Positions 1-64,000 of a stretch of DNA of 64,000 nt are shown in pieces. The DNA comes from Chloroflexota bacterium. GTDB taxonomy: Bacteria > Chloroflexota > Dehalococcoidia > UBA2979. The position numbers were made by a program, and so were the translations under genes. The stretch lies in assembly GCA_027622315.1 (NCBI GenBank), contig JAQBZW010000001.1, positions 433 through 64,432 of the forward strand. The letters run 5' to 3'. The first letter of the stretch is position 1; every line of letters begins with the position of its first letter. The notes beneath the pieces are model-generated. The model did not search any database. It saw nothing but the letters and a program-made list of their open reading frames with translations, and was not told the origin of the DNA.

Positions 1-220
1 CGATGTACTCGTCTGATTCGAGGTAGGTGACCAGGCCCTGCAGCTCGGCATGTTGCCGCCTGAGCACGTTGACCTCGACCTCGAGCACGCGTTGCTCGCG
101 GTGAAGGCGGTAGCTCTGGGCGGCAGTGTGAACAGTTGCGTAGAGGAAGAGCGCGAAGAGCAACAGTGCTACGGCGAGCACCATGTGCGCGAGCCCAAAC
201 GTGGGGAGACGGAGCGGCAC
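1..220 (-). CDS. FtsB/DivIC-like septum formation initiator (single TM helix then coiled coil); partial, 3' end runs off the window
   Basis: Minus-strand frame reads (V)PLRLPTFGLAHMVLAVALLLFALFLYATVHTAAQSYRLHREQRVLEVEVNVLRRQHAELQGLVTYLESDEY... A GTG at 218-220 follows AAGGAA (9 nt); ATG at 182-184 is the alternative start. There is an in-frame stop at 272-274 upstream. Track ORF 169..1296 (opposite strand) is rejected as an artifact. Confidence 0.5.
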   Translation of the reverse strand, partial: MPLRLPTFGLAHMVLAVALLLFALFLYATVHTAAQSYRLHREQRVLEVEVNVLRRQHAELQGLVTYLESDEYI

Positions 221-278
221 GCCGTTCGGTTCCTTGCCCACCCCGCGCGATTCACCGTAGCAGGGCGAGCGCTAGCGG

Positions 279-902
279 TCACGACCGGTCGCGGGCGACA
301 GCGCAGCGCTCGTTGAGGCGAAGCACGGTCCACGGCGCGTCGAGGCGCACGTCGACGGTGGACGTAGACGCCGGATCGATCTGCAGGCCGCGGAACGCCG
401 CGAGCGGCGCACCGAGCGCGTGGCTCAGCAGCGCTTTGAGCGCGAGCTGATGAGAGACCACGGCGACGGTGGCGCCGTCGAACTCCGCCGCGAGGGCGCA
501 CGCCGCGGCGACCATGCGCGCTCGCGCTTCGCCCATCGTTTCTCCGCCGGGCATCCGCAGCTCCTCCGGATCCTCGACGCGCCAGCGCGCGAGAAACTCC
601 GGAGCGCGCTGCGCGAACTCCTGTGGGATCAGGCCGTCGAGGTCGCCGAAGTCGAGCTCGACGAGGCGAGGGTCGACGCGGACGGTGAGCGCGTGGCGGG
701 CCGCGAGTGGCGACGCGGTCGCAATCGCTCGGGACGCAGGGCTGCTGACGACAGCGGCGAGCAGCTCGCCGACGCGCGACGCGAGGGCTTCTGCCTCGGC
801 TTCGCCGTGGGCGTTGAGCGGCACGTCGCGCCGACCCTGTGCGCGGCCTTCGGCGTTGCTGGCGGTCTGGCCGTGCCGGATCAGCAGCAGCCGCGCGGTC
901 AT
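279..902 (-). CDS. histidine phosphatase family protein (phosphoglycerate mutase-like)
   Basis: Internal Met of ORF 279..1172: MTARLLLIRHGQTASNAEGRAQGRRDVPL... shows the RHG catalytic motif. Its ATG (900-902) overlaps the TGA stop of the upstream DUF2344 gene (ATGA overlap). Confidence 0.75.
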   Translation of the reverse strand: MTARLLLIRHGQTASNAEGRAQGRRDVPLNAHGEAEAEALASRVGELLAAVVSSPASRAIATASPLAARHALTVRVDPRLVELDFGDLDGLIPQEFAQRAPEFLARWRVEDPEELRMPGGETMGEARARMVAAACALAAEFDGATVAVVSHQLALKALLSHALGAPLAAFRGLQIDPASTSTVDVRLDAPWTVLRLNERCAVARDRS

Positions 903-1600
903 GGCCGCTCGCGGCCCGGGAGCTTCGCTGCGCCGACGGCCCCCGGCGAGACCGCGCCGGGGTCGAGCTCGAGCGCGAGGCGATGGATCTCGACGCCATC
1001 GGCGTCGAGATCCATCGCGCGCAGGACCTGCGTGGGACGCCCGGTACGGCCGACCTCGAGCGAGAGATAGAGCTCGAGCACGACCCCTGCTCCGTCTGCT
1101 CTCGCCACGAGATCGAGGATCGTGGCGCGCAGGTCGTAGCGCCGGGTCTTCTCTCCGCGCTCCTCCTCCCAATCCAGCGTGTCCAGCGCGAGCAAGCGAT
1201 GAACCTGCGCGTGCACGGCGGAGAGGCCGTCAGCGGCGGGGAGGCGCGCCTCGTAGCGTGCGGCGCGCACGCATGACTGGAGGGAAGGCAGCGCATCGGA
1301 GACCGCCTCGGCCTCGACGATCGCGAGTCCCGGCGGCAACACGGCGACCAGCGCCTTCACCGCCGCCGCGGGATCGACGGCCGGTTCGAGCCAGATGTCC
1401 ATCAGCTCGTTCAGACCTTCGACGCCGACGGGCAGCGGCGCCGCGAGCGCCATGCGGGCGTGCGGCGAGAAACCACTCGTATAGACGAGCGGCAGTTGCG
1501 CACGCCGAATCGCCCGCTCCCAGGTGCGCATGGTGTCCAGGTGGGCCACGTAACGCATGGGGCCGGTGGTGGAGAAGGTGATGCGCAGTCGCTGGCTCAT
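899..1600 (-). CDS. DUF2344 / TIGR03936-type radical-SAM-linked protein
   Basis: MSQRLRITFSTTGPMRYVAHLDTMRTWERAIRRAQLPLVYTSGFSPHARMALAAPLPVGVEG matches the DUF2344 signature (K..R..F.K.G..+Y.SHLD..R..ERA.RRA..P...S.GFhP.P). The N-terminal 65 codons of track ORF 899..1795 are discarded. Confidence 0.7.
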   Translation of the reverse strand: MSQRLRITFSTTGPMRYVAHLDTMRTWERAIRRAQLPLVYTSGFSPHARMALAAPLPVGVEGLNELMDIWLEPAVDPAAAVKALVAVLPPGLAIVEAEAVSDALPSLQSCVRAARYEARLPAADGLSAVHAQVHRLLALDTLDWEEERGEKTRRYDLRATILDLVARADGAGVVLELYLSLEVGRTGRPTQVLRAMDLDADGVEIHRLALELDPGAVSPGAVGAAKLPGRERP

Positions 1601-1673
1601 GTGGCACTCAATGATACGAACGGGGCGGACGCACGCGCCGGGGGTGGCGCCGATCGATCCCGTCCCGCCGCGA

Positions 1674-2645
1674 CTATCGCGACGCGATCTCCGCGCCCCA
1701 CTCCCGGCGCACGGCCTCCAGCAGCACGCCGGCGGCGGAACGCGGATCGCGCCTGCGGCCGGCGACTTCGTCCACCAGCGCTGCCAGCGCGCCACTCTGG
1801 TTCGCGGTCACGAGCGCCTCGCGATGCAGTGCCGCACGTGTGAGCGCGACGATCTGCTTGCGCGCCAGGTCCCGGCGCTCACGATCGCCGTGCTCGTTGG
1901 AGCGCATGAAGGCGTGGTGCTCGTCAATGTGGTCGACGAGTGTGCCCACGCTGTCACCGGTCTTCGCCACGACCTTCAGAATGGGCGGACGCCAGGCGCC
2001 CAGATCGGCGATCGCGAGCAACGCCTTCAGCTGCGTCATGGCCGTGTCGGCGCCCGCGAGGTCCGCCTTGTTCACGACCAGGATCTGTGCCACCTCCATG
2101 AGGCCGGCCTTCATCGACTGGATCTCGTCGCCGCCGCCGGGGTTTGTGACGAGCACGGTCGTCTGGGCGGCGGTCGCGATCTCGACCTCGTCCTGGCCGG
2201 CGCCGACGGTCTCGATCATGACCACGTCGAAGCCTGCGGCATCCATCAGATCCGCCACGCCGGTCGCGGTCTCGGAGAGGCCGCCGAGGTTGCCGCGTGA
2301 GGCCATCGAGCGCATGAAGACGCCGCCGTCGGCGGTGAGGTCCTGCATGCGGATGCGGTCGCCGAGAATCGCGCCGTGCGAGAACGGTGAGGAGGGATCG
2401 ACGGCGACGATGCCCACGGTGCGCTCGCGCCGGCGCTGCTCACGTGCCAGCGCACCAACGAGCGTGGACTTCCCGGCTCCCGCGGAGCCGGTGATGCCGA
2501 CGATCTGCGCGTTGCCGGTGTACCGGTACAGCCTCCGCTGAAGTTCGCGGCCGATCGCCGAGTCCGCCTCGACGTGAGAGATCGCGCGGGCGAGCGCTCG
2601 CCGGTTGCCCGCGCGTACGCCCTCCGCGAGCTCGGCCGCTCCCAC
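1674..2645 (-). CDS. meaB: methylmalonyl-CoA mutase-associated G-protein chaperone MeaB (ArgK family GTPase)
   Basis: VGAAELAEGVRAGNRRALARAISHVE...GITGSAGAGKSTLVGAL...VNKADL with a P-loop. A GTG at 2643-2645 lies 5 nt after the stop of the B12-subunit gene. The longer track ORF would overlap that gene. Confidence 0.8.
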   Translation of the reverse strand: MGAAELAEGVRAGNRRALARAISHVEADSAIGRELQRRLYRYTGNAQIVGITGSAGAGKSTLVGALAREQRRRERTVGIVAVDPSSPFSHGAILGDRIRMQDLTADGGVFMRSMASRGNLGGLSETATGVADLMDAAGFDVVMIETVGAGQDEVEIATAAQTTVLVTNPGGGDEIQSMKAGLMEVAQILVVNKADLAGADTAMTQLKALLAIADLGAWRPPILKVVAKTGDSVGTLVDHIDEHHAFMRSNEHGDRERRDLARKQIVALTRAALHREALVTANQSGALAALVDEVAGRRRDPRSAAGVLLEAVRREWGAEIASR

Positions 2646-2650
2646 GCCGG

Positions 2651-3058
2651 CTATGTCCGCACCGGCGCGTGCGCCTTCACGAACTCGATGATGTCGCCGG
2701 TGTTCGTCCCGGGGCCGAAGACGCCCTGGAACCCGATCGCCTTGATCTTCTCGATGTCCTCCTGCGGGATGATGCCGCCGCAAAACAGCAACACGTCATC
2801 GACCCCTCGTTGCTTGAGCTCGTCCACGACGCGCGGAAAGAGCTCGAGGTGCGCGCCCGAGAGGATGGACAGGCCGACGACCTGCGCGTCTTCCTGGAGG
2901 GCGGCTTCGGCGATCATGGCCGGCGTCTGGCGGATGCCGGTGTAGATGACCTCCATACCGGCATCGCGCAACGCGCGCGCCACCACCTTCGCGCCACGGT
3001 CGTGCCCGTCCAGGCCGGGCTTCGCGATCAGCACACGAATTCGCTGTTCGTTCGCCAA
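2651..3058 (-). CDS. methylmalonyl-CoA mutase B12-binding small subunit (C-terminal cobalamin-binding domain homolog)
   Basis: (L)[40 protein letters not shown]...[13 protein letters not shown] contains the DxHxxG cobalamin-binding motif. The start is TTG at 3056-3058, preceded by GGAGGAG (5 nt). Confidence 0.8.
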
Positions 3059-3173
3059 GATCTCCTCCGTGCTCCGCGGTGCCGTTCGTTCGGTTCCACC
3101 GCGCGGTATCCACGCGCTCACAGTCTGTGCTCCCGGCGGCACGCGCGCCACAGTGCCGCGTGCCGGCGCGAGG

Positions 3174-3992
3174 CTAGCGTTCGAATTGAATGAGCTGGAT
3201 CCCGAGCCCGAAGGCCTGCTCCGCCGAGACCGTGGACGTGACCGACCGGGGCAGCACCCCCGGCTGAGCATCCGGGAGCTCGATCCCGTGCCCCCGGTAG
3301 CGCGCAATCTCGGCCGCGATGTCCGGTACCTCGATCGCGACCATGGACGCAGCGCGCTCGCCCTGCTCAGCGATGCGCTGCGCCATCGGCGAATCGGGAC
3401 CGGTGGGAGCGAGCAACTCGATCGTGCACTGGCTGCACGGCATCTGGCCGATCACCATGCCGCGGCCCTCAGCCCGCACCTCGCCCTTCACCTCGAGCCC
3501 GACGATCCGCTTCCACGTCGCCTGTGCGGCGTGGTAGTCGGCAACCGTCACGGCGAGGTGATCGAAGCCCTTGCCGGTGCCCACGTGGGCACCGGCGGGC
3601 GGCTGTGCGAACTCGATGAGCACACCGTGCACGGACTTCGGGTGCACGAAGCCGATGCGCCCGGCCAGGCCGTCGCGCGACGTCTCATCGATGAGCTCCA
3701 CGCCGGCGGCCTTCAGGCGCGCGAGCTCGCCATCGACGTCGTCCGTGTTGAAGCAGATGTGGTGCAGGGTCTGACCACGGCTCTCGAGAAAGCGAGCGAC
3801 ACCGGTGTCATCGCGTGTCGGCTGCAGCAGCTCGATCTCGTTCTCGCCGAGTCCGAGCAGCACGCCGCGCACGCCCTGCTCTTCGATCACGCGATCCTCG
3901 GTCACAGGCAATCCCATGACGTCGCGAAAGAAGCCGAGCGCGGCATCGGCGTCGCGCACGACGACGCCGACGTGGTGGACGCGATCGATCAT
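3174..3992 (-). CDS. methylmalonyl-CoA epimerase (VOC/glyoxalase fold) fused to a second VOC domain
   Basis: The N-terminal domain, [27 protein letters not shown]...[39 protein letters not shown]...[16 protein letters not shown], is MCE-like. A second VOC-type domain follows. AAGGAG SD precedes the ATG. Confidence 0.7.
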
Positions 3993-4047
3993 GGAGTGCT
4001 CCTTCGTGATCTCGAGTGCGTGTCGTCGCGGATCGCGATCGCGGTGA

Positions 4048-4521
4048 TCAGATGCCCTGCGCGCGGCGCCAGTCGCGGATCGCGTCGATGTGTTCGCGGT
4101 CGTGGCCGCCCGCGTTCGCGAGGTTGTGAGCCGTGCGCCCGGGCACGATGCGCTCCAGGTCCATCGTGCCGCGGAGGCCCCGCACCGCCGCCTCGTGGCG
4201 TTCGCGGTTCTGGCGGAAGTCGACCATGAGCTGCTCCCACGACCGCTCGCGTGCGGCTGCCACCGAGCCGGCGTTGTACGCGTCGTCGTCGCCCTCGTAG
4301 CCCGGCACGGCCGGGCGCTCGCCGCTAGCCATCAGCTCCAAGGCATGAGACCAGCCTGCCTGCCATCCGCCGAGGTGCCCGATAATGTCATGCACCGACC
4401 ACTGCTCGGGGCCGAACCAGCCCTCGCTTCGCCGCTCGGCCGGCAGCGCGTCGATCACGTCGATCAGCTCAGCGCGCGCCTGCGCGTTGCCCTCGATCAG
4501 TTCGTCGATCACATCGGCCAT
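4048..4521 (-). CDS. DinB/YfiT-like (DinB_2) metal-dependent protein
   Basis: MADVIDELIEGNAQARAELIDVIDALP...WSVHDIIGHLGGWQAGWSHALE is His-rich and DinB_2-like. The internal ATG of ORF 4048..4596 was chosen as the start. Confidence 0.5.
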   Translation of the reverse strand: MADVIDELIEGNAQARAELIDVIDALPAERRSEGWFGPEQWSVHDIIGHLGGWQAGWSHALELMASGERPAVPGYEGDDDAYNAGSVAAARERSWEQLMVDFRQNRERHEAAVRGLRGTMDLERIVPGRTAHNLANAGGHDREHIDAIRDWRRAQGI

Positions 4522-4610
4522 CGTCGCCCCCGCCCGCGCGATCGCGCGTCCCGCACAGCCGTGCCGCCGTCGCGCGGGAAGTTCGCCCGCGGACACGGAT
4601 CAGGCACGGA

Positions 4611-6266
<1,656 letters not shown>

Positions 6267-6288
6267 AGTACGCCTCGGGTTCCCCGCC

Positions 6289-6300
6289 GCACTCGAGTGC
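6289..6300. promoter_or_regulatory. 12-bp perfect palindrome GCACTCGAGTGC in the 5' leader of the mutase operon
   Basis: Read directly from the sequence, 23 nt upstream of the mutase ATG. Function unknown. Confidence 0.25.
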
Positions 6301-6439
6301 GACGCACCGGTATTGCTTGGACTCGCACGGGTGGTCGAGGGCCGGAGTGTAGGTACGCGAGATGAGGTCGATCAACACGACGAGTCCGGGAGCGCCCGGT
6401 CACGCATAGCAGTTGGCGGGCGCCACGGGTGCGGAGTCA

Positions 6440-6516
6440 TGGTGGGCGATGGAGGGTTCGAACCTCCGACCTTCCGGGTGTAAACCGGACGCTCTAGCCA
6501 ACTGAGCTAATCGCCC
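6440..6516 (-). tRNA. tRNA-Val (anticodon TAC), CCA encoded
   Basis: The reverse complement folds as GGGCGAT-TA-GCTC-AGTTGGCTA-GAGC-G-TCCGG-TTTACAC-CCGGA-AGGTC-GGAGG-TTCGAAC-CCTCC-ATCGCCC-A-CCA: a full cloverleaf, 77 nt. Confidence 0.85.
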
Positions 6517-6526
6517 GCGACAGGGC

Positions 6527-6546
6527 GCGGGCTCCCGGGAGCCCGC
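6527..6546. repeat. 20-bp perfect palindrome GCGGGCTCCCGGGAGCCCGC, with a partial direct repeat of CCCGGGAGCCCGCGA about 30 nt away
   Basis: Read from the sequence. It lies between the 5' side of tRNA-Val and the stop of the small membrane-protein gene. It could act as a terminator or operator. Confidence 0.4.
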
Positions 6547-6581
6547 GACGGGACGCCGGATCCCGGGAGCCCGCGATGGGG

Positions 6582-6803
6582 TCAAGCGCTACGTTCGTCG
6601 TCCCCTCGCTCGCCCGCGGGTCGTCGCCACGGCAGCGGGACGGTGATCCCGAGCACGAACCACAGGTACCCGAAGATGAGCACGACTTCAAAGCATTGAC
6701 GCGCCGGACCGCCCAGCCAGAGCTGGATCAGATCGCCGCCCGCCCACAGGTTAGTCACGAGCGCGACGAAGATCAGCACGTGCGTGAGAGGATTGAGGCG
6801 CAT
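6582..6803 (-). CDS. small two-TM membrane protein (hypothetical)
   Basis: MRLNPLTHVLIFVALVTNLWAGGDLIQLWLGGPARQCFEVVLIFGYLWFVLGITVPLPWRRP. The ATG is internal to track ORF 6582..7247, whose 5' part is Arg/Pro-rich junk. Confidence 0.4.
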   Translation of the reverse strand: MRLNPLTHVLIFVALVTNLWAGGDLIQLWLGGPARQCFEVVLIFGYLWFVLGITVPLPWRRPAGERGDDERSA

Positions 6804-6871
6804 GGCGTCAGCGTAACGCTTCGCCCGGCAACCGCGCGAAGCGCCAACCGACCCGGCGGAGAGATCGACTG

Positions 6872-7402
6872 ATGACTCAGCGTGACCCGTTTGATTCGCT
6901 CGCCCTGACGGAGCTGGAAGAGGCGTCCGGCGAGCTGCACCGTCGCATCGGCGCCGCGCTTCGCCGCATCGGCGAGGTGCAGGCCGAGCGAGACGACGGT
7001 GCGGGCGACAACCCACGTCGGCGCGTCGCGGCGCTTGCCGCGGCGATCGAGCTCGCCGGCAGCACCCTTGCGGCGGTGGCCGCCGGCGGGGGCGCACCAG
7101 ACGTGCGCAGCGACCGCCACCCCGCCGTGGTCGCCGCCGTGATGTACGCGACCCCGGCGATCCCGGCACTGCTGGCACGCCTGGATCAAGACCGTCGACT
7201 GCTCGCCTCGCTCGCGCGTTCGCTCGAGCTGCGCCTGGCCGAGGCACACGTCACCCCGTGGGGGCACGAAACGCTCCGTCAGTTGCTGAGCGAGATCGCC
7301 GTCGCCGAGCCCGCACGCTGCGCGCAGGCACTGGAGCGGCGCCTGGCCGTGCTCGAGGCGGAGGCCGCCGCTGCTCGCACCGCGGCCGCCCCGGAGCCCT
7401 GA
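6872..7402 (+). CDS. hypothetical protein (Ala/Arg-rich, predicted helical)
   Basis: GGAGAG SD lies 8 nt before the ATG, and third-position GC is high. No recognisable domain. Confidence 0.5.
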   Translation: MTQRDPFDSLALTELEEASGELHRRIGAALRRIGEVQAERDDGAGDNPRRRVAALAAAIELAGSTLAAVAAGGGAPDVRSDRHPAVVAAVMYATPAIPALLARLDQDRRLLASLARSLELRLAEAHVTPWGHETLRQLLSEIAVAEPARCAQALERRLAVLEAEAAAARTAAAPEP

Positions 7403-7504
7403 CACCACACCCTCGGTGTCCTGCCGTCCGCGTGACCGCGATATACGCCTGATCTCCGCCGTTATGTCGATTCAATTCCGGAGTTTCACCTCATCAAAAA
7501 ATGT

Positions 7505-7528
7505 AGTTATCCCCGCCTGTGGATAACT
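7505..7528. promoter_or_regulatory. palindromic operator AGTTATCC-N8-GGATAACT (contains a perfect DnaA box TTATCCACA) inside an AT-rich island
   Basis: tgtAGTTATCCccgcctgtGGATAACTtg. An A6 tract and about 100 bp of low-GC sequence (7441-7545) flank it, in a roughly 70% GC genome. Confidence 0.35.
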
Positions 7529-7605
7529 TGTTGAAAAGTGTGCGGACGGGTTGCGGACGCCGGGGTGTCAGGTGTGGAGGGGGTCGCGATCGCTCGAGCC
7601 GGCGC

Positions 7606-8154
7606 CTACCGATCGGGGTTGGGCACGACCTGATCCGTGGTCACCGCAAATGACGCGCCGTCCCACTGATACGTGACCTCATGCAGCTGCGACGGGCAGC
7701 ATTGCGCGTCTCCGGTCGCGTAGACGCCCTCGCGGATCACGATCAGCTCGCGGTTCACGAGCAGCCGGCCGTTGTACGAGAAGAAGCGCGTGAGCAGTGG
7801 CCGGCCCTCCACCAGGCGATAGACGCCGGCGCCAATCTCCCCGGCCGTCCCGCCGGAGTCGACGATCACGATCGCCTCCTCCGATCCGCCCGCGATCAGC
7901 TGGGCGAAGATCACGCTCTGGGCGCGCACCTCCCCGCCGCCCGCCTGCGCGATCAGCTCACCGGCGAGCGCGGGAGCGGAGAAGTCGGACTCGCGCAGTG
8001 TGGTCACGGGCGAACTCGCGGGCAACGCCGTCGCCGCCGGCGACGCGGTGGCCGTCAGCGTCACGTTGCTCGAACCGCCGCAGGCGACCGCGCTGATCGC
8101 GATCAGCGCCGTTCCGAGCGTGAGCGCTCCCCGGACCGATCGGCTGCGTTGCAC
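7606..8154 (-). CDS. secreted protein or lipoprotein (signal peptide, Cys after ...AISAVAC)
   Basis: GTG start. VQRSRSVRGALTLGTALIAISAVACGGSS reads as a signal peptide. No other domain is recognised. Confidence 0.5.
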   Translation of the reverse strand: MQRSRSVRGALTLGTALIAISAVACGGSSNVTLTATASPAATALPASSPVTTLRESDFSAPALAGELIAQAGGGEVRAQSVIFAQLIAGGSEEAIVIVDSGGTAGEIGAGVYRLVEGRPLLTRFFSYNGRLLVNRELIVIREGVYATGDAQCCPSQLHEVTYQWDGASFAVTTDQVVPNPDR

Positions 8155-8336
8155 GCGTACCCCATCTCTGCCCCGTGACCGTCATGTTCCGTGCGCGATC
8201 AGCCCGGGTCAACGCGACGCGCCCCCGCACCATGCGCGATGCGCAAGCGGCACGCACGCGCCGATGATCATCGCGAGCAGCCCCGCGACGGGCCACGGCC
8301 TGGCGCGTGCAACTTCGCTCATCGCAGGAGCACCAG

Positions 8337-9155
8337 ATGACGCCCGCGCCCACCGTCCTGCCCGTCCTGCCCGTCCTGCCCGCCGCGCAAGCGCGCGCGC
8401 TCACACTCGCCTCGCGCCCCGACGTCGGGATCCCGGAGCTCGCGGGAGTCGTCGAGAGTGACCCGGCGCTCACGATCGCGGTGCTCCGTGCCGCCAACAC
8501 GGCGAGCCAGGCGCCGGTGCAGCGCGTGCTGACGGCGAGCGACGCGATCGTGCGCATCGGGCTGAACGCCACTCGCCGTGTGGTCACCGCGACCGCGACG
8601 AACAGCGCGTTCGGTGACATCGCGCGCGCGGGCATCGACCTCGATGCGTTCTGGGATCACACGCTCGCGACCGCGCTGCTCGCGGACGCCTCCGCGTGGC
8701 CGAACGGGCCGCGCACAGAGGCCTTCACGACCGGACTGCTCCACGACATCGGTCGGCTGGCGCTCGCCAGCGCCGATCCCGAGCGCTACCGCTTCGTCGT
8801 CCGTCGGGTGCAGGGCGGCGCGTCGCCCGACGAGGCCGAGCGCGCGGTCTTCGGCGTCGACCACATCACGGTCGGGCGAGACGTGGCCGCGGCCTGTGGC
8901 CTGCCGCCCCAAATGGTCGACGCGATCGCACAGCACCACGTGGGCGACGGCTCGGCGCTCGCGTGGGTGACGTTCAACGGCCGCTCGCTCGCAGTCATGC
9001 TCGGCTTCGGCGACGGCGTCAGCGTGGCCACCCCGGCGGTCCCGGTCGAAGTCGGCCCCGGTGGCGCCGTCGTGCGCTCGCTGGGCGGGTCGGCGGGCAT
9101 CCGTATGAAGATCGCCTGGTACCGCGGCCTCTTCGTCGCACGCGCCGCCGCCTGA
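8337..9155 (+). CDS. HDOD domain-containing signalling protein
   Basis: LPAAQARALTLASRPDVGIPELAGVVESDPALTIAVLRAANTA... is HDOD-like. GGAG lies 8 nt before ATG 8337. Confidence 0.75.
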   Translation: MTPAPTVLPVLPVLPAAQARALTLASRPDVGIPELAGVVESDPALTIAVLRAANTASQAPVQRVLTASDAIVRIGLNATRRVVTATATNSAFGDIARAGIDLDAFWDHTLATALLADASAWPNGPRTEAFTTGLLHDIGRLALASADPERYRFVVRRVQGGASPDEAERAVFGVDHITVGRDVAAACGLPPQMVDAIAQHHVGDGSALAWVTFNGRSLAVMLGFGDGVSVATPAVPVEVGPGGAVVRSLGGSAGIRMKIAWYRGLFVARAAA

Positions 9156-9186
9156 CGAGGGCGCCCGTCCCGCCCGCCGACGTGGC

Positions 9187-11478
9187 TTGAAAGCGCCACG
9201 CGGTAGAATCCCTTCGAGAGCCACCACACTCGCGAGGGGACCCGCACTCATCATTTCGACCCGGTGTGCTTCCTGCGACGCCACCTTCGCCGGCGATGTG
9301 GCGTTCTGCCCAGAGTGCGGCGAGGTCGCCCAGGCGGCGCCGCCACATCCGGGCGACCTGCCGGCGCCGGCACCCGCGCCACGCCCGCTTCCACGCCCCG
9401 CGGCTACGCCGGCGACAGCGGGTGCGCCGGCACCCGCCCGCCTCCCCACCGAGCTCTACCGGTATAGACAGCGCCTGCGCGACACCTTCGGCTACCCCGA
9501 CTTCCGCGACGGGCAGGCCACGGTGCTCTCCGCGCTCGCCACCAGCGACGTGCTCGCCGTCATGCCCACCGGCAGCGGGAAGAGCCTCTGCTACGTGCTG
9601 CCCGCGCTCGAGGTGGGCCGCACGGTGGTCGTGTCGCCGCTGATCGCGCTCATGCAGGATCAGGTCGAAGGCCTGCAGGCGGCCGGCGTGGCGGCGACCT
9701 TCATCAATTCGAACGTCGGCCGCGACGAGCTGAATCGTCGCTACGCGGACTTCATCGCGGGACGCACCTCGCTGCTCTACGTCGCGCCCGAACGCTTCGC
9801 GAACGCCCGCTTCACAGAGGGCTTGCGGCGCGCCGGCGTGAACCTCTTCGCTGTGGACGAAGCGCACTGCATCTCGGAGTGGGGCCACAACTTCCGCCCT
9901 GACTACCTCCTGCTCGGCGCGATCCGCGCGCGGCTCGGCAATCCGCGCACGCTCGCGCTCACCGCCACCGCCAATCCGCGCGTGCGTCGCGACGTGCTCG
10001 CGCGGCTCGGCCTCAGCGGCCGCGCGCAGGAAGTCGTCACCACCGTGGACCGGCCGAACCTGCTGTACTCGGTGCACTCCATCGGCAGCCCGGCGGATCG
10101 CACGCGCTGGGTGATCGACTACGCACAGGCGCGTCCGGGCCAGGCCGGCATCGTGTACGCGCGCACGCGCCGTTCCGTCGACGAGCTCGCCAGCGCGTTG
10201 CAGGCAGCCGGTGTCCAGGCAGCCGCGTACCACGCGGGCCTCGGGCGCGAAGAACGCTCGACCGTGCAGCGGCGCTTCACGGTCGGCGACCTCCCGGTGA
10301 TCGTCGCGACCAACGCCTTCGGCATGGGCGTGGACAAGCCCGACGTCCGTTATGTCGTGCACTTCAACATGCCCGCCCGCCTCGAGTCCTACTACCAGGA
10401 GGCCGGCCGCGGGGGACGTGACGGCGACCCCGCAGAATGCACGCTGCTCTTCGCACCCTCCGATCGACGCGTGCAACAGCGCATGATCGAACAGTCGCAC
10501 CCGGACGCCGCGGCCGTGCGCGACACGTGGCGCCGCTGGGTGACGCTTGCCCGCAGCAGCGATGGGCGCCTGCCGAGCGGCCTCGCCGATGGGGACGTGG
10601 AGCGCTTCGCGATCACGGTCGCCGCCCTCCGCCACTCCGGCCTGATCGAGCCGGTCGCGCTGAGCCTCACGAGCCTCGACCCCGACGCGGCGATCGATCT
10701 GTCGAGCATCACCGAGCACCGGGCGTACGCCGAGGCGCGGCTACGCGAGATGTCGGAGTACGCCGAGACGGACCACTGCCGGCGCGCGCTCATCCTCCGC
10801 TACTTCGGCGAGACGCCGGAGGAGAGCTGCGAGCGTTGTGACATCTGCCTGGGTACCGCGACCACCGAGCGCGCGGACTACCCGTCGGATCTCTTCGAGG
10901 GACTGCTCGATCTGCGCGAACAGATCGCTCGCCAGAGCGGACGGGACCCGTCGCGCGTATTCGAACTGCGCACCGCACGCGAACTGGCCGAACAGCGGCC
11001 GCGCACCCGCGAGCAGCTGCTCGCCGTCTGGGGCATGGGTGAGCGGCGCGCGGACTGGTTCGGCCGGGAGCTGGTCGCCGCGATCGACGAGTGGAACGCG
11101 GCGCACCCCGACGCGCCGCCGCCGAGCGTCGCCCCGCCCGCGTCCGGGCGCCGCAGCTCAGGCGGGAGCGGCCGCGCCGCTCGCAGTGACAGGGATGCGC
11201 GCGACCCCGGCATCGAGGCCGTGCGCGACGATCCGTTGTTCGACGCTCTGCGGCGCTGGCGCTCGGGGCGCGCTCGCGAGGACGGCGTGCCGGCGTACGT
11301 GCTCTTCTCGGACCGCACCATGCGGGAGCTGGTCGCCGTGCGGCCCGGGTCGCGCGACGAACTGCTCGGGGTATGGGGACTCGGCGAGGCACGCGTGGAA
11401 CGCTTCGGGGAAGCGCTGCTCGGCGTAATCCGCGACCCCGAGACGGCGCCACCGGAACGCGGCGAGCCGGGGCGATGA
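9187..11478 (+). CDS. recQ: ATP-dependent DNA helicase RecQ with an N-terminal Zn-ribbon and two C-terminal HRDC domains
   Basis: CASCDATFAGDVAFCPEC is a zinc ribbon. DGQATVLSALATSDVLAVMPTGSGKSLCY and DEAHCISEWGHNFRPDY are helicase motifs I and II. CRRALILRYFGE...CERCDIC is the RQC Zn site. Two HRDC-like segments follow. The TTG start at 9187 is uncertain. Confidence 0.9.
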   Translation: MKAPRGRIPSRATTLARGPALIISTRCASCDATFAGDVAFCPECGEVAQAAPPHPGDLPAPAPAPRPLPRPAATPATAGAPAPARLPTELYRYRQRLRDTFGYPDFRDGQATVLSALATSDVLAVMPTGSGKSLCYVLPALEVGRTVVVSPLIALMQDQVEGLQAAGVAATFINSNVGRDELNRRYADFIAGRTSLLYVAPERFANARFTEGLRRAGVNLFAVDEAHCISEWGHNFRPDYLLLGAIRARLGNPRTLALTATANPRVRRDVLARLGLSGRAQEVVTTVDRPNLLYSVHSIGSPADRTRWVIDYAQARPGQAGIVYARTRRSVDELASALQAAGVQAAAYHAGLGREERSTVQRRFTVGDLPVIVATNAFGMGVDKPDVRYVVHFNMPARLESYYQEAGRGGRDGDPAECTLLFAPSDRRVQQRMIEQSHPDAAAVRDTWRRWVTLARSSDGRLPSGLADGDVERFAITVAALRHSGLIEPVALSLTSLDPDAAIDLSSITEHRAYAEARLREMSEYAETDHCRRALILRYFGETPEESCERCDICLGTATTERADYPSDLFEGLLDLREQIARQSGRDPSRVFELRTARELAEQRPRTREQLLAVWGMGERRADWFGRELVAAIDEWNAAHPDAPPPSVAPPASGRRSSGGSGRAARSDRDARDPGIEAVRDDPLFDALRRWRSGRAREDGVPAYVLFSDRTMRELVAVRPGSRDELLGVWGLGEARVERFGEALLGVIRDPETAPPERGEPGR

Positions 11479-11608
11479 ACCCCGCGTCGCCGTACGCGGG
11501 CACCCCCGACTTGCGCGGGTGTTCACACGTCGGGCATCATTAGCGAAGTTGACGCTGCTCTTTCGGCAGCACTCGAGCAACACTCGATACGACAGGGGAG
11601 TGACCCGC

Positions 11609-11950
11609 ATGGACCTGACCATCACGGACATCGCCAAGGAGCGCCTCAGCACCCTCGTCGAAGAGCGGAAGACCAGCCCGGCACAGGGCATCCGTATCTT
11701 CACGCAGTCCGGCGGCTGCGGTTGCAGCGGTCCCCGCTTCGGCATGGGCCTCGACGAGCCGACCGGCGAAGATGCCGTGCTGACGATCGGGACGCTCACG
11801 TTCCTCGTCGACCCGACCTCGGCGGACATCCTCGAAGGCGCCTCGATCGACTTTGTCGACGACGTCCTCCAGTCCGGCTTCGCGATCGACGCACCAAAGG
11901 CGAAGGAGATGGGCGGCGGCTCCTGCGGCTGCGGCGGCGGCGCGCACTAA
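11609..11950 (+). CDS. HesB/IscA-family iron-sulfur cluster insertion (A-type carrier) protein
   Basis: MDLTITDIAKERLSTLVEE...GIRIFTQSGGCGCSGPRFGMGLDE...IDFVDDVLQSGFAIDAPK...SCGCGG. AGGGGAG lies 8 nt before the ATG. Confidence 0.8.
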   Translation: MDLTITDIAKERLSTLVEERKTSPAQGIRIFTQSGGCGCSGPRFGMGLDEPTGEDAVLTIGTLTFLVDPTSADILEGASIDFVDDVLQSGFAIDAPKAKEMGGGSCGCGGGAH

Positions 11951-12000
11951 CCCCCGGGCGGCGGCACCAGCCGTCGTCTCCACGATCGCTACGATGACAG

Positions 12001-12030
12001 CCGGCCCGAATGGGCCGGCTGTTTGCTTGT
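12001..12030 (+). terminator. intrinsic terminator-like hairpin CCGGCCC-GAAT-GGGCCGG followed by a T-rich tract
   Basis: ccggcccgaatgggccggctgtttgcttgt, directly after hesB. The ATP-grasp gene's SD and ATG follow. Confidence 0.5.
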
Positions 12031-12040
12031 CGGAGGCGCC

Positions 12041-13276
12041 ATGCCCCGCGTGCTCTTGCTGATCCCCACGAGGAGCTATCGCGCGCCGGACTTCATGGAC
12101 GCGGCGGCGAAGCTCGGCATCGAGGTCGTCGTCGGCTCAGACGCCCGCAGCCCGCTCGAGGCGCTCAACGGCGGACGCACCGTCGGGCTCGACTTCGCGC
12201 ACCCCGACACCGGTGCGAGCGAGATCGAGGCGTTCGCGCGGACGCACCCGCTGGACACGATCGTCGCCGTCGACGACGCGGGGGCGCTCATTGCGGCGCG
12301 CGCCGCGCGCCGGCTGGAGCTCCCGTACAACCCCGTCTCCGCGGTCGAGGCGACGCGCAACAAGTCGCTGCTGCGCGAGCGTCTCGCCGCCGCGGGGCTG
12401 CCCTCGCCGGCCTTCCATGTCCTGCGCACGAGCGACGATCCCCGCCCCGCGGCGAACGCGCTGGCGTACCCCGTGGTGCTGAAGCCGCTCGCGCTGTCGG
12501 CCAGCCGCGGCGTGATCCGCGCCGACGACGCCGACGCCTTCGTGGACGCCTTCGCGCGCGTGTGCGCGATCCTCGCGAGCGATGAGGCGCGCGCCGAGTG
12601 CGGCGCGGAGCTGGCCGACCGTGTGCTCGTGGAGGGCTACATCCCCGGCACGGAAGTCTCGCTCGAAGGGTTGCTCGACCATGGCCGGCTGCGTGTGCTC
12701 GCGTTGTTCGACAAGCCCGATCCGCTCGATGGGCCGTTCTTCGAAGAGACGATCTACGTCACGCCGTCACGATTGCCGGACGCGGACCAACGACTGGTCG
12801 CGGAGACGGCCGAGCGTGCGTGTGCGGCGCTCGGGCTCGTCGACGGACCGGTGCACGCCGAGCTGCGGCTGAACGCGGACGGGGCGTACGCGATCGACAT
12901 CGCGGCGCGCTCGATCGGCGGATTGTGTGCGCGCACGCTCTCGTTCGGGACGGGCATGTCGCTCGAGGAGCTGCTGCTCCGGCACGCGATCGGCGCCGAC
13001 GTGCCGTCGTTCGAACGGCAGTCCGCCGCTGCGGGCGTGATGATGATCCCGATCCCCGCCGGCGGCACGCTGCGCGGCGTCGCTGGCGTCGCCACCGCCG
13101 AGGCGGTCCCGCTGATCGAGTCCGTCACGATCTCGATGCACGTGGGCAGCCGCATCACGCCGCTGCCCGAGGGCAGCGAGTACCTGGGCTTCATCTTTGC
13201 GCGCGGCGAGGGGCCCGCTGCCGTGGAGGCCGCGCTGCGCTCCGCACACGCGGCGCTGCGATTCGAGATCGCGTAG
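12041..13276 (+). CDS. ATP-grasp domain ligase (carboxylate-amine ligase family, substrate unknown)
   Basis: MPRVLLLIPTRSYRAPDFMDAAAKLGIEVVVGSD...TRNKSLLRERLAAAGLPSPAF...YPVVLKPLALSASRGV... has ATP-grasp architecture. GGAGG precedes the ATG. Confidence 0.7.
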   Translation: MPRVLLLIPTRSYRAPDFMDAAAKLGIEVVVGSDARSPLEALNGGRTVGLDFAHPDTGASEIEAFARTHPLDTIVAVDDAGALIAARAARRLELPYNPVSAVEATRNKSLLRERLAAAGLPSPAFHVLRTSDDPRPAANALAYPVVLKPLALSASRGVIRADDADAFVDAFARVCAILASDEARAECGAELADRVLVEGYIPGTEVSLEGLLDHGRLRVLALFDKPDPLDGPFFEETIYVTPSRLPDADQRLVAETAERACAALGLVDGPVHAELRLNADGAYAIDIAARSIGGLCARTLSFGTGMSLEELLLRHAIGADVPSFERQSAAAGVMMIPIPAGGTLRGVAGVATAEAVPLIESVTISMHVGSRITPLPEGSEYLGFIFARGEGPAAVEAALRSAHAALRFEIA

Positions 13277-13331
13277 CCGGGAGCCCGCGCCGTGTCTCGC
13301 GCGCGGCGTATCGCGCGCCCGGCGGGACGCG

Positions 13332-13951
13332 TCAGCCCGCGACGGGGCCGGGGTCGAGATGGCTGAGGAGCACCACGTCTGCGCCCAGCGCCCGCAGTGG
13401 CTCCACCGCCGGCGCGTCTGCGAACTCCTCGGCCTGTCCGGCGATCAGCGTCCGCCCGCCCACACCCTCGACAAGCACGCACTGGTGTCCGGGCGTGTGC
13501 CGGGCGCCGACACGAGCGCGAGCCCCGGTGCGAGCTCCACGTCGCCAGCATGCTCGACGTAGCGAGCGCCCGGGAACCAGACCCACTCGGCGATCGTGTA
13601 GCGAGGCTCGCGCGCCGCGGCGACCTCCGCCGCCTGCACGTGGATCGGGACCTCAGGGAAGGCGCTGTTCCCGCCGGCGTGGTCGAAGTGCAGGTGCGTG
13701 TTCACGATCGCCTCGATGTCGCCGGGCGCCACGCCATGCTCGGCGAGCGCCCCAGCGAGCGGCCGTCGAACCGGCCGGTACTGCTCGTCGATGAACGCCG
13801 ATCCCTCGCCCACGCCCGTGTCGACCAACCATGGCCGCGCGCCCGCGCGGAGCACGAGGTAGCCATAAATCGGAAGCACGAGGTTCGGCGTGGGATGCCA
13901 ATCGGGAGTCGTGACCTCAGCGAGGCGGAGCGGGATGACTCGGTTGGTCAC
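13332..13951 (-). pseudogene. MBL-fold metallo-hydrolase (lactonase/glyoxalase-II-like), frameshifted near 13500
   Basis: The 5' part (GTG 13951, GGGAGG SD) gives ...VNTHLHFDHAGGNSAF...ELAPGLALVSAPG. The continuation HTPGHQCVLVEGVGGRTLIAG...VLLSHLDP is in the -1 frame (track ORF 13332..13586). One missing G in a CCCGG(G) run breaks SAPG|HTPGH. Confidence 0.6.
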
Positions 13952-13976
13952 GAGGCGACCTCCCGCCGGCGCAGGA

Positions 13977-15542
13977 CTAGAGCCCGAGCGCCCGATCGAG
14001 CGGCGCGAGCTGCGCCTCCGTTGGCTCGGCACAGCAGAACCACGATTCGGTCAGGCCAGGCACGGTGGCGCCGGGCTGTGCGGCCACCGTGACCGGACCC
14101 TCCACGCCGAGCAGGTGCCGGTACGCCGCCGCCTTCACGTGACGGAAGATCTCGATCGCGTCAGTGTCATCGTCACAGCCCTCGCACGCCGCGGACTCGA
14201 CGATCGTCGAGAGCTCGCGCTGAAGCGCGTCGAGACGCGGGTCGGCCGCCGCCCACGTGTACGTCAGCGTGTCATCGTCGAACGGGCCGAGCCGGCCCTC
14301 GCAGTCGAGGCGCGCGATCAACGGCGACCCGGGCGGGACCAGCAGGCGGATCGCGTACTGCACCGGCTGTACGTTCGCGACGAGCCCGTGGCGCTCGATG
14401 AACGCCAGCAGGTCGAGGAAGTCCACCGCAGTCGTCCACGGCATGTGCGCCACCCAGGTCGGTCGCAGCGCGATGCCAGCGGCACTCGCGAGCGCGAGCG
14501 CGCGCTCCATGTCAGCCAGCGTGTGGCCCTTTTCGAGGATCGCGAGCGTCTCGTCGTTCGTCGATTCGAACGCGCACGTCACGAACAGACAGCCGAGCGC
14601 GCGCAGTCGCGGCAACACGTCGGCGTGCTCGATCAGGTGCTCGACCTTGATCGTCGCGTCGAAGGTGACCGCGGGGTACTGCTCATGGAGCGACTCGGCG
14701 AGTGAGAGCGCATGCGGCGCGGCGTTCAGGAAATCGGGGTCCCCGAAGGTGATGTGCTCGGCGCCGGCGGCCACGAGCTGATCGATGTCGGCCAGCACGG
14801 TCTCGCGCGCGACGAGCCGCAGCCGCCCGCCGTACACCGGCGTGAGCGGGCAATGCGTGCACTGGTGCGCGCACCCGCGGGTCGCCTCCACGTAGCCCAC
14901 GAGCCGGCGTGCCGTTCCGTGCGCGAGCCGCGCGTATGCGTCGAGCGGCGGCAGCCCGTGCCGATCCGGCACCGGGAAGTCCTGTCGTGCGAACGCCGGC
15001 TCCGCGCCGACACCCGGCAGCGCGCCTGCCGGCGTTGCTCCCGCAGCGCGCGCGGCGAGCTGCGCGGCGAACGCCACGAGCGCGGGCTCGTATTCGCCGC
15101 CGATCACCGCGTCGGCGAGCCCGTCGCGCATGAGGCGCGCGTACAGCGGCGACGCGTACAGCCCGTAGAAGGCGATGCGCAGCGGGAGCGCGCGCCGCCG
15201 CAGCCGTGTCGCGAGATCGATGCCGACGCGCGCCGCCGTGTGCATGGGCACGGAGATGGCCACGAGGTCGACGTCGTCGAAGCGCTCGCGCTCCGGCGAC
15301 TCCACGGCGAGATCCAGCGTGCGCACGTCGTGACCGGCGCGCCGCAGCGCAGCGGCCGGCGCGGCCAGCCCGAGCGGCTGGTGACCGAGCTCATACGTCG
15401 AGACGAGCAGCACGCGCAATGCGCGCGCGTCCCCCACCGGGCGAGGCGATCGCAGCGATCGCAGCGATCGCAGCGATCGCAGCGACGCGTCGAGCGCGAG
15501 CGACCGCACGGCCGATCTCGCCGGCGTCGACGACGCGGTCAT
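13977..15542 (-). CDS. B12-binding domain / radical SAM domain protein
   Basis: The N-terminal part, RVLLVSTYELGHQPLGLAAPAAALRRAGHDVRTLDL, is a cobalamin-binding Rossmann-type domain. YVEATRGCAHQCTHCPL carries the CX3CX2C radical SAM motif. The C-terminal roughly 120 aa include CEGC and WFCC. The ATG lies 7 nt after the nfuA-like stop. Confidence 0.8.
   Translation of the reverse strand: MTASSTPARSAVRSLALDASLRSLRSLRSLRSPRPVGDARALRVLLVSTYELGHQPLGLAAPAAALRRAGHDVRTLDLAVESPERERFDDVDLVAISVPMHTAARVGIDLATRLRRRALPLRIAFYGLYASPLYARLMRDGLADAVIGGEYEPALVAFAAQLAARAAGATPAGALPGVGAEPAFARQDFPVPDRHGLPPLDAYARLAHGTARRLVGYVEATRGCAHQCTHCPLTPVYGGRLRLVARETVLADIDQLVAAGAEHITFGDPDFLNAAPHALSLAESLHEQYPAVTFDATIKVEHLIEHADVLPRLRALGCLFVTCAFESTNDETLAILEKGHTLADMERALALASAAGIALRPTWVAHMPWTTAVDFLDLLAFIERHGLVANVQPVQYAIRLLVPPGSPLIARLDCEGRLGPFDDDTLTYTWAAADPRLDALQRELSTIVESAACEGCDDDTDAIEIFRHVKAAAYRHLLGVEGPVTVAAQPGATVPGLTESWFCCAEPTEAQLAPLDRALGL
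15448..15483. repeat. tandem repeat (GATCGCAGC)x4 inside the 5' end of the radical SAM ORF, encoding (SLR)n
   Basis: Four perfect 9-bp units plus one degenerate unit, read from the sequence. Confidence 0.8.
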
Positions 15543-15549
15543 CGGTGGG

Positions 15550-16176
15550 CTATTTCTTCGCCGGCTCGTAGTACGGGTTGTCGCCCGAGGCGTGGTCGGT
15601 CGAGTCGAGCACCTGCTCGATCCCGGGGACCTGTTCCCGCACGGCGACTTCGATGCCCTGCTTGAGGGTGACGTTCGCCATGCCGCAACCCTGGCAGCCG
15701 CCGCCGAACTCGACGTAGGCGATCGGCCCCTCGACGGCGAGCAGGTTGACGACGCCGCCGTGCGCGGCGATGGCCGGGTTGATCTGCTCGTCGAAGAGAC
15801 GCTGGATCATCTCTTCGGTCTCGCTCAGCCAGAGCGGGTTGGGGTTCGTGAACTCGAGCCCGGAGCGGTCCGGACCCTTGTGTGCGTAGTTCACCTCGAC
15901 GCCGTCGAGGTAGCGCGCGTTGCGGCGCTCGATGTAGACGCGGAGCCCATCCTCGGTCTCGACGACGAGGTCGTCTTCGACCTGCGCGCCGTCCTCGACC
16001 AGGCTCAGGATGTGCTGGAACTGACCTTCCGCACGTCCCATGATCTGGAGCCGCAGCCCGGCGACCGGGTTCGGGTGACTGCCGATCACATCGGAGAGCT
16101 TCTCGGCGGCGGCGTCCGTGAAGGTGACCTTCGGAAGCTGCATGGGTTCGTCCGTCTGCTGCGGTTCATTCGTCAT
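15550..16176 (-). CDS. NfuA-like Fe-S biogenesis protein (degenerate A-type carrier domain plus C-terminal Nfu domain)
   Basis: MTNEPQQTDEPMQLPKVTFTDAAAEKL... C-terminal ...NLLAVEGPIAYVEFGGGCQGCGMANVTLKQGIE is Nfu-like with a CxxC motif. GAGGGGG lies upstream of the ATG. Confidence 0.7.
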   Translation of the reverse strand: MTNEPQQTDEPMQLPKVTFTDAAAEKLSDVIGSHPNPVAGLRLQIMGRAEGQFQHILSLVEDGAQVEDDLVVETEDGLRVYIERRNARYLDGVEVNYAHKGPDRSGLEFTNPNPLWLSETEEMIQRLFDEQINPAIAAHGGVVNLLAVEGPIAYVEFGGGCQGCGMANVTLKQGIEVAVREQVPGIEQVLDSTDHASGDNPYYEPAKK

Positions 16177-16347
16177 CTGGCCCTGCCCCCTCGGCGTCAC
16201 CGATTCTGCCAGCGTCGCCTGCACAGCGTAATTGACGAAGGCGTCAGCGCGCGAATCCAGCAGCGAACGCTCGCGGTCGATCACGCCACCGGCGGGCAGA
16301 TGCCGCGTGCTCGGGTGCGGTACCGACGGCGATCGACTGCTCGCGGA

Positions 16348-17061
16348 TCACAACTCGCCGAGGTAGGCGCGGCGCACGCTGTCGTTCGCGCTCAGTTCCG
16401 GGCCGGTACCCGAGAGCACGATCTGGCCCGACTCAACGACGTAGCCGCGGTTGGAGATCGCAAGCGCGCTGGTGGCGTTTTGCTCGACGAGCAGGATCGT
16501 CGTGCCCTCGCGGTTGATCTCGCGGATGCGTTCGAAGATCGCCTGCGTGAGGATCGGGGAGAGGCCCATCGACGGTTCGTCGAGCAGAAGCAGGACCGGC
16601 CGCGCCATGAGCGCGCGGCCGATCGCGAGCATCTGCTGCTCGCCGCCGGAGAGCGTGCCGCCCGTCTGATGTGCGCGCTCACGGAGGCGAGGGAACGTCT
16701 CGAACGCGCGCTCGAGGTCGCGCGCGATCTCGGGGCCGCGCGGGCGCAGGTACGCCCCCATCTCGAGGTTCTCGGTCACGGTCAAACGAGCGAAGATGCC
16801 GCGGCCCTCGGGCACGTGCGCGATGCCCGCTGCCGCCACCCGATGTGGCGCCTCGTTGGTGATCGGCCGACCGCGGAACAGCACCCCGCCGTCGGTCACA
16901 CGGACCAGTCCCGAAATCGCTCGCAGTGTGGTGCTCTTGCCCGCGCCGTTCGAGCCGATCAGACAGACGGTCTCGCCTTCATCGACCTCGATGCTGATGC
17001 CGCGGACGGCGCGGATGGCGCCGTACCCGGCATGAACGGCTTCAAGCGCGAGGAGCGGCAT
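16348..17061 (-). CDS. livF: branched-chain amino acid ABC transporter ATP-binding protein LivF
   Basis: GSNGAGKSTTL (Walker A), LSGGEQQMLAIGRAL (signature), LLLLDEP (Walker B). Confidence 0.85.
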   Translation of the reverse strand: MPLLALEAVHAGYGAIRAVRGISIEVDEGETVCLIGSNGAGKSTTLRAISGLVRVTDGGVLFRGRPITNEAPHRVAAAGIAHVPEGRGIFARLTVTENLEMGAYLRPRGPEIARDLERAFETFPRLRERAHQTGGTLSGGEQQMLAIGRALMARPVLLLLDEPSMGLSPILTQAIFERIREINREGTTILLVEQNATSALAISNRGYVVESGQIVLSGTGPELSANDSVRRAYLGEL

Positions 17062-18001
17062 GACCGTCTTCCTCACCGCCCACCGGCGTACCGCTCCCGA
17101 GGTACGCCTCGATCACGGCAGCATCGCGCTGGATCTCGCGCGGCGCGCCCTCCGCGATCTTGCGGCCGTAGTCGAGCACGGTGATGCGCTCGCACACGCC
17201 CATGACCACGCTCATCGCGTGCTCGATCAGCAGCACGGTCACGCCGAGCTCGTCGCGCATGCGACGTACGAGCTGCACGACGGCTGCCGATTCGGCGGGA
17301 TTCATCCCGGCGGTCGGTTCGTCGAGCAGCAGCAGGCGCGGTTCGGTCGCGAGCGCGCGCGCGAGCTCGAGCCGGCGTTGGTCGCCGTACGGGAGGTTGC
17401 GCGCCAGCACGTTCTCGCGACCGCTCAGACCGACGAAGCGGAGCAGCTCCGCGCAACGCGCGACCGCCTCGGACTCCGCAGCGCGCACCGCCGGCGGACG
17501 AATAATCGCGCCGGCGACCTCGAGCACGCCATGCGTGAGCGCGGCCGGAACGCCCGGAAGCAGCTGGATCGCCGAGAGCACGCGGTTGGTGCGATGGCGA
17601 CGCGCATCGGCGCGCCGCTCACCCGACCGCGCGCCGATACGCGCGTGATGCCCGACGAGCACGTTTTCGAGCACGGTCATCGCCGAGAAGAGGCGGATGT
17701 TCTGGAAGGTGCGGGACACCCCGGACTCGGCGATCTCGTGGCGGTACAGCCCGTCGATGCGCTGGTCGTCCAGCGTGATCATGCCGGCCGTCGGCCGGTA
17801 GTAGCCGCTCACGACGTTGAACAGCGTCGTCTTGCCCGCACCGTTCGGACCGATCAGCCCGTGGATCGCCCCCGGGGCGACGTCGAGTTCGACGTCGTCG
17901 AGCGCGACGAGGCCCTCGAAGCGCATGGTCAGCCCGCGCACCGCGAGCCGCGGCGTCGCCTCCCCGTCGGCGGTCGTCGCGGCCACAGTTGCGAGCGTCA
18001 T
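17042..18001 (-). CDS. livG: branched-chain amino acid ABC transporter ATP-binding protein LivG
   Basis: MTLATVAATTADGEA...GPNGAGKTTLFN...LPYGDQRRLELARAL...LLLLDEP. There is an ATGA overlap with the livM stop. The 5' 261 codons of the track ORF are discarded. Confidence 0.85.
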   Translation of the reverse strand: MTLATVAATTADGEATPRLAVRGLTMRFEGLVALDDVELDVAPGAIHGLIGPNGAGKTTLFNVVSGYYRPTAGMITLDDQRIDGLYRHEIAESGVSRTFQNIRLFSAMTVLENVLVGHHARIGARSGERRADARRHRTNRVLSAIQLLPGVPAALTHGVLEVAGAIIRPPAVRAAESEAVARCAELLRFVGLSGRENVLARNLPYGDQRRLELARALATEPRLLLLDEPTAGMNPAESAAVVQLVRRMRDELGVTVLLIEHAMSVVMGVCERITVLDYGRKIAEGAPREIQRDAAVIEAYLGSGTPVGGEEDGHAAPRA

Positions 18002-19116
18002 GCCGTCGACTCGTGACGCTCGGGCAGCCGCGCCTGCGGGCGACGGGCGGGGAACAGCCCCTCGGGCCGGAGCGCCATCACGGCGACCAGCAGCACGCCG
18101 AACACAATGAAGCGCGCGGATGCCACCTGCCGACCCCAGTCGGTGGTGTCCGCGAAGGGAACCGCGGGGTTGATCACGGAGAGCAGGCGTTCCGTCTCCG
18201 AGAACTGCATCACCTCCGGGAGGCCGATCAGGATCAGCGCCCCGAAGAGCACGCCGGGCGTGCTGCCCATGCCCCCGATCACGACGATGCTCAGCACGTT
18301 GATGGACACCGCGAGCGTGAACGAGGAGGGGTTCACGAACTGGAAGAAGCCCGCGAACACGAGGCCACCGAACGAGCCGATCGACGCGCCCATCGCGAAC
18401 GCCATCAGCTTGTATTTCACGGTGTTCACGCCCATGCCGGCGGCCACGTCTTCGTCCTCGCGGATCGCCTCCCACGCACGGCCCATGCGCGACGCGCGCA
18501 TGCGACCGACCGCGGTCGCGATCAGGAACGCGCTCAGCACGAGCAGCCAGTACCACTGGTCGAGCGAACGCAGCACCCAGCCCCCGAGCTCGGGACGGGG
18601 GATGTTGAACAGCCCCTGCGCGCCGTTCGTCAGACCGCGCACGTTGAGCAGCAGGATGCGGATGATCTCGCCGAACCCGAGCGTGACGATCGCGAGATAG
18701 TCCCCGCGGAGCGGCAGCACAAACAGGCCGAGCATCACCCCCACCGCTGCGCCGAGCGCGAGCACGACGGGGATCGCGAGCCACCAGTTCAGGTCGGCCT
18801 GGAGCGCAGGCGAAGCCGGGGACGCGAGGATCGCGTAGGTGTACGCGCCCGTCGCGAAGAACGCGACGAAGCCGAGGTCGAGCAGTCCCGCGTAACCGAC
18901 GACGATATTCAGCCCGAGACCGAGCACGACGAAGATGCCGACGAGCACGAGGATGCGCAGCCAGCGCGAATCGACCATCGGCCAGAGCGGGACGCTGAGC
19001 AGCAGCACGAGTAGCAGCAGCCGCGCGACCGGCAGGCGCGTGCGCTCCTCCGCGGCGTGCAGGGCTTCGCGAAGCGCCGCGAACGGCGCGCGCGTTCGCT
19101 CCATCGCCTCACGCAC
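17998..19116 (-). CDS. livM: branched-chain amino acid ABC transporter permease LivM
   Basis: A multi-TM permease: ...LGLNIVVGYAGLLDLGFVAFFATGAYTYA... It overlaps the livH stop. Confidence 0.85.
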   Translation of the reverse strand: MREAMERTRAPFAALREALHAAEERTRLPVARLLLLVLLLSVPLWPMVDSRWLRILVLVGIFVVLGLGLNIVVGYAGLLDLGFVAFFATGAYTYAILASPASPALQADLNWWLAIPVVLALGAAVGVMLGLFVLPLRGDYLAIVTLGFGEIIRILLLNVRGLTNGAQGLFNIPRPELGGWVLRSLDQWYWLLVLSAFLIATAVGRMRASRMGRAWEAIREDEDVAAGMGVNTVKYKLMAFAMGASIGSFGGLVFAGFFQFVNPSSFTLAVSINVLSIVVIGGMGSTPGVLFGALILIGLPEVMQFSETERLLSVINPAVPFADTTDWGRQVASARFIVFGVLLVAVMALRPEGLFPARRPQARLPERHESTA

Positions 19117-20038
19117 GCTTGCTCACCCGTTCGCCGAAGATGCCCGTGGGGCGCACGATCAACACGATCACGAGCAGGCTGAATGCGATCACGTCGCGCC
19201 ATTCGTTGGGCAGGGACACGCCCGGCAGCTCGTTCAGCAGCTCCCGACCGACGGTCTCGCTGAGCCCGAGGAAGTAGCCGCCCGCCATCGCTCCCGGCAC
19301 GCTGCCGATGCCGCCGACCACGGCGGCGGTGAACGCCTTGATGCCCGGCAGGAACCCCATCGTCCCGCGGATGTTCGGGATCCACAGCCCCTGCAGCACC
19401 CCGGCCACTCCCGCCAGCGCGGCGCCCACGATGAAGGTGGTCACGATCGTCCGGTCCACGTCCACGCCCATAAGCGACGCCGTGGCGCGATCCTCGGAGA
19501 CTGCGCGCATCGCGCGGCCGGTCCTGGTGCGCTGGATGAAGACGATCAGTCCGACCATCATCACGACCGACGAACCGATCAGAAACGCCTGGATGTAGCC
19601 AACCGAGAAGTCTCCGAGCCCCACTTCACCGGTGGGGAAGACGCGCGGGTAGACGCGGTCGCGGCCGCCGGTGAGCTTCAGCGCGACGTTCTGCAGCGCG
19701 ATGCTCACGCCGATTGCGCTGATCAGCGGCGCCAGCCGCGGGGCGTTCCGCAGCCGGCGGTAGGCGACGCGCTCGATCACCACCGCGGAGAACGAGGATG
19801 CCAGCGCCGCCGCGATCATCGCCGCGAGCAGCGCGACGATCAGCATCGGCCCGGCGATCGCGGAGCCGCCGAGCAGCAGCAGCACCGCCCACCCGGCGAA
19901 GGCGCCAATCATGAAGATCTCACCGTGGGCAAAGTTGATCATCTGCAGGATGCCGTAGACGAGCGTGTAGCCAAGTGCGATCAGCGCGTACACGCTGCCG
20001 ACCGTGAGGCCGTTGACGAACTGATCAAACCAGAACAC
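19109..20038 (-). CDS. livH: branched-chain amino acid ABC transporter permease LivH
   Basis: MFWFDQFVNGLTVGSVYALIALGYTLVYGILQMINFAHGE... Confidence 0.85.
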   Translation of the reverse strand: MFWFDQFVNGLTVGSVYALIALGYTLVYGILQMINFAHGEIFMIGAFAGWAVLLLLGGSAIAGPMLIVALLAAMIAAALASSFSAVVIERVAYRRLRNAPRLAPLISAIGVSIALQNVALKLTGGRDRVYPRVFPTGEVGLGDFSVGYIQAFLIGSSVVMMVGLIVFIQRTRTGRAMRAVSEDRATASLMGVDVDRTIVTTFIVGAALAGVAGVLQGLWIPNIRGTMGFLPGIKAFTAAVVGGIGSVPGAMAGGYFLGLSETVGRELLNELPGVSLPNEWRDVIAFSLLVIVLIVRPTGIFGERVSKRA

Positions 20039-20144
20039 GCGGCGATGCTACCGTCCCCGGCCCCGACGCGGCCGATCAATGCGGACAAACGGAAGGCGCC
20101 GCCCGTGCGACGCCTCCCGTGACGTGACGTGGCCGCCGTCGAGG

Positions 20145-21413
20145 CTACCCCTCGAACGGAACGAACTGGCCATCCTTGACGATGAAGAAGGAGACCGGCG
20201 TCTCGCCGCCGGCGTTGTCGCCCTTCTCGTCGAACGCGATGCGCCCGATCGCGCCGGTCAAGTCGGACGCCGCGATCGCGTCGCGAAGCTTGCCGAGGTC
20301 GATCTTCAGCGTGGCGCCGTCGACCTCCGCGACCTGCTTCAGCGCGGCAATCAGGACCGAAGCGGCGTCGTACGACTCAGCGGTGAACGGCGAGGTGTCC
20401 GCTTCCTTGCCGTAGGCGGCGAGGTAGCCCGTCTTGAACGTGGTGTACACATCGCCGCTCAGGGTCGGGCTCGGAAGCGACAGGTACGCGCCCTCGGCCG
20501 CCGCGCCCGCGAGCGTGATGAACTGCTCGTCGCGCACGCCGTCCGCGGAGAGGAACGGCATCGTCTGCCCGCTCTCGCGAAGCTGCGTGATGAAGGGCAC
20601 GGCCTCGCCGAAGAAGCCCGAGAAGAAGACCGCGTCCGGCTTTGCCTGCTCGATGTTCGTGACGATCGAGGAGAAGTCCGTCGCGCCCTTCTCGAAGCCC
20701 TCGCTACCGAGCACCTCGCCGGTGTAGGCCTTCTCGAACTCGTCCTTCAGGCCCTGGCCGTAGGCGTCGTTGAAGAAGACCACGTAGACCTTCGCGGCGG
20801 TGAGCGTCTCGCTCGCGAACTTCGCGAGCGCGGGCCCCTGAATGGCATCGTTGTACGTGACGCGGAAGAACGTCGCGTACGGGGCGCGCCCCGCCGGCGC
20901 AGTACTGGCGACTGCCGTCGAAGACGGCGAGATCGTCGTGATGCCGGCCTCTTCGTAGAGCGGCTGTGACGCGATTACGGACGAAGAGCACACCGGGCCC
21001 ACCACGCCGACGACGCCGGCGTCGATCAGCTGCTGTGCCGCGGACGTGCCGCCCTCGGACGAGCACTGGTCATCCTTGCGCTCGAACGTGATCGCGTGAC
21101 CCTCGATCGTGACGTCCTTGCCGGCCAGCTCGGCCGCCTGCGCGATCGGAATGCCGAGCGCCTGCAGGTCGCCGGTGAGAATCGTCGAGATACCGATCTT
21201 GATCGGCTCTCCGGCACCCACGGTGATCACCGGATAGCCTGACTCCGGTGGTGCCACCGTGGCAGTGGCTCCACCTGCAACTGCCGTCCCTGTAGCGACA
21301 GGCGTACCAGTAGCCTCATCGTCGCTGCTGCCGCACGCGACGACGGTCAGCGCCATCGCGAGCATGAGCACCAGCAGCCAGCTCACACGTACCCATCGGG
21401 TACTCAATCGCAT
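20145..21413 (-). CDS. livK: branched-chain amino acid ABC transporter substrate-binding lipoprotein (LivJ/K family)
   Basis: MRLSTRWVRVSWLLVLMLAMALTVVACGSS has a lipobox. The periplasmic binding-protein fold is recognisable. GGAGGA lies 6 nt before the ATG. Confidence 0.85.
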   Translation of the reverse strand: MRLSTRWVRVSWLLVLMLAMALTVVACGSSDDEATGTPVATGTAVAGGATATVAPPESGYPVITVGAGEPIKIGISTILTGDLQALGIPIAQAAELAGKDVTIEGHAITFERKDDQCSSEGGTSAAQQLIDAGVVGVVGPVCSSSVIASQPLYEEAGITTISPSSTAVASTAPAGRAPYATFFRVTYNDAIQGPALAKFASETLTAAKVYVVFFNDAYGQGLKDEFEKAYTGEVLGSEGFEKGATDFSSIVTNIEQAKPDAVFFSGFFGEAVPFITQLRESGQTMPFLSADGVRDEQFITLAGAAAEGAYLSLPSPTLSGDVYTTFKTGYLAAYGKEADTSPFTAESYDAASVLIAALKQVAEVDGATLKIDLGKLRDAIAASDLTGAIGRIAFDEKGDNAGGETPVSFFIVKDGQFVPFEG

Positions 21414-21582
21414 CTCTTGTCCTCCGGAATACAGCTCTTGATGCGCACGTGCGTCTGCCCGTGCACAGTTCTTCAACCTAACAACGCCTTCACCGACGAT
21501 CCATACGCACGCAACGGCCGGGACGGACGCATCTGCGGATCGGGCCGGCCGGACCCGGGGCGGCCTGCCGCGACCGAGCACG

Positions 21583-22425
21583 TCACCACGGCGTGCCCTC
21601 GCTGGCCTGCTCGTCGAAGCGCGCGTTCTGTGCCTTCGACCACGCCACGCGATTCGCGTCCGCGTCGCTTGCGGCGCCACCGGAGCCACCGATCAGCCAG
21701 AAGTTCCCGGAGGCGCGCACGGCGGCGCTCTGCCCCATGATGTCCGCGGCCTGGTTGATCGACATCTTCGAGAGCTTCAGCGCATAGAGATCGTTCAGTG
21801 CCACCCGGCGCGCGAGCCACATCGTGGCGTCTTCAAGCTGCGCTCGCGGCACCACCCGGTTCACCATGCCCAGGCGATGCGCCTCCTCGGCGTCGACGAA
21901 GTCGCCCGTCCAGAGGTGCTCCTTCGCCTTCTTGATGCCGAGCTCCCAGAAGTGCGTCGGGTACTCGTGATGGGCACCACCCCAGCGCACCGATCGGTCC
22001 GCGAAGAGCGCGTCGTCCGCCGCCACCGCCAGATCGCAGGCGGCGACGAGCATCCACGAGCCCATGATGCAGTAGCCCTGCACCATCGCGATCGTCGGCT
22101 TGCCGATGTTTCGCCAGCGGTCGTGCAACCGCCAGTAGACGCCGCGATCCATCGACTCGAGCCGGCCGAGCGCCGACGTGTCGCGCGGAAAGTCCTCGAG
22201 CTCCGCCCGCGCCTCGTCCGTGCCGAGATCGTGCCCGCCGCCGAAGTGATCGCCGGCTCCGGCCACCACGATCACCTTGACGCTGTCGTCGCCCTCCGCG
22301 CGCGCGAATGCCTCGTCGAGCTCCGCGTATACGCGGCGGCTGATCACGTTGCGCTTCTCGGGACGGTTGACCGTCACCTTCACGATGTCATCGCGCTGTT
22401 CGTACAGGACGTGCTTCAGTTCCAC
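21583..22425 (-). CDS. enoyl-CoA hydratase/isomerase (crotonase) family protein
   Basis: VELKHVLYEQRDDIVKVTVNRPEKRNV...VIVVAGAGDHFGGGHDLG... A GTG start follows GGAGG (7 nt). Confidence 0.7.
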   Translation of the reverse strand: MELKHVLYEQRDDIVKVTVNRPEKRNVISRRVYAELDEAFARAEGDDSVKVIVVAGAGDHFGGGHDLGTDEARAELEDFPRDTSALGRLESMDRGVYWRLHDRWRNIGKPTIAMVQGYCIMGSWMLVAACDLAVAADDALFADRSVRWGGAHHEYPTHFWELGIKKAKEHLWTGDFVDAEEAHRLGMVNRVVPRAQLEDATMWLARRVALNDLYALKLSKMSINQAADIMGQSAAVRASGNFWLIGGSGGAASDADANRVAWSKAQNARFDEQASEGTPW

Positions 22426-22602
22426 GCTTCCGCCTCCACATCGCGCACGCCGTTCGCGGCGTCGCTGCCCGCACCCGGTTGCCGTCGAAGCCGCGGCTTC
22501 GTCACACGCTGCCCGGCACGCACGCATTACAGACGCCATCACGACCTGTCAACGCGAGGCGTGGCGGGAGGCGAGACGGGCGTGCGACGGGGGTCAGCCG
22601 AC

Positions 22603-23514
22603 TCAGCCGAGGCGGCTCACGACTTCATCGACGTGCCGCGCGACGAGCGCGGGCGACTCCATGGGGATGAAGTGCGTGCCGTGATCCAGCGGCACGTCCT
22701 CGCCGTGAGCGAAGCGGGTGGCGAGGTCCGGCGGCGTCGGCGACGACGTGAACGCGCGCGGCGCGCCCGCCTCCGCGACCGGCTGCGCCGGCGCGCGAAT
22801 GACGCGCACCGGGACCGTGATCCGAGCGACCTCATCCGCGACGTCCGTGCTGCCCGCGTGGGCGTAGACGTCCGCTTCGACGAGCGGTGGACACGCCAGC
22901 TCGAAGCCACCCTCGGCTAGGGGCAGCAGCCCGTAGCGGCAGTAGTCATCGAGCACGGCCGGCTCCCAGTCGCTGAACGGGGGTCGCGTTGCGAACCGCT
23001 CGATCATCTCCTCCGGCGACGCCCAGCGGTCACGCCGGCGCGCGACGAACGACGAGCTCGGCGGCTCACCGTCGGCGGCGTCGGGCCGCGCGGCGCCGCC
23101 GATCACCGGGTCGACGAGTACGAACCCCGAGAACCGATCTGGCTCGCGTCCGGCCGCGTACATCACCGAGTGCCCGCCCATCGAGTGGCCCACGCCAACG
23201 ATGCGCGTGAGGTCGAGCTCGCGCACGAGCGCGGTGAGGTCATCGCCGAAGCGCGCCCAGGCATACGGCCCATCCGGCCGCTCGCTGCGGCCATGCCCGC
23301 GCATGTCGACGGCGTATGCGCGCCGGCCGGGCAGCCGCCGGATCACCTCGTCCCAGCAGCGGGCGTGGAAGCCCGTTGCGTGCACGAACAGCAGCGGCGG
23401 ACCGTCCCCGGCCCACTCGAAAACGCACAGCCCGACGCCGTTCGCGGTCACGCGCGACTCGACGGGCTGCTCGTCCTCCGGTCGGCGGGCTACGTGGAAG
23501 GACTCGTCGGTCAT
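22603..23514 (-). CDS. alpha/beta hydrolase fold protein
   Basis: LLFVHATGFHARCWDEV...IVGVGHSMGGHSVMYAA contains GxSxG. Start ambiguous (GTG 23529 or ATG 23514). Confidence 0.7.
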   Translation of the reverse strand: MTDESFHVARRPEDEQPVESRVTANGVGLCVFEWAGDGPPLLFVHATGFHARCWDEVIRRLPGRRAYAVDMRGHGRSERPDGPYAWARFGDDLTALVRELDLTRIVGVGHSMGGHSVMYAAGREPDRFSGFVLVDPVIGGAARPDAADGEPPSSSFVARRRDRWASPEEMIERFATRPPFSDWEPAVLDDYCRYGLLPLAEGGFELACPPLVEADVYAHAGSTDVADEVARITVPVRVIRAPAQPVAEAGAPRAFTSSPTPPDLATRFAHGEDVPLDHGTHFIPMESPALVARHVDEVVSRLG

Positions 23515-23658
23515 CGCTGCTCGATTCACGTTGACGGGGAACGCGACGGGTTCGCCTCCGGGGCGGCTCGGGGCGGTCGCACGATACCGGCGCGGCGTCG
23601 GCGCGCTCCGACACGGGTTCGACCGAGGGCCGAGTCTTTACCTAGAATGGGCGACCGC

Positions 23659-23733
23659 GGCAGGGTAGCTCAGTGGTAGAGCAGGGGACTCATAAGCCCT
23701 TGGTCGGGAGTTCAACTCTCCCCCCTGCTACCA
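23659..23733 (+). tRNA. tRNA with anticodon CAT (tRNA-Met; initiator or lysidine-modified Ile2 not excluded), CCA encoded
   Basis: GGCAGGG-TA-GCTC-AGTGGTA-GAGC-A-GGGGA-CTCATAA-GCCCT-TGGTC-GGGAG-TTCAACT-CTCCC-CCCTGCT-A-CCA. Pairs 1:72 G-U and 31:39 A/G are imperfect. Confidence 0.8.
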
Positions 23734-23744
23734 ACTTCGAACGC

Positions 23745-23786
23745 GATGATGCCTCTGACCGCTGCCATGCGATCAGGGGCATCATC
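23745..23786 (+). terminator. long hairpin immediately 3' of the tRNA: GATGATGCCTCTGACCGC / GCGATCAGGGGCATCATC around loop TGCCAT
   Basis: Read from the sequence. About an 18-bp stem with one or two mismatches and no clear U-tract. Confidence 0.4.
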
Positions 23787-23902
23787 AATTCAGGCTCAAT
23801 CAGGGCTGAGAAGCGGCAGCCCGCGCGACGTGTCCGGGCTCACGGGCGCGTGCGCGACGCTCGTCGGCGCGTCCTCGGCGGGAACGCCCCGCCTCTGTCG
23901 AG

Positions 23903-25147
23903 TCAGTTGTCCGGCTGAATATTTGCGACGCCTGGGGTGAGACGGCGCCCGCCCCGCAGTACCGGCCGGCCCAGCGCCTCGTCTTCCTCAGCCGCGGCAA
24001 GCGCGCGTTCGTTCTCGCGGATCTTGCTCTCGATCGCCTCACCCGCCCGCTGCCACGTGCCCCGATTCTCGATCACGAACTTGTTCGACTCTCGGTAGTC
24101 GTCGAGCAGTCCATTGATCTGCGGGATCACGTAGCGCGCCACCAGGTCCCAGCTTCGTAGTGTGTTCTCACGATTCGCCCAGTCGTGGACGAAGCCGACG
24201 ACGCAGCCGAATCCGCCCGTGAGCTCTTCCATCTGACGGATACGCTCCACCAGATCATCCGGCGTACCGATCACCGCCGTGCTGACGTCGGAGAACGCGA
24301 CGGCATCAACCGCCTCGTCCGGCGTGCCGAAGATCGGCCCCTCGCCGGCCGCGAGCGTGCCCACCTGATATTCGTTGTTGTGCCGCATCAAGCCGTCGCG
24401 CGCCTGCTCGCGGGCCTGCTGCCTGGTTTCGGCGATGTGCCAGCTGAGGACGACCCGCCAGTTCTTGCGGTCGACCGTCTTGCCGTGCTTCGCCGCCGAC
24501 TCTTCGGCGAAGCTCCACTGCATCGGCAACGCGCGGATGCCTTCCCTGGACATCGAACCGAGCGACAGGATGCCCGTTTCGTGCTTGCCGGCGAGCGTCA
24601 TACCGGACGGACTCACGATCGAGGCGACCGCGAACTCCATGCTCTTCTGGACCGGCCTGAGCTGCAGCTTTGCGTCCCGGAGCGTGAACCACTCCGACTC
24701 ATGGCTGACCCGCTCCCCCGCGAGCAGGCGCCGGATCACGCCCATCGCCTCATCCTGACGGTCCCGTAGCACCATGGGGTCGACGCCCAGGGTGTGGGCG
24801 TCGGAAGGCAGCGCACCGGGACCGGAGCCGAAGATCACGCGACCGCGTGACTGGTGATCGAGCTGCACTAATCGCTGGGCGACCATGAACGGATGGTGGT
24901 ACGGCAGCGAGACCACGCCGGTGCCCAGCTTGATCCGATGCGTGCGCTCGGCAGCGGCCGCCAGGAAGAGCTCTGGCGACCCGATCACCTCCCAGCCCGT
25001 GGAGTGATGCTCGCCGCACCAGAATTCGTCATAGCCCAGGCGTTCGATGTGTTCGACGAAGGTCAGATCGCTTTGAATCTGGAGCGTCGGGTGCTCACCG
25101 ATCGGGTGATAGGGCGCGAGAAACGCACCGAACCGCAGATCAGCCAT
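23903..25147 (-). CDS. LLM-class (luciferase-like) flavin/F420-dependent oxidoreductase
   Basis: MADLRFGAFLAPYHPIGEHPTLQIQSDLTFVEHIERLGYDEFWCGEHH... has a TIM-barrel LLM signature. Confidence 0.8.
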   Translation of the reverse strand: MADLRFGAFLAPYHPIGEHPTLQIQSDLTFVEHIERLGYDEFWCGEHHSTGWEVIGSPELFLAAAAERTHRIKLGTGVVSLPYHHPFMVAQRLVQLDHQSRGRVIFGSGPGALPSDAHTLGVDPMVLRDRQDEAMGVIRRLLAGERVSHESEWFTLRDAKLQLRPVQKSMEFAVASIVSPSGMTLAGKHETGILSLGSMSREGIRALPMQWSFAEESAAKHGKTVDRKNWRVVLSWHIAETRQQAREQARDGLMRHNNEYQVGTLAAGEGPIFGTPDEAVDAVAFSDVSTAVIGTPDDLVERIRQMEELTGGFGCVVGFVHDWANRENTLRSWDLVARYVIPQINGLLDDYRESNKFVIENRGTWQRAGEAIESKIRENERALAAAEEDEALGRPVLRGGRRLTPGVANIQPDN

Positions 25148-25308
25148 CGCTGTACCTCATGTCGTGCCGCCTGGCGTACTCGACCAGATCGGCCCCACTT
25201 TAGTCGACCCCTCTCCACCGTTGGGACCCGCTGAACGGCCTCGGCGAGGCGTACGCGGTCCGCACGATGCGGTCGCTCACAGAGACGTCTGCCCGGCCCG
25301 GGCACTGC

Positions 25309-26436
25309 TCAGGCAACGTCCCTGTTCGGGTTGATCAGATACTTCTCGCCCGTCGCGCGCCTGTTGTAGACCGCGATGTGCTCCAGGCTCAGCGCCTCGC
25401 GGAGCGAGATCTCCCGGACGTAGTGGCTGGCGAAGGTGGTCTTCACCTCGTCGGCGACCCGCCGGCGCAGGCGTTCCGTTGCCTCCGGGCCGATGCGCGG
25501 GAGGAACGGCGTGAGCAACCACCCGCCGATACCCCACGCCATGCCATACGCGCGGCGGAGTTCCGTCGGCGAAGTGTCCAGGCCACCGTAGATGTACAGC
25601 TGCTTGTGCACGGACGAGCCGTACCGGTTGAACCCCGGCTCGTTCGCGCTCGCGGCCGCCTCCATGCACGTCAGGATGTCGCTGCCCAGGCGACCGCCGC
25701 CCACGGCGTCGAAGGCGAGCGTGGCGCGCGTCTTCGTGAGCGTCGCCGTCAGCTCGGGCATGAACGACGGCTGGCTCGAGTCGATCACGTGCTTCGCACC
25801 AATCGACTTCAACAGCGCCACCTGCTCGGGTGTGCGCACGATGTTCACGAGCTCGACGCCGTCGGCGAGGCAGATCTTCACCAGCATCTGGCCCAGATTC
25901 GACGCTGCCGCCGTGTGCACGAGCGCGCTGTGACCTTCGAGCCGCATCGTCTCCACGAACCCGAGCGCCGTGAGCGGATTGACGAAGCAGGACGCGCCTT
26001 CCGCGGGCGTCGTGCCTTCGTGCAGGAGCAGGCACTGGTCCGCCTTGACCACGCGGAACTGGGAGTACATCTCACGGCCGAGCACCGCCACCGTCCGCCC
26101 GAGCAGCGACCGCGCCAGTTCGCCCGAACCGGCCTCGACGACCACGCCGGCGCCCTCGTTGCCGACAGGCATCGGCTGATCGAAGCGCGCCGCCGCCATC
26201 GGCAGCAGCGCCGGCGCGATCGGTGCGGTCACGACCGGTGCTTCCGGCGTGCCTGACAGTTTCGCCTTCGTCATGTCGGCCGGGCCGAGCAAGAGGCCCA
26301 GGTCGGAGGGGTTGATGGGTGTGCCCTCGACACGGATCACGACCTCGTCCGGGCCGGGCGACGGTGTCTCCACGTCAACAAGCTCGAGTTTGAGCTGGCC
26401 GGCACTGCTGATGGTGGAACGGAGTTGCAGGGGCAT
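25309..26436 (-). CDS. MDR-superfamily (Zn-ADH/quinone oxidoreductase-like) oxidoreductase
   Basis: EVVIRVEGTPINPSDLG...PMPVGNEGAGVVVEAG...TAAASNLGQMLVKI... A GGGAGAAGG SD is present. Confidence 0.75.
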   Translation of the reverse strand: MPLQLRSTISSAGQLKLELVDVETPSPGPDEVVIRVEGTPINPSDLGLLLGPADMTKAKLSGTPEAPVVTAPIAPALLPMAAARFDQPMPVGNEGAGVVVEAGSGELARSLLGRTVAVLGREMYSQFRVVKADQCLLLHEGTTPAEGASCFVNPLTALGFVETMRLEGHSALVHTAAASNLGQMLVKICLADGVELVNIVRTPEQVALLKSIGAKHVIDSSQPSFMPELTATLTKTRATLAFDAVGGGRLGSDILTCMEAAASANEPGFNRYGSSVHKQLYIYGGLDTSPTELRRAYGMAWGIGGWLLTPFLPRIGPEATERLRRRVADEVKTTFASHYVREISLREALSLEHIAVYNRRATGEKYLINPNRDVA

Positions 26437-26646
26437 CTGGTTCGCCTTCTCCCAGGGAGCGCGCCGATCCGGTCCCGGAGCGGCGTCGGTCTGGCAGCGT
26501 ATCTCAACGCCGGGGGCGCCTTCGGTGCGACGTGCCCGGGGTGCGCGCGTCCGTCCCCCGGCGCTGTCCGCATCTGAGGCAGCCCCATGGAGCGATCGCG
26601 GCCGGCCCTTCGGCGAGTGCGGCCGGCGGCGGCGTCCGGGCTGCCC

Positions 26647-28194
26647 TTACGGGCGCATCGTCCGCATACGCGGGCCGAGCTCGCGTGTGGCGAGCTGGAT
26701 CTGCGCGTGCCGGATGAACTGCACGGCGAGCGGTCGCGACTCGCGCGGATCGATCAGGTCGTACAGCCCGAACGACTCCGCGCGAAAGAACGGTGAGCGG
26801 TCGCGCGAGTGCAGATCCTCCAGTTCCTGGCGGCGGGCATCGGGATCGGGCGCGGCCTCGATCTCGCGGCGATAGGCAGCCCACACGCCGCCCTCGATCG
26901 GGATCGAGCCCCACTCGCCCGACGGCCACGCGTAGACCGGGCCGTTGCCGTTGTGGTGCAGCCCTGCCGCGACCCCGTACGCGCGGCGCACGATGAACTT
27001 CATCCACGGCACGGTCGCCTGGCTCACGGCGGACTGTGCGCGCACGCCCTGTCGGAGCGTGCCCGCCGTCTCCGCCTCGACACCGACCATGAACCCGGGC
27101 TCGTCCTCGAAGCTCAGGACCGGCAGATGGAACGAGTCGCAGAGGTCGATGAAGCGCGTGAGCTTCTCGGAGGAGTCGGCGGTCATGGCGCCGCCCTCGA
27201 AGTTTGGGTTGTTGCACGTGACACCCACCGGGTAGCCGTCGAGCCGCGCCAGCCCGGTCATGAGCGAGCGGCCGAAGTACGGCGCGAGCTCGAAATAGCT
27301 GTCCTGATCGAGCACGCACGCGATCAGCTTGCGCGGGTTGAAGGGCCGCCGGCGGTCGCGCGGCATCAGCGAGAGCAGATCCTCATCGCGGCGATCTGCC
27401 GGATCCGCGCAGTCGCGACGCTGCGGGAGCATCCAGGCGTTGCTCGGCATGTAGGACAGGAACGTCTTGACCTGGCGCAGGCAGTCGGCCTCGTCCTCGG
27501 CGAGGTTGTCGACGATGCCGCTGCGCGTGTGCACCTGCCAACCACCGAGATCTTCCTTCGACACCGACCAGCCGAGCGCGCGCTCAACCACCGGCGGTCC
27601 GCCCGCGAACAGGAACGCGGTGTTGCGCGCCATGACCGAGAAGTGCGACTGCGCAACGCGCGCGGCAACGATCCCTGCACACGCGCCCATCGCGGCGGTG
27701 GCCACCGGCACGGTGCCCAGCAGATCCGCGTGCGGCGACACGGGCTGGCCAGAGATCGCGTTGCCCGAGTGACGACTGCGGTTCGTGCGCACGCTGCCGC
27801 CGGCGCCCTCGTGCAGCCGCACCAGCGGCAGCCGCATGCGCCGCGCCAGGTGCTCCATGTAGTAGCCCTTCGCGCTGCCGCCGCCGTCCGACGCGCCGCC
27901 GCGGATCGTCGCATCCTCGCCACCGATCACGACGTCCTGCCCGTCGATGCGTGCGGTGCCGATCACCGCGTTCGAGGGCGTCAGCGAAACGAGGTTGCCG
28001 TCGTCATCACGCTCGGCGGAGGCGGTGAGCCGGCCGATCTCCTGGAACGAGCCGACGTCCACGAGCTCGTCGATGCGCTCGCGAATCGTGAGCAGGCCGC
28101 GCGCGTGCTGCCGCTCGACGGCGGCCGGACCGCCCATCTGCTCGGCAAGCCTCCGGCGACGCTCGATCTCTTCGACTTCTGGCTGCCAGGTCAT
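26647..28194 (-). CDS. acyl-CoA carboxylase carboxyltransferase subunit family protein (AccD/PccB/methylmalonyl-CoA decarboxylase-like)
   Basis: 515 aa in a two-domain carboxyltransferase arrangement: ...DGQDVVIGGEDATIRGG... and ...AMTADSSEKLTRFIDLCDSFHLPVLSFEDEPGFMVG... GGGAGG lies 5 nt before the ATG. Confidence 0.75.
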   Translation of the reverse strand: MTWQPEVEEIERRRRLAEQMGGPAAVERQHARGLLTIRERIDELVDVGSFQEIGRLTASAERDDDGNLVSLTPSNAVIGTARIDGQDVVIGGEDATIRGGASDGGGSAKGYYMEHLARRMRLPLVRLHEGAGGSVRTNRSRHSGNAISGQPVSPHADLLGTVPVATAAMGACAGIVAARVAQSHFSVMARNTAFLFAGGPPVVERALGWSVSKEDLGGWQVHTRSGIVDNLAEDEADCLRQVKTFLSYMPSNAWMLPQRRDCADPADRRDEDLLSLMPRDRRRPFNPRKLIACVLDQDSYFELAPYFGRSLMTGLARLDGYPVGVTCNNPNFEGGAMTADSSEKLTRFIDLCDSFHLPVLSFEDEPGFMVGVEAETAGTLRQGVRAQSAVSQATVPWMKFIVRRAYGVAAGLHHNGNGPVYAWPSGEWGSIPIEGGVWAAYRREIEAAPDPDARRQELEDLHSRDRSPFFRAESFGLYDLIDPRESRPLAVQFIRHAQIQLATRELGPRMRTMRP

Positions 28195-28215
28195 GTCAGT
28201 ACCTCCCGGGCGGCG

Positions 28216-29469
28216 CTACTCCATGGCACCCGCCGCCGCATAGTCCGCGATCTCGTCCGCGCTCAGTCCCAGCACCTCCGTCAGCACCTCGAACGTGTGC
28301 TCGCCGATCAGCGGCGCGCGTGATGTGACAGGCGGATGCGCCCGTGAGCGGATCGGGTTGCGATGGATCAAGAACGATCGCCCGGACGGATGATCCCCGG
28401 GCGCGGTCTCGTGGAACTGGTTGCCGCCGAGCGTCGGATCGCGATGCACGCTATCCGGGATGGTCTGATACGGACCGGCCGGCACGCCGGCTGCCTGCAG
28501 TTGTTCCGCCAGCTCATGCCGGTCGAATGCGCGCGTCCACGCCTCCAGCGCGTCGCGGATCTCCTCGCCGGCGGCGCGGCGGCCATCGAGCGTGGCGAAG
28601 CGCGTGTCGCGCAGTGCGTCGACGCCCGACAGCGCGACCAGCGTCTGCCACTGCCGGTCGTCGTAGACCGCGATCGCGCACCAAGAATCCTCGCCGGCGC
28701 AGCGGAAGAAGTCGTGCGGGCAAGCACTCGCGTCGTCGTTCCCGATTGGCGCCGGCGCGCTCCCCGTCGCCCCGTACTCGAGTAACGCCGGCCCCATGAT
28801 CGCGATGGTCGACTCGTACTGGCTGAGCTCGATGAACTGCCCCTCGCCGGTGCGATCGCGGTGTTCGAGAGCGGCGAGCACGGCGATCGCGGCATGGAAC
28901 GGATTCGACGAGAAGTCGGCGTACTGGTGTCCCCAGGGCAACGACGGCTCGCCGGGGTGGCCGGAGACCGACTTCAGCCCGGCCACGCCCGCGAACATGT
29001 CGCCGAAGCCTCGCCAGCGTGCGCGCGGCCCGCTGCTCTCCATGCTCGGCATGTTGACGACGATCACGCCGGGGTTCAGATCGCGCGCGCGCTCGTAGCC
29101 CGCGCCCCACTGCTCGAGCTGATCGCCAGCAAGGTTGCACAGCACGACGTCGGACGCGGCGACTAGCCGCTGGAGCAGCTCGCGGCCCTCCGCGGAGCCG
29201 AGATTCACCGTGCACGATCGCTTTCCCGAGTTCGCGTCCTGGAAATATCCACCGCTGTCGGGATCCGAATTCGCGTCGCCCGGGAGCACGCCGAACAGCG
29301 GCGTGCGGTTCGCTCGTCCGACCTCCATGCGCTTGCGTGACTCCACCTTGATCACGTCCGCGCCGAAGTCCGCCAGCAGCCGCGCCGCGAACGGGCCCGC
29401 GATGATCCACGAGAGGTCGAGCACGCGCACTCCCGCGAGCGGCCGGGGGGCGTGATCGCCCGCGCTCAT
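28216..29469 (-). CDS. CoA transferase family III (CaiB/BaiF/Frc-like)
   Basis: LAGVRVLDLSWIIAGPFAARLLADFGADVIKVE... is full length (417 aa). Its start overlaps the upstream gene's stop (ATGA). Confidence 0.85.
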   Translation of the reverse strand: MSAGDHAPRPLAGVRVLDLSWIIAGPFAARLLADFGADVIKVESRKRMEVGRANRTPLFGVLPGDANSDPDSGGYFQDANSGKRSCTVNLGSAEGRELLQRLVAASDVVLCNLAGDQLEQWGAGYERARDLNPGVIVVNMPSMESSGPRARWRGFGDMFAGVAGLKSVSGHPGEPSLPWGHQYADFSSNPFHAAIAVLAALEHRDRTGEGQFIELSQYESTIAIMGPALLEYGATGSAPAPIGNDDASACPHDFFRCAGEDSWCAIAVYDDRQWQTLVALSGVDALRDTRFATLDGRRAAGEEIRDALEAWTRAFDRHELAEQLQAAGVPAGPYQTIPDSVHRDPTLGGNQFHETAPGDHPSGRSFLIHRNPIRSRAHPPVTSRAPLIGEHTFEVLTEVLGLSADEIADYAAAGAME

Positions 29470-30332
29470 AGCACGCCCTCAGCGCGCAGCCCGGCGAGCG
29501 CCGCGCCGTCGAGACCAATGGCGCCGTACACCTCGGCGTTGTGCTCCCCGAGTCGCGGGGGGCGCCCGCCCACGCCCCCGGGGGTGACGCCGAAGCGCAT
29601 CGGCAGACCCGCATCGCGCGGCACGGTCGCGAGCTCCGGATGGTCGATGTCGACGAAGAACGCACGGGCTTCGAGGAAGGGGTCCCGCAGCAGGTCGGCC
29701 GCGTCGTGCACCGGCAGCGCCAGCAGCCCGCGCGACTGGACCGCATCGACCAACACGCCTCGCGTCTGCGTGCCAACCCACCGCGCGATCAGCCGGGTGG
29801 GACGTTCGTCCGCCATGAACTGATCGTGGGTGAGGTCCGCGCGCAGCGCGCGCAGCGCGCGCAGCTCCGCGACGACGGCCGGTGCATCCTCGCCGCTGAG
29901 TTCGCCGACGAGCGCGATGGCCTCCGGGTCGCGCCAGGGGTTGAACGCGACGTAGCCGTCGGCCGCCTCGTAGAGGCCGTTGGGCAGACCGTCGCCGCGT
30001 GGCGTGCGACCGCGCTCGAAACCGAACTGGTGGTAGAGCGACGCGTTCTGCATCTGGAACGTGACCAGCGTTGCGACGCGCTCGATCGCGATGTCGACGA
30101 CATCGCCACCACCCCCGATGCGCGCGGAGCGGCGGGCGATCAGCGCGCCGAGCGCGGCGGCGAGTCCCGCCAGCTCCGACGCCTGCTCCGGGCCAAAGCG
30201 CGCGGGGCACCCCTCGCGGTAGCCGTACAGGCCGAGCATGCCGCTCATCGCCTGGCAGACCAGGTCCCCACCCAGTCCCTCTCTCTGGCCACATATCTGT
30301 CCGGTCATGTCCGCCGCTCGATACGCACGCAA
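29466..30332 (-). CDS. CoA transferase family III homolog lacking the N-terminal about 150-aa Rossmann/CoA-binding region (truncated paralog)
   Basis: It begins near the catalytic-Asp region (GGDLVCQAMSGMLGLYG) and continues through the small domain and C-terminus. No N-terminal domain is encoded upstream in any frame; only 118 bp separate it from the divergent gene. Confidence 0.55.
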   Translation of the reverse strand: MRAYRAADMTGQICGQREGLGGDLVCQAMSGMLGLYGYREGCPARFGPEQASELAGLAAALGALIARRSARIGGGGDVVDIAIERVATLVTFQMQNASLYHQFGFERGRTPRGDGLPNGLYEAADGYVAFNPWRDPEAIALVGELSGEDAPAVVAELRALRALRADLTHDQFMADERPTRLIARWVGTQTRGVLVDAVQSRGLLALPVHDAADLLRDPFLEARAFFVDIDHPELATVPRDAGLPMRFGVTPGGVGGRPPRLGEHNAEVYGAIGLDGAALAGLRAEGVL

Positions 30333-30450
30333 TCCGGATGCGCCGAGGGCGCGCCCGCCGATCGGCGCGCATAATCAGCGCGCCGCGCGCGGGATCGCGC
30401 GACGACACGGCGATCGGATGCGGGCCGGAGGGGGTGCGGGGGGGCGACTC

Positions 30451-32207
30451 GTGGTTGTGCATCGTGGAATTGTGATCGTCCACGGCGTGGGCGAAGCCGG
30501 CAAAGGCGGGTACCTCGATCTGTTCGTGGAACCGCTGGCGCGCTTCGTCGGCGACGCGATCGAAGATGCCAACGTGGCGATCGAAGTCAGCAACGAAGCG
30601 GACATCGGCCGCATGAGCTCCGCCACGTTGCGTCTGCGGGACGAGAACACGCGGGCGGTCGTGGAAGAGTGGCGCATCCAGGACGCCTGGTGGGCGCGGT
30701 CGTTCGCAGCGAGCGGCTCTCAGGTGGTGCTGTACTGGGGCATCATCGCCGGCATCACGTCGATGTGGATGACCTTCCGCAACGTCTTCGTCCGCAACGC
30801 GCTGCGCTTCCTCATGCCGCGCCGCTACGAGCAGCTCCCGCTCGCGCGTGCGGACCTGCGCGGGCGGCCGCTCAGCCCGAGCACGGCCCGTCGCCTCGGC
30901 GAGGCGGACGAGGGCGCATGGGTGGTCGCCGGCGCCGCGCGCATGAAGGCGCTACTCGATGCATTCGTGTGGATGCTGATCACCGCCGGTTACCTGGTCG
31001 TCGCGGTGACGGGTCTCCTGATCGTGATCCCCGTCTACCTGCTCCTGCTCACCCCGCTCGCGATGCTGGTTCCACAGGTGTCGCGGGTGCAGCGAGCGAT
31101 CGTGGGCACGCTCGTGCGTGGCGTCGGTGATCAGCAGGCGACGACCACGCGCCGGTTCGCGCTCGCCGCCGCCGCGAACGAGGTCTCGCGCGCGCTGGCG
31201 CCCATGCTCGACCCGAGAGCGCTGGCGGCCGAGCGCGACCGTGACCCGGCGTTCGCCGGATACCGCACCGTGACGGTGGTCGCCTACTCGGGTGGCACGA
31301 TCGTCTCCTACGACGCGCTGGCGACGCAGGTCCAGGACTGGATGGCGCAGCCCGTCCCGGAGGGGATCGAGCGGCCGACGCGCGTGAACTGGATCACGGC
31401 GGGAAGCGGCCTGAACCTCGCGTACCGCATGCGCCGACGCCGCTCACAGCGCGATAACGCGTTCTGGGGGCGTCGCATCGACGGCTACGTAAACTGGTTG
31501 AACATCTACGCGCGCTACGACCCGATTCCGCAGGGTCCGGCGCCCGGCGCGCTAGTGGAAGCGCTCGTCGGGCGAGACCCGTGGCTCGACGTTCCCCCCG
31601 ACACCGGGCAACAGCGGCCGCCGTACGTGTGCCTGCGAGTCGTGAACGACGACTTCCCGGCGACGGACCACTTCGGCTACTGGAGCAACGGGGACGAGGT
31701 GCTCTCACGGGTCGCGCTCGTCGTGATGTCCGACACGCTCGCCCACAGACAGATCGACCCGCAGGATGTCGCCTTCGGCACCAGTCCACTCACACGACTG
31801 GCGTCGGAGGTGGCACGGCGGACGGCCCGCGGCCGTCCGCACCGGAACGAAGTCCTGCGCCGGCAACTGCCGGTCTACCTCGGGATGCTCGGGTTCATCG
31901 CGCTGCTACCGCGGGCCGCACTCGCCGGTCGCTGGCTGCTCGGCAAGGACACGCTGTTCGGCGTGCCCGCGGTCAGCTTCCGCGGCCGCGTGCTGGACGA
32001 GTTGCTGCCGACGTCGCTCGGCGGCCTGAGCATCGAGGGCTACCGCGACTGGCTGGTGGGTGTGGCCGCGATCGCGTTCGCGGCGCTGGTCGCCGTCCAG
32101 CTCATCCAGCTGCTCGCGACCCTCGCCCGCTGGGTCCGCGACGGGGGATCGTTCTGGCTGGTGATCGTTCCGGTGCTCGGGACCGTGCTCACGATCGCGC
32201 TCGTCGC

Positions 32208-32232
<25 letters not shown>
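30451..32232 (+). CDS. membrane-anchored alpha/beta-hydrolase-like protein (HG oxyanion motif, GYSGG nucleophile elbow, at least 5 TM helices); hypothetical
   Basis: A GTG start lies after a G-run SD. IVIVHGVGEAGKG...VVAYSGGTIVSYDAL...NDDFPATDHFGYW, with hydrophobic helices in the middle and at the C-terminus. Confidence 0.5.
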
Positions 32233-34232
<2,000 letters not shown>

Positions 34233-34442
34233 GCAAGCCTCCAGCTGAGCGGACTGCTCGGCCGGCCCGTACGAGACCATAATCGACACCAGCACGTGTT
34301 GATAGTGCGTGGATAGATGAGGTTTGCATTGGTTTCTTCGCCGCACCGCACGGCCCCGAGCGGACCCACACCGTCGAGCCCCACCCGTGAGGACGCCTCA
34401 ACTCCACCCGGCGGTCGTCGCCCCCGGGCGGGACGCGGTGCT

Positions 34443-35312
34443 TCAGCGGAAGTCAGTGAGCGTGGGCTCGCCCTCGCCAAACGGGGGGCGGGCGCGGTAG
34501 AAGCGTTCTTCACCGAAGAAGCGCTCGGCGAGGTCTTCTGGCATGCGCGCGAACATGCTGCTCTCGCCGAACTGGCTGCGGTGCATCGCCGCCGCGCGGC
34601 GTTTCGCCGCGGCGTATGCCGCGCAGTCGATCACCACGCTCACGGGCGGGTCCGGGCGGGCCAGCGCCTCTTCAAAACGCTTGCGCATGTCTTCACCCAA
34701 GGGCTCCGGGGCGAGCCCGCGCCGTTCGAGTTCCAGTCGCACGTTCGCGAACTGCTTCATCGTGCGCGCGCCCCAGTAGAGCCGCTCAGGTGCCCATGGC
34801 GCGCCCGTCTCCGGGAAAGCCCCCGGATCGCCACAGGCATCGAAGGCCGCGACCGTGTGCATGTACGTCGCAATGTGATCGGGATGGCCGTAGCCGCCGT
34901 CGGGCTGCCACGTGAAGACGTCGTGCGGGCGCACCTCGCGCATGATCGCCAGCAGCGCCGGGACAGCCACTGCGGGCGGCTGCTGGTGAAAGCTGCGCGG
35001 GTCGTCGTTCTCGGTCGTGCCCGCCATGCCGCTATCGCGGAACGGCAGGAGACGGACCTCGGCGAGCCCGATCTGCGCCATCGCCGCGCGCAATTCCAGC
35101 TCGCGCGTGTAGCCGAGCGTCTCTGGCGTTGCGAGCGTGGCATCGCTGATCTCGCCCACCTCGCCGCGTGTCGTGCACACGAGCGTGACGGCGTTGCCTT
35201 CCGCCAGGAAGGCTGCAAGCGTGCCGGTGACCTGGCCTTCATCGTCCGGATGGCCGTAGACGGCCATGATCCGCCGGCCGCTCACGCCGACCACGGAGGG
35301 CAGTGCACTCAT
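34443..35312 (-). CDS. PIG-L/LmbE family deacetylase (MshB/Mca/BshB-like)
   Basis: IMAVYGHPDDEGQVTGTL...GGYGHPDHIA contains HPDDE plus the His motifs. AGGAG lies 5 nt before the ATG. Confidence 0.75.
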   Translation of the reverse strand: MSALPSVVGVSGRRIMAVYGHPDDEGQVTGTLAAFLAEGNAVTLVCTTRGEVGEISDATLATPETLGYTRELELRAAMAQIGLAEVRLLPFRDSGMAGTTENDDPRSFHQQPPAVAVPALLAIMREVRPHDVFTWQPDGGYGHPDHIATYMHTVAAFDACGDPGAFPETGAPWAPERLYWGARTMKQFANVRLELERRGLAPEPLGEDMRKRFEEALARPDPPVSVVIDCAAYAAAKRRAAAMHRSQFGESSMFARMPEDLAERFFGEERFYRARPPFGEGEPTLTDFR

Positions 35313-35536
35313 CTTCGCTCCTGCATCGTCATATCCGTCGGGACTGACCCGCTCGCTCGCTGGAGGAGGCCGACGAGGGAACTGAGACCCCACGGAGTCC
35401 CGAGGTTAGGGCACACCGGCCGAACGCACCGCCGGTACCCCCCGATCCCACCGGCATCCGACAACCGACCGGGCGGACGAAGACGGACCTTCGGGGTACA
35501 TTAGTGAACCCGCGCACAATGTCTGGGAAGGCTCGA

Positions 35537-37840
35537 CGCATGCTCGCTCGTCTCGGCACATGGTGTTTCCGCAACCGCTGGAAGGTGCTGGCGGGCTGGC
35601 TCGCGCTGGTGGTCGTCGTGTTCGGCGCGGGCGCAGTGATTGGTTCGGCGTTCGACGGCGCATTCGAGATTCCGGCGTCCGAGAGCCGTCGCGGATTCGA
35701 TGCGCTCGACGAGCACTTCGGCGGCGTGGGTAGCGGTCAGAGCGGGTCCATCGTCTTCCGCGCCGAGCAGGGTGTGCAGGATCCCGCCGTGCAGTCGGCG
35801 ATGGAGGGCTTGTTCTCCCGCGTCGCGGCGATCGAGGGCGTGTCCGTCACGAGCCCCTACGAGGAGTTCGGCGCGCAGCAGGTCAGTGCAGACGGCATGA
35901 TTGCGTACGCGACCGTCACGCTCGCCGTCGACATCGACATGACGGAATCCACGGTGATCGGCCAGACCATTATCGACGAAGCGCCGGCCATGGACGGCCT
36001 CACCGTGGAGGTGGGTGGCCAGGCGCTCGCGCCGTTCGAGCCGCCGCAATCGGAGTTCGTCGGGCTGGCATTCGCGGTGGTCGTGCTGATCCTGGCATTC
36101 GGCTCCGTGCTCGCGATGGGGCTGCCGATCGGCGTGGCCGTTGCGGGCGTAGGCGTGGGCGCCGGGCTGATCGCGCTGATCTCGAACCTGCAACCGGTCC
36201 CGGACTTCGCGACGACGCTCGGCGCCATGATCGGGCTCGGTGTGGGCATCGACTACGCGCTGATCATCGTCACCCGCTATCGCGAGGGCCTCGCCAGCGG
36301 ACTGACGCCGGAGGCGGCCACGGAGCGCGCGCTCGATACCGCCGGGCGGGCCGTGTTCTTCGCGGGCATCACCGTCGTGATCTCACTGCTCGGGATGCTG
36401 CTGATGGGCCTGAGCTTCGTCTCGGGGCTCGGCATCGGTGCCGCCACGGTGGTCGCCGTCACGATGCTCGCGTCGCTCACGCTGCTCCCGGCCTTCCTCG
36501 GATTCGCCGGGCACCGCGTCGAAATTACGCGCTGGCCGGAGTTGATCGCGGCCGCGCTGCTCGCCGCGGCGCTGCTGGGCGCGGGCCTCGGCCTGCGGCC
36601 GCTGCTGTTCGCCGCGCCGGCTGCGGTGCTCGTGTTCGTCGCGGGCCTGCTCGTCCCGGCGCTGCGCGTCGACGTGCCGCGGCGACCGCGCCGGGCGCTC
36701 CGCGACTCGCTCGCGTATCGCTGGAGCCGGCTCGTGCAGTCGCACCCCTGGACCGGCGTGATCGCCGGCGCCGGGGTGCTGCTGCTGCTCGCCGCGCCCG
36801 TGCTCTCGCTGCGCATGGGCTTCTCCGACGAAGGCAACTTCGGCGAGGACACGACCACCCGGCGCGCGTACGACATGCTCGGGGCCGGCTTCGGGCCCGG
36901 CTTCAACGGGCCGCTGCTGGTCACGCTGGTGCTCGGGCAGCCGTCCGATCGCGATGCCGTTGCGGCCGTACATGATGCGATCGCGAGCGCGCCGGGCGTG
37001 GCGAACGTGGGTCCGCCGCTACCGAGCGACCGCGCACAGCCGGCGAGCGCCGCGGCTTACCTCATACAGGTGATCCCCACCACGTCGCCACAGGATCGCG
37101 CGACCGACGAGCTCGTTGAGCTGCTGCGGCGCAGCGCGGTCCCGTCCGCCGTCGCAGGCAGCACACTCGCCGTGAGCGTCACCGGCAACGTCGCCGTCGG
37201 CGTGGATTTCACGAGCTACCTCTCTGGACGGATCCTGATCTTCTTCGGCGCCGTGCTGGCGCTCTCCTTCCTGCTCCTGATGGCGGTCTTCCGTTCGGTG
37301 CTCGTGCCGATCAAGGCCGTACTGATGAACGTGCTCTCAATTGGCGCGGCGTACGGCATCGTCGTGGCCGTATTCCAGTGGGGGTGGCTCGGCGGCTGGC
37401 TCGGCATCACGGGTGGGCCGATCGAACCGTTCCTCCCGATGATGATGTTCGCAATCGTGTTCGGACTCTCGATGGACTACGAGGTCTTCCTGCTGTCGCG
37501 CGTCAAGGAGGAGTTCGACCGCACGGGCGACCCCGTGGGCTCGGTGGCGGACGGGCTCGCCTCCACCGCGCACGTGATCACGGCGGCGGCGGCGATTATG
37601 GTTGTGGTCTTCGGGAGCTTCATGTTCGAGGATCAGCGCATCATCAAACTCTTCGGCCTCGGGCTCGCCGTGGCAGTGCTGCTCGACGCAACGCTGGTAC
37701 GCATGCTGCTCGTGCCGGCGACGATGAAGCTGCTCGGCCGCTGGAACTGGTGGCTGCCGAGCTGGCTCGACCGCGCCCTGCCACGCATCCATGTCGAAGG
37801 CCAGCGCGAAGCTGCCCCCGACGCCGGCATCGCGAGCTAG
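35537..37840 (+). CDS. MMPL-family (RND superfamily) membrane transporter
   Basis: MLARLGTWCFRNRWKVLAGWLALVVVV... has the 12-TM two-repeat MMPL architecture. Start could instead be GTG 35504 or ATG 35519. Confidence 0.85.
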   Translation, partial: RMLARLGTWCFRNRWKVLAGWLALVVVVFGAGAVIGSAFDGAFEIPASESRRGFDALDEHFGGVGSGQSGSIVFRAEQGVQDPAVQSAMEGLFSRVAAIEGVSVTSPYEEFGAQQVSADGMIAYATVTLAVDIDMTESTVIGQTIIDEAPAMDGLTVEVGGQALAPFEPPQSEFVGLAFAVVVLILAFGSVLAMGLPIGVAVAGVGVGAGLIALISNLQPVPDFATTLGAMIGLGVGIDYALIIVTRYREGLASGLTPEAATERALDTAGRAVFFAGITVVISLLGMLLMGLSFVSGLGIGAATVVAVTMLASLTLLPAFLGFAGHRVEITRWPELIAAALLAAALLGAGLGLRPLLFAAPAAVLVFVAGLLVPALRVDVPRRPRRALRDSLAYRWSRLVQSHPWTGVIAGAGVLLLLAAPVLSLRMGFSDEGNFGEDTTTRRAYDMLGAGFGPGFNGPLLVTLVLGQPSDRDAVAAVHDAIASAPGVANVGPPLPSDRAQPASAAAYLIQVIPTTSPQDRATDELVELLRRSAVPSAVAGSTLAVSVTGNVAVGVDFTSYLSGRILIFFGAVLALSFLLLMAVFRSVLVPIKAVLMNVLSIGAAYGIVVAVFQWGWLGGWLGITGGPIEPFLPMMMFAIVFGLSMDYEVFLLSRVKEEFDRTGDPVGSVADGLASTAHVITAAAAIMVVVFGSFMFEDQRIIKLFGLGLAVAVLLDATLVRMLLVPATMKLLGRWNWWLPSWLDRALPRIHVEGQREAAPDAGIAS

Positions 37841-38670
37841 TGATCGACGAGCTGCCACACCGCTCCCCGCGCCTGCGCGAGAGCCGGGCGGCGCGTGCGT
37901 TCGGAGGCGTCCGCGATCGCGCTCGCGTCGTGCGGCCGTCGGCCATCGGGCTTTCGGCCGCGCAGTCGTGGACGGTCGCGGCGTTCGTCGGCGGTGGGCT
38001 GCTGCTGACGGTCGCGGGCGCGTGGATCTTCGGCTCCGTGTACGAGGTGAACGCGGAAGCGCTGCGGGACTGGCTGCAGGCGCGCGGACCGCTGGCGCCC
38101 CTCGCGTACATCGCACTGCTCGTGGCAGCAATCGTCGTCTCCCCGATCCCGTCGGTGCCACTGAACGTCGCGGCCGGGCTCGCGTTTGGCCTGGTCTGGG
38201 GGACGATCTACACGCTGATCGGGATCGAACTCGGTGGCGTGATCGCCTTCTTGCTCGCGCGTCATCTCGGGCGGCCGGCGGTGGTGCGCTACGTACCGGC
38301 TGCCTCGGTCGAGTTCGTCGATCGGCTGGCCGACCGGCTGGGCTGGCGCGGCATCTTCCTCGTGCGCCTGATCCCACTCTTTCACTTCGATTGGATCAGC
38401 TACGCGGCGGGGCTCACGCAGATGCGATTCCTCTCCTTCGCCAGCGCCAGCCTCGCCGGGATCGTCGTTCCTGTGATCGGCGTCGTCGCCGTCGGCGACT
38501 CGCTCGTGAGCGACCCGCGTCGCGCCGCCCTGATCGTGGCCGCGCTGATCGTGCTCGCGCTCACGCCGGTCGCCTGGGCGACGGGGTCACGCCGGCGCGC
38601 TCGTGGCCGATCCGTGCCCGCGGCTGTAGACGAACGTGAGCCGGTGCTCCCGGGCGCACACCGCGACTGA
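37840..38670 (+). CDS. DedA/TVP38 (VTT-domain) family membrane protein
   Basis: ...LAYIALLVAAIVVSPIPSVPLNVAAGLAFGLVWGTIYTLIGIELGGVIAFLLARHLGR... The GTG overlaps the MMPL stop (TAGTG). The 5' end of track ORF 37378..38670 lies inside the MMPL gene and is rejected. GTG 37930 is an alternative start. Confidence 0.65.
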   Translation: MIDELPHRSPRLRESRAARAFGGVRDRARVVRPSAIGLSAAQSWTVAAFVGGGLLLTVAGAWIFGSVYEVNAEALRDWLQARGPLAPLAYIALLVAAIVVSPIPSVPLNVAAGLAFGLVWGTIYTLIGIELGGVIAFLLARHLGRPAVVRYVPAASVEFVDRLADRLGWRGIFLVRLIPLFHFDWISYAAGLTQMRFLSFASASLAGIVVPVIGVVAVGDSLVSDPRRAALIVAALIVLALTPVAWATGSRRRARGRSVPAAVDEREPVLPGAHRD

Positions 38671-38901
38671 GTCGACTGCCACGCACCGTCCCGACCATCA
38701 TCAAGATCGCAATGTCTCGTCCGTGCGGAGACGCGTCATACTGGCGAAGCTCCGCGACCCGGACGCCGGGAGCGCGGCAGAGGCTGGCGGCACGCGCTGC
38801 GAGGTGGTAGTCAGTGCCTTGCCCACGAGAGCGTGCCGCCGTCCGGCCATGATCCGGTCACGGCGGTCCCGACTGGTCGTGTGAGGGGGAGGAGTCAGAA
38901 C

Positions 38902-40875
<1,974 letters not shown>

Positions 40876-40901
40876 GTCGGAGCGCCTCCGAGAACGCGAA
40901 A

Positions 40902-40935
40902 GGCCCCGGCGGGACCCGCCGGGGCCTGTTCGTCT
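40902..40935 (+). terminator. intrinsic terminator after acs: GGCCCCGGCGGG-A-CCCGCCGGGGCC stem-loop followed by TGTTCGTCT
   Basis: Read from the sequence, 27 nt after the acs stop. Confidence 0.6.
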
Positions 40936-40937
40936 AC

Positions 40938-41070
40938 CTCTCCCCCGGGGCTTCCGCGCCGACCCCTCGCCCCAAAGGGGCGAGGGGTAGTTGTCTCCTG
41001 CGGCCGCGTCAAAGTGCACCCCTCCCCCGGAAGCGGGGGAGGGGTCGGCGCGGAAGCGCCGGAGGGAGAG
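40938..41070. repeat. composite nested palindromic (REP-like) element: 26-bp outer inverted repeats enclosing two perfect hairpins (CCCCTCGCCCC-AAA-GGGGCGAGGGG and CCCCTCCCCC-GGAAGC-GGGGGAGGGG)
   Basis: Read from the sequence, in the convergent intergenic region between acs and a crotonase gene. A related copy lies at 48408-48438. Confidence 0.6.
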
Positions 41071-41071
41071 G

Positions 41072-41863
41072 TCAGCGCCCTGTGAACTGCGGCCGGCGCT
41101 TCTCGGCGAAGGCCTTGCGGCCTTCGAGGAAGTCATCGCTCTCGGCGCAATCCACAGCCATGGCGCGCACGCGCTCCATGTCGCGCTCTTCCGGCTCGAG
41201 CATCGACTGCCGGATCGACTCGCGCACGAGGCGCACGGTCAGTGGCGCGTTCTCCGCGATCGTCGACGCAAGCTCGCGCACCGTCGGCTCCAGCTGGTCC
41301 ACCGGCACGACGCGGCTCACCAGCCCGAGCCGGAGCGCCTCCTCCGCGCTGAATTGGCGGCCGGTCAGCAGGATCTCGGCGGCGGCCGTCTTGCCCACGG
41401 CGTCGACGATCGCCTTCGTGCTCTCGAAGCCGTAGCCGAGGCCCAGCCGCGCCGCCGGGATCCCGAAGCGCCCGTCCTCCGCCGTGATGCGAATGTCCGC
41501 GCGCAGGGCGGTCAGCAGGCCCGCGCCGAGCGCGTAGCCGCGGATCATCGCAATCAGTGGCTTCTCGAGCAGCGCGAAGCCGTCACGAGGGCGGCCGTCG
41601 TCGCCGCCGTCACGTCGCGGCATCCCGCGCTCGCGGCCGAACTCGCCGATGTCCGCACCCGCAACGAATGCCTTGTCGCCGGCGCCGCGCATCACGACGA
41701 CGCGCACGTCGGGGTCGGCCTGAAACGTTTCGAGGATCGCCGGGATCACGCGCTGCATCTCGCCGGAGAGCGCATTGCGGCGTTCCGGCCGGTTGAACGT
41801 CATCCAGCCGATGCCGTCCTCGACGCGAGCGAGCATCTGTTCCGTTTCGAGCATGATTGTCAT
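41072..41863 (-). CDS. enoyl-CoA hydratase/isomerase family protein
   Basis: MTIMLETEQMLARVEDGIGWMTFNRPERRNAL...VVVMRGAGDKAFVAGADIGEF... GGAGGG lies 8 nt before the ATG. The upstream part of the track ORF is discarded. Confidence 0.8.
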   Translation of the reverse strand: MTIMLETEQMLARVEDGIGWMTFNRPERRNALSGEMQRVIPAILETFQADPDVRVVVMRGAGDKAFVAGADIGEFGRERGMPRRDGGDDGRPRDGFALLEKPLIAMIRGYALGAGLLTALRADIRITAEDGRFGIPAARLGLGYGFESTKAIVDAVGKTAAAEILLTGRQFSAEEALRLGLVSRVVPVDQLEPTVRELASTIAENAPLTVRLVRESIRQSMLEPEERDMERVRAMAVDCAESDDFLEGRKAFAEKRRPQFTGR

Positions 41864-41889
41864 CAGCGGGACCCTCCGTGTACGGACGT

Positions 41890-42750
41890 TCAGGAGCTGG
41901 AGCGGTTGCCCCGGCCCGGCACCGCGGCCGCGCCCTCGCCCTGGTAGAGCCCGGCACCGCCGACCTCGCGCCAGTGGGTGTGTGCGAGCGTGTGCATGAT
42001 GAAGACGGCCTGCATCGCCGTCCACTGGCCCTGCGCGTCCTGCGTCTGGTTGATCGCTTCCTTCGTGAGCTTGAGACCGAAGAGCGGCTTCTCGGCGATC
42101 CGCTTGGCCATGTCCTCGGTGAACGTGCGGAGCTCGTCGTTCGGGACGACGTGGTTCACCATGCCCAGCCGGAACGCATCCTGCGCGCTCACCCAGTCGC
42201 CCGTGTAGAGCATCTCGCGGGCCTTGCGGTGGCCAAGCTCCCACGGGTGCGCGAAGTACTCGACACCCGGGATGCCCCATGCCACCACGAGATCACGGAA
42301 GCGCGCGTCCTCGGCGGCGATGATGATGTCGCAGGCCCACATCAGCATCAGGCCGCCCGCGATCGCGGCCCCCTGCACCTCGGCGATGATTGGCTTCGGG
42401 ATGTTGCGCCAGCGGCGCGTCATCTGGAGGTAGATCTCCTCCTCGCGGCCCATCGGCCCCTCGGCGCCCTCGAGCTCGAAGTTCGACCACGTGCCGACGG
42501 TCTTGAAGTCTTCGATCTTCGCGCCCGTACCGCCGCGCATGTCATGGCCGGAGCTGAAGTGCGGGCCTTCGCCGGAGAGGATGATCACCTTCACGTTCGA
42601 GTCGGCGTTCGCGTGATCGAAGGCGTCGTTCACGTCGTAGAGGAGCTGGGCGTCCTGGGCGTTCCGCGCCTCGGGGCGGTTCAGCGCCACGCGGACGACC
42701 TCCGGCGTGACGTGGCTGTAGAGCACGGTCTTGAACTCTGGATCGGCCAT
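41890..42750 (-). CDS. enoyl-CoA hydratase/isomerase family protein (HFSSGHD subtype)
   Basis: MADPEFKTVLYSHVTPEVVRVALNRPEARNA...VIILSGEGPHFSSGHD... Paralog of the 21583-22425 gene (HFGGGHD). Confidence 0.75.
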   Translation of the reverse strand: MADPEFKTVLYSHVTPEVVRVALNRPEARNAQDAQLLYDVNDAFDHANADSNVKVIILSGEGPHFSSGHDMRGGTGAKIEDFKTVGTWSNFELEGAEGPMGREEEIYLQMTRRWRNIPKPIIAEVQGAAIAGGLMLMWACDIIIAAEDARFRDLVVAWGIPGVEYFAHPWELGHRKAREMLYTGDWVSAQDAFRLGMVNHVVPNDELRTFTEDMAKRIAEKPLFGLKLTKEAINQTQDAQGQWTAMQAVFIMHTLAHTHWREVGGAGLYQGEGAAAVPGRGNRSSS

Positions 42751-42858
42751 CGATCGTCCTTTCGCGACGTGGCAGGGCCACGAACCGGCAATGTCGGCCA
42801 CGCCTCTCACCGCGCCGCGCGACGGGTCGCGCGGGCGGGCCGGGCGGGGCCGCGTTGG

Positions 42859-43704
42859 ATGGTACCGTCGCGCGCGAACCCGCACCGCACAGCGCACGAG
42901 GAGCACGTCGCCGTGGCCGACTACACCACCCTCACCCTGACGCGCGACGAGGGCGTCGCGCGCATCACGCTCAATCGACCCGAAGCGCTGAATGCGCTCG
43001 ACGAAGCGATGGCGCGCGAACTCCTCGCGGCAGCGACCGCCTGCGACGACGACCGAGCGGTACGCGCGGTCGTGATCGCGGGCGCCGGCCGCGCGTTCTC
43101 GGTGGGCGGCGACCTGAAGAGCTTCGCCGCACAGGGCGAGGCGCTGCCGACGCATCTCAAGGACGTGACCACCTACGCACACGCCGCGGTCTCTCGACTC
43201 GCGCGCATGCGCGCACCCGTGCTCGCCTCCGTGCACGGCGCCGCCGCCGGCTTCGGCATGAGCCTCGTCGGTGCCTGCGACCTGGCGATCGCCGCCGACA
43301 ACGCGAAGTTCACGCTCGCGTACACCCGCATCGGCCTCACGCCCGACGGCTCCTCGAGCTACTCCCTGCCGCGCACGATCGGCATGAAGCGCGCGCTCGA
43401 GCTCGCGCTCACCAACCCCACGCTCGACGCGGCGCAGGCGCGCGACTGGGGCCTCGTGAACTGGGTCGTGCCTGCGGACGAACTCGAGGCCGAAGCGACG
43501 CGCATCGCGCGTGAACTCGCGGCCGGACCGACGAGTGCATTCGCCGGAGCAAAGGCGCTGATGCGTTCGGGCGGCTCGGAGAGCCTCGAGAGCCAGATGG
43601 AGCGCGAGACGCGCGCCATCTCCGAGATCGCCCGAGGCGCCGACGCCCGCGAGGGCATCGACGCGTTCCTCGCGAAGCGAGCGGCCAGCTTCGGCGGAGA
43701 GTGA
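42859..43704 (+). CDS. enoyl-CoA hydratase/isomerase family protein
   Basis: ...VADYTTLTLTRDEGVARITLNRPEALNAL...VVIAGAGRAFSVGGDLK... Start is ATG 42859 or GTG 42913 (the latter after GAGGAG). Confidence 0.75.
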   Translation: MVPSRANPHRTAHEEHVAVADYTTLTLTRDEGVARITLNRPEALNALDEAMARELLAAATACDDDRAVRAVVIAGAGRAFSVGGDLKSFAAQGEALPTHLKDVTTYAHAAVSRLARMRAPVLASVHGAAAGFGMSLVGACDLAIAADNAKFTLAYTRIGLTPDGSSSYSLPRTIGMKRALELALTNPTLDAAQARDWGLVNWVVPADELEAEATRIARELAAGPTSAFAGAKALMRSGGSESLESQMERETRAISEIARGADAREGIDAFLAKRAASFGGE

Positions 43705-43741
43705 GGGCCGCGCGCGGCCGGACCACCGCGGGAGTCAGCCT

Positions 43742-44188
43742 ATGGCCACGCTGCGACCGGCGAGAGCGGACGATTTCCAACTGCTCTACGAGATCAATCG
43801 CGAAGCGCTGCAGGGATTCGTGACAGCGACGTGGGGGGCCTGGGACGAGGCCTTCCAGCAACGCTGGTGCCGCGACCACTTCCTCCCGGGTCGAGCCCAG
43901 GCCATCCTCTCCGACGACGGCGCCGTGGTTGGCTACTTCGATGCGGAGCGCCAGCCGAGTTGCTGGTTCCTCCACAACATCGTGCTCGCGCCAGCGTGGC
44001 ATCGACATGGGATCGGTGCCTCGCTCATTCGCGATCTGCTAGCTCGCGCCAGCGAGGAAGGCGTCCCGGTCGAGCTCCGCGTGCTTCGAGTGAATCCGGC
44101 TCGCGGGCTCTACGAGCGCCTGGGGTTCGAGGTGACCGGGCAGACCGGAACGCACGACCTCATGCGCTGGGTGCCCCTCGCAGCGTGA
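43742..44188 (+). CDS. GNAT family N-acetyltransferase
   Basis: ...HNIVLAPAWHRHGIGASLIRDLLARA... is the acetyl-CoA-binding motif. GGGAG lies 7 nt before the ATG. Confidence 0.8.
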   Translation: MATLRPARADDFQLLYEINREALQGFVTATWGAWDEAFQQRWCRDHFLPGRAQAILSDDGAVVGYFDAERQPSCWFLHNIVLAPAWHRHGIGASLIRDLLARASEEGVPVELRVLRVNPARGLYERLGFEVTGQTGTHDLMRWVPLAA

Positions 44189-44271
44189 ATCCGAGCAGAG
44201 CTTCGGAGAACTGAGAGCCCTCGGCGGACAACCGCGGGTCGAGAGTGTTGCCCCGGTGGCAGGCGAGTTAG

Positions 44272-45939
44272 CTAGATCGCGACGTAGACCGGCTGCTCGC
44301 CGAACACCCGGCGCCACATGTTGCAGATCTCGCCGACGGTGCAATACGCGTGCGCGGCCTCGACGAGGTACGGCATCACGTTCTCGCCGTCTTTCGTCGC
44401 CCGCTCGAGCTCGCTCATCGCACGGGCGGCGCGGGCGGCGTCTCGGGTCTTCCGCGTGCGGCGCAGCCGCTCGAGGTGTCGCGCCTCCCCGTCGGGGTCC
44501 ATCTCGAGGATGGGGATGTCGAGCGCCTCGTCGAGCACGTAGTCGTTCACGCCCACGATCACGCGTTCGTGCTGCTCGATCTCACGCTGATAGACCTGCG
44601 CGGCGTCCGCGATCTCGGACATGAAGAAGCCCTGCTCAATCGCCGGCAGCACGCCGCCGAGATCCTCGATGCGGTCGAAGTACTGGAGGCAGATGCGCTC
44701 CATCTCGTCGGTCATCGACTCGACGAAGAACGAGCCGCCGAGCGGATCCACCGTGTTCACGACACCGGACTCGTGCTCGATCACCTGCTGCGTGCGCATC
44801 GCCAGGCGCACGGCCTTCTCACTCGGTAGCGCGAGCGCCTCGTCCCACGAGTTCGTGTGCAGCGACTGCGTGCCGCCGAGCACACCGGCGAGCGCCTGGA
44901 TCGTCGTGCGGATCAGGTTGACCTCGGGCTGCTGGCTCGTCAGCGAGACGCCGGCGGTCTGCGTGTGGAAGCGCATCAGCCACGAGCGCGGGTTCTTCGC
45001 GCCGAAACGCTCGCGCATCTGGCGCGCCCAGATGCGCCGCGCCGCGCGGAACTTGCCGATCTCCTCGAAGAAGTCGTTGTGGCAGTTGAAGAAGAACGAC
45101 AGGCGTGGCGCGAACTCGTCGATGTCGAGGCCGCGTTCCAGCCCCCACTTCACGTACTCAATGCCGTTGGCGAGGGTGAACGCGAGCTCCTGCGCCGCCG
45201 TCGAGCCGGCCTCCCGGATGTGGTAGCCGGAGATCGAGATGCTGTTCCATTCCGGCATCTCGCGCGACGCGTACTCAATCGTGTCCACCACGAGGCGCAT
45301 GCTCTCCTCGGGCGGATAGATGTACTCGTTCTGGGCGATGTACTCCTTGAGGATGTCGTTCTGAAGCGTGCCACGCAGCGTGCTGCGGTCGACACCCTGC
45401 TTCTCCGCCGCAGCGATGAACATCGCCCAGATCACCGCCGCCGGTGAGTTGATCGTCATCGACGTCGAGATCTTGTCGAGCGGGATCTGGTCGAACAGGA
45501 TCTCCATGTCGGCGAGCGAGTCGATGGCCACGCCGCAGCGGCCGAACTCGCCGAAGGCCTCCGGCTCGTCGTGGTCGTAGCCCATGAGCGTGGGCATGTC
45601 GAAGGCGACCGACAGTCCGTCGTCGCCGTGCTCGATCAGGTAGCGATAGCGTGCGTTCGTCTCCTCGGCGGAGCCGAAACCGGCGAACATGCGGATCGTC
45701 CATGGCTTCGCCCGGTAGCCGGTGCGATGGACGCCGCGGGTGAAGGGGTAGGCGCCGGGCAGGGCAAGGTCGCGCTCGTAGTCGAGCTTCGCGACGTTCG
45801 TCGCGTCGTACACGCGATCGATTGGCATGCTCGATGTCGTGATGAACGGACCAGGCTGTTCGCGGCCTTCCGCGGCCACCTCGGCCTCGTAGCGCTCGCG
45901 CGCCTCGCGGGCGGCTTTCGCCGTCTTCTCGTCGAACAT
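44272..45939 (-). CDS. second coenzyme-B12 acyl-CoA mutase large subunit, isobutyryl-CoA-mutase-like (Gln replaces the substrate-carboxylate Arg)
   Basis: 555 aa. [33 protein letters not shown]...[21 protein letters not shown]...[11 protein letters not shown]. The other copy has [10 protein letters not shown] at this position. GAAGGAG SD is present. Confidence 0.85.
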
Positions 45940-45974
45940 GAAGCACTCCTTCTCCGAGCAGCCCCATCGTATGC

Positions 45975-46065
45975 GGGTGTTGTAGGGGCTTGTAGGGGCA
46001 GGCTGACCAGCCTGCCGAGCACCGCCGATGTTCGCCGGGCAGGCTGGTCAGCCTGCCCTACGAAC
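45975..46065. repeat. about 26-bp inverted repeats (GTAGGGGCAGGCTGACCAGCCTGCC ... GGGCAGGCTGGTCAGCCTGCCCTAC), each also a self-hairpin, preceded by a TGTAGGGGC x2 direct repeat
   Basis: Read from the sequence. It spans the SDR stop codon and the leader of the mutase-2 gene. Confidence 0.5.
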
Positions 46066-46849
46066 GCAGTCGGGCCTTCGTCGCCGCGTCCGCGAGCCGC
46101 TCGACGGCCTGCTCGTCGTTGAACGCCTCGCCGGTGCACGTGTCCGGCGTCTGTAGCGCCAGCAACACGGCGGCTTCGACGTAGCTCGCCGCCGTGGGCA
46201 GGCCGGCGCGCACGTCCGGCGCGAGATCGCCGCCGTGGCCAAAGCGCATGCCCGGCGTCTCGATCGCCGCCACGGGCTTCAGTGCGTTCACCGCGATCCC
46301 GTGGGCGCGCACTTCGCGCGCGAGCTGGCGCGTGAAGTCCTCGACCGCGCGCTTCGTGATCCCGTACGACCCCGAGTCCTCCCGGTCGGCCGCCACCGAC
46401 GAGATGTTGATGATGCTCCCGCTGCGCTGCTCGACCATGGTCGGAAGCACGGCGCGGGTGCAGAAGAACGGGCCGTTCACGTTCACGCGGAACTGGAGCT
46501 CCCAGTGACGCGACTGGAGATCAGACAGCGCGCCGGGCACGAGCACGCCCGCGTTGTTCATGAGGATGTCGATCCGCCCGTATTTCGCGAGCACGGTCTC
46601 AACCATCTGCTCGACCGACGCGCGGTCGGCGACGTTGCAGACGACGGGGAAGCCCTCGCCGCCGACCTCGTCGACCTTGATCGCCGCCGAATAGATCGTG
46701 CCCTCGAGGATCGGGTTGCTGACCTGCTCGGTGCGCGCGGCGATCACTACGGTCGCTCCCTCGCGCCCGTATTCGATGGCGCAGTACTCGCCGAGTCCGC
46801 GGCTCGCGCCGGTGATGATCGCAACCTTGCCCGCCAGCCTGCCCGCCAT
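46058..46849 (-). CDS. SDR-family oxidoreductase
   Basis: MAGRLAGKVAIITGASRGLGEYCA... (TGxxxGxG) and ...NNAG... with a YxxxK-type region. AAGGAGGA lies before ATG 46849. The upstream 28 codons of the track ORF are discarded. Confidence 0.8.
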   Translation of the reverse strand: MAGRLAGKVAIITGASRGLGEYCAIEYGREGATVVIAARTEQVSNPILEGTIYSAAIKVDEVGGEGFPVVCNVADRASVEQMVETVLAKYGRIDILMNNAGVLVPGALSDLQSRHWELQFRVNVNGPFFCTRAVLPTMVEQRSGSIINISSVAADREDSGSYGITKRAVEDFTRQLAREVRAHGIAVNALKPVAAIETPGMRFGHGGDLAPDVRAGLPTAASYVEAAVLLALQTPDTCTGEAFNDEQAVERLADAATKARLRS

Positions 46850-46989
46850 GCCGTCCTCCTTCGTCCCCGCGGGCGACGATAGCGCCCGCTTCCGGCGAGC
46901 GGAGCGCGCGAAGCCGCCGCTCGCCAGAGACACGAAGGCGGCCGCCCTCCGGGGCGGCCGCCTTTACGATCGTCGACCCGGGGGCTGCG

Positions 46990-48171
46990 CTAGTTCAGGT
47001 TCTCGAAGATCGCCGAGATGCCCTGGCCCCCGCCGATGCAGAGCGAGACGAGCCCGTACTTGCCGCCTGTGCGGGCGAGCTCGTGCATGAGCTTGACGGT
47101 CAGGATCGCACCGGTCGCGCCGACGGGGTGGCCGAGCGCCACCGCGCCGCCGTTCGGGTTCGTGCGCTCGGGGTCGAGGTCCAGCTCACGCGTGCACGCC
47201 AGGGCGACCGACGCGAAGGCCTCGTTCAGCTCGATGCTGTCGAGCTCGTCGCGCTTGATCCCCGTGCGCTCGAACACCTTCTTCGTCGCGGGGATCGGAC
47301 CGCTGCCCATGATCGCCGGGTCGACGCCCGCTACCGCACTGCCGACAAACCGCAGCCGCGGCTTCAGGTTCAGCTCGGCCGCCCGTTTCGCCGTCATCAT
47401 GACGAGGGCGGCTGCGCCGTCATTGATGCCCGACGCGTTGCCGGCCGTGACCCTGCCGCCCTCCTGGAAGGCGGGCCGCAGGCTGCCCATGCGCTCGATG
47501 CTGGAGTCGGCTCGTGGGTGCTCATCGGTGTCGGCGATCTTCGTCTCGCGTCCCACCTTCACCTCGAGCGGGAGAATCTCCTCCTTGAAGCGTCCCTCGG
47601 TCGTCGCCGCGACCGCGCGGCGGTGGCTCTCGACCGAGAAGATGTCCATGTCCTCGCGCGAGATGTTGTACTTCTGAGCGAGGTTCTCCGCCGTGACGCC
47701 CATGTGGTAGTTGTTGAACGGATCCGAGAGCAGGATCGGGATGCCGTCCTCGAGCACGCCGTTGCCCATGCGCAGGCCGAAGCGTGCGCTGCGGTCGTAG
47801 TACGGCAGCATCGTCATGTTCTCGGTGCCGCCGGCGATCACGATCTCCGCCTCGCCCGTCTGCAGCCAGCGAGCGGCCGTGGTGATCGCCTCGAGCCCGG
47901 ACCCGCAGAGGCGGTTGACCGTGTAGGCGGGCGTCTCGATCGAGAGCCCGGCGTCGATCGCGGCATGGCGTGCGATGTAGGCGTCCTCGGCCACCTGGCC
48001 GACGCAGCCCATCACGACCTGCTCAACCTGCCCCGGCTCAATGCCCGCGCGCTTCACGGCCTCACGAATGACCGCGGCGCCGAGGTCCGAGGCCGGTGTC
48101 TCGATGAAAGAGCCGCCGAAGCGACCAATCGCCGTCCGCACCCCACTGACGATGACGATGTCTTCGCTCAT
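46990..48171 (-). CDS. acetyl-CoA C-acetyltransferase (thiolase II)
   Basis: MSEDIVIVSGVRTAIGRFGG...NRLCGSGLEAI...NGGAVALGHPVGATGA...CIGGGQG are thiolase signatures. Confidence 0.9.
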   Translation of the reverse strand: MSEDIVIVSGVRTAIGRFGGSFIETPASDLGAAVIREAVKRAGIEPGQVEQVVMGCVGQVAEDAYIARHAAIDAGLSIETPAYTVNRLCGSGLEAITTAARWLQTGEAEIVIAGGTENMTMLPYYDRSARFGLRMGNGVLEDGIPILLSDPFNNYHMGVTAENLAQKYNISREDMDIFSVESHRRAVAATTEGRFKEEILPLEVKVGRETKIADTDEHPRADSSIERMGSLRPAFQEGGRVTAGNASGINDGAAALVMMTAKRAAELNLKPRLRFVGSAVAGVDPAIMGSGPIPATKKVFERTGIKRDELDSIELNEAFASVALACTRELDLDPERTNPNGGAVALGHPVGATGAILTVKLMHELARTGGKYGLVSLCIGGGQGISAIFENLN

Positions 48172-48407
48172 GATCGGGTCGCTCCCTGCTTCTCGAATCC
48201 CACTGGTGCTCACGCCAGGGCGGCGCGCCCACCGTCTGTGCTCGTGCCGTGTCCCATGGGGCCGCGCGTGCGCGGTCGCGCACATCCTAGCGACGGCGCG
48301 CGAGCCGAGACAACGGACCGACCATGCGATGTACTTTCCCGCTCCGCGTACCTCCCCGCTCGGCGTCACCCCACTGCGCGGAGCTCTGCCCCGCTGCTTC
48401 CGCAGCG

Positions 48408-48438
48408 ACCCCTTTCCCCCTTCGGGGCGAGGGGTGAC
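48408..48438. repeat. imperfect hairpin with UUCG tetraloop sharing the GGGGCGAGGGG motif with the 40938-41070 element
   Basis: gacccctttccccc-ttcg-gggcgaggggtgac, in the divergent region between the thiolase and typA genes. Confidence 0.4.
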
Positions 48439-48611
48439 GGCGCTCACGCGCCGTGAGGAACGCTCCCCCGAAACCAAGGTGGGGAGTGACCAGAGGCGGC
48501 TAGCTCGCGCGGGTGCGACACTGAATGCTCAACACCACACCCGTCCTTGCCGACGCCCGATCACGCCCGCCGATGCGCGTGTGATCACGTGCCCGGCCCA
48601 TCGGAGACCCC

Positions 48612-50438
48612 ATGCCCATTCGAGACGACATCCGCAACGTCGCGATCATCGCGCACGTCGACCACGGCAAGACCACGCTGGTGGACGGGCTGCTGCGTCA
48701 GTCCGGCTCCTTCACAGCACACGAGGCACTCACCGACCGGGTCATGGACTCAGGCGACCTCGAACGCGAGAAGGGGATCACGATCCTCGCGAAGAACACC
48801 GCGATCCGGTACCGCGATGTGAAGATCAACATCATCGACACACCGGGCCACGCGGACTTCGGCGGCGAAGTGGAACGCGGGCTCACGATGGCAGATGGCG
48901 CCCTGCTACTCGTCGACGCGAGCGAGGGGCCTCTGCCGCAGACCCGCTTCGTGCTGCGCAAGGCGCTCGAGCGACGGATGTCGATCATCCTGATCATCAA
49001 CAAGGTCGATCGGCCGGACGCGCGCATCAAGGAAGTCGTGGACGAGGTTTACGAGCTGTTCCTCGACCTCGACGCCGACGCGCAGCAGATCGAGTTTCCG
49101 ATCGTGTACTGCAACGCGCGCGCGGGCGTCGCATCACTCGACGCGGACACGCCGGGCACGGACCTCGCTCCGCTGTTCGACCTCCTGCTCGCCCGCATTC
49201 CCGCGCCGGTCTACCGCGAGGGGCACCCGCTCCAGGCGCTCGTGACCAACCTCGACGCCTCGCCGTACCTGGGCCGGCTCGCGATCTGCCGCGTACTCGA
49301 GGGCGAGATTCAGCGCGGCCAGATGATCGCGCACTGCCGTGAGGACGGCACGATCGACAGGGTGCGCGTCGCCGAGCTGTTCGTGACCGAGGCGCTCGAT
49401 CGCGTGGACGCCGCCTCGGCCGGCCCCGGCGAGATCATCGCCGTCGCCGGCATGCAGGACGTGACGATCGGCGAAACGCTGTCCGACGCCGACGATCCGC
49501 GACCGCTGCCGGTGATCCGCGTCGATGAGCCGAGCCTCTCGATGACGATCGGCATCAACACATCGCCGCTGGTCGGCCGCGAGGGCGACAAGCTCACTTC
49601 CCGCCTGCTGAAGACTCGGCTCGACGCCGAGATCCTCGGCAACGTCTCGATTCGCGTTTCACCGGCGGACCGGCCGGACACCTGGACCGTGCAGGGGCGG
49701 GGCGAGCTCCAGCTCGCGGTGCTCGTGGAGACCATGCGCCGCGAGGGCTACGAACTCACCGTCGGCAAGCCCGAGGTCGTGACGCGGGAGATCGACGGCA
49801 AGCTGTGTGAGCCGATGGAGCAGCTCTTCGTCGACATCCCGGAGGAGTACCTGGGAGTGGTTACGCAGCTGCTCGCGCTGCGCAAGGGTCGCATGCAGCA
49901 GATGGTGAACCATGGCACGGGACGCGTTCGGATGGAGTTCATCGTCCCGGCGCGCGCACTGATCGGCTTCCACACGGAATTCCTCACGGAGACGCGCGGA
50001 TCCGGGATGCTCAACCACCTCTTCCACGGCTACGAGCCGTGGCACGGCGAGCTGCGCACGCGCCCGACCGGGAGCCTCGTCGCCGACCGCCGCGGCGCGA
50101 CCACGACGTACGCGCTGCTGAACCTCCAGGAGCGCGGCGTGCTGTTCATCCCGCCCGGCACCGACGTGTACGAGGGCATGATCATCGGCGAGAACGCCCG
50201 CACCGAGGACATGGACGTCAACCCGACGCGCGAGAAGAACCTCACGAACATGCGCAGCTCGAGCTCCGATCGCACGGAGCGGCTCTACCCGCACACCCCG
50301 CTCTCGCTCGAGCAGTCGCTCGAGTTCCTGCGAGAAGACGAGTGCCTGGAGGTCACGCCCGGCGCCGTGCGCCTGCGCAAGGTCGTGCTCGACCAGAACG
50401 ATCGGTCGCGCCGGTCCAAGGGGCGTCCCGGCGGCTAG
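48612..50438 (+). CDS. typA: translational GTPase TypA/BipA
   Basis: [22 protein letters not shown] is the G1 motif. The domains are EF-G-like. GGAGA lies 5 nt before the ATG. Confidence 0.9.
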
Positions 50439-50515
50439 CCCCGCGGGGAGAGTCCTTCCGGGACACGCAGAGAGCCGCCCTGTTGGGCGGCTCTCGATTT
50501 CCGGTGTGCCGAACG

Positions 50516-50752
50516 CTAGTGGGGCAGATCCCGCGCGAGCCGCTCAGCCTCGGTGCGCCGCAGCTCGCGCGCCTCTACCGGTGTGAACGTGCTCGCGCAC
50601 GAGTCGCACTTGTAGCTCGACGCGCGGTCCTCATGCCCCATGTCTTCCGCGCTGTCCCAGCGCGGGACCAGCGTCACGTGCGGACACTGCACAGCGATCG
50701 GTGGCGCCGCTTTCGCAGCTTTTCGTCCCATGATCTTGCTCAACCAGCTCAT
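50516..50752 (-). CDS. small zinc-ribbon-like protein (CPH...CDSC), hypothetical
   Basis: 78 aa with high third-position GC. GGAGGA lies 3-4 nt before the ATG. ...VQCPHVTLVPRW...YKCDSCASTF... Confidence 0.5.
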   Translation of the reverse strand: MSWLSKIMGRKAAKAAPPIAVQCPHVTLVPRWDSAEDMGHEDRASSYKCDSCASTFTPVEARELRRTEAERLARDLPH

Positions 50753-50976
50753 GCAGTCCTCCAGATGCCGCTACCGCGACATCGCGCCCAGGGGACACAC
50801 CACCGCGTGGGTGACCCGGCCCGGGCGTCGCGCGCAGCGCGGCTGACCCGCTCACACATGCTGGGTCGCAGAATGCGCACAGCCGTGGGAGCGGGTAGGA
50901 GCATACGTAATCTGCGCGAAACTGGCGTATCTCGATCAGCGGTATTGAGATCTGCGACCGCGGCTGTGAACAGCGC

Positions 50977-51882
50977 TCATGTCGCGCGAGCGTGCCCCTC
51001 GACCTTGCGCCGCGACTGCTGGCGTCGCCTCAGCTCACCCGCGCGACGGAGCAACTCGCGGTTCGTGTCGTCGACCCGCATGTAGTTGTCTCGCCACCAC
51101 GCGGAGTCGTCCCAGGTGAACGGCGTCTGCACCGTGGTCCGCGGGAAGCGTGCGCTTTCGAGCACATCGAAGCCGTACGCGACGATCGCGCGCTGCATCT
51201 CGCTGTCGTATGGCTTGCCCGTCGGGTTGCCGAGCGGGAAGTCCGTGAAGACGAAGCGCGCCACGCCGCACTGCTCCACGATGTCGCGCGCCGAGCCCAG
51301 GATCACCGTGGGGATGCCGTTCGCCTCGAGGTGCCGCGAAACCAGACTCACGGTCTGGTGGCAGACCGGTCAGAGGGGCACCAGCATCGCGATATCGACG
51401 CCGTCCTCGCGACACCAGTCGAGCACTCGCGGCGCGTCCAGTTCGACGGTGCGCCGCTGGCTGTAGTCGGTCGGCACGCCGTAGAAGCGAGGCGAGAGCT
51501 CCGCGATGCGCCCGTCGGCAACGAACTCCTGCAGGCGATGGATTGGGAAGAACGAGTCGAGATCCTCGGTGTGCGTGGCGTCCTTGTCCCACGATCGGTG
51601 CTGGGTGTAGAGGCGCGCAGGCGGCGGCTCGACCGGCGACGCGTATGGCTCACCCGCGGGCACGCGGTCGGGGTCGGGGTCCGTGTCGCCTTCGATCAGC
51701 GACGCGGTGGTGATCAGCGCCACCCGGCTCTCCGCGAGCGGTTTCGCCAGCGGCGCCCACGGCGCGTCCTCGTGGTGGGCCCAGCGGTACGGGTTCCCGT
51801 AGCCGTGGGCGAGGTAGTACTCGCGCGACTTATCGATATAGCTGACGAACATGCGATGCGCCGGGTCGTGGACATCGTCCAT
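50977..51882 (-). CDS. GrdB/PrdB-family (glycine/betaine/D-proline reductase component B-like) selenoprotein; in-frame TGA at 51370-51372 read as selenocysteine
   Basis: Track ORFs 51370..51981 and 50977..51351 are in the same frame, separated by one TGA. The joined product reads ...RLQEFVADGRIAELSPRFYGV...GVDIAMLVPL-U-PVCHQTVSLVSRHLEANGIPTVILGSARDIV..., which parallels PrdB ...DLVVMTAG-U-GTCHRSAVIVQRAIEEAGIPTIII. The start (ATG 51882) follows GAGGAGGG (4 nt). A stem-loop begins 2 nt after the TGA. Confidence 0.65.
51330..51369 (-). other. candidate bacterial SECIS-like stem-loop immediately 3' of the in-frame UGA
   Basis: The mRNA reads UGA-CC-GGUCUG-CCAC-CAGACC-GUGAGUCUGG... with overlapping alternative hairpins (GGUCUG/CAGACC and CCAGAC/GUCUGG). 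Confidence 0.4.
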
Positions 51883-52047
51883 GGAAGCCCTCCTCGGAAC
51901 GAGGAGCCCACTAGAGCACACGCACACTCCGCACGAACAGAGACGATGGGCCCGTGACCACGACCAGCGCGGGCGCCGCACGTCCGGCGCTGCGCCACGG
52001 GTGTTCGCGAGGTGCAGGCATCGGCCGACGATGCGTGTCCGGACGGC

Positions 52048-53985
52048 TCACGCGGCGACCGTCCGTCCCTCGTCCGTGAGCTCGCCCAGTGCCAGCCGAG
52101 CGCGCAGCCGGGGCATCGCGAGTTCGACCGCCAGGCGGCCGGCTTCGATGAACTCGTCCGCCCGGTGCCAGTCCCGCAGACCTGTCGATCCGTGAAACAC
52201 GGGCTCGAGACTCACGTCTGCGCGCGATGCGCCTTCCGAGGTGATCTTCCACTGCATCACGTCGAACGCCCGCATCACGGTGTCGACAATCGGTGGCGAG
52301 AGGCGGGCCCGCCAGCCGGTGCGTCGCTCCGCGCGCGCGGCCGGCGGCGAGAGCATGACGCCGATCACGATGTCGGCGCCGTCCGCCGCCACGGTGTTCG
52401 TCGGCACCGGGTTCAACACGGCGCCGTCGACGAGGCGACGGCCATCGAACTCAACCGGCGGATAGACCGCCGGGATAGCGATGCTGGCGAGGATGGCGTC
52501 CGTCAGTGGTCCCTTGCGGAACACGTACTCCTCGCGACGGTCGAGATCGGCCGCAACGATCGAGAGCGGGAGCCGCAGGCTGCCGAACGTACGTCCCTGG
52601 GAGAGCCGTTCGAAGCCGCCCCGCAACGCCCCGGCGCTCCACATCGAGTGCCACGGCAGGCGCGGCCTCGCCAGCTCACGGAAGATCCGGTCCATATGTC
52701 CGCGCATCTCGTCGACGGACATGCCGAGCGCCGCGCCGCTGGCGAGCGGCGCGCCGATGCTGCTGCCGGCCAGGTAGTCGACGGTGATCCCGTGCTCCTC
52801 GAGACCGGCGAGCACGCCCAGGTGCGCGTAGCCCTTCGCCCCCCCGGCCCCGAGCGCGAGCCCGACCTTGCGCTGCAGGAAGTGGCGCGCGAGCCAGTCG
52901 ATCGACTGGCCCGGTTCACCGGCGGTCTCCGCGCTGCGGAAGAGCGGCATCGGCCCGCCGGGGATCACGCGGAGCACGCGCGCGCGGCAGTGCTCGCTCA
53001 GCCGGCCGCGCTCCGCTTCGTTGTCCACGGAGCCACTCTCGGAGAGCACCACCACGTCACGCTCCGCGGGCAGACGGTTACGTCGGACCACGTCGAGCTG
53101 GCGGTCGAAGCCGATCGCGATCATGGTGTCCGCGACGGCGACGAGCGTCGGGCGCGTCTGTGACGTCATCGGCACGTGCGCGATCACGAGCGGGTAACGA
53201 CCGGCGAGCTCGTTCAGCAGATCGATCACCACCGTGCGGTTCAGCTCCCGCCCTTCGCCGTGCCGGACCACGCCGACGCGCGCACCGATTCCGGTCGCGA
53301 ACGCATCGTGCACGGCGAACTGCGCCGGTTGCGCGAGCAGCTCGCGCAGGCTCGGCAGCTCGTGCGCGTACGTCGGCACCACGGTCGCCTCGGTGAGGTC
53401 CACCAGCAGCACCGGCCGCTCGAGCGTGCGCGCTGCCGAGAGCGCCGTACGCGCCAGCAGCGCGACCGCCCAACCGGGGTCGCCAAAGCTCCCCGCTCCG
53501 ACCATCCGGCCGCGTGCGTGCATGCGCTTCAGACGACGGTTCGTGTCGCTCAGCCGGGATGCGATCTTCGAGGCGAGCTCGCGCATCATCCGCGGCGATC
53601 GCTCAGCGACCTCGGCGAGCACGACGTGCGGCACCTCCCACACGATCGCGTCGTCGAGCGCCTCGACACGAGCGCCGGAGTGCTCGTGGCGGATCAGCGA
53701 CAGCTCGCCGCAATAGTCGCCGGGCCCGAGCCGTGCGACCTCGATCGCCTCGCCGCGCTCGTCCGGGATGGCGACGCCCAGCAGTCCGCTCTCCACGATG
53801 TAGACGCTGTCGATCGCCACGCCAACGCCGGCGACGAGATCGCCCACGCGGAACACGCGACGGTGCGAGCTCGCGGCGAGCAGGTCACGGCCCGCGGGGT
53901 CGATGCCCGCGAACAGCTCGACTTCGGAGGCGACGCTCCAGAAGTCAGGGTCGGATGGCGATGAGTCGTTCACAACACTCAGCAT
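52048..53985 (-). CDS. cyclic-nucleotide-binding domain protein fused to a patatin-like phospholipase
   Basis: The N-terminal part, FAGIDPAGRDLL...RVGDLVAGVGVAIDSVYIVESG...GPGDYCGELSLI, is a cNMP-binding fold. GLALGAGGAKGYAHLGVLAGL...YLAGSSIGAPLA carries the patatin GxGxxG and GxSxG motifs. Confidence 0.8.
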   Translation of the reverse strand: MLSVVNDSSPSDPDFWSVASEVELFAGIDPAGRDLLAASSHRRVFRVGDLVAGVGVAIDSVYIVESGLLGVAIPDERGEAIEVARLGPGDYCGELSLIRHEHSGARVEALDDAIVWEVPHVVLAEVAERSPRMMRELASKIASRLSDTNRRLKRMHARGRMVGAGSFGDPGWAVALLARTALSAARTLERPVLLVDLTEATVVPTYAHELPSLRELLAQPAQFAVHDAFATGIGARVGVVRHGEGRELNRTVVIDLLNELAGRYPLVIAHVPMTSQTRPTLVAVADTMIAIGFDRQLDVVRRNRLPAERDVVVLSESGSVDNEAERGRLSEHCRARVLRVIPGGPMPLFRSAETAGEPGQSIDWLARHFLQRKVGLALGAGGAKGYAHLGVLAGLEEHGITVDYLAGSSIGAPLASGAALGMSVDEMRGHMDRIFRELARPRLPWHSMWSAGALRGGFERLSQGRTFGSLRLPLSIVAADLDRREEYVFRKGPLTDAILASIAIPAVYPPVEFDGRRLVDGAVLNPVPTNTVAADGADIVIGVMLSPPAARAERRTGWRARLSPPIVDTVMRAFDVMQWKITSEGASRADVSLEPVFHGSTGLRDWHRADEFIEAGRLAVELAMPRLRARLALGELTDEGRTVAA

Positions 53986-54120
53986 GACGGACGCGACTCC
54001 CCCTGCGAATCGGGAGCGGTCCCTACGGAGACTCCCTCAGCCCGGTCACCGGGAAGCCCGCGACGTGGCGGCGCCCGCTAGAGTCCGTCCCTCGACGCGA
54101 GCGGTGCGAAGGGAGCGAGC

Positions 54121-54921
54121 GTGGATCTCCAGCTGACGGGCAAGGTGGCAATCGTCACGGGCGGCAGCCGTGGCATCGGCAAGGCGATCGCGCGCGAACT
54201 CGCGCGGGAGGGCGCCGACGTGGCGATCGCGGCGCGTGGGGCCGATGCGCTCGCCGCCACGGCCGCCGAGCTCGCGGCCGCGAGCGGACGGCGCGTGGAG
54301 CCCTTCACGGTCGACACCGGCGACGACGCGTCCGTACGCGCGATGGTCGCCGCCGTGGAGGCGGCATTCGGACGCATCGACATCCTGGTGAACGCCGCAG
54401 CGAAGGCGGGCGGCCAGGCGCCCGTGCCACGGCTCGAGGAGATCACCGAAGCCCACTTCTGGGACGACATGAACGTCAAAGTGCTCGGCTACCTGCGGTG
54501 CGCGCGCGAGGTCGCCCCGGTGATGAAGCGGCAGGGCTGGGGCCGGATCGTGAACATCAGCGGCCTGGCGGCCCGGCAGTCGGGCTCGACCATCGGCAGC
54601 GTGCGCAACGTGGCCGTCGCCGCGCTGACGAAGAACCTCGCCGACGAGCTCGGACCGCACGGGATCAACGTGACGGTGGTGCACCCCGGCCTCACGCGCA
54701 CGGAGGCGACACCGGGCGTGGTCGCGGCACGCGCACAGGCCGAGTCCATCACGCCGGAGGAGGCGGAGCAGCGCATGGCCTCCGGCAACAGCATCCGCCA
54801 CCTGGTGGACGCGACGGAGGTGGCCTACGTGGTCGCCTTCCTCGCCTCACCGCTGTCGATCGCGATCAACGGCGACACGATCGCCGTTGGGGGCGGCGCG
54901 CCGCGAGCGATCCACTACTAG
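54121..54921 (+). CDS. SDR-family oxidoreductase
   Basis: A GTG start follows AAGGGAG. LTGKVAIVTGGSRGIGKAIA... and NAAA/YxxxK-like motifs are present. Confidence 0.8.
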   Translation: MDLQLTGKVAIVTGGSRGIGKAIARELAREGADVAIAARGADALAATAAELAAASGRRVEPFTVDTGDDASVRAMVAAVEAAFGRIDILVNAAAKAGGQAPVPRLEEITEAHFWDDMNVKVLGYLRCAREVAPVMKRQGWGRIVNISGLAARQSGSTIGSVRNVAVAALTKNLADELGPHGINVTVVHPGLTRTEATPGVVAARAQAESITPEEAEQRMASGNSIRHLVDATEVAYVVAFLASPLSIAINGDTIAVGGGAPRAIHY

Positions 54922-54942
54922 GCGGACCGGTACGCTCGCGCC

Positions 54943-55494
54943 ATGGTCGAGCCACGAGCCCGCGACCCGCTGTCGTACTTCTGGTCCCCGCTGTGCGCCG
55001 TCGGGTCGCACGGCGAATGGCCGAACGCGCAGATCTGCGTTTCCGTCTTCGGCGCGTCGATCGTGCCGGAGCGACCGCGACTGTTGATCGGGTTGTGGAA
55101 GGAGAACTTCACGCACGATCTGGTGGCCACCAGCGGCACGCTCGCCGTCACGCTGCTGGGACAGGCGCAGAGCGGCCTGATCGGGCCGCTCGGGCTGGGC
55201 AGCGGGCGTGCCGGCAACAAGCTCGCCGGGCCCGACCATGAGCTGACGGCGGCCGGCGATCCGTACTTCACCGGCGGCACCGGCTACATCGACGCCGAAG
55301 TGCTCAACGCCTTCGACTGGGGAGACGCCACCGGTTACCTCGTCGCCGTCCGTCACCGCGAGCGGATGAGCGGCGACGAGCCGCTGACGTGGCCGGACGC
55401 TCGACCGCTGTTGCCGGCGAGCCTGCTCCAGCGCTGGGACGAGAAGAGCCGGCGCGACCAGGCCGCCGCGCGGGCGGTCATGCGCTGGTTGTGA
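54943..55494 (+). CDS. flavin reductase-like (FMN-binding split-barrel) domain protein
   Basis: ...VSVFGASIVPERPRLLIGLWKENFTHDLVATSGTLAVTLL... fits the flavin reductase family fold. Confidence 0.7.
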   Translation: MVEPRARDPLSYFWSPLCAVGSHGEWPNAQICVSVFGASIVPERPRLLIGLWKENFTHDLVATSGTLAVTLLGQAQSGLIGPLGLGSGRAGNKLAGPDHELTAAGDPYFTGGTGYIDAEVLNAFDWGDATGYLVAVRHRERMSGDEPLTWPDARPLLPASLLQRWDEKSRRDQAAARAVMRWL

Positions 55495-55500
55495 GCGCGC

Positions 55501-56883
55501 TCAGTCTGCGAGACCCGCGCGCGACGCAGCCTCTTCCGCCTCGGCGCTGTCGGCCACCAGGCCCGCGCCAACCGTGACCGCGTACGGCTCCACCCGCTCG
55601 ATGCTCCGCAGCGCGGGCGGGAGTCGCCGCAGCTGATCGCTGGCGTACTCGCGAATCGCGGCGAGGGACCGTGTCTCGTCCGGCAGCCGGCGCCCGTCGC
55701 GCATCACCGACCGGAGCAGCGGCTCACCATCGATCGCCTCGCCCTCGCGAGCGATCACATCGCGATCCGCAACGCCGTCGACGAAGCGGCGGAAGACCTG
55801 CTTCCGTCCCGGCATGGTCAGCTTGTTCGGGGAGAGCTTCACCCGCCCGACCCCCGCGTAGGCGGTCAGCTTGTACACGCTGTCGAGCGTCGGCGCGTCC
55901 GCGGACGTGCTCACGCGCGTGCCCACCGCATAGGCGCTGATCGGCGCGCCGGCGTGCTCGAGCGCGGCGATCGCGTGCTCATCCAGCCCACCGCTCACGA
56001 CAATGCCCACGTCGGGGAGACCGGCCTCGTCCAGGATCGCGCGCGCGCGTCGCGAGAGCGCGTCGAGATCGCCCGAGTCAAGACGCACCGCGCTGAGGTC
56101 CACCCCAGCGTCCGGACCGGTCGCCAGCGCGACGGCGCGCCGCACGCCCTGCTCCGTGTCGTACGTGTCCACAAGCAAGACGGTCCCGCGGTACTGCGCC
56201 GCGAACGCGGCGAACGCTTCGCGCTCGCTCGCGTGTGCCTGCACGTAGCTGTGTGCCATCGTGCCGGTCATGGCCAGACCGTAGCGTCGCCCCGCCTCCA
56301 CGTTCGACGTCGCATTGAAGCCCACGATGTGGAGCGCACGTGCCGCCTTCAGCGCCGCGTCGGTTCCGTGAGCACGCCGCGTGCCGAAATCGATCACGGG
56401 CTTGCCCCGGGCCGCGAGCACGGAGCGCGCGCCCTTCGACGCGATCAGCGTCTGGAATGTGACCTGGTTCAGGAGGTACGTCTCGACCACCTGTGCCTCG
56501 CCGATCGGCGCCTCGATCTCGAGCAGCGGCTCGCCCGCGAAGACCGGGGTGCCCTCGGGCACTGCATAGACGTCTCCGGTGAAGCGAAAGTCGGCGAGCG
56601 CGTCGACAAACTCGTTCGAGAACTGCGGCATCATGCGCAGGTAGCCGCGCGCGGTCGGCCCGAAGCGCAGCACCTCGAGGTACGCGAGCGCATCTTCGAG
56701 CCCGGCGGCGATCAGGTAGTTACGTTCCGCGGGCAGCGTGCGCACGAACAGCGAGAAGACGGCGCGCGCGGCCATGCCCTCGGCCTCGTAGGACTGGAGC
56801 ATCGTGAGCTGATACAGGTCGGTGAAGAGCGCCGGCTCGAACGCCCCAAACGCATCGTCCGAGTCGTGGGGTGGTTCGCTCAC
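55501..56883 (-). CDS. pncB: nicotinate phosphoribosyltransferase
   Basis: FTDLYQLTMLQSY...DFGTRRAHG...SGGLDE is an NAPRTase signature. Confidence 0.85.
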   Translation of the reverse strand: MSEPPHDSDDAFGAFEPALFTDLYQLTMLQSYEAEGMAARAVFSLFVRTLPAERNYLIAAGLEDALAYLEVLRFGPTARGYLRMMPQFSNEFVDALADFRFTGDVYAVPEGTPVFAGEPLLEIEAPIGEAQVVETYLLNQVTFQTLIASKGARSVLAARGKPVIDFGTRRAHGTDAALKAARALHIVGFNATSNVEAGRRYGLAMTGTMAHSYVQAHASEREAFAAFAAQYRGTVLLVDTYDTEQGVRRAVALATGPDAGVDLSAVRLDSGDLDALSRRARAILDEAGLPDVGIVVSGGLDEHAIAALEHAGAPISAYAVGTRVSTSADAPTLDSVYKLTAYAGVGRVKLSPNKLTMPGRKQVFRRFVDGVADRDVIAREGEAIDGEPLLRSVMRDGRRLPDETRSLAAIREYASDQLRRLPPALRSIERVEPYAVTVGAGLVADSAEAEEAASRAGLAD

Positions 56884-57473
56884 GCGATGGTGGCGCCGGC
56901 CAGCGTCAGGGTCTGGAACGCGCGCTCCGTGTCACCCGGGGCGAGATCGACGCCCCGCGTGAGGTCGCGTGGCACGAGCGTGGCGAAGCCGCGCGCCCGT
57001 GCGTCGAGTGCGGTGTCCTTCACGCACACGTCCGCCGCCAACCCGACGACGACGACACGCTCGATGCCGCGTGATCGCAGCATCGGTTCGAGCGCGGTCG
57101 GCACTTCGTGTCCGGTGGCCGCGTCGCGCATCGTGAAGCCGGAGTACCCGTCCTCGCCCGCCACGCCCTTGCGGACGATCTCACCGGCGACCGTCAGCTC
57201 GCGGTGCAACTCCGCGCCCCAGGTGTCGTGCACGCAGTGCACGGGCCAGATGCCGCCGTCCTTCGCGAAGTGCGGGGTGGAGGGCGGGTGCCAGTCCTGC
57301 GTGTACACGACGAGCGCGCCGGCAGCAGACGCGCGCTCCACCTCGTCGTTGATCCCGGCGATAATCACTTCTCCGCCGCTCACATAGAGCCCGCCAGAGG
57401 GATCCGCGAAGTCGTTCTGGACATCGACGATCACGAGCGCCGTACGCGCGTCGCACTCGATCACCGCCGTCAC
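56880..57473 (-). CDS. pncA: nicotinamidase/isochorismatase-family hydrolase (PncA-like)
   Basis: TALVIVDVQNDF...VVYTQDWHPP...VVVVGLAADVCVKDTALDA (catalytic Cys). The GTG start is chosen to avoid overlapping the YHS gene; ATG 57560 is the alternative. Confidence 0.7.
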   Translation of the reverse strand: MTAVIECDARTALVIVDVQNDFADPSGGLYVSGGEVIIAGINDEVERASAAGALVVYTQDWHPPSTPHFAKDGGIWPVHCVHDTWGAELHRELTVAGEIVRKGVAGEDGYSGFTMRDAATGHEVPTALEPMLRSRGIERVVVVGLAADVCVKDTALDARARGFATLVPRDLTRGVDLAPGDTERAFQTLTLAGATIA

Positions 57474-57493
57474 GCTCCGGCTCTGCCGGCCTG

Positions 57494-57697
57494 CTACATC
57501 TCCATCTTCTTGCGTCCGGAGAGGTAGCCCTCCGCATCTTCCTCGAACTCGGCGCGACATCCGTGGCCGCAGAAGTAGTAGGTCTGCCCCTCGTACTCAG
57601 AGCTGCCGCCACCCGGTGCGCGCTTGTTGACGTCCATCCCGCACACGGGATCGACGGCGGTCCCGCGCCTCATGAGATTCATCAACCAGCTGACCAT
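57494..57697 (-). CDS. YHS/TRASH-domain small metal-binding protein
   Basis: ...[36 protein letters not shown]... GAGGAGG lies 5 nt before the ATG. Confidence 0.6.
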
Positions 57698-57774
57698 CGG
57701 TACCTCCTCGGTGGTCCGGCGCGAAACACCGGCTCACACGCAGTCTAGACGACGACTATGGCGTTGCCGCCGCG

Positions 57775-58305
57775 TCAGTCGCCCCCGCCGCGCACGAGGA
57801 TCACGCCCACGAGCAGCGCACCGGCGCCGGCCACGCGCAGCGCGCTCACTCGATGCACCGTGCCGCCGAACGCGCCGAGCTGATCCATGGTCAGGCCGCC
57901 GATCAGCTGGCCTGCGACGAGCGCGCTCACGAAGAGCGCGATCCCGAGTCTCGGCGCGAGTGCGCCCATGCCCACGATCATCACGAGCCCAAACAGGCCC
58001 GCCGCCGCGTAGTACAGATCGAGACCGCGCATCGTCACGATCAGCGCGACGCCGGCGCATACGGCGATGATGGCGTGAATCCACGCACGGTCGAGCGGCG
58101 ACGGCAGCAGCGGCGGCGCCCCGCGCAGCGCGCGCAGCCCGAAGAAGAGCGCGATGCCGGCGACCGTCGCCAGCAACGACATCCACGCGGCCTCAGTGGA
58201 CCCGCGTTGCCGCGCCACTGACCCGAGCATCGACGTCTGCACCGCGAAGCCGAGCCCAATCAGGAGCGCAACGCCAAGCGACAGCAGCTGCGCCATGCGG
58301 AGCAT
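57775..58305 (-). CDS. small multi-TM membrane protein (DUF606/DMT-like), hypothetical
   Basis: MLRMAQLLSLGVALLIGLGFAVQ... with about five hydrophobic helices. The start is chosen at the internal Met. Confidence 0.45.
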   Translation of the reverse strand: MLRMAQLLSLGVALLIGLGFAVQTSMLGSVARQRGSTEAAWMSLLATVAGIALFFGLRALRGAPPLLPSPLDRAWIHAIIAVCAGVALIVTMRGLDLYYAAAGLFGLVMIVGMGALAPRLGIALFVSALVAGQLIGGLTMDQLGAFGGTVHRVSALRVAGAGALLVGVILVRGGGD

Positions 58306-58477
58306 CCATTCGTTCCACGGCACTGAAGAGCGGCAGGTTAATGCCCGCCGGCGGCTGGGGCGCACAGGCTCGGAAGCCAGTGCCACGGCTCCACCCCGGC
58401 AGGTGGCCGGGCGAGTCGCACAGGCCCGTAGGCCTGTTCCACAGGTCTGACATCAGGCAGGTTCGCGAATGCTTGCG

Positions 58478-59404
58478 CTACTTGCGCGAGCCTGGGCCGA
58501 TGCCGCGCACCTTGGTCTCCACGCTGTAGACACTCGTCTGAGCGGTGAGGAAGAGTGTGGAGAACTTTGCTCCGCCGAACGCGATGTTTGCCGCGTGCTC
58601 GTCGCACTCGAACACGCCGAGCGGTTTGCCTTCGGCCGTGATCACCCACACACCGCCGGCGCCGGTGGTCCAGAGCCGCCCGTCCTCGTCGACCTTCATT
58701 CCGTCCGGCACGCCGGGACGCTCGTCGCCGCTCATGTCCACGAACACGTCGCCGCCGCGGAGCGATCCGTCCGGCTGCACGGTGTAGCGACGGATGATGC
58801 GGTCCTGCGAGTCGCCGATGTACAGCACGGACTCGTCCGGTGAGAACGCGAGGCCGTTCGGCTGAGTGAAGTCCTGGATGATCACGCCAAACGAGCCGTC
58901 CGGACCAGTGCGGTACACGCCCTGGTAGTGGAGCTCCTGCCGCGCGTGAGGTTCGCCCATCACCAGCTTCGCCCCGGGCCGGGGGAGGCCGTAGGTGGGG
59001 TCGGTGAAATAGATGGCGCCAGAGGAGTGCACCACGATGTCGTTCGGGCTGTTCAGGCGCTTGCCGTCGTAGCGGTCGACGAGCACGGTCGGGGTCGCGC
59101 TCGGTCCGTCGGGCACATACGGCGAGCGCGAGACGCGGCGGCCGCCGTGCTCGCACGCGAGGATGGTGCCGCGGGCGTCGATCGCCAGGCCGTTCGCGAA
59201 GCCGCTCGGCTCGCGGTAGACCTCTGCCGCCTTCATGCCGGGACGCCAGCGATGTGTGCGGTTGCCGGGGATATCGCTGAACAGCAGGGCGTTGTCCGAC
59301 GCGATCCAGAGCGGCCCCTCCGTGAAGGTGAAGCCGGTGCAGAGCTTCTTCTCGTCTTTCGACGTGAGGAGCGCCGACAGTCCATCATCGTTCTCAATGC
59401 GCAT
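58478..59404 (-). CDS. SMP-30/gluconolactonase/LRE-family beta-propeller hydrolase
   Basis: ...FTEGPLWIASDNALLFSDIPGNR...NSPNDIVVHSSGAIYFTDP...PNGLAFSPDESVLYIGDS... Confidence 0.8.
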   Translation of the reverse strand: MRIENDDGLSALLTSKDEKKLCTGFTFTEGPLWIASDNALLFSDIPGNRTHRWRPGMKAAEVYREPSGFANGLAIDARGTILACEHGGRRVSRSPYVPDGPSATPTVLVDRYDGKRLNSPNDIVVHSSGAIYFTDPTYGLPRPGAKLVMGEPHARQELHYQGVYRTGPDGSFGVIIQDFTQPNGLAFSPDESVLYIGDSQDRIIRRYTVQPDGSLRGGDVFVDMSGDERPGVPDGMKVDEDGRLWTTGAGGVWVITAEGKPLGVFECDEHAANIAFGGAKFSTLFLTAQTSVYSVETKVRGIGPGSRK

Positions 59405-59566
59405 GCCACAGCCTCTTCCGGCGTACGGATCGTGAGTGGTGCAGATCGTTTGGTGGCGGGATCTGTGCGCGGGGAGACGCGCCCACCTCTCCCACTCTCC
59501 GCCTGTTACGCGCTGAGCGCTATGCGTGGGCGCTGCAGACGGGCCTCGGATCAGGTGCGCGCGCGT

Positions 59567-61156
59567 TCAGTTCACGCGCCGTGTCTTGCCGCCCCAGTAT
59601 TCCTCGCGCAACTCGAACTTCTTGAGCTTGCCCGTCGCCGTCCGGGGCAGCGCCGACACGAACTCGATGCGAGTCGGTGCCTTGAAGTGCGCCATGCGCT
59701 CGCGGCAGAACTCGATCAGCTCGCGGTCCGTCGCCTTCGCGCCTTCGCGCAAGACGACGGCGGCCAGCGGCGTCTCGCCCCACTGCTCGTGCGGCACGCC
59801 GATCACCGCCGCCTCGAGCACCGCGGGGTGCTTGTACAGCGTGTCTTCGACCTCGATCGACGAGACGTTCTCGCCACCCGAGATGATCACGTCCTTCGCC
59901 CGGTCCACGATGTTGATGTAACCGTCTTTGTTGATCGTGGCGAGATCGCCGGTGTGGAAATAGCCGTCGACGATCGCCTTCGCGGTTTCGTCCGGCTGGT
60001 TCCAATAGCCCTTGAAGACCATGTTCCCGCGCGCGCACACCTCGCCGACGGTCTCGTCGTCCCACGGGACGTCCTCGCCGCCCTCGCCGAGCACGCGGAT
60101 CTCGACCCCCACGCCCTCCTGGCCGGCGCGACCCTTGATCGCGATCGCCTGGTCGCCGCGCGCGTTCAGGTGCGGCTTCACCTCTGCGATCGTGAGGATC
60201 GGGGCGGTCTCGGTGAGCCCGTAAATCTGGATGAAGGTCCAGCCGAGCTCCTCTTCGAGCCGCTTCACGAACGTGAGCGGGGGCGGCGCTCCGGCGATCA
60301 CGAAGCGCGGCTTCGTCTTGATGTTGTGCCGGTCCTTGTGCGCGTATTCGAGGATGCGCGCGAGCACTGCCGGCGCCATGCAGGCGAAGGTGATGCCCTC
60401 GCGCTCGATCACCTCGTACATCTCGGCGTCGTTCGGCGCGCGCACGATCACGTGCTTCGCCCCCATCGCCGTCAGCGCGTAGGGCCCGCCCCAGCCGTTG
60501 CAGTGGAAGAGCGGCAGCGTCCACATGTCCACGTCGTCGTGGGTGATGCCGAAGTGAGAGATGTAGTTGTAGGCGTTCACGTAGAAGTTGCGGTGCGTGA
60601 GCATCACGCCCTTGGGCCGCGCCGTCGTGCCCGACGTGTAGTTGATGCTCACCAGGTCGTTCTCATCGAGCCCGGGGTCGACCGGCGGGGTCGTCGGCTG
60701 ACCCGCGATCAGCGTCTCCCAGTCTGTCCAGCCGTCGGCGACCGGCGCGTCGCCGTAGCGGGCCACGACGAAGTGCTTCAGGTCCGGGAGGCTCGTGCGG
60801 ATCGCGTCGACGGACTCTGTGAGATCGGAGTCCGCGAGGATCACGCTCGCGCCCGCGTGCTGCAGGCAGTACTCGAAGTCCGCAGCGATCAGCCGGTAGT
60901 TGAGGGGCACCAGCACCGCCCCGATGCTCGCGGTGCCGTAGAAGGCCTCGAGGAAGTGGTGGCTGTTCGGGCTGAGGATACCGACGCGGTCGCCCTTCTT
61001 CACCCCGAGGATTTGCAGCGCGTGTCCGAGCTGGTAGCAGCGCGCGCCGTACTCGGCGTAACTGAAGCGATTTGCCCCGTCGACGACGGCTTCGCTTTCG
61101 CCGTAGAGTTTGACGGCTCGACGCAGGAAATCGTTGACGAGCAGCGGAACTTCCAC
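59567..61156 (-). CDS. long-chain fatty-acid--CoA ligase (AMP-dependent synthetase)
   Basis: YTSGTTARPKGV, YGLTE, GDLATINKDGYINIVDRAKD and TATGKLKK. The GTG start follows GGGAGG (6 nt). Confidence 0.85.
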   Translation of the reverse strand: MEVPLLVNDFLRRAVKLYGESEAVVDGANRFSYAEYGARCYQLGHALQILGVKKGDRVGILSPNSHHFLEAFYGTASIGAVLVPLNYRLIAADFEYCLQHAGASVILADSDLTESVDAIRTSLPDLKHFVVARYGDAPVADGWTDWETLIAGQPTTPPVDPGLDENDLVSINYTSGTTARPKGVMLTHRNFYVNAYNYISHFGITHDDVDMWTLPLFHCNGWGGPYALTAMGAKHVIVRAPNDAEMYEVIEREGITFACMAPAVLARILEYAHKDRHNIKTKPRFVIAGAPPPLTFVKRLEEELGWTFIQIYGLTETAPILTIAEVKPHLNARGDQAIAIKGRAGQEGVGVEIRVLGEGGEDVPWDDETVGEVCARGNMVFKGYWNQPDETAKAIVDGYFHTGDLATINKDGYINIVDRAKDVIISGGENVSSIEVEDTLYKHPAVLEAAVIGVPHEQWGETPLAAVVLREGAKATDRELIEFCRERMAHFKAPTRIEFVSALPRTATGKLKKFELREEYWGGKTRRVN

Positions 61157-61462
61157 GGGTCACCTCCCTCAGGACGCGCATCCTAACCGGGCCGAGTGCC
61201 TTCGGCATGCAGGCTGTCTCCGGTACACGCCCGCCGGCCGCTCGCCCACCGCGACCTCCAGCCCTGCCCCAGGTCTGCCCTGGTCCGCCCGCACAGCGAT
61301 CCGGCCACTGGTCCGCACGCTCGCGAGCCGCGCCGGGGCGCGAGCGGAGTCGTGTCATGGCACAGGCTGCCGTCACGTTCGCGTGAACGCACATGGAGGG
61401 GCCGGCAGCGGATTGCCCGCCGCCGGCCCCTTGAGCGCTCCGGCTCGCCTGCGACGCTCCGC

Positions 61463-61789
61463 TCAGCCCAGCGGCGAGAAGTCCGTTGGCGCCATCAGCC
61501 GGTTCTCGATGTGGTGCACGAGCGCACCGTCCTTCTCGGACTCGGTCCGCGCCTGTTGCCATTCGGGATCCGCACCGAACGACGCCCATGCCTTCTGTCG
61601 AGAACCCACGTCCTCGTACGCAACCATGTACCAGAGCTCATCGCTGCGGCCGCCCACGGCGTTCGTCCAGTAGCCCACGTTCTTGATGCCGTGACGTTCG
61701 AAGATCTTCGTGGTGTGGTCGCGGAAGCGCGCCTGCAGCGCCCCCATCTTGCCCGGCATCGCCGTGTAAATCCGCAGCTCGTAGATCAT
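61463..61789 (-). CDS. NIPSNAP-family protein
   Basis: MIYELRIYTAMPGKMGALQARF... The start is taken at the third Met of the track ORF (an SD lies about 8 nt before it). Confidence 0.7.
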   Translation of the reverse strand: MIYELRIYTAMPGKMGALQARFRDHTTKIFERHGIKNVGYWTNAVGGRSDELWYMVAYEDVGSRQKAWASFGADPEWQQARTESEKDGALVHHIENRLMAPTDFSPLG

Positions 61790-61860
61790 GTGCATGCTCC
61801 CCTTCGTCCCGGCTCGGGCCGGGCGTTCGGCCCTGTTTCGGTGAGTTTCGAGTCGTCAGC

Positions 61861-62802
61861 CTACGAGCCGGCGGGCGCAGACCCCGCAGTGGCCAGGCGC
61901 GCTCGGGCGTCGTCGTACAGATCCGCGGGCAGCGGGCCGTTCGCCGCTGCCGCGAGGTTCTGTGCCAGGTGTTCGGGGTTCGCCGTCCCGACGATCGTGG
62001 TGTGCAGATCCGGGTGGCTGAGCGTGAAGCGGAGCGTGAACTCCATCCGGCTCATGCCTTCCGGCAGGATCTCGTCGAGCCGGGCGTGCTCCCACAGGTC
62101 CTTCGGCGCCGGGCCCGACGCGCCGACCGGGCTCGTCCCCCACTGCTTGTCCTCAGACGGAGCACCACGCGCCACGCCGCCACGGATCACGGTGCCGGCG
62201 CCGGCGCGCGCGGCCGCGGAGATCGCCGCTTCGTGTTCGCGCTGGAGGGCGGAGTACGGGATCTGGAACTCGTCGAAGACGCCCATCGCGATGTGGTCCG
62301 CGAGGTGCGGCAGCGTCGACGAAGCGCCGATGAAGCGCACCTTGCCCTCCCGCTGCAGCGCCTGCAGCTCGTCCAGCCCGCCGTGCTCCTCGAGCTCCGC
62401 CTTTGACGGGCTGCCGTGGAACTGCACGAGGTCCAGCCGATCCGTGTGCATGCGGCGCAGGCTCTGCTCGATCGCCGCGCGGATGTTCTCGCGCGTGTAG
62501 ACGTGTCGCGGTCCGCCCTCCACCTGCTCGACGGCCACCATGCAGCCGCACTTCGTCGCGAGGAAGTACTCGTCTCTCCGGTGCGCGATGAAGCGCCCGA
62601 TCAGTTCCTCGCTGCGCCCGTAGTCGGGCGAGGTGTCGACGAAGTTGATGCCGGCATCGAGCACGGCATTGAGCACTCGCTCCGCCTGCTCGTCCGGGAT
62701 CTCTCGTCCTCGCGAGCCTCCACGCAGCTCCATCGCCCCGTAGCCGAGGGTCGTCACCTGCACGCCGGTTCGCCCCAGCTCGCGCATTGGTTGGCCGGTC
62801 AT
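61861..62802 (-). CDS. aldo/keto reductase
   Basis: ...LGYGAMEL...VLNAVLDAGINFVDTSPDYG... GAGAGGAAG SD lies before ATG 62802. Confidence 0.8.
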   Translation of the reverse strand: MTGQPMRELGRTGVQVTTLGYGAMELRGGSRGREIPDEQAERVLNAVLDAGINFVDTSPDYGRSEELIGRFIAHRRDEYFLATKCGCMVAVEQVEGGPRHVYTRENIRAAIEQSLRRMHTDRLDLVQFHGSPSKAELEEHGGLDELQALQREGKVRFIGASSTLPHLADHIAMGVFDEFQIPYSALQREHEAAISAAARAGAGTVIRGGVARGAPSEDKQWGTSPVGASGPAPKDLWEHARLDEILPEGMSRMEFTLRFTLSHPDLHTTIVGTANPEHLAQNLAAAANGPLPADLYDDARARLATAGSAPAGS

Positions 62803-62857
62803 CTGTTCTTCCTCTCGCACGGCACGCGGGGTGCCAGAGCTCACGCGGCGTCAGCCG

Positions 62858-64000
62858 CTACGGCGACTCGTCGCTGGCGCGCGCCGGCGCGCGCGGGGGA
62901 AACGGCTCGTACGGGAAGCGGGCCAGCGCCGCTTCGTCGAGATCGATGCCAAGCCCGGGCGTCCGCGGCAGTGCGATGTGCCCGTCCACGACCTCGAAGG
63001 GCGGGCGCGCAATCTCACGGCCCCACGGCTCGAGGTTCACGAAGTACTCGGTGATGAGGAAGTTCGTGAGCGTCGCCGAGACCTGCACGGTCGCCGCGAG
63101 CCCGACCGTTGTGCTGTTGTAGTTGTGCGGCGACACGGCGACAAAGTACGGCTCCGCCATCGCCGCGATCTCCTTGAGCTCGAGGATGCCGCCGACGTTA
63201 CAGACATCGGGGTTGATGATGTCTGCCGCCTGCTTCTCGAAGACCTCGCGGAACTCGTGCTTCGTGTACAGCTCCTCGCCCGTGACGACGGGGATGCGAA
63301 TCTCACGCTTCGCGGCCGCGAGCGCGTCGATGTTCTCGGCCAGCACCGGCTCTTCGAACCAGAACGGTGCGAAGGGCTCGATCTCGCGGGCGATGCGCAC
63401 GGCGTGCATCGGCGCCAGACGACGATGCATCTCGACGAGGATCTCCACGTCGTCGCCGACCGCCTCGCGCACGGCGCGCACGCGCTCGACCGCGATGCGC
63501 TCCTGCGCGCGGCTGATGAAGGTGCGCCAGCGGCCGGGCACGGGGTCGAACTTGAGCGCGGTGAAACCACGCGCCACCACTGCACGGGCGCTCTCCGCGA
63601 GCGACTCGAGCGAGTCGCTCTTCGCCCAGCCGTTCGCGTACACGCGGATGCGCTCACGGCAGGCGCCACCGAGCAGCTCGTAGACGGGCACGCCGAGGCG
63701 CTTGCCCGCGAGGTCCCACATCGCCTGCTCGATACCGCTGATCGCCGAGTAGAAGTCCATCGCGCCGCGACGCGCGGAGAAGTCGTCGTACATCGAGCGC
63801 GTGAACTGCTTGATCTCGCGCGCGTCCCAGCCCTCGATGTAGCGCTTCAGTTGATCGAGGTGCGCAACGACCTGCGTGTCGCGATCCGCCTGCGTGTAGC
63901 ACTCGCCCCAGCCATGCAGCCCGTCGGCCGTCTCCAGGCGCACGAAGAGCAGGTTCTTCGCCGCGGGCGGATGCACGAGGTAGTGGCGCAGCGACGTGAT
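62858..64000 (-). CDS. enolase-superfamily mandelate racemase/muconate lactonizing enzyme-like protein; 5' end beyond the window
   Basis: ...NLLFVRLETADGLHGWGE...ALKFDP...EILVEMHRRL...WFEEP... The frame stays open to the window edge. Confidence 0.8.
   Translation of the reverse strand: MTSLRHYLVHPPAAKNLLFVRLETADGLHGWGECYTQADRDTQVVAHLDQLKRYIEGWDAREIKQFTRSMYDDFSARRGAMDFYSAISGIEQAMWDLAGKRLGVPVYELLGGACRERIRVYANGWAKSDSLESLAESARAVVARGFTALKFDPVPGRWRTFISRAQERIAVERVRAVREAVGDDVEILVEMHRRLAPMHAVRIAREIEPFAPFWFEEPVLAENIDALAAAKREIRIPVVTGEELYTKHEFREVFEKQAADIINPDVCNVGGILELKEIAAMAEPYFVAVSPHNYNSTTVGLAATVQVSATLTNFLITEYFVNLEPWGREIARPPFEVVDGHIALPRTPGLGIDLDEAALARFPYEPFPPRAPARASDESP

Follow-up and report, generated by a model that had tools for sequence, protein, structure and literature searches.

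A second acyl-CoA mutase large subunit with isobutyryl-CoA mutase-type substrate residues in a Chloroflexota bacterium

Introduction

The methylmalonyl-CoA mutase (MCM) of Streptomyces is a fused MutAB protein, and ethylmalonyl-CoA mutase retains the carboxylate-binding Arg and has its B12 domain fused. In IcmF, a B12 domain, MeaB and the large subunit of isobutyryl-CoA mutase (ICM) are fused, with Phe and Gln as the specificity pair. The ICM of Streptomyces cinnamonensis, IcmA/IcmB, has a stand-alone large subunit whose two specificity sites we take to be Phe80 and Gln198; its icmA and icmB genes are reportedly unlinked, with IcmB dedicated to IcmA. Large and small subunits are also separate in HcmAB (A. 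tertiaricarbonis and M. petroleiphilum), in whose gene clusters a GntR regulator, the small subunit, the hcl ligase, meaH and the large subunit lie together, and in archaeal and bacterial two-gene MCMs. The pivalyl-CoA mutase (PCM) of Xanthobacter autotrophicus Py2 (Xaut_5043/5044) takes a non-carboxylated acyl-CoA as substrate; its large subunit stands alone, with the enzyme's own small subunit and MeaB encoded next to it.

Here we describe an acyl-CoA mutase large subunit, copy 2, encoded in a 64,000-nt stretch of DNA (the window) from a Chloroflexota bacterium (GCA_027622315.1, contig JAQBZW010000001.1, positions 433–64,432, forward strand) that also encodes an MCM-type large subunit, copy 1. 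In databases, copy 2 and hundreds of Chloroflexota orthologs are labeled “methylmalonyl-CoA mutase (family protein)”. An ICM-type reading of these proteins would alter the metabolic reconstructions of abundant Dehalococcoidia/Tepidiformaceae lineages, affecting valine and branched-chain fatty-acid metabolism and butyrate/isobutyrate interconversion.

Results and Discussion

Integrity and domain content of copy 2

The two large subunits of the window, which are 52% identical, are encoded as follows.

44272..45939, minus strand: copy 2, stand-alone acyl-CoA mutase large (substrate-binding) subunit, assigned by PF01642, TIGR00641 and residue mapping
4611..6266, minus strand: copy 1, MCM-type large subunit, with Tyr, Ala, Gln, Arg and Thr at the diagnostic positions

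Copy 2 is an intact ORF of 555 residues, starting from the ATG at 45939 with the ribosome-binding site GGAGAAGGAG upstream. Its match to the acyl-CoA mutase large subunits is full-length and above the curated cut-offs: PF01642 covers residues 34–547 (profile positions 2–512 of 512) with 732 bits against a cut-off of 22, and TIGR00641 gives 748 bits against a cut-off of 304. A domain profile search showed that the B12-binding domain (PF02310) is absent from copy 2.

The gene lies 41 kb from the small subunit and MeaB genes of the window, which are adjacent to its ortholog in the closest relative, and it might on that account be a decaying or non-catalytic paralog that lost its partner on leaving the MCM operon. 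However, the catalytic motifs SGYH and HTQTAG are retained, GC3 is 0.92, dN/dS against the ortholog of the closest relative is 0.20, and orphan orthologs are kept in hundreds of Chloroflexota genomes. Copy 2 is an intact gene under purifying selection, and we consider its decay very improbable. By homology, it belongs to a large, conserved Chloroflexota family.

Specificity residues and substrate class

The residues of copy 2 were mapped by HMMER alignment to solved structures, namely MutB of P. shermanii (1req), 2xij and HcmA (4r3u). The original prediction had placed a Gln of copy 2 at the Arg site of MCM, and the alignment at Tyr89 and Arg207, a check set beforehand, bore this out: against 1req and 2xij, Gln203 of copy 2 falls on MutB Arg207 and Phe85 (in WTIRMFAGF) on Tyr89, and copy 1 keeps both the Tyr and the Arg. 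These columns match the pair of sites that Jost et al. 2015 (quoted in PMC7238569) identified as determinants of specificity. In the alignment to HcmA, Phe85, Ala112 and Gln203 of copy 2 correspond to Ile90, Asp117 and Gln208. The ICM-type signature of copy 2 consists of Met84-Phe85, Ala112, Leu118, Gln203 and Glu205.

Columns were compared over 50%-identity representatives and references, of which 78 were Y/A/R and 21 were F/A/Q sequences. Four columns split the two groups, and at all four copy 2 has the F/A/Q state (F85, L118, Q203, E205) and copy 1 the Y/A/R state. The signature is retained in 120/120 of the closest homologs of copy 2. Among 120 actinobacterial IcmA-type matches, 113 have the copy-2 states at all scored positions and six more have them where readable; three, with the motifs RQF and KEYIAQKEW, carry the name isobutyryl-CoA mutase at their source. 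Over residues 40–330, copy 2 is 57–62% identical to the five actinobacterial IcmA-type sequences with near-full alignment (60–62% for the best three), 57% identical to both copy 1 and HcmA, and 52–54% identical to fused MCMs. A neighbor-joining tree placed copy 2 among F/A/Q sequences, alongside the actinobacterial IcmA type and outside the cluster of bona fide MCMs, with bootstrap values of only 13–25% for the relevant splits. The earlier claim that copy 2 is not an MCM is thus upheld by the Phe/Gln pair together with Leu118 and Glu205.

From these residues, copy 2 is best read as an ICM-type subunit; it is a new member of an enzyme type already known and not a new type. It resembles the S. 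cinnamonensis enzyme in being a stand-alone large subunit of ~555–566 residues with no B12 domain, in having Phe and Gln at both specificity sites and the KEYIAQxE motif (as in the actinobacterial IcmA-type sequences compared), and in being encoded apart from a small-subunit gene. It differs in that identity is only ~60%, over the N-terminal 290 residues, and in having RMF for RQF and QNEY for QKEW. The host differs too, as the MCM here is also split and the only visible small subunit is in the MCM operon. No characterized member of the Chloroflexota/Deinococcus “RMF” clade was found in the literature. Position 84, which is Met in copy 2, is Gln in IcmA, HcmA and most MCMs; the Met state was also seen in one Y/R-type protein.

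Several other assignments were rejected or are disfavored. Identity as MCM (EC 5.4.99.2) was ruled out by the replacement of Tyr89 and Arg207 with Phe85 and Gln203. Copy 2 is like the split MCMs, including copy 1, in fold, in size and in needing a separate small subunit and MeaB, but it has neither the Tyr/Arg pair with Gln118 and Thr205 nor an epimerase neighbor. The epimerase of the window is in the copy-1 operon only, although the copy-2 ortholog of the closest relative ends such an operon. Ethylmalonyl-CoA mutase is unlikely given the lack of a carboxylate-binding Arg and of a B12 domain. IcmF was ruled out as there is no fused B12 domain or MeaB GTPase: the IcmF model NF045497 matches the mutase part of copy 2 at 378 bits, far below its cut-off of 1500, and IcmF is the weakest large-subunit PDB match (314 bits). 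HcmA (4r3u_A) is the best solved relative (544 bits, versus 504 for human MCM) and is of the same split type, but HCM is disfavored because copy 2 has Phe85 and Ala112 where HCM has Ile90 and Asp117, and because no ligase or meaH adjoins the gene. The RCM type (K. tusciae and B. massiliosenegalensis), defined here by published residues, has Ile and Val at HcmA-90 and -117 (I95 and V122 in B. massiliosenegalensis; PMC11599936 supplement) and is disfavored by the Phe and Ala of copy 2.

The stand-alone PCM is likewise disfavored, as copy 2 has neither Leu at the Tyr89 site nor Asn at the Arg207 site and is only 38% identical to Xaut_5043. Copy 2 could still act mainly on some other non-carboxylated acyl-CoA (e.g., isovaleryl-CoA/pivalyl-CoA or another branched substrate), which would make its specificity new among F/Q enzymes. 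Its Met84 and Asn204 differ from IcmA, the acyl-CoA genes beside its orthologs vary across genomes (e.g., CoA-transferases and carboxyltransferases), and the F/Q enzyme IcmF reportedly has a pivalyl-CoA mutase side activity. Nevertheless, all four discriminating positions of copy 2 are in the IcmA states, and the signature of native PCM (RQL ... ANHQF) is very different. We regard a main substrate of this kind as distinctly improbable.

Cofactor partners

Without a cobalamin domain, copy 2 must pair with a separate B12-binding subunit of ~135 residues, and it would probably also need the G-protein MeaB for cofactor loading. The candidates in the window are encoded with copy 1 and an epimerase.

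1674..2645, minus strand: MeaB G-protein chaperone (TIGR00750, 302 bits, over cut-off; start set by alignment to MeaB of the closest relative)
2651..3058, minus strand: B12-binding small subunit, 135 residues (TIGR00640, 172 bits; matches to PDB 2yxb and HcmB, 4r3u_C)
3174..3992, minus strand: methylmalonyl-CoA epimerase of the copy-1 operon (TIGR03081, 173 bits, over cut-off)

The copy-1 operon has the order large – DinB-like – epimerase – small – MeaB, with copy 1 first, and is assigned to the propionyl-CoA/MCM pathway because it includes the epimerase. As originally predicted, tblastn of the window identified exactly one small subunit and exactly one MeaB, both in this operon.

Copy 2 had also been singled out for lacking a B12 subunit of its own. 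No such gene adjoins it, but this does not make it special: of 80 copy-2 orthologs (1.16 Mb of flanks searched), none had a small subunit or MeaB closer than 10 kb, and at the two actinobacterial IcmA-type loci examined the large-subunit gene had no small-subunit gene inside 8 kb. As a rule, large subunits of this family have no small subunit beside them.

The closest relative (loci L092 and L093) has a copy-2 ortholog at 85% identity, in the order large1 – x – DinB – epimerase – small – MeaB – [copy-2 ortholog] – DUF2344. The window is collinear with this MCM operon, save that copy 2 is absent from the slot after MeaB. The dS of the moved copy 2 against L092 (0.50) is similar to those of its former neighbors (0.58 and 0.70). 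No second small subunit was found in the 17.7-kb stretch of the closest relative. A Deinococcus F/A/Q homolog also adjoins meaB and a small-subunit ORF, and the family therefore does appear to use the canonical partners. The meaB-adjacent placement of the copy-2 ortholog itself was observed in a single lineage.

The suggestion that the small subunit may be shared gains from the position of the ortholog, which in the closest relative immediately follows meaB of the MCM operon. Together with the single copies in the window, this synteny supports, without proving, a shared small subunit and chaperone. On the sequence data, we lean modestly toward copy 2 being the large subunit of an AdoCbl-dependent ICM of the IcmA type that most likely uses the small subunit (2651–3058) and MeaB (1674–2645) of the MCM operon. 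Through a radical 1,2-shift, this enzyme would turn one short, non-carboxylated acyl-CoA into another and back, the likeliest pair being butyryl-CoA and isobutyryl-CoA. One cofactor module would then serve two large subunits of different specificity. That the single small subunit and MeaB do serve both copy 1 and copy 2 is a more tentative proposal, plausible but short of probable.

Alternatively, an ICM-type copy 2 could depend on a dedicated IcmB-like small subunit, perhaps with a chaperone of its own, whose genes lie beyond the 64-kb window; nothing would then be shared with the MCM. The reported separation of icmA from its dedicated icmB counts in favor of this arrangement, as do the two actinobacterial loci; the orphan state of the large subunit at 80/80 Chloroflexota loci would make a distant partner gene normal for the family. 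We judge it unlikely, if by no means far-fetched, in view of the single small subunit within the window and of the closest relative, where the gene directly follows small-meaB and one small subunit is present in 17.7 kb.

If the module is shared, sharing or competition would couple propionyl-CoA flux with butyryl/isobutyryl-CoA flux, and the arrangement could be general in Tepidiformaceae-like Chloroflexota, given the 0/80 loci with a small subunit or MeaB nearby. The synteny offers a testable case in which two mutases may depend on a single B12-binding subunit and a single G-protein chaperone, a case that bears on the allocation of cobalamin among enzymes.

Genomic neighborhood

The features surrounding copy 2 are listed below.

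43742..44188, plus strand: GNAT acetyltransferase (PF00583 and PF13673), convergent to copy 2
45997..46057, no strand assigned: two perfect 20-bp palindromes (45997–46016 and 46038–46057) in the SDR–mutase gap
46058..46849, minus strand: SDR oxidoreductase (ORF 46058–46933; PF00106, 162 bits; probable ATG 46849)
46926..46962, minus strand: GC-rich hairpin followed by TTCGTGTCTCT, terminator-like, immediately 3' of the thiolase stop codon
46990..48171, minus strand: acetyl-CoA C-acetyltransferase/BktB-like thiolase (ORF 46990–48477; Thiolase_N and Thiolase_C; real start ATG 48171)

The thiolase scored 467 bits with TIGR01930, over the cut-off, and 539 bits with the BktB subfamily model NF006552, slightly below the cut-off of 565; acetoacetyl-CoA thiolases in the PDB match it with E = 2e-129. 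No NCBIfam model exceeded its cut-off for the SDR, whose nearest relative of known structure is the (3R)-hydroxyacyl-CoA dehydrogenase domain of MFE-2 (PDB 2et6, E = 1.5e-42); HSDL2 (3kvo) also matches.

Copy 2 had been described as part of an operon with the thiolase and SDR. All three genes are indeed on the minus strand, and the GNAT gene, the 3' boundary of the cluster, converges on copy 2, which makes copy 2 the final gene of its unit. However, the intergenic gaps of 140 and 118 bp both contain strong hairpins, and the operon is not established. The hairpin behind the thiolase has a 13-bp stem in the MFE and centroid folds alike.

The use of this context as evidence for a pathway did not stand: the thiolase and SDR adjoin the mutase at 0/80 orthologous loci, other close relatives have unrelated neighbor genes, and hairpins occupy the gaps. 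The ICM that we propose may link isobutyryl-CoA, derived from valine or serving as a branched-chain starter, to butyryl-CoA and acetoacetyl-CoA metabolism, and the butyryl-CoA/acetoacetyl-CoA side of that role could fall to the thiolase, the SDR and three crotonases encoded nearby. An acyl-CoA dehydrogenase to complete a butyryl-CoA beta-oxidation route was not found in the window.

The same neighbors raise the question of whether copy 2 is an RCM-like hydroxyacyl-CoA mutase. The three co-oriented genes would then make a full three-step route, in which copy 2 converts 2-hydroxyisobutyryl-CoA to (R)-3-hydroxybutyryl-CoA, the SDR oxidizes this product to acetoacetyl-CoA and the thiolase cleaves the latter. 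The solved relatives of the SDR and thiolase fit this route, HcmA is the top PDB match of copy 2, and the two proteins have Leu118, Gln203 and Glu205 in common. The proposal is nonetheless improbable, since copy 2 has Phe/Ala where the HCM and RCM-type enzymes have Ile/Asp and Ile/Val, the 2-HIBA-CoA ligase gene (hcl) and meaH do not adjoin it as they do in HCM clusters, and the gene adjacency is both unconserved and interrupted by hairpins.

The SDR–mutase gap itself folds at -75 kcal/mol (z = -5.2). Within the window, the 20-bp palindrome motif occurs in this gap only, and two matches arose in 0/100 shuffles; the two palindromes could act as paired operators or form a terminator/attenuator hairpin. 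Two contigs from other assemblies start inside the same gap, lying 87 and 24 bp ahead of the start codon of the mutase.

Identity and Specificity Residues of Copy 2

The window has a G+C content of ~70% and derives from a Chloroflexota (Dehalococcoidia, Tepidiformaceae-like) metagenome-assembled genome. It encodes two acyl-CoA mutase large subunits, copy 1 and copy 2, with 52% identity to one another. An NCBI protein named [quoted passage not shown] is 100% identical to copy 2, which databases label generically as a methylmalonyl-CoA mutase (MCM). The signature of copy 2 indicates a different assignment, and it is best read as the large subunit of an IcmA-type isobutyryl-CoA mutase (ICM). Copy 2 and the genes closest to it are as follows:

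43742-44188, plus strand, GNAT gene, convergent on copy 2
44272-45939, minus strand, copy 2, 555 aa with one full-length PF01642 domain
46058-46849, minus strand, SDR gene, upstream of copy 2
46990-48171, minus strand, BktB-like acetoacetyl-CoA thiolase gene, upstream of copy 2

HMMER alignments of copy 2 to solved structures placed its Phe85 at Tyr89 and its Gln203 at Arg207 of MutB, the sites of the two specificity determinants named by Jost et al. (2015), as quoted in PMC7238569. The alignment to characterized mutases therefore upheld the original prediction that copy 2 carries Gln in place of the MCM Arg. Against the 2-hydroxyisobutyryl-CoA mutase (HCM) protein HcmA (4r3u), Phe85, Ala112 and Gln203 of copy 2 aligned with Ile90, Asp117 and Gln208, respectively. 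The copy 2 signature, RMF / SVAFD / AQNEY, matched neither HcmA of X. autotrophicus Py2 and M. petroleiphilum PM1 (RQI / STDFD / AQKEY), nor the native pivalyl-CoA mutase (PCM) Xaut_5043 (RQL / ANHQF), nor the RCM-type enzyme of B. massiliosenegalensis, for which the supplement of PMC11599936 gives Ile95 and Val122. The reference HcmA and PCM sequences were taken from annotated plasmids and were used together with PDB alignments and actinobacterial proteins named ICM. Met84 (RMF instead of RQF) is unusual in copy 2, but as it is also present in an Acetoanaerobium protein with the Tyr/Arg pair, it is not tied to specificity.

An exhaustive search yielded 50%-identity cluster representatives, which were re-aligned by HMM since MAFFT had mis-set fragments. 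Among these, 71 clusters had the Y/A/R states of MCM-type enzymes at the specificity sites and 17 had the F/A/Q states of copy 2. With the references included, columns 85, 118, 203 and 205 split 78 Y/A/R sequences cleanly from 21 F/A/Q sequences; at each of these four columns, copy 2 had the F/A/Q state and copy 1 had the Y/A/R state. The member listings of ten representatives, mostly F/A/Q, yielded no informative names. Three representatives (P0161, P0211 and P0184) were F/A/Q mutases fused to a B12-binding domain (683 aa) or to B12-binding and MeaB domains (~900 aa), with the mutase first, the reverse of the B12-MeaB-mutase order of the fused ICM, IcmF. Many other PF01642 representatives (e.g., P0128, P0133, P0134, P0142, P0144 and P0243) had neither the Tyr/Arg nor the Phe/Gln pair (V/V/G, I/V/C, I/V/L, L/T/C and others). 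Their residues suggest additional acyl-CoA mutase types, and fragmentary gene calls may account for some of them.

As the F/A/Q representative P0232 looked actinobacterial, its intact part was used in a search, which returned 120 actinobacterial proteins, three of which JGI or NCBI list as isobutyryl-CoA mutase. The pattern RQF / an 11-residue segment / KEYIAQKEW was found at every scored position in 113 of the 120, and six more matched it wherever they were readable. Over copy 2 residues 40-330, copy 2 was 57-62% identical to the five of these proteins that aligned near-fully (60-62% for the three best). Its identity was 57% with copy 1 and with HcmA, 52-54% with fused MCMs and 38% with PCM.

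In neighbor-joining trees copy 2 fell among F/A/Q sequences, including Tepidiforma and a Deinococcus plasmid homologue, and did not cluster with bona fide MCMs such as MutB and human MCM. Bootstrap values at the deeper splits were only 13-25%, too weak for a claim that the F/A/Q sequences are monophyletic, and because of these values the type assignment of copy 2 rests on its signature and not on phylogeny. On the Deinococcus sp. KNUC1210 plasmid (L006), a small-subunit ORF at 7227-7956 separates meaB from the F/A/Q large-subunit gene; it lacks the N-terminal DxHxxG region, the annotation skips one locus tag there, and it is probably a frameshifted pseudogene.

The motifs of copy 2 were kept in 120/120 of its nearest homologues, all of them Chloroflexota proteins with identities of 68% or more. 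Measured against the orthologues at L092, a locus of the closest relative, dN/dS was 0.20 for copy 2, while copy 1 and the small subunit had values of 0.13 and 0.12, respectively.

Probable Partner Subunit and Chaperone

A domain search of the 555-aa protein found no B12-binding domain in copy 2. Copy 2 is an intact PF01642 large subunit. As originally described, the window encodes one small subunit and one MeaB, and tblastn of the 64 kb identified no others. Both belong to the MCM operon headed by copy 1, whose order is large subunit, DinB-like protein, methylmalonyl-CoA epimerase, small subunit and MeaB. The B12-related and RNA genes of the window are:

1674-2645, MeaB, copy 1 operon
2651-3058, small B12 subunit, copy 1 operon
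4611-6266, minus strand, copy 1
6443-6516, minus strand, tRNA, immediately upstream of the copy 1 operon
13977-15542, minus strand, B12-binding radical SAM protein (PF02310 and PF04055)
23659-23730, plus strand, second tRNA

Besides the small subunit, the radical SAM protein alone in the window has a cobalamin domain; it was rejected as a mutase small subunit. An Rfam search found the two tRNAs only, and neither copy 1 nor copy 2 has a cobalamin riboswitch or another RNA nearby.

The flanks of copy 2 orthologues were surveyed with four different small-subunit queries in 80 species-level genomes (up to 10 kb on each side, 1.16 Mb in total; 43 loci with two flanks of 5 kb or more). No small subunit or MeaB was found near any of them, nor was a small subunit found within 8 kb at two actinobacterial IcmA-type loci. 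Based on these two results, an orphan large subunit is the norm for the IcmA-type enzyme rather than an anomaly. At the actinobacterial loci, the large-subunit gene is preceded at a distance of 5.5-8 kb by a MeaB gene (regions L101 231-2463 and L100 1-345), and in L101 a thiolase gene is directly beside MeaB, which echoes the proximity of thiolase and mutase in the window.

The closest relative is P0002 (85% identity), found on seven contigs. The order at its locus is copy 1-type large subunit, an unnamed gene, DinB, epimerase, small subunit, MeaB, the copy 2 orthologue, DUF2344, His_Phos and DivIC. The window is collinear with this locus gene for gene, the conserved genes having 58-87% amino-acid identity, with the sole exception that DUF2344 comes straight after MeaB and copy 2 is 42 kb away. 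The dS of the moved copy 2 against L092 was 0.50, close to the 0.58 and 0.70 of its former neighbors, which points to translocation of the orthologue within the genome rather than a separate acquisition. This synteny is the best evidence at hand, albeit circumstantial, that the small subunit and MeaB of the MCM operon likely also serve the ICM-type copy 2. That an MCM and an ICM large subunit probably draw on one B12-binding subunit and one MeaB is the somewhat novel element here.

Genes and Intergenic Elements Around Copy 2

Since the GNAT gene converges on the mutase, the thiolase-SDR-mutase cluster consists of exactly three genes; TypA is divergent from the thiolase. An ORF at 43409-44008 (minus strand) was rejected as a gene downstream of copy 2, having no Pfam match and the wrong GC3 phase; the true genes in that region are GNAT and a crotonase, both on the plus strand. 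The intergenic elements are:

45997-46016 and 46038-46057, two perfect 20-bp palindromes, GGCAGGCTG(AC/GT)CAGCCTGCC, filling the 118-bp SDR-mutase gap
46926-46962, hairpin directly after the thiolase stop codon, a 13-bp GC stem then T-rich TTCGTGTCTCT

The hairpin looks like a terminator between thiolase and SDR. The palindromes are unique in the window, and the pair is predicted to fold into a very stable hairpin (-75 kcal/mol, z = -5.2). The two palindromes might act as an operator pair or an attenuator, or might mark a rearrangement junction; in other assemblies of this population, contigs begin inside the gap. Scanning 43500-48700 for sigma-70 and terminator signals gave no match above the chance level. 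No thiolase was present near the orthologues at any of the 80 loci, SDRs were found only at a distance at a few, and the neighbors in other close relatives were unrelated genes. Given these neighbors, the hairpins in both gaps and the contig starts, the operon with thiolase and SDR proposed originally is unproven, and copy 2 may be under its own regulated promoter.

The solved protein nearest to the SDR is a (3R)-hydroxyacyl-CoA dehydrogenase, and the thiolase belongs to the acetoacetyl-CoA type. Just beyond GNAT are three crotonase paralogues in a row and an acyl-CoA synthetase:

38833-40875, plus strand, acetyl-CoA-synthetase-like gene, adjoining the crotonases
41072-41863, minus strand, crotonase/enoyl-CoA hydratase paralogue 1
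41890-42750, minus strand, paralogue 2 (the long ORF 41890-43236 overstates this gene)
42856-43704, plus strand, paralogue 3

Together, these gene types make a link of copy 2 to C4 acyl-CoA metabolism plausible. However, the gene linkage behind the butyryl/isobutyryl or hydroxyacyl-CoA route originally suggested is weak (thiolase at 0/80 loci). In a minority reading, 2-hydroxyisobutyryl-CoA would be processed in three steps, by copy 2, an R-specific dehydrogenase and the thiolase; however, the copy 2 active site has neither the Ile/Asp pair of HCM nor the Ile/Val pair of RCM. Further genes of acyl-CoA metabolism, a carboxyltransferase and two family III CoA-transferases, the second apparently truncated, are at 26647-30332 (minus strand), and similar genes flank copy 2 orthologues elsewhere (L095, L096 and L097).

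What the first reader, a model, noticed from the sequence alone, without database searches (positions are those of the whole stretch)
50977..51882. Unannotated selenoprotein: a PrdB/GrdB-family reductase split by an in-frame TGA
Two same-frame track ORFs (51370..51981 and 50977..51351) are separated only by TGA at 51370-51372. Joined, they give about 301 aa. The residues flanking the TGA are MLVPL-[TGA]-PVCHQTVSLVSRHLEANGIPTVIL. This matches the selenocysteine region of D-proline reductase PrdB and glycine reductase GrdB (..MTAG-U-GTCHRSAVIVQRAIEEAGIPTII..), giving the conserved U-x-x-C-H redox motif. The upstream half also aligns with the PrdB N-terminal region (FP..RL.E.V.G.I). A strong SD precedes ATG 51882, and a GC-rich hairpin starts 2 nt after the UGA. 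No grd/prd partner genes (PrdA, GrdA, GrdE) and no sel genes are in the window. This looks like an orphan GrdB/PrdB-like selenoprotein in a high-GC genome, a class that gene callers routinely miss.
Basis: partly seen in the sequence, partly recalled or inferred. Interest (0 to 1): 0.85.

Follow-up and report, generated by a model that had tools for sequence, protein, structure and literature searches.

The report
Missed selenoprotein gene, PrdB-like family
This is a real selenocysteine-containing gene that gene callers split in two at its UGA codon, but it belongs to a PrdB-like family catalogued as a selenoprotein since 2005, so it is an annotation fix, not a discovery.

Summary
A 301-codon gene lies on the minus strand at 51882..50977. 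It has one in-frame TGA (51372-51370) and coding-type composition on both sides.

Evidence that the TGA encodes selenocysteine (Sec):
- Thousands of full-length homologues carry Cys at this column (LVPL-C-PVCHQT).
- Every close orthologue (nine loci, several independent samples) and 120 of 120 genome hits to L-U-P-V-C-H-Q-T keep the TGA, followed by an intact downstream reading frame of about 125-135 codons in every locus not cut by a contig end.
- dN/dS is about 0.1-0.2 on both sides of the TGA.
- A hairpin starting 10 nt after the UGA (7-bp stem, loop CGUGA) is paired in 95.8% of cells across 113 Sec forms, with two covarying pairs. It is broken in Cys forms (Ser AGU 102/102 versus AGC 48 of 50 Ser codons). 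This looks like a bacterial Sec insertion (SECIS) element.
- The TGA aligns exactly with the Sec of two RefSeq-annotated PrdB proteins.

The protein fails the curated PrdB and GrdB cut-offs. No prdA/grd partner was seen beside it in the window or in 191 related loci. It is therefore a stand-alone PrdB-like paralogue of unknown substrate.

The same family (uPVCHQT) is already listed as "proline reductase PrdB" in the Sargasso Sea and Global Ocean Sampling (GOS) selenoproteomes.

Sec machinery in the source genome could not be checked.

The parts
50977..51882 (-). Full-length coding sequence of the PrdB-like selenoprotein (301 aa including Sec171; stop 50979-50977)
   Evidence: Translation. Homologues are 50-70% identical over 90-99% of the length. 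dN/dS is 0.09-0.19 on both sides of the TGA. GC3 is 0.85/0.90.
51370..51372 (-). UGA codon read as selenocysteine (residue 171)
   Evidence: Cys occupies this column in all 64 full-length homologues aligned. TGA is conserved in L001-L009 and in 120/120 genome loci. It aligns with the Sec of two RefSeq PrdB proteins.
51358..51372 (-). U-P-V-C-H redox motif (Sec171, Cys174, His175)
   Evidence: C171, P172, V173, C174, H175 and Q176 are invariant in 65 sequences. C174 and H175 are also invariant against true PrdB.
51341..51359 (-). SECIS-like hairpin: stem ACCAGAC/GUCUGGU (nt 14-20 / 26-32 counted from the U of UGA), loop CGUGA
   Evidence: It is the centroid fold of the window sequence. 95.8% of cells are paired in 113 Sec forms; 29 cells carry compensatory changes, a count reached by 0/500 shuffles; slid controls give 15-33%. 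The covarying pairs are 18-28 (GC 98 / AU 16) and 15-31 (CG 87 / UA 15). Ser is AGU in 102/102 and Leu is YUG in 121/121. The hairpin is broken in Cys forms (6-bp core paired in 2/55).
51888..51895 (-). Shine-Dalgarno GAGGAGGG, 5 nt upstream of ATG 51882
   Evidence: Read from the sequence. Orthologues start at the same Met (MDDVHDPAHR).
51351..51368 (-).
   Evidence: -10.6 kcal/mol in the window. All 7 pairs form in 29/117 Sec forms and 10/55 Cys forms, so it is not Sec-specific.

Best explanation
Window 51882..50977 (minus strand) encodes one 301-residue protein in which UGA 51372-51370 is decoded as selenocysteine.

How the recoding would work (inferred): a hairpin 10 nt downstream of the UGA (51359-51341; 7-bp stem, loop CGUGA with invariant G22 and U23) acts as a bacterial SECIS element. 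It would recruit SelB·GTP·Sec-tRNA(Sec) to the ribosome paused at the UGA.

What the protein is: a stand-alone member of a large family homologous to PrdB, the selenoprotein subunit of D-proline reductase, and more distantly to GrdB. Its Sec171-Pro-Val-Cys174-His175 motif is homologous to the U-G-T-C-H of PrdB.

How the protein would work (inferred by homology): the selenol attacks a substrate, and Cys174 resolves the adduct into a selenenylsulfide. A thiol or thioredoxin-type donor then re-reduces it.

Shown here: the gene is a single unit, the Sec/Cys pair exists, the hairpin is Sec-specific and covaries, the gene is homologous to PrdB, and no adjacent partner is present. Inferred: actual Sec insertion in this organism, the catalytic cycle, and the substrate (unknown, and probably not D-proline because no PrdA is present).
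For: Homology and motif:
- NCBIfam PrdB E=5.8e-28, residues 40-255 against profile positions 18-232 of 238.
- tblastn finds annotated prdB genes at 27-31% identity, in one piece that spans the Sec.
- The alignment puts the window TGA in the same column as the TGA of Peptoclostridium acidaminophilum and Terrisporobacter petrolearius PrdB.

Sec/Cys pair:
- More than 5,800 homologues were found. The full-length ones carry LVPL-C-PVCHQT.
- The closest ones (82-98% identity) are database proteins truncated exactly at LVPL.

Conservation of the TGA:
- Nine loci (L001-L009, several independent samples) have the TGA plus the in-frame downstream part, intact (about 124 codons) wherever the contig does not end first.
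All 120 are family members, each with an intact 102-140-codon continuation unless cut by a contig end.

Translation beyond the TGA:
- dN/dS is 0.09-0.19 in codons 172-301 and 0.10-0.14 in codons 1-170.

SECIS:
- The hairpin is supported.
- In Cys forms, AGC replaces AGU and the core stem is paired in only 2/55.

Genetic code and machinery:
- TGA is an ordinary stop for about half of the high-GC3 reading frames listed in the window.
- By my reading this is the only genuine TGA with coding signal on both sides.
- One related locus (L095) carries selB, a TrxB-like gene and tRNA-Sec directly beside the gene.

Prior literature:
- The family is already listed as a selenoprotein (uPVCHQT sequences in the supplements).
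Against: - selA, selB, selD and tRNA-Sec could not be looked for in the source genome. They are not in the window, and the genome could not be located in the searchable collections.
- No Rfam SECIS family matches. This is expected, because bacterial SECIS elements are gene-specific.
- The 60-nt fold is not more stable than shuffles (z = -0.47).
- The covariation counts are not corrected for phylogeny, and the Cys-form control set may be phylogenetically narrow.
- There is no experimental evidence for this family's activity.
Confidence: 0.88

Rival explanations
1. Pseudogene or sequencing error: a Cys codon (TGC/TGT) mutated or was misread to TGA, and the gene is dead.
For: A single base separates TGA from TGC/TGT, and most family members have Cys.
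Against: The same TGA occurs in nine related contigs from several independent samples and in 120 genomes. The downstream part is under purifying selection (dN/dS 0.09-0.19). A Sec-specific hairpin accompanies it.
Confidence: 0.02
2. Split gene: translation stops at the UGA and a second polypeptide starts at GTG 51351, as gene callers annotate it (170 aa + 124 aa).
For: Public gene calls list the two pieces separately.
Against: The 18 nt between the UGA and the GTG encode the invariant P-V-C-H-Q-T, including the catalytic Cys and His, and that motif would be lost. No SD was seen before the GTG by eye (no formal SD scan was run). The GTG is simply a conserved Val codon. Cys forms are continuous proteins.
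Confidence: 0.04
3. UGA is recoded, but not as Sec: near-cognate read-through (Trp/Cys) or a reassigned code (table 4 or 25).
For: One database entry (P0013) translates the site as W. Sec machinery is unverified for this genome.
Against: TGA ends about half of the high-GC3 reading frames in the window. The carriers span many phyla that use the standard code. The hairpin has the position and loop expected of a SelB-binding SECIS. selB and tRNA-Sec are adjacent in L095. The W is most simply a gene-caller artefact on a 1.2-kb contig.
Confidence: 0.05
4. It is the true PrdB subunit of a D-proline reductase, and its PrdA partner is encoded elsewhere in the genome.
For: The best named HMM match is PrdB. 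JGI labels many homologues 'D-proline reductase (dithiol) PrdB'.
Against: It scores 97.9 bits against the equivalog cut-off of 300. It has family-specific extensions of about 35 residues at the N-terminus and about 45 at the C-terminus, and different conserved motifs (YSQRKT, DFPLGNP). No PrdA-like neighbour was seen in the window or in 191 loci, whereas real prdB sits in a prdA-prdB operon. The carriers are mostly MAGs from lineages such as Acidimicrobiia, Pseudomonadales and Rhodospirillaceae. These are typically aerobic by general knowledge rather than Stickland fermenters; oxygen tolerance was not tested here.
Confidence: 0.05

Closest known systems
The 'Proline reductase PrdB' (UxxC) selenoprotein family of the Sargasso Sea and GOS selenoproteome surveys (Zhang, Fomenko & Gladyshev 2005; Zhang & Gladyshev 2008). 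RefSeq names its Cys forms 'glycine/sarcosine/betaine reductase selenoprotein B family protein'.
   Same: It is the same family. Supplement sequences such as AACY01093821 read ...YGIPTDYSQRQT...LLVPLuPVCHQTVGLVARHLESNGIPTV...DFPLGNPTG.... 'uPVCH' occurs 15 times in the Sargasso supplement and 93 times in the GOS supplement. The Sec position, the UxxC motif and the existence of Cys homologues all agree.
   Different: This copy comes from a 69% GC genome. Its nearest named relatives are Dehalococcoidia MAGs. The surveys lump the family with true PrdB, and in the passages I read they do not describe the shared SECIS hairpin or the lack of a partner.
D-proline reductase subunit PrdB (TIGR04483), e.g. 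Peptoclostridium acidaminophilum WP_148296006.1 and Terrisporobacter petrolearius WP_083399465.1
   Same: It is homologous over about 215 residues (28-29% identity). Sec is in the same column, followed by x-x-C-H, and the G-I-P-T strand is conserved.
   Different: It scores 97.9 bits against a cut-off of 300. It is 301 aa rather than about 240 aa, with extra N- and C-terminal segments. The motif is U-P-V-C-H-Q rather than U-G-T-C-H-R. There is no prdA, prdC, prdD or prdE nearby.
Glycine/sarcosine/betaine reductase protein B (GrdB/GrdF/GrdH; PF07355, TIGR01918)
   Same: There is distant homology to the C-terminal half (E = 2e-6 to 3e-9) that includes the Sec region.
   Different: It is below all cut-offs (Pfam 13.7 against 22; TIGR01918 26.9 against 65.45). 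It is about 130 residues shorter. No grdA/grdE/grdC/grdD genes are present.
Bacterial SECIS elements (e.g. E. coli fdhF; the general bacterial SECIS model)
   Same: It is a hairpin inside the coding sequence immediately 3' of the UGA. The apical loop begins 17 nt after the UGA and has a G among its first two loop bases. This matches my recollection of published bacterial SECIS models (not re-checked in a paper here).
   Different: The stem is short (7 bp), no conserved bulged U is evident, and no Rfam SECIS family matches. Binding to SelB is untested.

Membership tests
D-proline reductase PrdB (NCBIfam TIGR04483, equivalog) | Score at or above the curated equivalog cut-off (300 bits) | tested here: not met
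   97.9 bits, E=5.8e-28
D-proline reductase PrdB (NCBIfam TIGR04483, equivalog) | Sec (or Cys) in a U-x-x-C-H motif at the position homologous to PrdB's Sec | tested here: met
   The window TGA is in the same alignment column as the TGA of two RefSeq PrdB proteins; C and H are invariant
D-proline reductase PrdB (NCBIfam TIGR04483, equivalog) | Encoded with prdA (pyruvoyl proprotein) in a prd operon | tested here: not met
   Window neighbours are a cNMP-binding patatin, a 78-aa ORF, TypA and an SDR. No neighbour family is shared by more than 12 of 191 loci, and none of the ten largest clusters inspected looks PrdA-like. A real prdB sits in prdA-x-prdB.
D-proline reductase PrdB (NCBIfam TIGR04483, equivalog) | D-proline reductase activity | not testable with these tools
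   Needs biochemistry
GrdB/GrdF/GrdH protein B (Pfam PF07355; NCBIfam TIGR01918) | Score at or above the gathering/trusted cut-off | tested here: not met
   PF07355 13.7 against 22; TIGR01918 26.9 against 65.45
GrdB/GrdF/GrdH protein B (Pfam PF07355; NCBIfam TIGR01918) | Genomic association with grdA, grdE/grdG/grdI, grdC/D and trxA/B | tested here: not met
   None in the window or in the related loci
PrdB-like orphan selenoprotein family (catalogued as 'Proline reductase PrdB, UxxC' in marine selenoproteomes) | Full-length similarity to family members, including the motifs YSQR[RK]T, [UC]PVCHQ[TS] and DFPLGNP | tested here: met
   50-70% identity over 90-99% of the length. The same motifs appear in the published Sargasso sequence AACY01093821.
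PrdB-like orphan selenoprotein family (catalogued as 'Proline reductase PrdB, UxxC' in marine selenoproteomes) | Sec/Cys alternation at one column, with an intact reading frame after the UGA | tested here: met
PrdB-like orphan selenoprotein family (catalogued as 'Proline reductase PrdB, UxxC' in marine selenoproteomes) | SECIS hairpin downstream of the UGA, present in Sec forms only | tested here: met
Selenoprotein (general) | Sec-decoding machinery (selA, selB, selC, selD) in the same genome | not testable with these tools
   It is not in the 64-kb window, and the source genome is not retrievable. In a related carrier, selB and tRNA-Sec are adjacent (L095).
Selenoprotein (general) | Selenium actually incorporated at the UGA | not testable with these tools
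   Needs 75Se labelling or mass spectrometry

The most novel reading that the evidence does not exclude
The family that marine selenoproteome surveys count as 'proline reductase PrdB', one of their most abundant selenoproteins, may not be a proline reductase subunit at all. It may be a self-contained selenoenzyme of largely aerobic heterotrophs. Its own N-terminal extension and the YSQRKT/DFPLGNP motifs would replace the PrdA pyruvoyl partner, and it would act on an unidentified substrate. A weak link to acyl-CoA metabolism comes from neighbouring genes: CoA-transferase III in 12 and acyl-CoA dehydrogenase in 8 of 191 loci.
Probability: 0.5. Interest if true: 0.5.

Novelty: new member of a known kind. 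Interest (0 to 1): 0.3.

Why it matters
In practice, the gene should be annotated as one 301-aa selenoprotein rather than two hypothetical ORFs. The same mis-split is present in many public gene calls for this family (170-aa and 124-aa fragments).

The work also yields a simple, highly specific signature for the Sec form. That signature is L-U-P-V-C-H-Q-T followed by the hairpin ACCAGAC-CGUGA-GUCUGGU, with Ser always AGU and Leu always YUG. It picked out 120 true members with no false hit, so it could be used for re-annotation.

The presence of this gene implies that the source organism, a high-GC bacterium whose nearest named relatives are Dehalococcoidia MAGs, uses selenocysteine.

Scientifically the family is interesting mainly because it is abundant, widespread and has no biochemical characterisation. 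That gap was already evident from the published catalogues.

Tried and rejected
- **Rfam scan of the locus.** No SECIS family matched; the only hits were chance matches to a snoRNA and a miRNA.
- **Thermodynamic test of the 60 nt after the UGA.** It was not distinguishable from shuffles (z = -0.47), so the argument rests on comparative data instead.
It is not conserved and not Sec-specific.
- **Finding the source genome.** A look-up of the window's TypA protein found nothing on record, so sel genes could not be searched for.
- **Conserved partner genes.** Clustering of neighbours across 191 loci gave nothing above 12 loci. The patatin and the 78-aa neighbours are conserved only within the closest clade.
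- **Solved structures.** There was no sequence match in the PDB.
- **tRNA-Sec near the gene.** It was present in only 1 of 120 loci.
- **Cys-form pattern scan in metagenomes.** 44 of the 120 hits were unrelated CPVCHQT matches and were filtered out.

Full report
**1. What is in the sequence**

On the minus strand an ATG at 51882 is preceded by GAGGAGGG (51895-51888). It opens a frame that runs to TGA 51372-51370, continues without any other stop, and ends at TGA 50979-50977. The two mechanically listed ORFs (51370..51981 and 50977..51351) are in this one frame. The 18 nt between the TGA and the GTG of the second ORF encode PVCHQT.

The window is 69% GC. Third-position GC is 0.85 upstream and 0.90 downstream of the TGA, as in the other genes. 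I scanned every TGA for 40 stop-free codons of coding-type composition on both sides. Three passed the filter; by my reading the other two are antisense artefacts, so this is the only genuine case. TGA also ends about half of the high-GC3 reading frames listed in the window, so the organism uses it as a stop.

**2. Homology**

With the TGA read as Cys, the 301-aa product matches several models:
- NCBIfam PrdB (TIGR04483): E=5.8e-28, residues 40-255 on profile positions 18-232 of 238, but only 97.9 bits against the cut-off of 300.
- GrdH/GrdF/GrdB models: E = 3e-9 to 3e-6, all far below their cut-offs.
- Pfam GRDB: 13.7 bits against the gathering score of 22.

A search of the protein collection gave more than 5,800 hits. 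The full-length ones (about 290-300 aa, 50-71% identical over 90-99% of the query) all read LVPL-C-PVCHQT. The closest ones (82-98% identical) are 170-173-aa database proteins that end exactly at LVPL.

tblastn against plasmids found two kinds of relatives. The first are Cys forms that RefSeq names 'glycine/sarcosine/betaine reductase selenoprotein B family protein' (Roseomonas, Haematobacter; 44-47% identity). The second are bona fide annotated prdB genes (27-31% identity). I translated the prdB genes of Peptoclostridium acidaminophilum and Terrisporobacter petrolearius, each with its own in-frame TGA, and aligned them with the window protein. The three TGAs fall in the same column: LVPL-U-PVCHQ against FTAG-U-GTCHR.

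**3. Is the UGA decoded?**

Four lines of evidence bear on this.

(a) *Conservation of the TGA.*
- The contigs encoding the truncated proteins (L001-L008, several independent samples, 78-96% nucleotide identity) all carry the TGA. So does a distant low-GC relative (L009, 55% amino-acid identity).
- Where the contig does not end first, the downstream part is intact and in frame. Gene callers list it as a separate 124-aa product.
All 120 loci are family members with an intact continuation, unless cut by a contig end.
- The carriers span Acidimicrobiia and other Actinomycetota, Dehalococcoidia, Anaerolineae, Alpha-, Beta-, Gamma- and Deltaproteobacteria, Myxococcota, Binatia, Tectomicrobia and Spirochaetales. 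Nearly all are MAGs.

(b) *Selection.* Among four orthologues, dN/dS is 0.10-0.14 for codons 1-170 and 0.09-0.19 for codons 172-301. The part after the UGA is therefore translated.

(c) *An RNA element specific to Sec forms.*
- Counting from the U of UGA as 1, nt 14-20 (ACCAGAC) pair with nt 26-32 (GUCUGGU) around the loop CGUGA. This is the centroid fold of the window sequence.
- In 113 distinct Sec forms, 95.8% of cells are paired. Two pairs covary (18-28 GC/AU; 15-31 CG/UA) and 29 cells carry compensatory changes. No shuffle in 500 reached that count, and slid registers give 15-33% pairing.
- The Fisher tests give 8e-14 and 6e-9, uncorrected for phylogeny.
- Synonymous sites are frozen. Ser is AGU in 102/102, Leu is YUG in 121/121, Thr is ACC in 113/121, and loop bases G22 and U23 are essentially invariant.
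- In 55 distinct Cys-form family members from metagenomes, Ser is AGC in 48 and AGU in 2. Pair 19-27 is then A·C, and the 6-bp core is fully paired in 2/55, against 106/121 in Sec forms.
It is a by-product of the peptide sequence.

(d) *Machinery.* In one carrier (L095) the gene lies next to selB, a TrxB-like oxidoreductase and a tRNA-Sec gene.

The position of the conserved hairpin (stem starting 10 nt after the UGA, loop starting 17 nt after it, G in the first two loop bases) fits published descriptions of bacterial SECIS elements. That statement rests on my knowledge; Rfam has no matching family.

**4. What could not be shown**

The window holds no selA/B/D, no tRNA-Sec and no prd/grd genes. 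This rests on ARAGORN, Pfam on 20 window genes, and my reading of the other translations. The source genome could not be located, so Sec machinery in this organism is inferred, not shown.

**5. What the protein is**

It is homologous to PrdB but is not a PrdB by the curated criteria:
- It scores below the cut-offs.
- It is 301 aa rather than about 240 aa, with conserved extra N-terminal (FVSYIDKSREYYLA.GY.NPYRWA) and basic C-terminal segments.
- Its invariant motifs (YSQR[RK]T, DFPLGNP) differ from PrdB's.
- No PrdA was seen nearby. In Terrisporobacter, prdB sits in prdA-x-prdB. Here the neighbours are a cNMP-binding patatin, a 78-aa ORF, TypA and an SDR. These are conserved only within the nearest clade.

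Across 191 Sec- and Cys-form loci, no neighbour family recurs in more than 12 loci. The commonest neighbours are CoA-transferase III (12), SDR (11) and acyl-CoA dehydrogenase (8).

The mechanism I commit to is the PrdB-type one, by homology. A Sec171 selenolate acts as nucleophile, Cys174 resolves the adduct into a selenenylsulfide, and a thiol donor re-reduces it. The substrate is unknown and probably not D-proline.

**6. Comparison with the literature**

'Proline reductase PrdB' with a UxxC motif was the third most abundant selenoprotein family in the Sargasso Sea (42 genes). It was among the top families in the GOS data (235 Sec and 110 Cys forms). The supplements contain sequences such as ...YGIPTDYSQRQT...LLVPLuPVCHQTVGLVARHLESNGIPTV...DFPLGNPTG..., which is plainly this family. 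'uPVCH' occurs 15 times in the Sargasso supplement and 93 times in the GOS supplement.

A 2006 survey lists 'proline reductase' selenoproteins in Anaeromyxobacter and Geobacter. Later reviews list PrdB among the most widespread bacterial selenoproteins. A full-text search for 'PrdB-like', 'GrdB-like' and similar terms found no functional study of the orphan clade.

**7. Verdict**

The finding is correct and well supported. It is a genuine selenoprotein gene that was mis-split at its UGA. It is a new member, from a high-GC and probably Chloroflexota genome, of a family already catalogued as a selenoprotein for two decades.

What this analysis adds:
- a clear separation of the family from true PrdB and GrdB;
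- the absence of a conserved adjacent partner;
- a sharply defined family-wide SECIS signature.

Interest is modest.

Noticed in passing
L095 1-4500 (CAZTXP010000203.1, a MAG labelled 'uncultured Enterobacteriaceae'): The selB 3' part (9-1328), a TrxB-like pyridine-nucleotide disulfide oxidoreductase (1339-2241) and tRNA-Sec (2267-2362) lie directly beside the Sec-form PrdB-like gene, which is convergent on the minus strand. An acyl-CoA dehydrogenase, an IclR regulator and a CoA-transferase III follow. This is the only one of 120 loci with selC within 8 kb.
   Followed up: partly
L009 310-1206 (ENA contig k141_1122270) / protein P0013: A public gene call translates the family's in-frame TGA as Trp (LVPL-W-PVCHQT). 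This is presumably a code-4 model chosen by the gene caller on a short low-GC contig. Such entries hide Sec forms among 'full-length' proteins.
   Followed up: partly
window 30238-32232 (+): A 664-aa ORF with coding-type composition (GC3 0.87) has no Pfam match at E<=0.001.
   Followed up: no
window 28216-30332 (-): Two adjacent CoA-transferase family III genes. The upstream one (29466-30332, 288 aa) matches only profile positions 128-366, so it may be N-terminally truncated or mis-started.
   Followed up: no
window 1674-6371 and 44272-48477 (-): The window is rich in acyl-CoA and B12 metabolism genes. Pfam-confirmed: one methylmalonyl-CoA-mutase-like gene (44272-45939), thiolase, enoyl-CoA hydratase and CoA-transferases. 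Identified by eye from translations: a second methylmalonyl-CoA-mutase-like gene (4611-6371), a MeaB/ArgK-like GTPase, a glyoxalase/epimerase-like gene, carboxyltransferase, and acetyl- and acyl-CoA synthetases.
   Followed up: partly
window 50516-50752 (-): A 78-aa ORF with two Cys pairs (CPH...CDSC) lies just downstream of the selenoprotein gene. It is conserved (69-84% identity) in the closest relatives L001 and L004-L007 but not in other lineages. It has no credible Pfam match.
   Followed up: partly
L251 5965-8350 (Roseomonas haemaphysalidis plasmid p546-2): A Cys form of the family lies tail-to-tail with a gene annotated as protein adenylyltransferase SelO. This is a single case and was not seen elsewhere.
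   Followed up: no
L250 3589-4935 (Peptoclostridium acidaminophilum plasmid EAL2_808p): The annotated prdB here has no listed gene in the 1.3 kb upstream, where prdA would be expected. The PLSDB gene table is incomplete, so this may be an omitted or pseudogenised prdA.
   Followed up: no

What the first reader, a model, noticed from the sequence alone, without database searches (positions are those of the whole stretch)
51325..51372. SECIS-like stem-loop directly downstream of the UGA
The mRNA reads UGA-CC-GGUCUG-CCAC-CAGACC-GUGAGUCUGG-UUUCGCGGCACC. Two overlapping perfect 6-bp hairpins begin 2-12 nt after the UGA, which is the expected position for a bacterial SECIS element recruiting SelB. 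The exact fold is uncertain.
Basis: seen in the sequence. Interest (0 to 1): 0.5.

Follow-up and report, generated by a model that had tools for sequence, protein, structure and literature searches.

The report
Selenocysteine insertion hairpin in PrdB-like gene
The stem-loop after this in-frame UGA is very probably a real bacterial selenocysteine-insertion signal in a PrdB-like redox gene, an ordinary new member of a selenoprotein family known from metagenomes since 2005.

Summary
It lies on the minus strand inside a 301-codon gene (50977..51882) of the GrdB/PrdB superfamily. The UGA (51372-51370, codon 171) replaces the first Cys of an invariant PL-C-PVCHQ motif, giving UxxC.

I fetched 175 related loci from at least eight bacterial lineages. 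162 carry TGA at this codon and 13 carry TGC or TGT. The reading frame continues under purifying selection after the TGA.

It is the second one, extended to 7 bp: ACCAGAC-CGUGA-GUCUGGU, nt 14-32 after the U of UGA, window 51341..51359. It pairs in 93% of cells across 136 distinct Sec sequences and shows compensatory changes. Synonymous variation collapses exactly there: Ser is AGT in 135 of 137 sequences, against 1 of 141 at a control Ser codon.

The first hairpin (GGUCUG/CAGACC) does no better than shuffled controls. The lower stem of the single-sequence fold is not conserved either.

The conserved hairpin meets every criterion of the published bacterial SECIS model. Taken alone, the window's hairpin is not statistically unusual for 69% GC DNA. 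The case rests on comparison with orthologues. No Sec machinery gene lies in the window. Verdict: SECIS reading supported, low novelty.

The parts
50977..51882 (-). PrdB-like selenoprotein gene. It has 301 codons plus a stop. The ATG is at 51882-51880, preceded by GAGGAGG. The true stop is TGA at 50979-50977.
   Evidence: The translation reads through one internal TGA. The Shine-Dalgarno sequence and ATG are seen. The best NCBIfam hit is TIGR04483 PrdB at 97.9 bits, E 5.8e-28, below the 300-bit cutoff. Full-length Cys homologues are 64-71% identical. After the TGA, synonymous differences outnumber nonsynonymous ones (43 to 21 against L006, 29 to 16 against L005), and the stop falls at the same codon.
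51370..51372 (-). In-frame UGA, codon 171, the predicted selenocysteine codon (U of a UxxC motif).
   Evidence: It aligns with the first Cys of PL-C-PVCHQ in full-length homologues. Database proteins P0012, P0024, P0041 and P0058 end exactly here. 162 of 175 fetched loci have TGA at this codon and 13 have TGC or TGT. The neighbouring patatin gene and this gene's own end both use TGA as an ordinary stop.
51353..51359 (-). 5' arm of the conserved SECIS hairpin, ACCAGAC (nt 14-20 after the U of UGA).
   Evidence: Pair counts on 136 distinct Sec sequences. RNAalifold on the 114-sequence class A subset returns the stem 15-20 with 26-31.
51348..51352 (-). Apical loop CGUGA (nt 21-25), with G then U at loop positions 2 and 3.
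   Evidence: Columns 21-25 are at least 90% conserved even though they include two third-codon positions (ACC, GTG). The loop meets the 'G in the first two loop positions, followed by G or U' rule of the bSECIS model.
51341..51347 (-). 3' arm of the conserved SECIS hairpin, GUCUGGU (nt 26-32).
   Evidence: The Ser codon supplying G26 and U27 is AGT in 135 of 137 sequences, against 1 of 141 at a control Ser codon 18 codons downstream.
51352..51367 (-). It is present in this sequence but not conserved, and it cannot form together with the SECIS hairpin.
   Evidence: 87.3% of cells are paired against a shuffled mean of 87.4%, and the covariation score is no better than shuffles. Pairs 6-21 and 9-18 are broken in 46 and 37 of 136 sequences. 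The Pro, Val and Cys codons here vary freely at third positions.
51330..51337 (-). 3' side of a lower stem (nt 36-43 pairing with nt 6-12) predicted only by the single-sequence fold. It is specific to this window and its close relatives.
   Evidence: It appears in the MFE structure. Pairs 9-39 and 12-36 are unpaired in 87 and 107 of 136 sequences.

Best explanation
This is a bacterial SECIS element inside the coding sequence of a PrdB-like selenoprotein gene. While the ribosome decodes UGA171, the mRNA 14-32 nt downstream folds into a 7-bp hairpin (ACCAGAC/GUCUGGU) capped by the loop CGUGA. The Sec-specific elongation factor SelB, carrying Sec-tRNA(Sec), would bind that loop and upper stem and deliver selenocysteine to the UGA instead of letting release factor 2 terminate. 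The product is a 301-residue protein with a U-P-V-C redox motif.

Shown here: the in-frame UGA at a Cys position, continued purifying selection after it, and conservation, covariation and synonymous-site constraint confined to the hairpin, which also fits the published bSECIS model. Inferred: SelB binding, Sec insertion, and the presence of selA, selB, selC and selD elsewhere in this genome.
For: 1. The UGA aligns with the first Cys of the invariant PLCPVCHQ motif.

2. All 80 best genome loci carry TGA at this codon, and so do 162 of the 175 loci fetched in total. The genome loci are labelled Dehalococcoidia/Chloroflexota, Myxococcota or 'delta', Binatia, Acidimicrobiia, Spirochaetes, Burkholderiales, SAR324 and Blastocatellia.

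3. The frame stays open to the same stop codon, with more synonymous than nonsynonymous differences after the UGA.

4. The class A hairpin is paired in 93.0% of cells across 136 distinct sequences. No shuffle out of 500 reaches its covariation score. Sliding the 3' partners drops pairing to 16-32%.

5. Compensatory changes occur at three pairs. G18-C28 becomes A-U in 4 sequences from at least 3 lineages, through synonymous CAA and TTG. C15-G31 becomes U-A in 11 sequences. A19-U27 becomes U-A in one sequence and G-C in another.

6. Codon entropy falls to 0.11-0.28 bits at codons +5 to +8, against about 1.5 bits in the flanks. AGT, a rare Ser codon, is used in 135 of 137 sequences here and in 1 of 141 at Ser +26.

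7. Cys forms mostly use AGC and fold more weakly. Their nt 12-36 MFE values are -0.6 to -8.4 kcal/mol, against a Sec mean of -9.05.

8. All bSECIS model criteria are met: a 5-nt loop, a 7-bp stem, G then U at loop positions 2-3, 17 nt between the UGA and the loop, and MFE of -9.7 kcal/mol or lower.

9. PrdB with a UxxC motif is a documented abundant selenoprotein family in which Sec forms outnumber Cys forms.
Against: The hairpin is not statistically exceptional in the single sequence. No selA, selB, selD or tRNA-Sec gene is in the 64-kb window or in the flanks of related loci, so the Sec machinery of this organism is unverified. There is no Rfam family for bacterial SECIS to match. RNAalifold on the mixed alignment of 136 sequences returned no structure; it found the stem only after the two register classes were separated. 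Only 8 distinct Cys-form sequences were available as controls, and three of them keep relic hairpins (L089, L093, L175). Part of the conservation comes from the conserved peptide HQTVSL.
Confidence: 0.88

Rival explanations
1. The hairpin is a by-product of coding. The conserved peptide HQTVSLV happens to be encoded by self-complementary codons, and the UGA is recoded, or not, independently of it.
For: The peptide is highly conserved. 7.2% of synonymous recodings fold as stably as the observed sequence. One Cys form with the same peptide still forms a weaker hairpin (L093).
Against: Third-codon positions and the six-fold Ser choice are frozen only within nt 13-33, while the equally conserved flanking Pro, Val, Cys, Ala and Arg codons vary freely. 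Where codons do change, the changes are compensatory. A sub-clade with the different peptide (Q/M)SVSLTA has built a different hairpin shifted about 4 nt, with its own covariation: C-G/G-C at pair 21-33 in 11 and 7 sequences, and G-C/C-G at pair 24-30 in 9 and 9.
Confidence: 0.04
2. The gene is a pseudogene or is split into two genes. The TGA is a true stop giving a 170-residue product, as gene callers annotate it, and the 124-codon downstream ORF is separate or dead.
For: Public databases hold the 170-aa and 124-aa pieces as separate proteins. No Sec machinery was seen in the window.
Against: The same TGA sits at the same codon in 162 loci across many phyla. The downstream part is under purifying selection and is collinear with full-length Cys homologues. 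The stop falls in the middle of the catalytic CxxC motif.
Confidence: 0.04
3. The reader's first hairpin (nt 6-21), or the long two-tier fold with the lower stem (nt 6-43), is the functional SECIS rather than the 7-bp upper hairpin alone.
For: Hairpin 1 is a perfect 6-bp stem. The two-tier fold is the MFE structure of the window's sequence at -19.0 kcal/mol for nt 4-48. Hairpin 1 appears in the MFE fold of 14 of 136 orthologues.
Against: Hairpin 1 pairs no better than shuffles, and its loop CCAC has no G. Lower-stem pairs 9-39 and 12-36 are broken in most sequences. Nucleotides 6-12 lie within the stretch the ribosome covers when the UGA is in the A site, which is an inference from established ribosome footprints.
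Confidence: 0.04

Closest known systems
Bacterial SECIS element, consensus bSECIS model of Zhang & Gladyshev as summarised in PMC13188914
   Same: It is a stem-loop in the coding region just after an in-frame UGA. It has a 5-nt apical loop, a 7-bp upper stem, G followed by U at loop positions 2-3, 17 nt between the UGA and the loop, and an MFE below -7.5 kcal/mol.
   Different: Nothing differs qualitatively. Reviews say bacterial SECIS elements usually bear little resemblance to one another. This one is nearly identical in sequence across many phyla because it overlaps the conserved active-site peptide.
Proline reductase PrdB selenoprotein family (UxxC) of marine metagenomes (PMC1088965, PMC2398784)
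   Same: It shares the UxxC motif and the GrdB/PrdB homology, and Sec forms outnumber Cys forms: 42 to 1 in the Sargasso Sea, 235 to 110 in GOS, and 162 to 13 here.
   Different: I did not compare sequences with those data sets directly. This gene scores far below the PrdB equivalog cutoff and has no prd operon around it. It is better called PrdB-like, and its substrate is unknown.
Escherichia coli fdhF SECIS
   Same: It has GU in the apical loop. From my own knowledge of Liu et al. 1998 (NAR 26:896, which I could not read here), the minimal E. coli element is a 17-nt stem-loop 11 nt after the UGA. Counting from C15 to G31, this hairpin is 17 nt long and starts 11 nt after the UGA.
   Different: It has no bulged U in the upper stem, because the helix is perfect. 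The loop is CGUGA. There is no conserved lower stem.

Membership tests
Bacterial SECIS (bSECIS consensus model) | Lies in the coding region immediately downstream of an in-frame UGA that aligns with Cys in homologues | tested here: met
Bacterial SECIS (bSECIS consensus model) | Apical loop of 3-9 nt and upper stem of 4-16 bp | tested here: met
   The loop CGUGA is 5 nt. The stem is 7 bp in the window and 6 bp in the alifold consensus.
Bacterial SECIS (bSECIS consensus model) | G in one of the first two loop positions, usually followed by G or U | tested here: met
   The loop is C-G-U-G-A. Columns 22 (G) and 23 (U) are at least 90% conserved.
Bacterial SECIS (bSECIS consensus model) | 16-37 nt between the UGA and the apical loop | tested here: met
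   17 nt (nt 4-20) lie between them in the window. The figure is 22 nt in the shifted class B relatives.
Bacterial SECIS (bSECIS consensus model) | MFE of -7.5 kcal/mol or lower | tested here: met
   -9.7 kcal/mol for nt 12-36 and -19.0 kcal/mol for nt 4-48.
Bacterial SECIS (bSECIS consensus model) | Structure conserved in orthologues with covariation | tested here: met
Bacterial SECIS (bSECIS consensus model) | Bound by SelB and required for Sec insertion, with selA, selB, selC and selD present in the genome | not testable with these tools
   No sel genes or tRNA-Sec were found in the window or in locus flanks. The rest of the genome is not available.
E. coli fdhF-type SECIS | Bulged U in the upper stem together with GU in the loop | tested here: not met
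   The helix is perfect and has no bulge. GU is present in the loop. The feature list is from my own knowledge.
D-proline reductase PrdB proper (NCBIfam TIGR04483 equivalog) | Scores above the equivalog cutoff of 300 bits | tested here: not met
   97.9 bits.
D-proline reductase PrdB proper (NCBIfam TIGR04483 equivalog) | Encoded in a prd operon with prdA and other prd genes | tested here: not met
   The neighbours are a cNMP-binding patatin-like protein, a 78-aa ORF, TypA/BipA, SDRs, a thiolase and methylmalonyl-CoA mutase.
GrdB/PrdB selenoprotein B superfamily (TIGR01918 / PF07355) | Detectable homology, with Sec or Cys in a UxxC/CxxC motif at the homologous site | tested here: inconclusive
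   Homology to PrdB is significant (E 5.8e-28). TIGR01918 scores only 26.9 bits against a cutoff of 65.45, and Pfam gives no hit for this protein, though some homologues carry PF07355. The UxxC motif is present. I did not check residue-level alignment with the Sec of clostridial PrdB.

The most novel reading that the evidence does not exclude
The family is not a proline reductase. It would be an orphan, stand-alone UxxC selenoenzyme of unknown substrate that is kept predominantly in the Sec form across many mostly aerobic soil and marine phyla.

Its SECIS has also slid along the coding sequence. A class A hairpin (loop at nt 21-25) and a class B hairpin (loop at nt 26-28) each show their own covariation. 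Five sequences can form both (L050, L063, L069, L077, L086), which would be a snapshot of how a SECIS embedded in an active-site codon block migrates without loss of function.
Probability: 0.4. Interest if true: 0.35.

Novelty: new member of a known kind. Interest (0 to 1): 0.25.

Why it matters
It corrects the annotation. Gene callers split this gene into 170-aa and 124-aa fragments, and public protein databases hold many such fragments for this family. It adds one more genome that must carry the selenocysteine machinery. It also gives a clean case where comparative data choose between two competing hairpins. The biology itself, a bacterial SECIS in a PrdB-like UxxC selenoprotein, has been known from metagenomes since 2005, so the finding confirms rather than surprises.

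Tried and rejected
1. The Rfam gathering scan of the window gave only two tRNAs. The permissive scan of 51200-51480 gave only a noise hit, IRES_Hsp70 at 10.9 bits. No Rfam family matched; I believe Rfam holds no bacterial SECIS family.

2. RNAalifold on all 136 Sec sequences returned an empty structure. Splitting them into register classes recovered the stems.

3. Pfam gave no hit for the protein. A PDB sequence search found no relative at E up to 1.

4. I searched for Sec machinery without result. ARAGORN found no tRNA-Sec in the window or in 60 related loci. Motif searches for SelB, SelD and SelA signatures found nothing in the window or in any fetched locus. The nearby GTPase is TypA/BipA, not SelB.

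5. A scan of the window for other in-frame stops flanked by high-GC3 coding sequence found no second selenoprotein candidate.

6. DNA for the best Cys-form controls, P0001 and P0005, could not be fetched. Only 8 distinct Cys sequences were therefore available.

7. The paper on the minimal E. coli SECIS (PMC147357) is not held, and a text search for the 11-nt spacing found nothing usable. That comparison rests on my own knowledge.

8. I rejected UGA reassignment (genetic code 4 or 25). The genome is 69% GC and uses TGA as an ordinary stop for this gene and its neighbour.

Full report
**Observation.** Nucleotides are numbered here from the U of UGA as +1.
- Hairpin 1 pairs nt 6-11 with nt 16-21, with loop CCAC.
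- Hairpin 2 pairs nt 15-20 with nt 26-31 and extends to 7 bp with A14-U32. Its loop is CGUGA.
- The two share nt 16-21, so only one can form at a time.
- The minimum-energy fold of the region uses hairpin 2 and adds a lower stem, nt 6-12 with nt 36-43.

Taken alone, the sequence is not remarkable. The 81-nt fold has z = -0.67 against shuffles. The 25-nt hairpin folds at -9.7 kcal/mol. That value is matched by 7.2% of synonymous recodings of the same peptide and by 6-10% of 25-nt windows in this 69% GC region.

**The gene.**
- The UGA is in frame. ORFs 51370..51981 and 50977..51351 on the minus strand share a frame and are separated only by this stop.
- The likely start is ATG 51882-51880, preceded by GAGGAGG. 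The gene therefore has 301 codons, with UGA as codon 171, and ends at TGA 50979-50977.
- The upstream patatin-like gene also ends in TGA. UGA is therefore an ordinary stop in this organism.
- NCBIfam places the protein nearest D-proline reductase PrdB (TIGR04483, 97.9 bits, E 5.8e-28), far below the 300-bit equivalog cutoff. GrdB-type models give weak hits. Pfam finds nothing.
- The neighbours are a cNMP-binding patatin-like protein, a 78-aa ORF, TypA/BipA, two short-chain dehydrogenases, a flavin reductase, a thiolase and methylmalonyl-CoA mutase. This is not a prd operon.

**The UGA sits at a Cys position.**
- In an alignment with full-length homologues 52-71% identical, the UGA aligns with the first Cys of an invariant PL-C-PVCHQ motif.
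- Four database proteins 82-98% identical to this one (P0012, P0024, P0041, P0058) end exactly at ...LVPL. A fifth, P0013, shows W there.
- Their contigs all carry TGA at that codon, followed by a separately called 124-codon ORF in the same frame.
- A species-level genome scan returned 80 loci. By record title they come from Dehalococcoidia and other Chloroflexota, Myxococcota or 'delta proteobacteria', Binatia, Acidimicrobiia, Spirochaetes, Burkholderiales, SAR324 and Blastocatellia. Every one has TGA at this codon.
- A metagenome scan seeded with Cys forms still returned mostly Sec forms. The overall count is 162 TGA against 13 TGC or TGT.
- True Cys forms exist: L089, L091, L093, L107, L110, L175 and L177.
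- After the TGA, synonymous differences outnumber nonsynonymous ones (43 to 21 against L006, 29 to 16 against L005, 7 to 2 against L001). The stop falls at the same codon. The downstream part is therefore translated.

**Which hairpin is real.** I aligned 136 distinct 63-nt Sec sequences without gaps (A3) and counted pairs for three structures.

| Structure | Cells paired | Control |
|---|---|---|
| Hairpin 2 as 7 bp (14-20 with 26-32) | 93.0% | Covariation score and double-change cells exceed all 500 shuffles; sliding the 3' partners drops pairing to 16-32% |
| Hairpin 1 (6-11 with 16-21) | 87.3% | Shuffled mean is 87.4%, reached by 359 of 500 shuffles; pairs 6-21 and 9-18 are broken in 46 and 37 sequences |
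| Lower stem (6-12 with 36-43) | 72.8% | Pairs 9-39 and 12-36 are unpaired in 87 and 107 sequences |

Hairpin 2 also shows compensatory changes.
- G18-C28 becomes A-U in four sequences, through synonymous CAA and TTG. One of them is a low-GC orthologue only 55% identical in protein (L008).
- C15-G31 becomes U-A in eleven sequences.
- A19-U27 becomes U-A in L086 and G-C in L079.

**Synonymous-site footprint.** This is the clearest evidence. Across 149 distinct 183-nt Sec segments, codon entropy within the majority amino acid is about 1.2-2.3 bits for the four- and six-fold codons in the flanks. This includes the equally conserved Pro, Val and Cys codons directly after the UGA and the Ala and Arg codons after the hairpin.
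- Entropy falls to 0.18, 0.27, 0.28 and 0.11 bits at codons +5 to +8 (CAG ACC GTG AGT). It is partly reduced at +4, +9 and +10.
- Ser +8 is AGT in 135 of 137 sequences and never TCN. Ser +26 is AGT in 1 of 141.
- In the two window genes I counted, AGT is 4 of 58 Ser codons.
- The constrained block, nt 13-33, coincides with the hairpin.
- Seven of the eight distinct Cys forms use AGC at that Ser codon, and they generally fold more weakly. Three keep relic hairpins (L089, L093, L175), which suggests recent Sec-to-Cys replacement.

**A second register.** Thirteen distinct sequences encode (Q/M)SVSLTA or QTVSLTA and cannot form the class A stem. They form a 6-bp stem of nt 20-25 with nt 29-34 and a GUC or GUU loop instead.
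- Among all 18 sequences that can form this class B stem, pair 21-33 is C-G in 11 and G-C in 7, and pair 24-30 is G-C in 9 and C-G in 9.
- RNAalifold finds each stem once the classes are separated. It finds nothing on the mixed alignment.
- Five of those 18 sequences can form both stems.
- The window belongs to class A.

**Comparison with the known model.** A 2026 review restates the bacterial SECIS model:
- a 3-9 nt loop and a 4-16 bp upper stem;
- a G in the first two loop positions, usually followed by G or U;
- 16-37 nt between the UGA and the loop;
- an MFE of -7.5 kcal/mol or lower (PMC13188914).

The window's hairpin meets every criterion: a 5-nt loop C-G-U-G-A, a 7-bp stem, 17 nt of spacing and -9.7 kcal/mol. 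It lacks the bulged U of the E. coli fdhF element. Its geometry, a 17-nt C15-G31 stem-loop starting 11 nt after the UGA, matches what I recall of the minimal E. coli SECIS. I could not read that paper here.

The protein family is also known. 'Proline reductase PrdB' with a UxxC motif was the third most abundant selenoprotein family in the Sargasso Sea data, with 42 Sec forms and 1 Cys form (PMC1088965). It was among the most abundant in GOS, with 235 Sec forms and 110 Cys homologues (PMC2398784).

**What remains inferred.** SelB binding and Sec insertion are not shown. No tRNA-Sec, selA, selB or selD is in the window or in the flanks of related loci, and the rest of the genome is not available. 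The rivals are each given a few percent, for the reasons listed under them: the hairpin as a coding by-product, a pseudogene or split gene, and hairpin 1 or the long two-tier fold as the functional element.

**Verdict.** The refinement is that the functional element is the second hairpin (window 51341..51359, minus strand), not the first. This is a new member of a known kind: a typical bacterial SECIS in a PrdB-like UxxC selenoprotein that current gene callers split in two. Interest is low. The mildly novel aspects are the orphan, non-prd context of a family that is mostly in the Sec form, and the two SECIS registers.

Noticed in passing
window 50516..50752 (-): A 78-aa ORF lies about 225 nt downstream of the selenoprotein gene. 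It reads MSWLSKIMGRK...CPH...CDSC..., a possible zinc-ribbon-like Cys pattern. A 78-79 aa ORF is called at the same relative position in L004, L005 and L007, so it may be a conserved partner. It has no credible Pfam hit.
   Followed up: partly
L019, L025, L026, L044, L117, L119, L121, L126, L140, L141, L144, L064, L139 (nt 20-34 after the UGA): A sub-clade of orthologues has lost the class A stem. It carries a hairpin shifted about 4 nt (CCGUGA-GUC-UCACGG and variants) with its own compensatory changes. L050, L063, L069, L077 and L086 can form both stems.
   Followed up: partly
P0012, P0024, P0041, P0058 (loci L001-L007); P0013 (L008): Public protein collections hold this family as truncated 170-173 aa and 124 aa fragments because gene callers stop at the Sec codon. 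One low-GC orthologue (L008) was translated with W at the TGA. This is a systematic mis-annotation.
   Followed up: yes
L089 (nt 2007 on), L175/L176 (nt 798 on), L093: Some Cys-form genes (TGC) still carry a recognisable relic of the class A or class B hairpin, but with AGC or an altered loop. This suggests recent Sec-to-Cys replacement.
   Followed up: no
L175 and L176 (ENA ERZ27336831 NODE_2380, record ranges 3559-5034 and 2331-3806): The same 291-aa Cys-form protein is encoded twice about 1.2 kb apart on one contig. Each copy is followed by a 57-aa acetolactate-synthase small-subunit fragment. This looks like a tandem duplication or an assembly repeat.
   Followed up: no
window 52048..53985 (-): The gene directly upstream encodes a 645-aa protein with a cyclic-nucleotide-binding domain and a patatin-like phospholipase domain. 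The same arrangement is seen in L001-L003, from the same or a very close organism.
   Followed up: partly
window 48612..50438 (+): A translational GTPase next to the selenoprotein gene is TypA/BipA (it has the BipA_C domain), not the Sec elongation factor SelB.
   Followed up: yes
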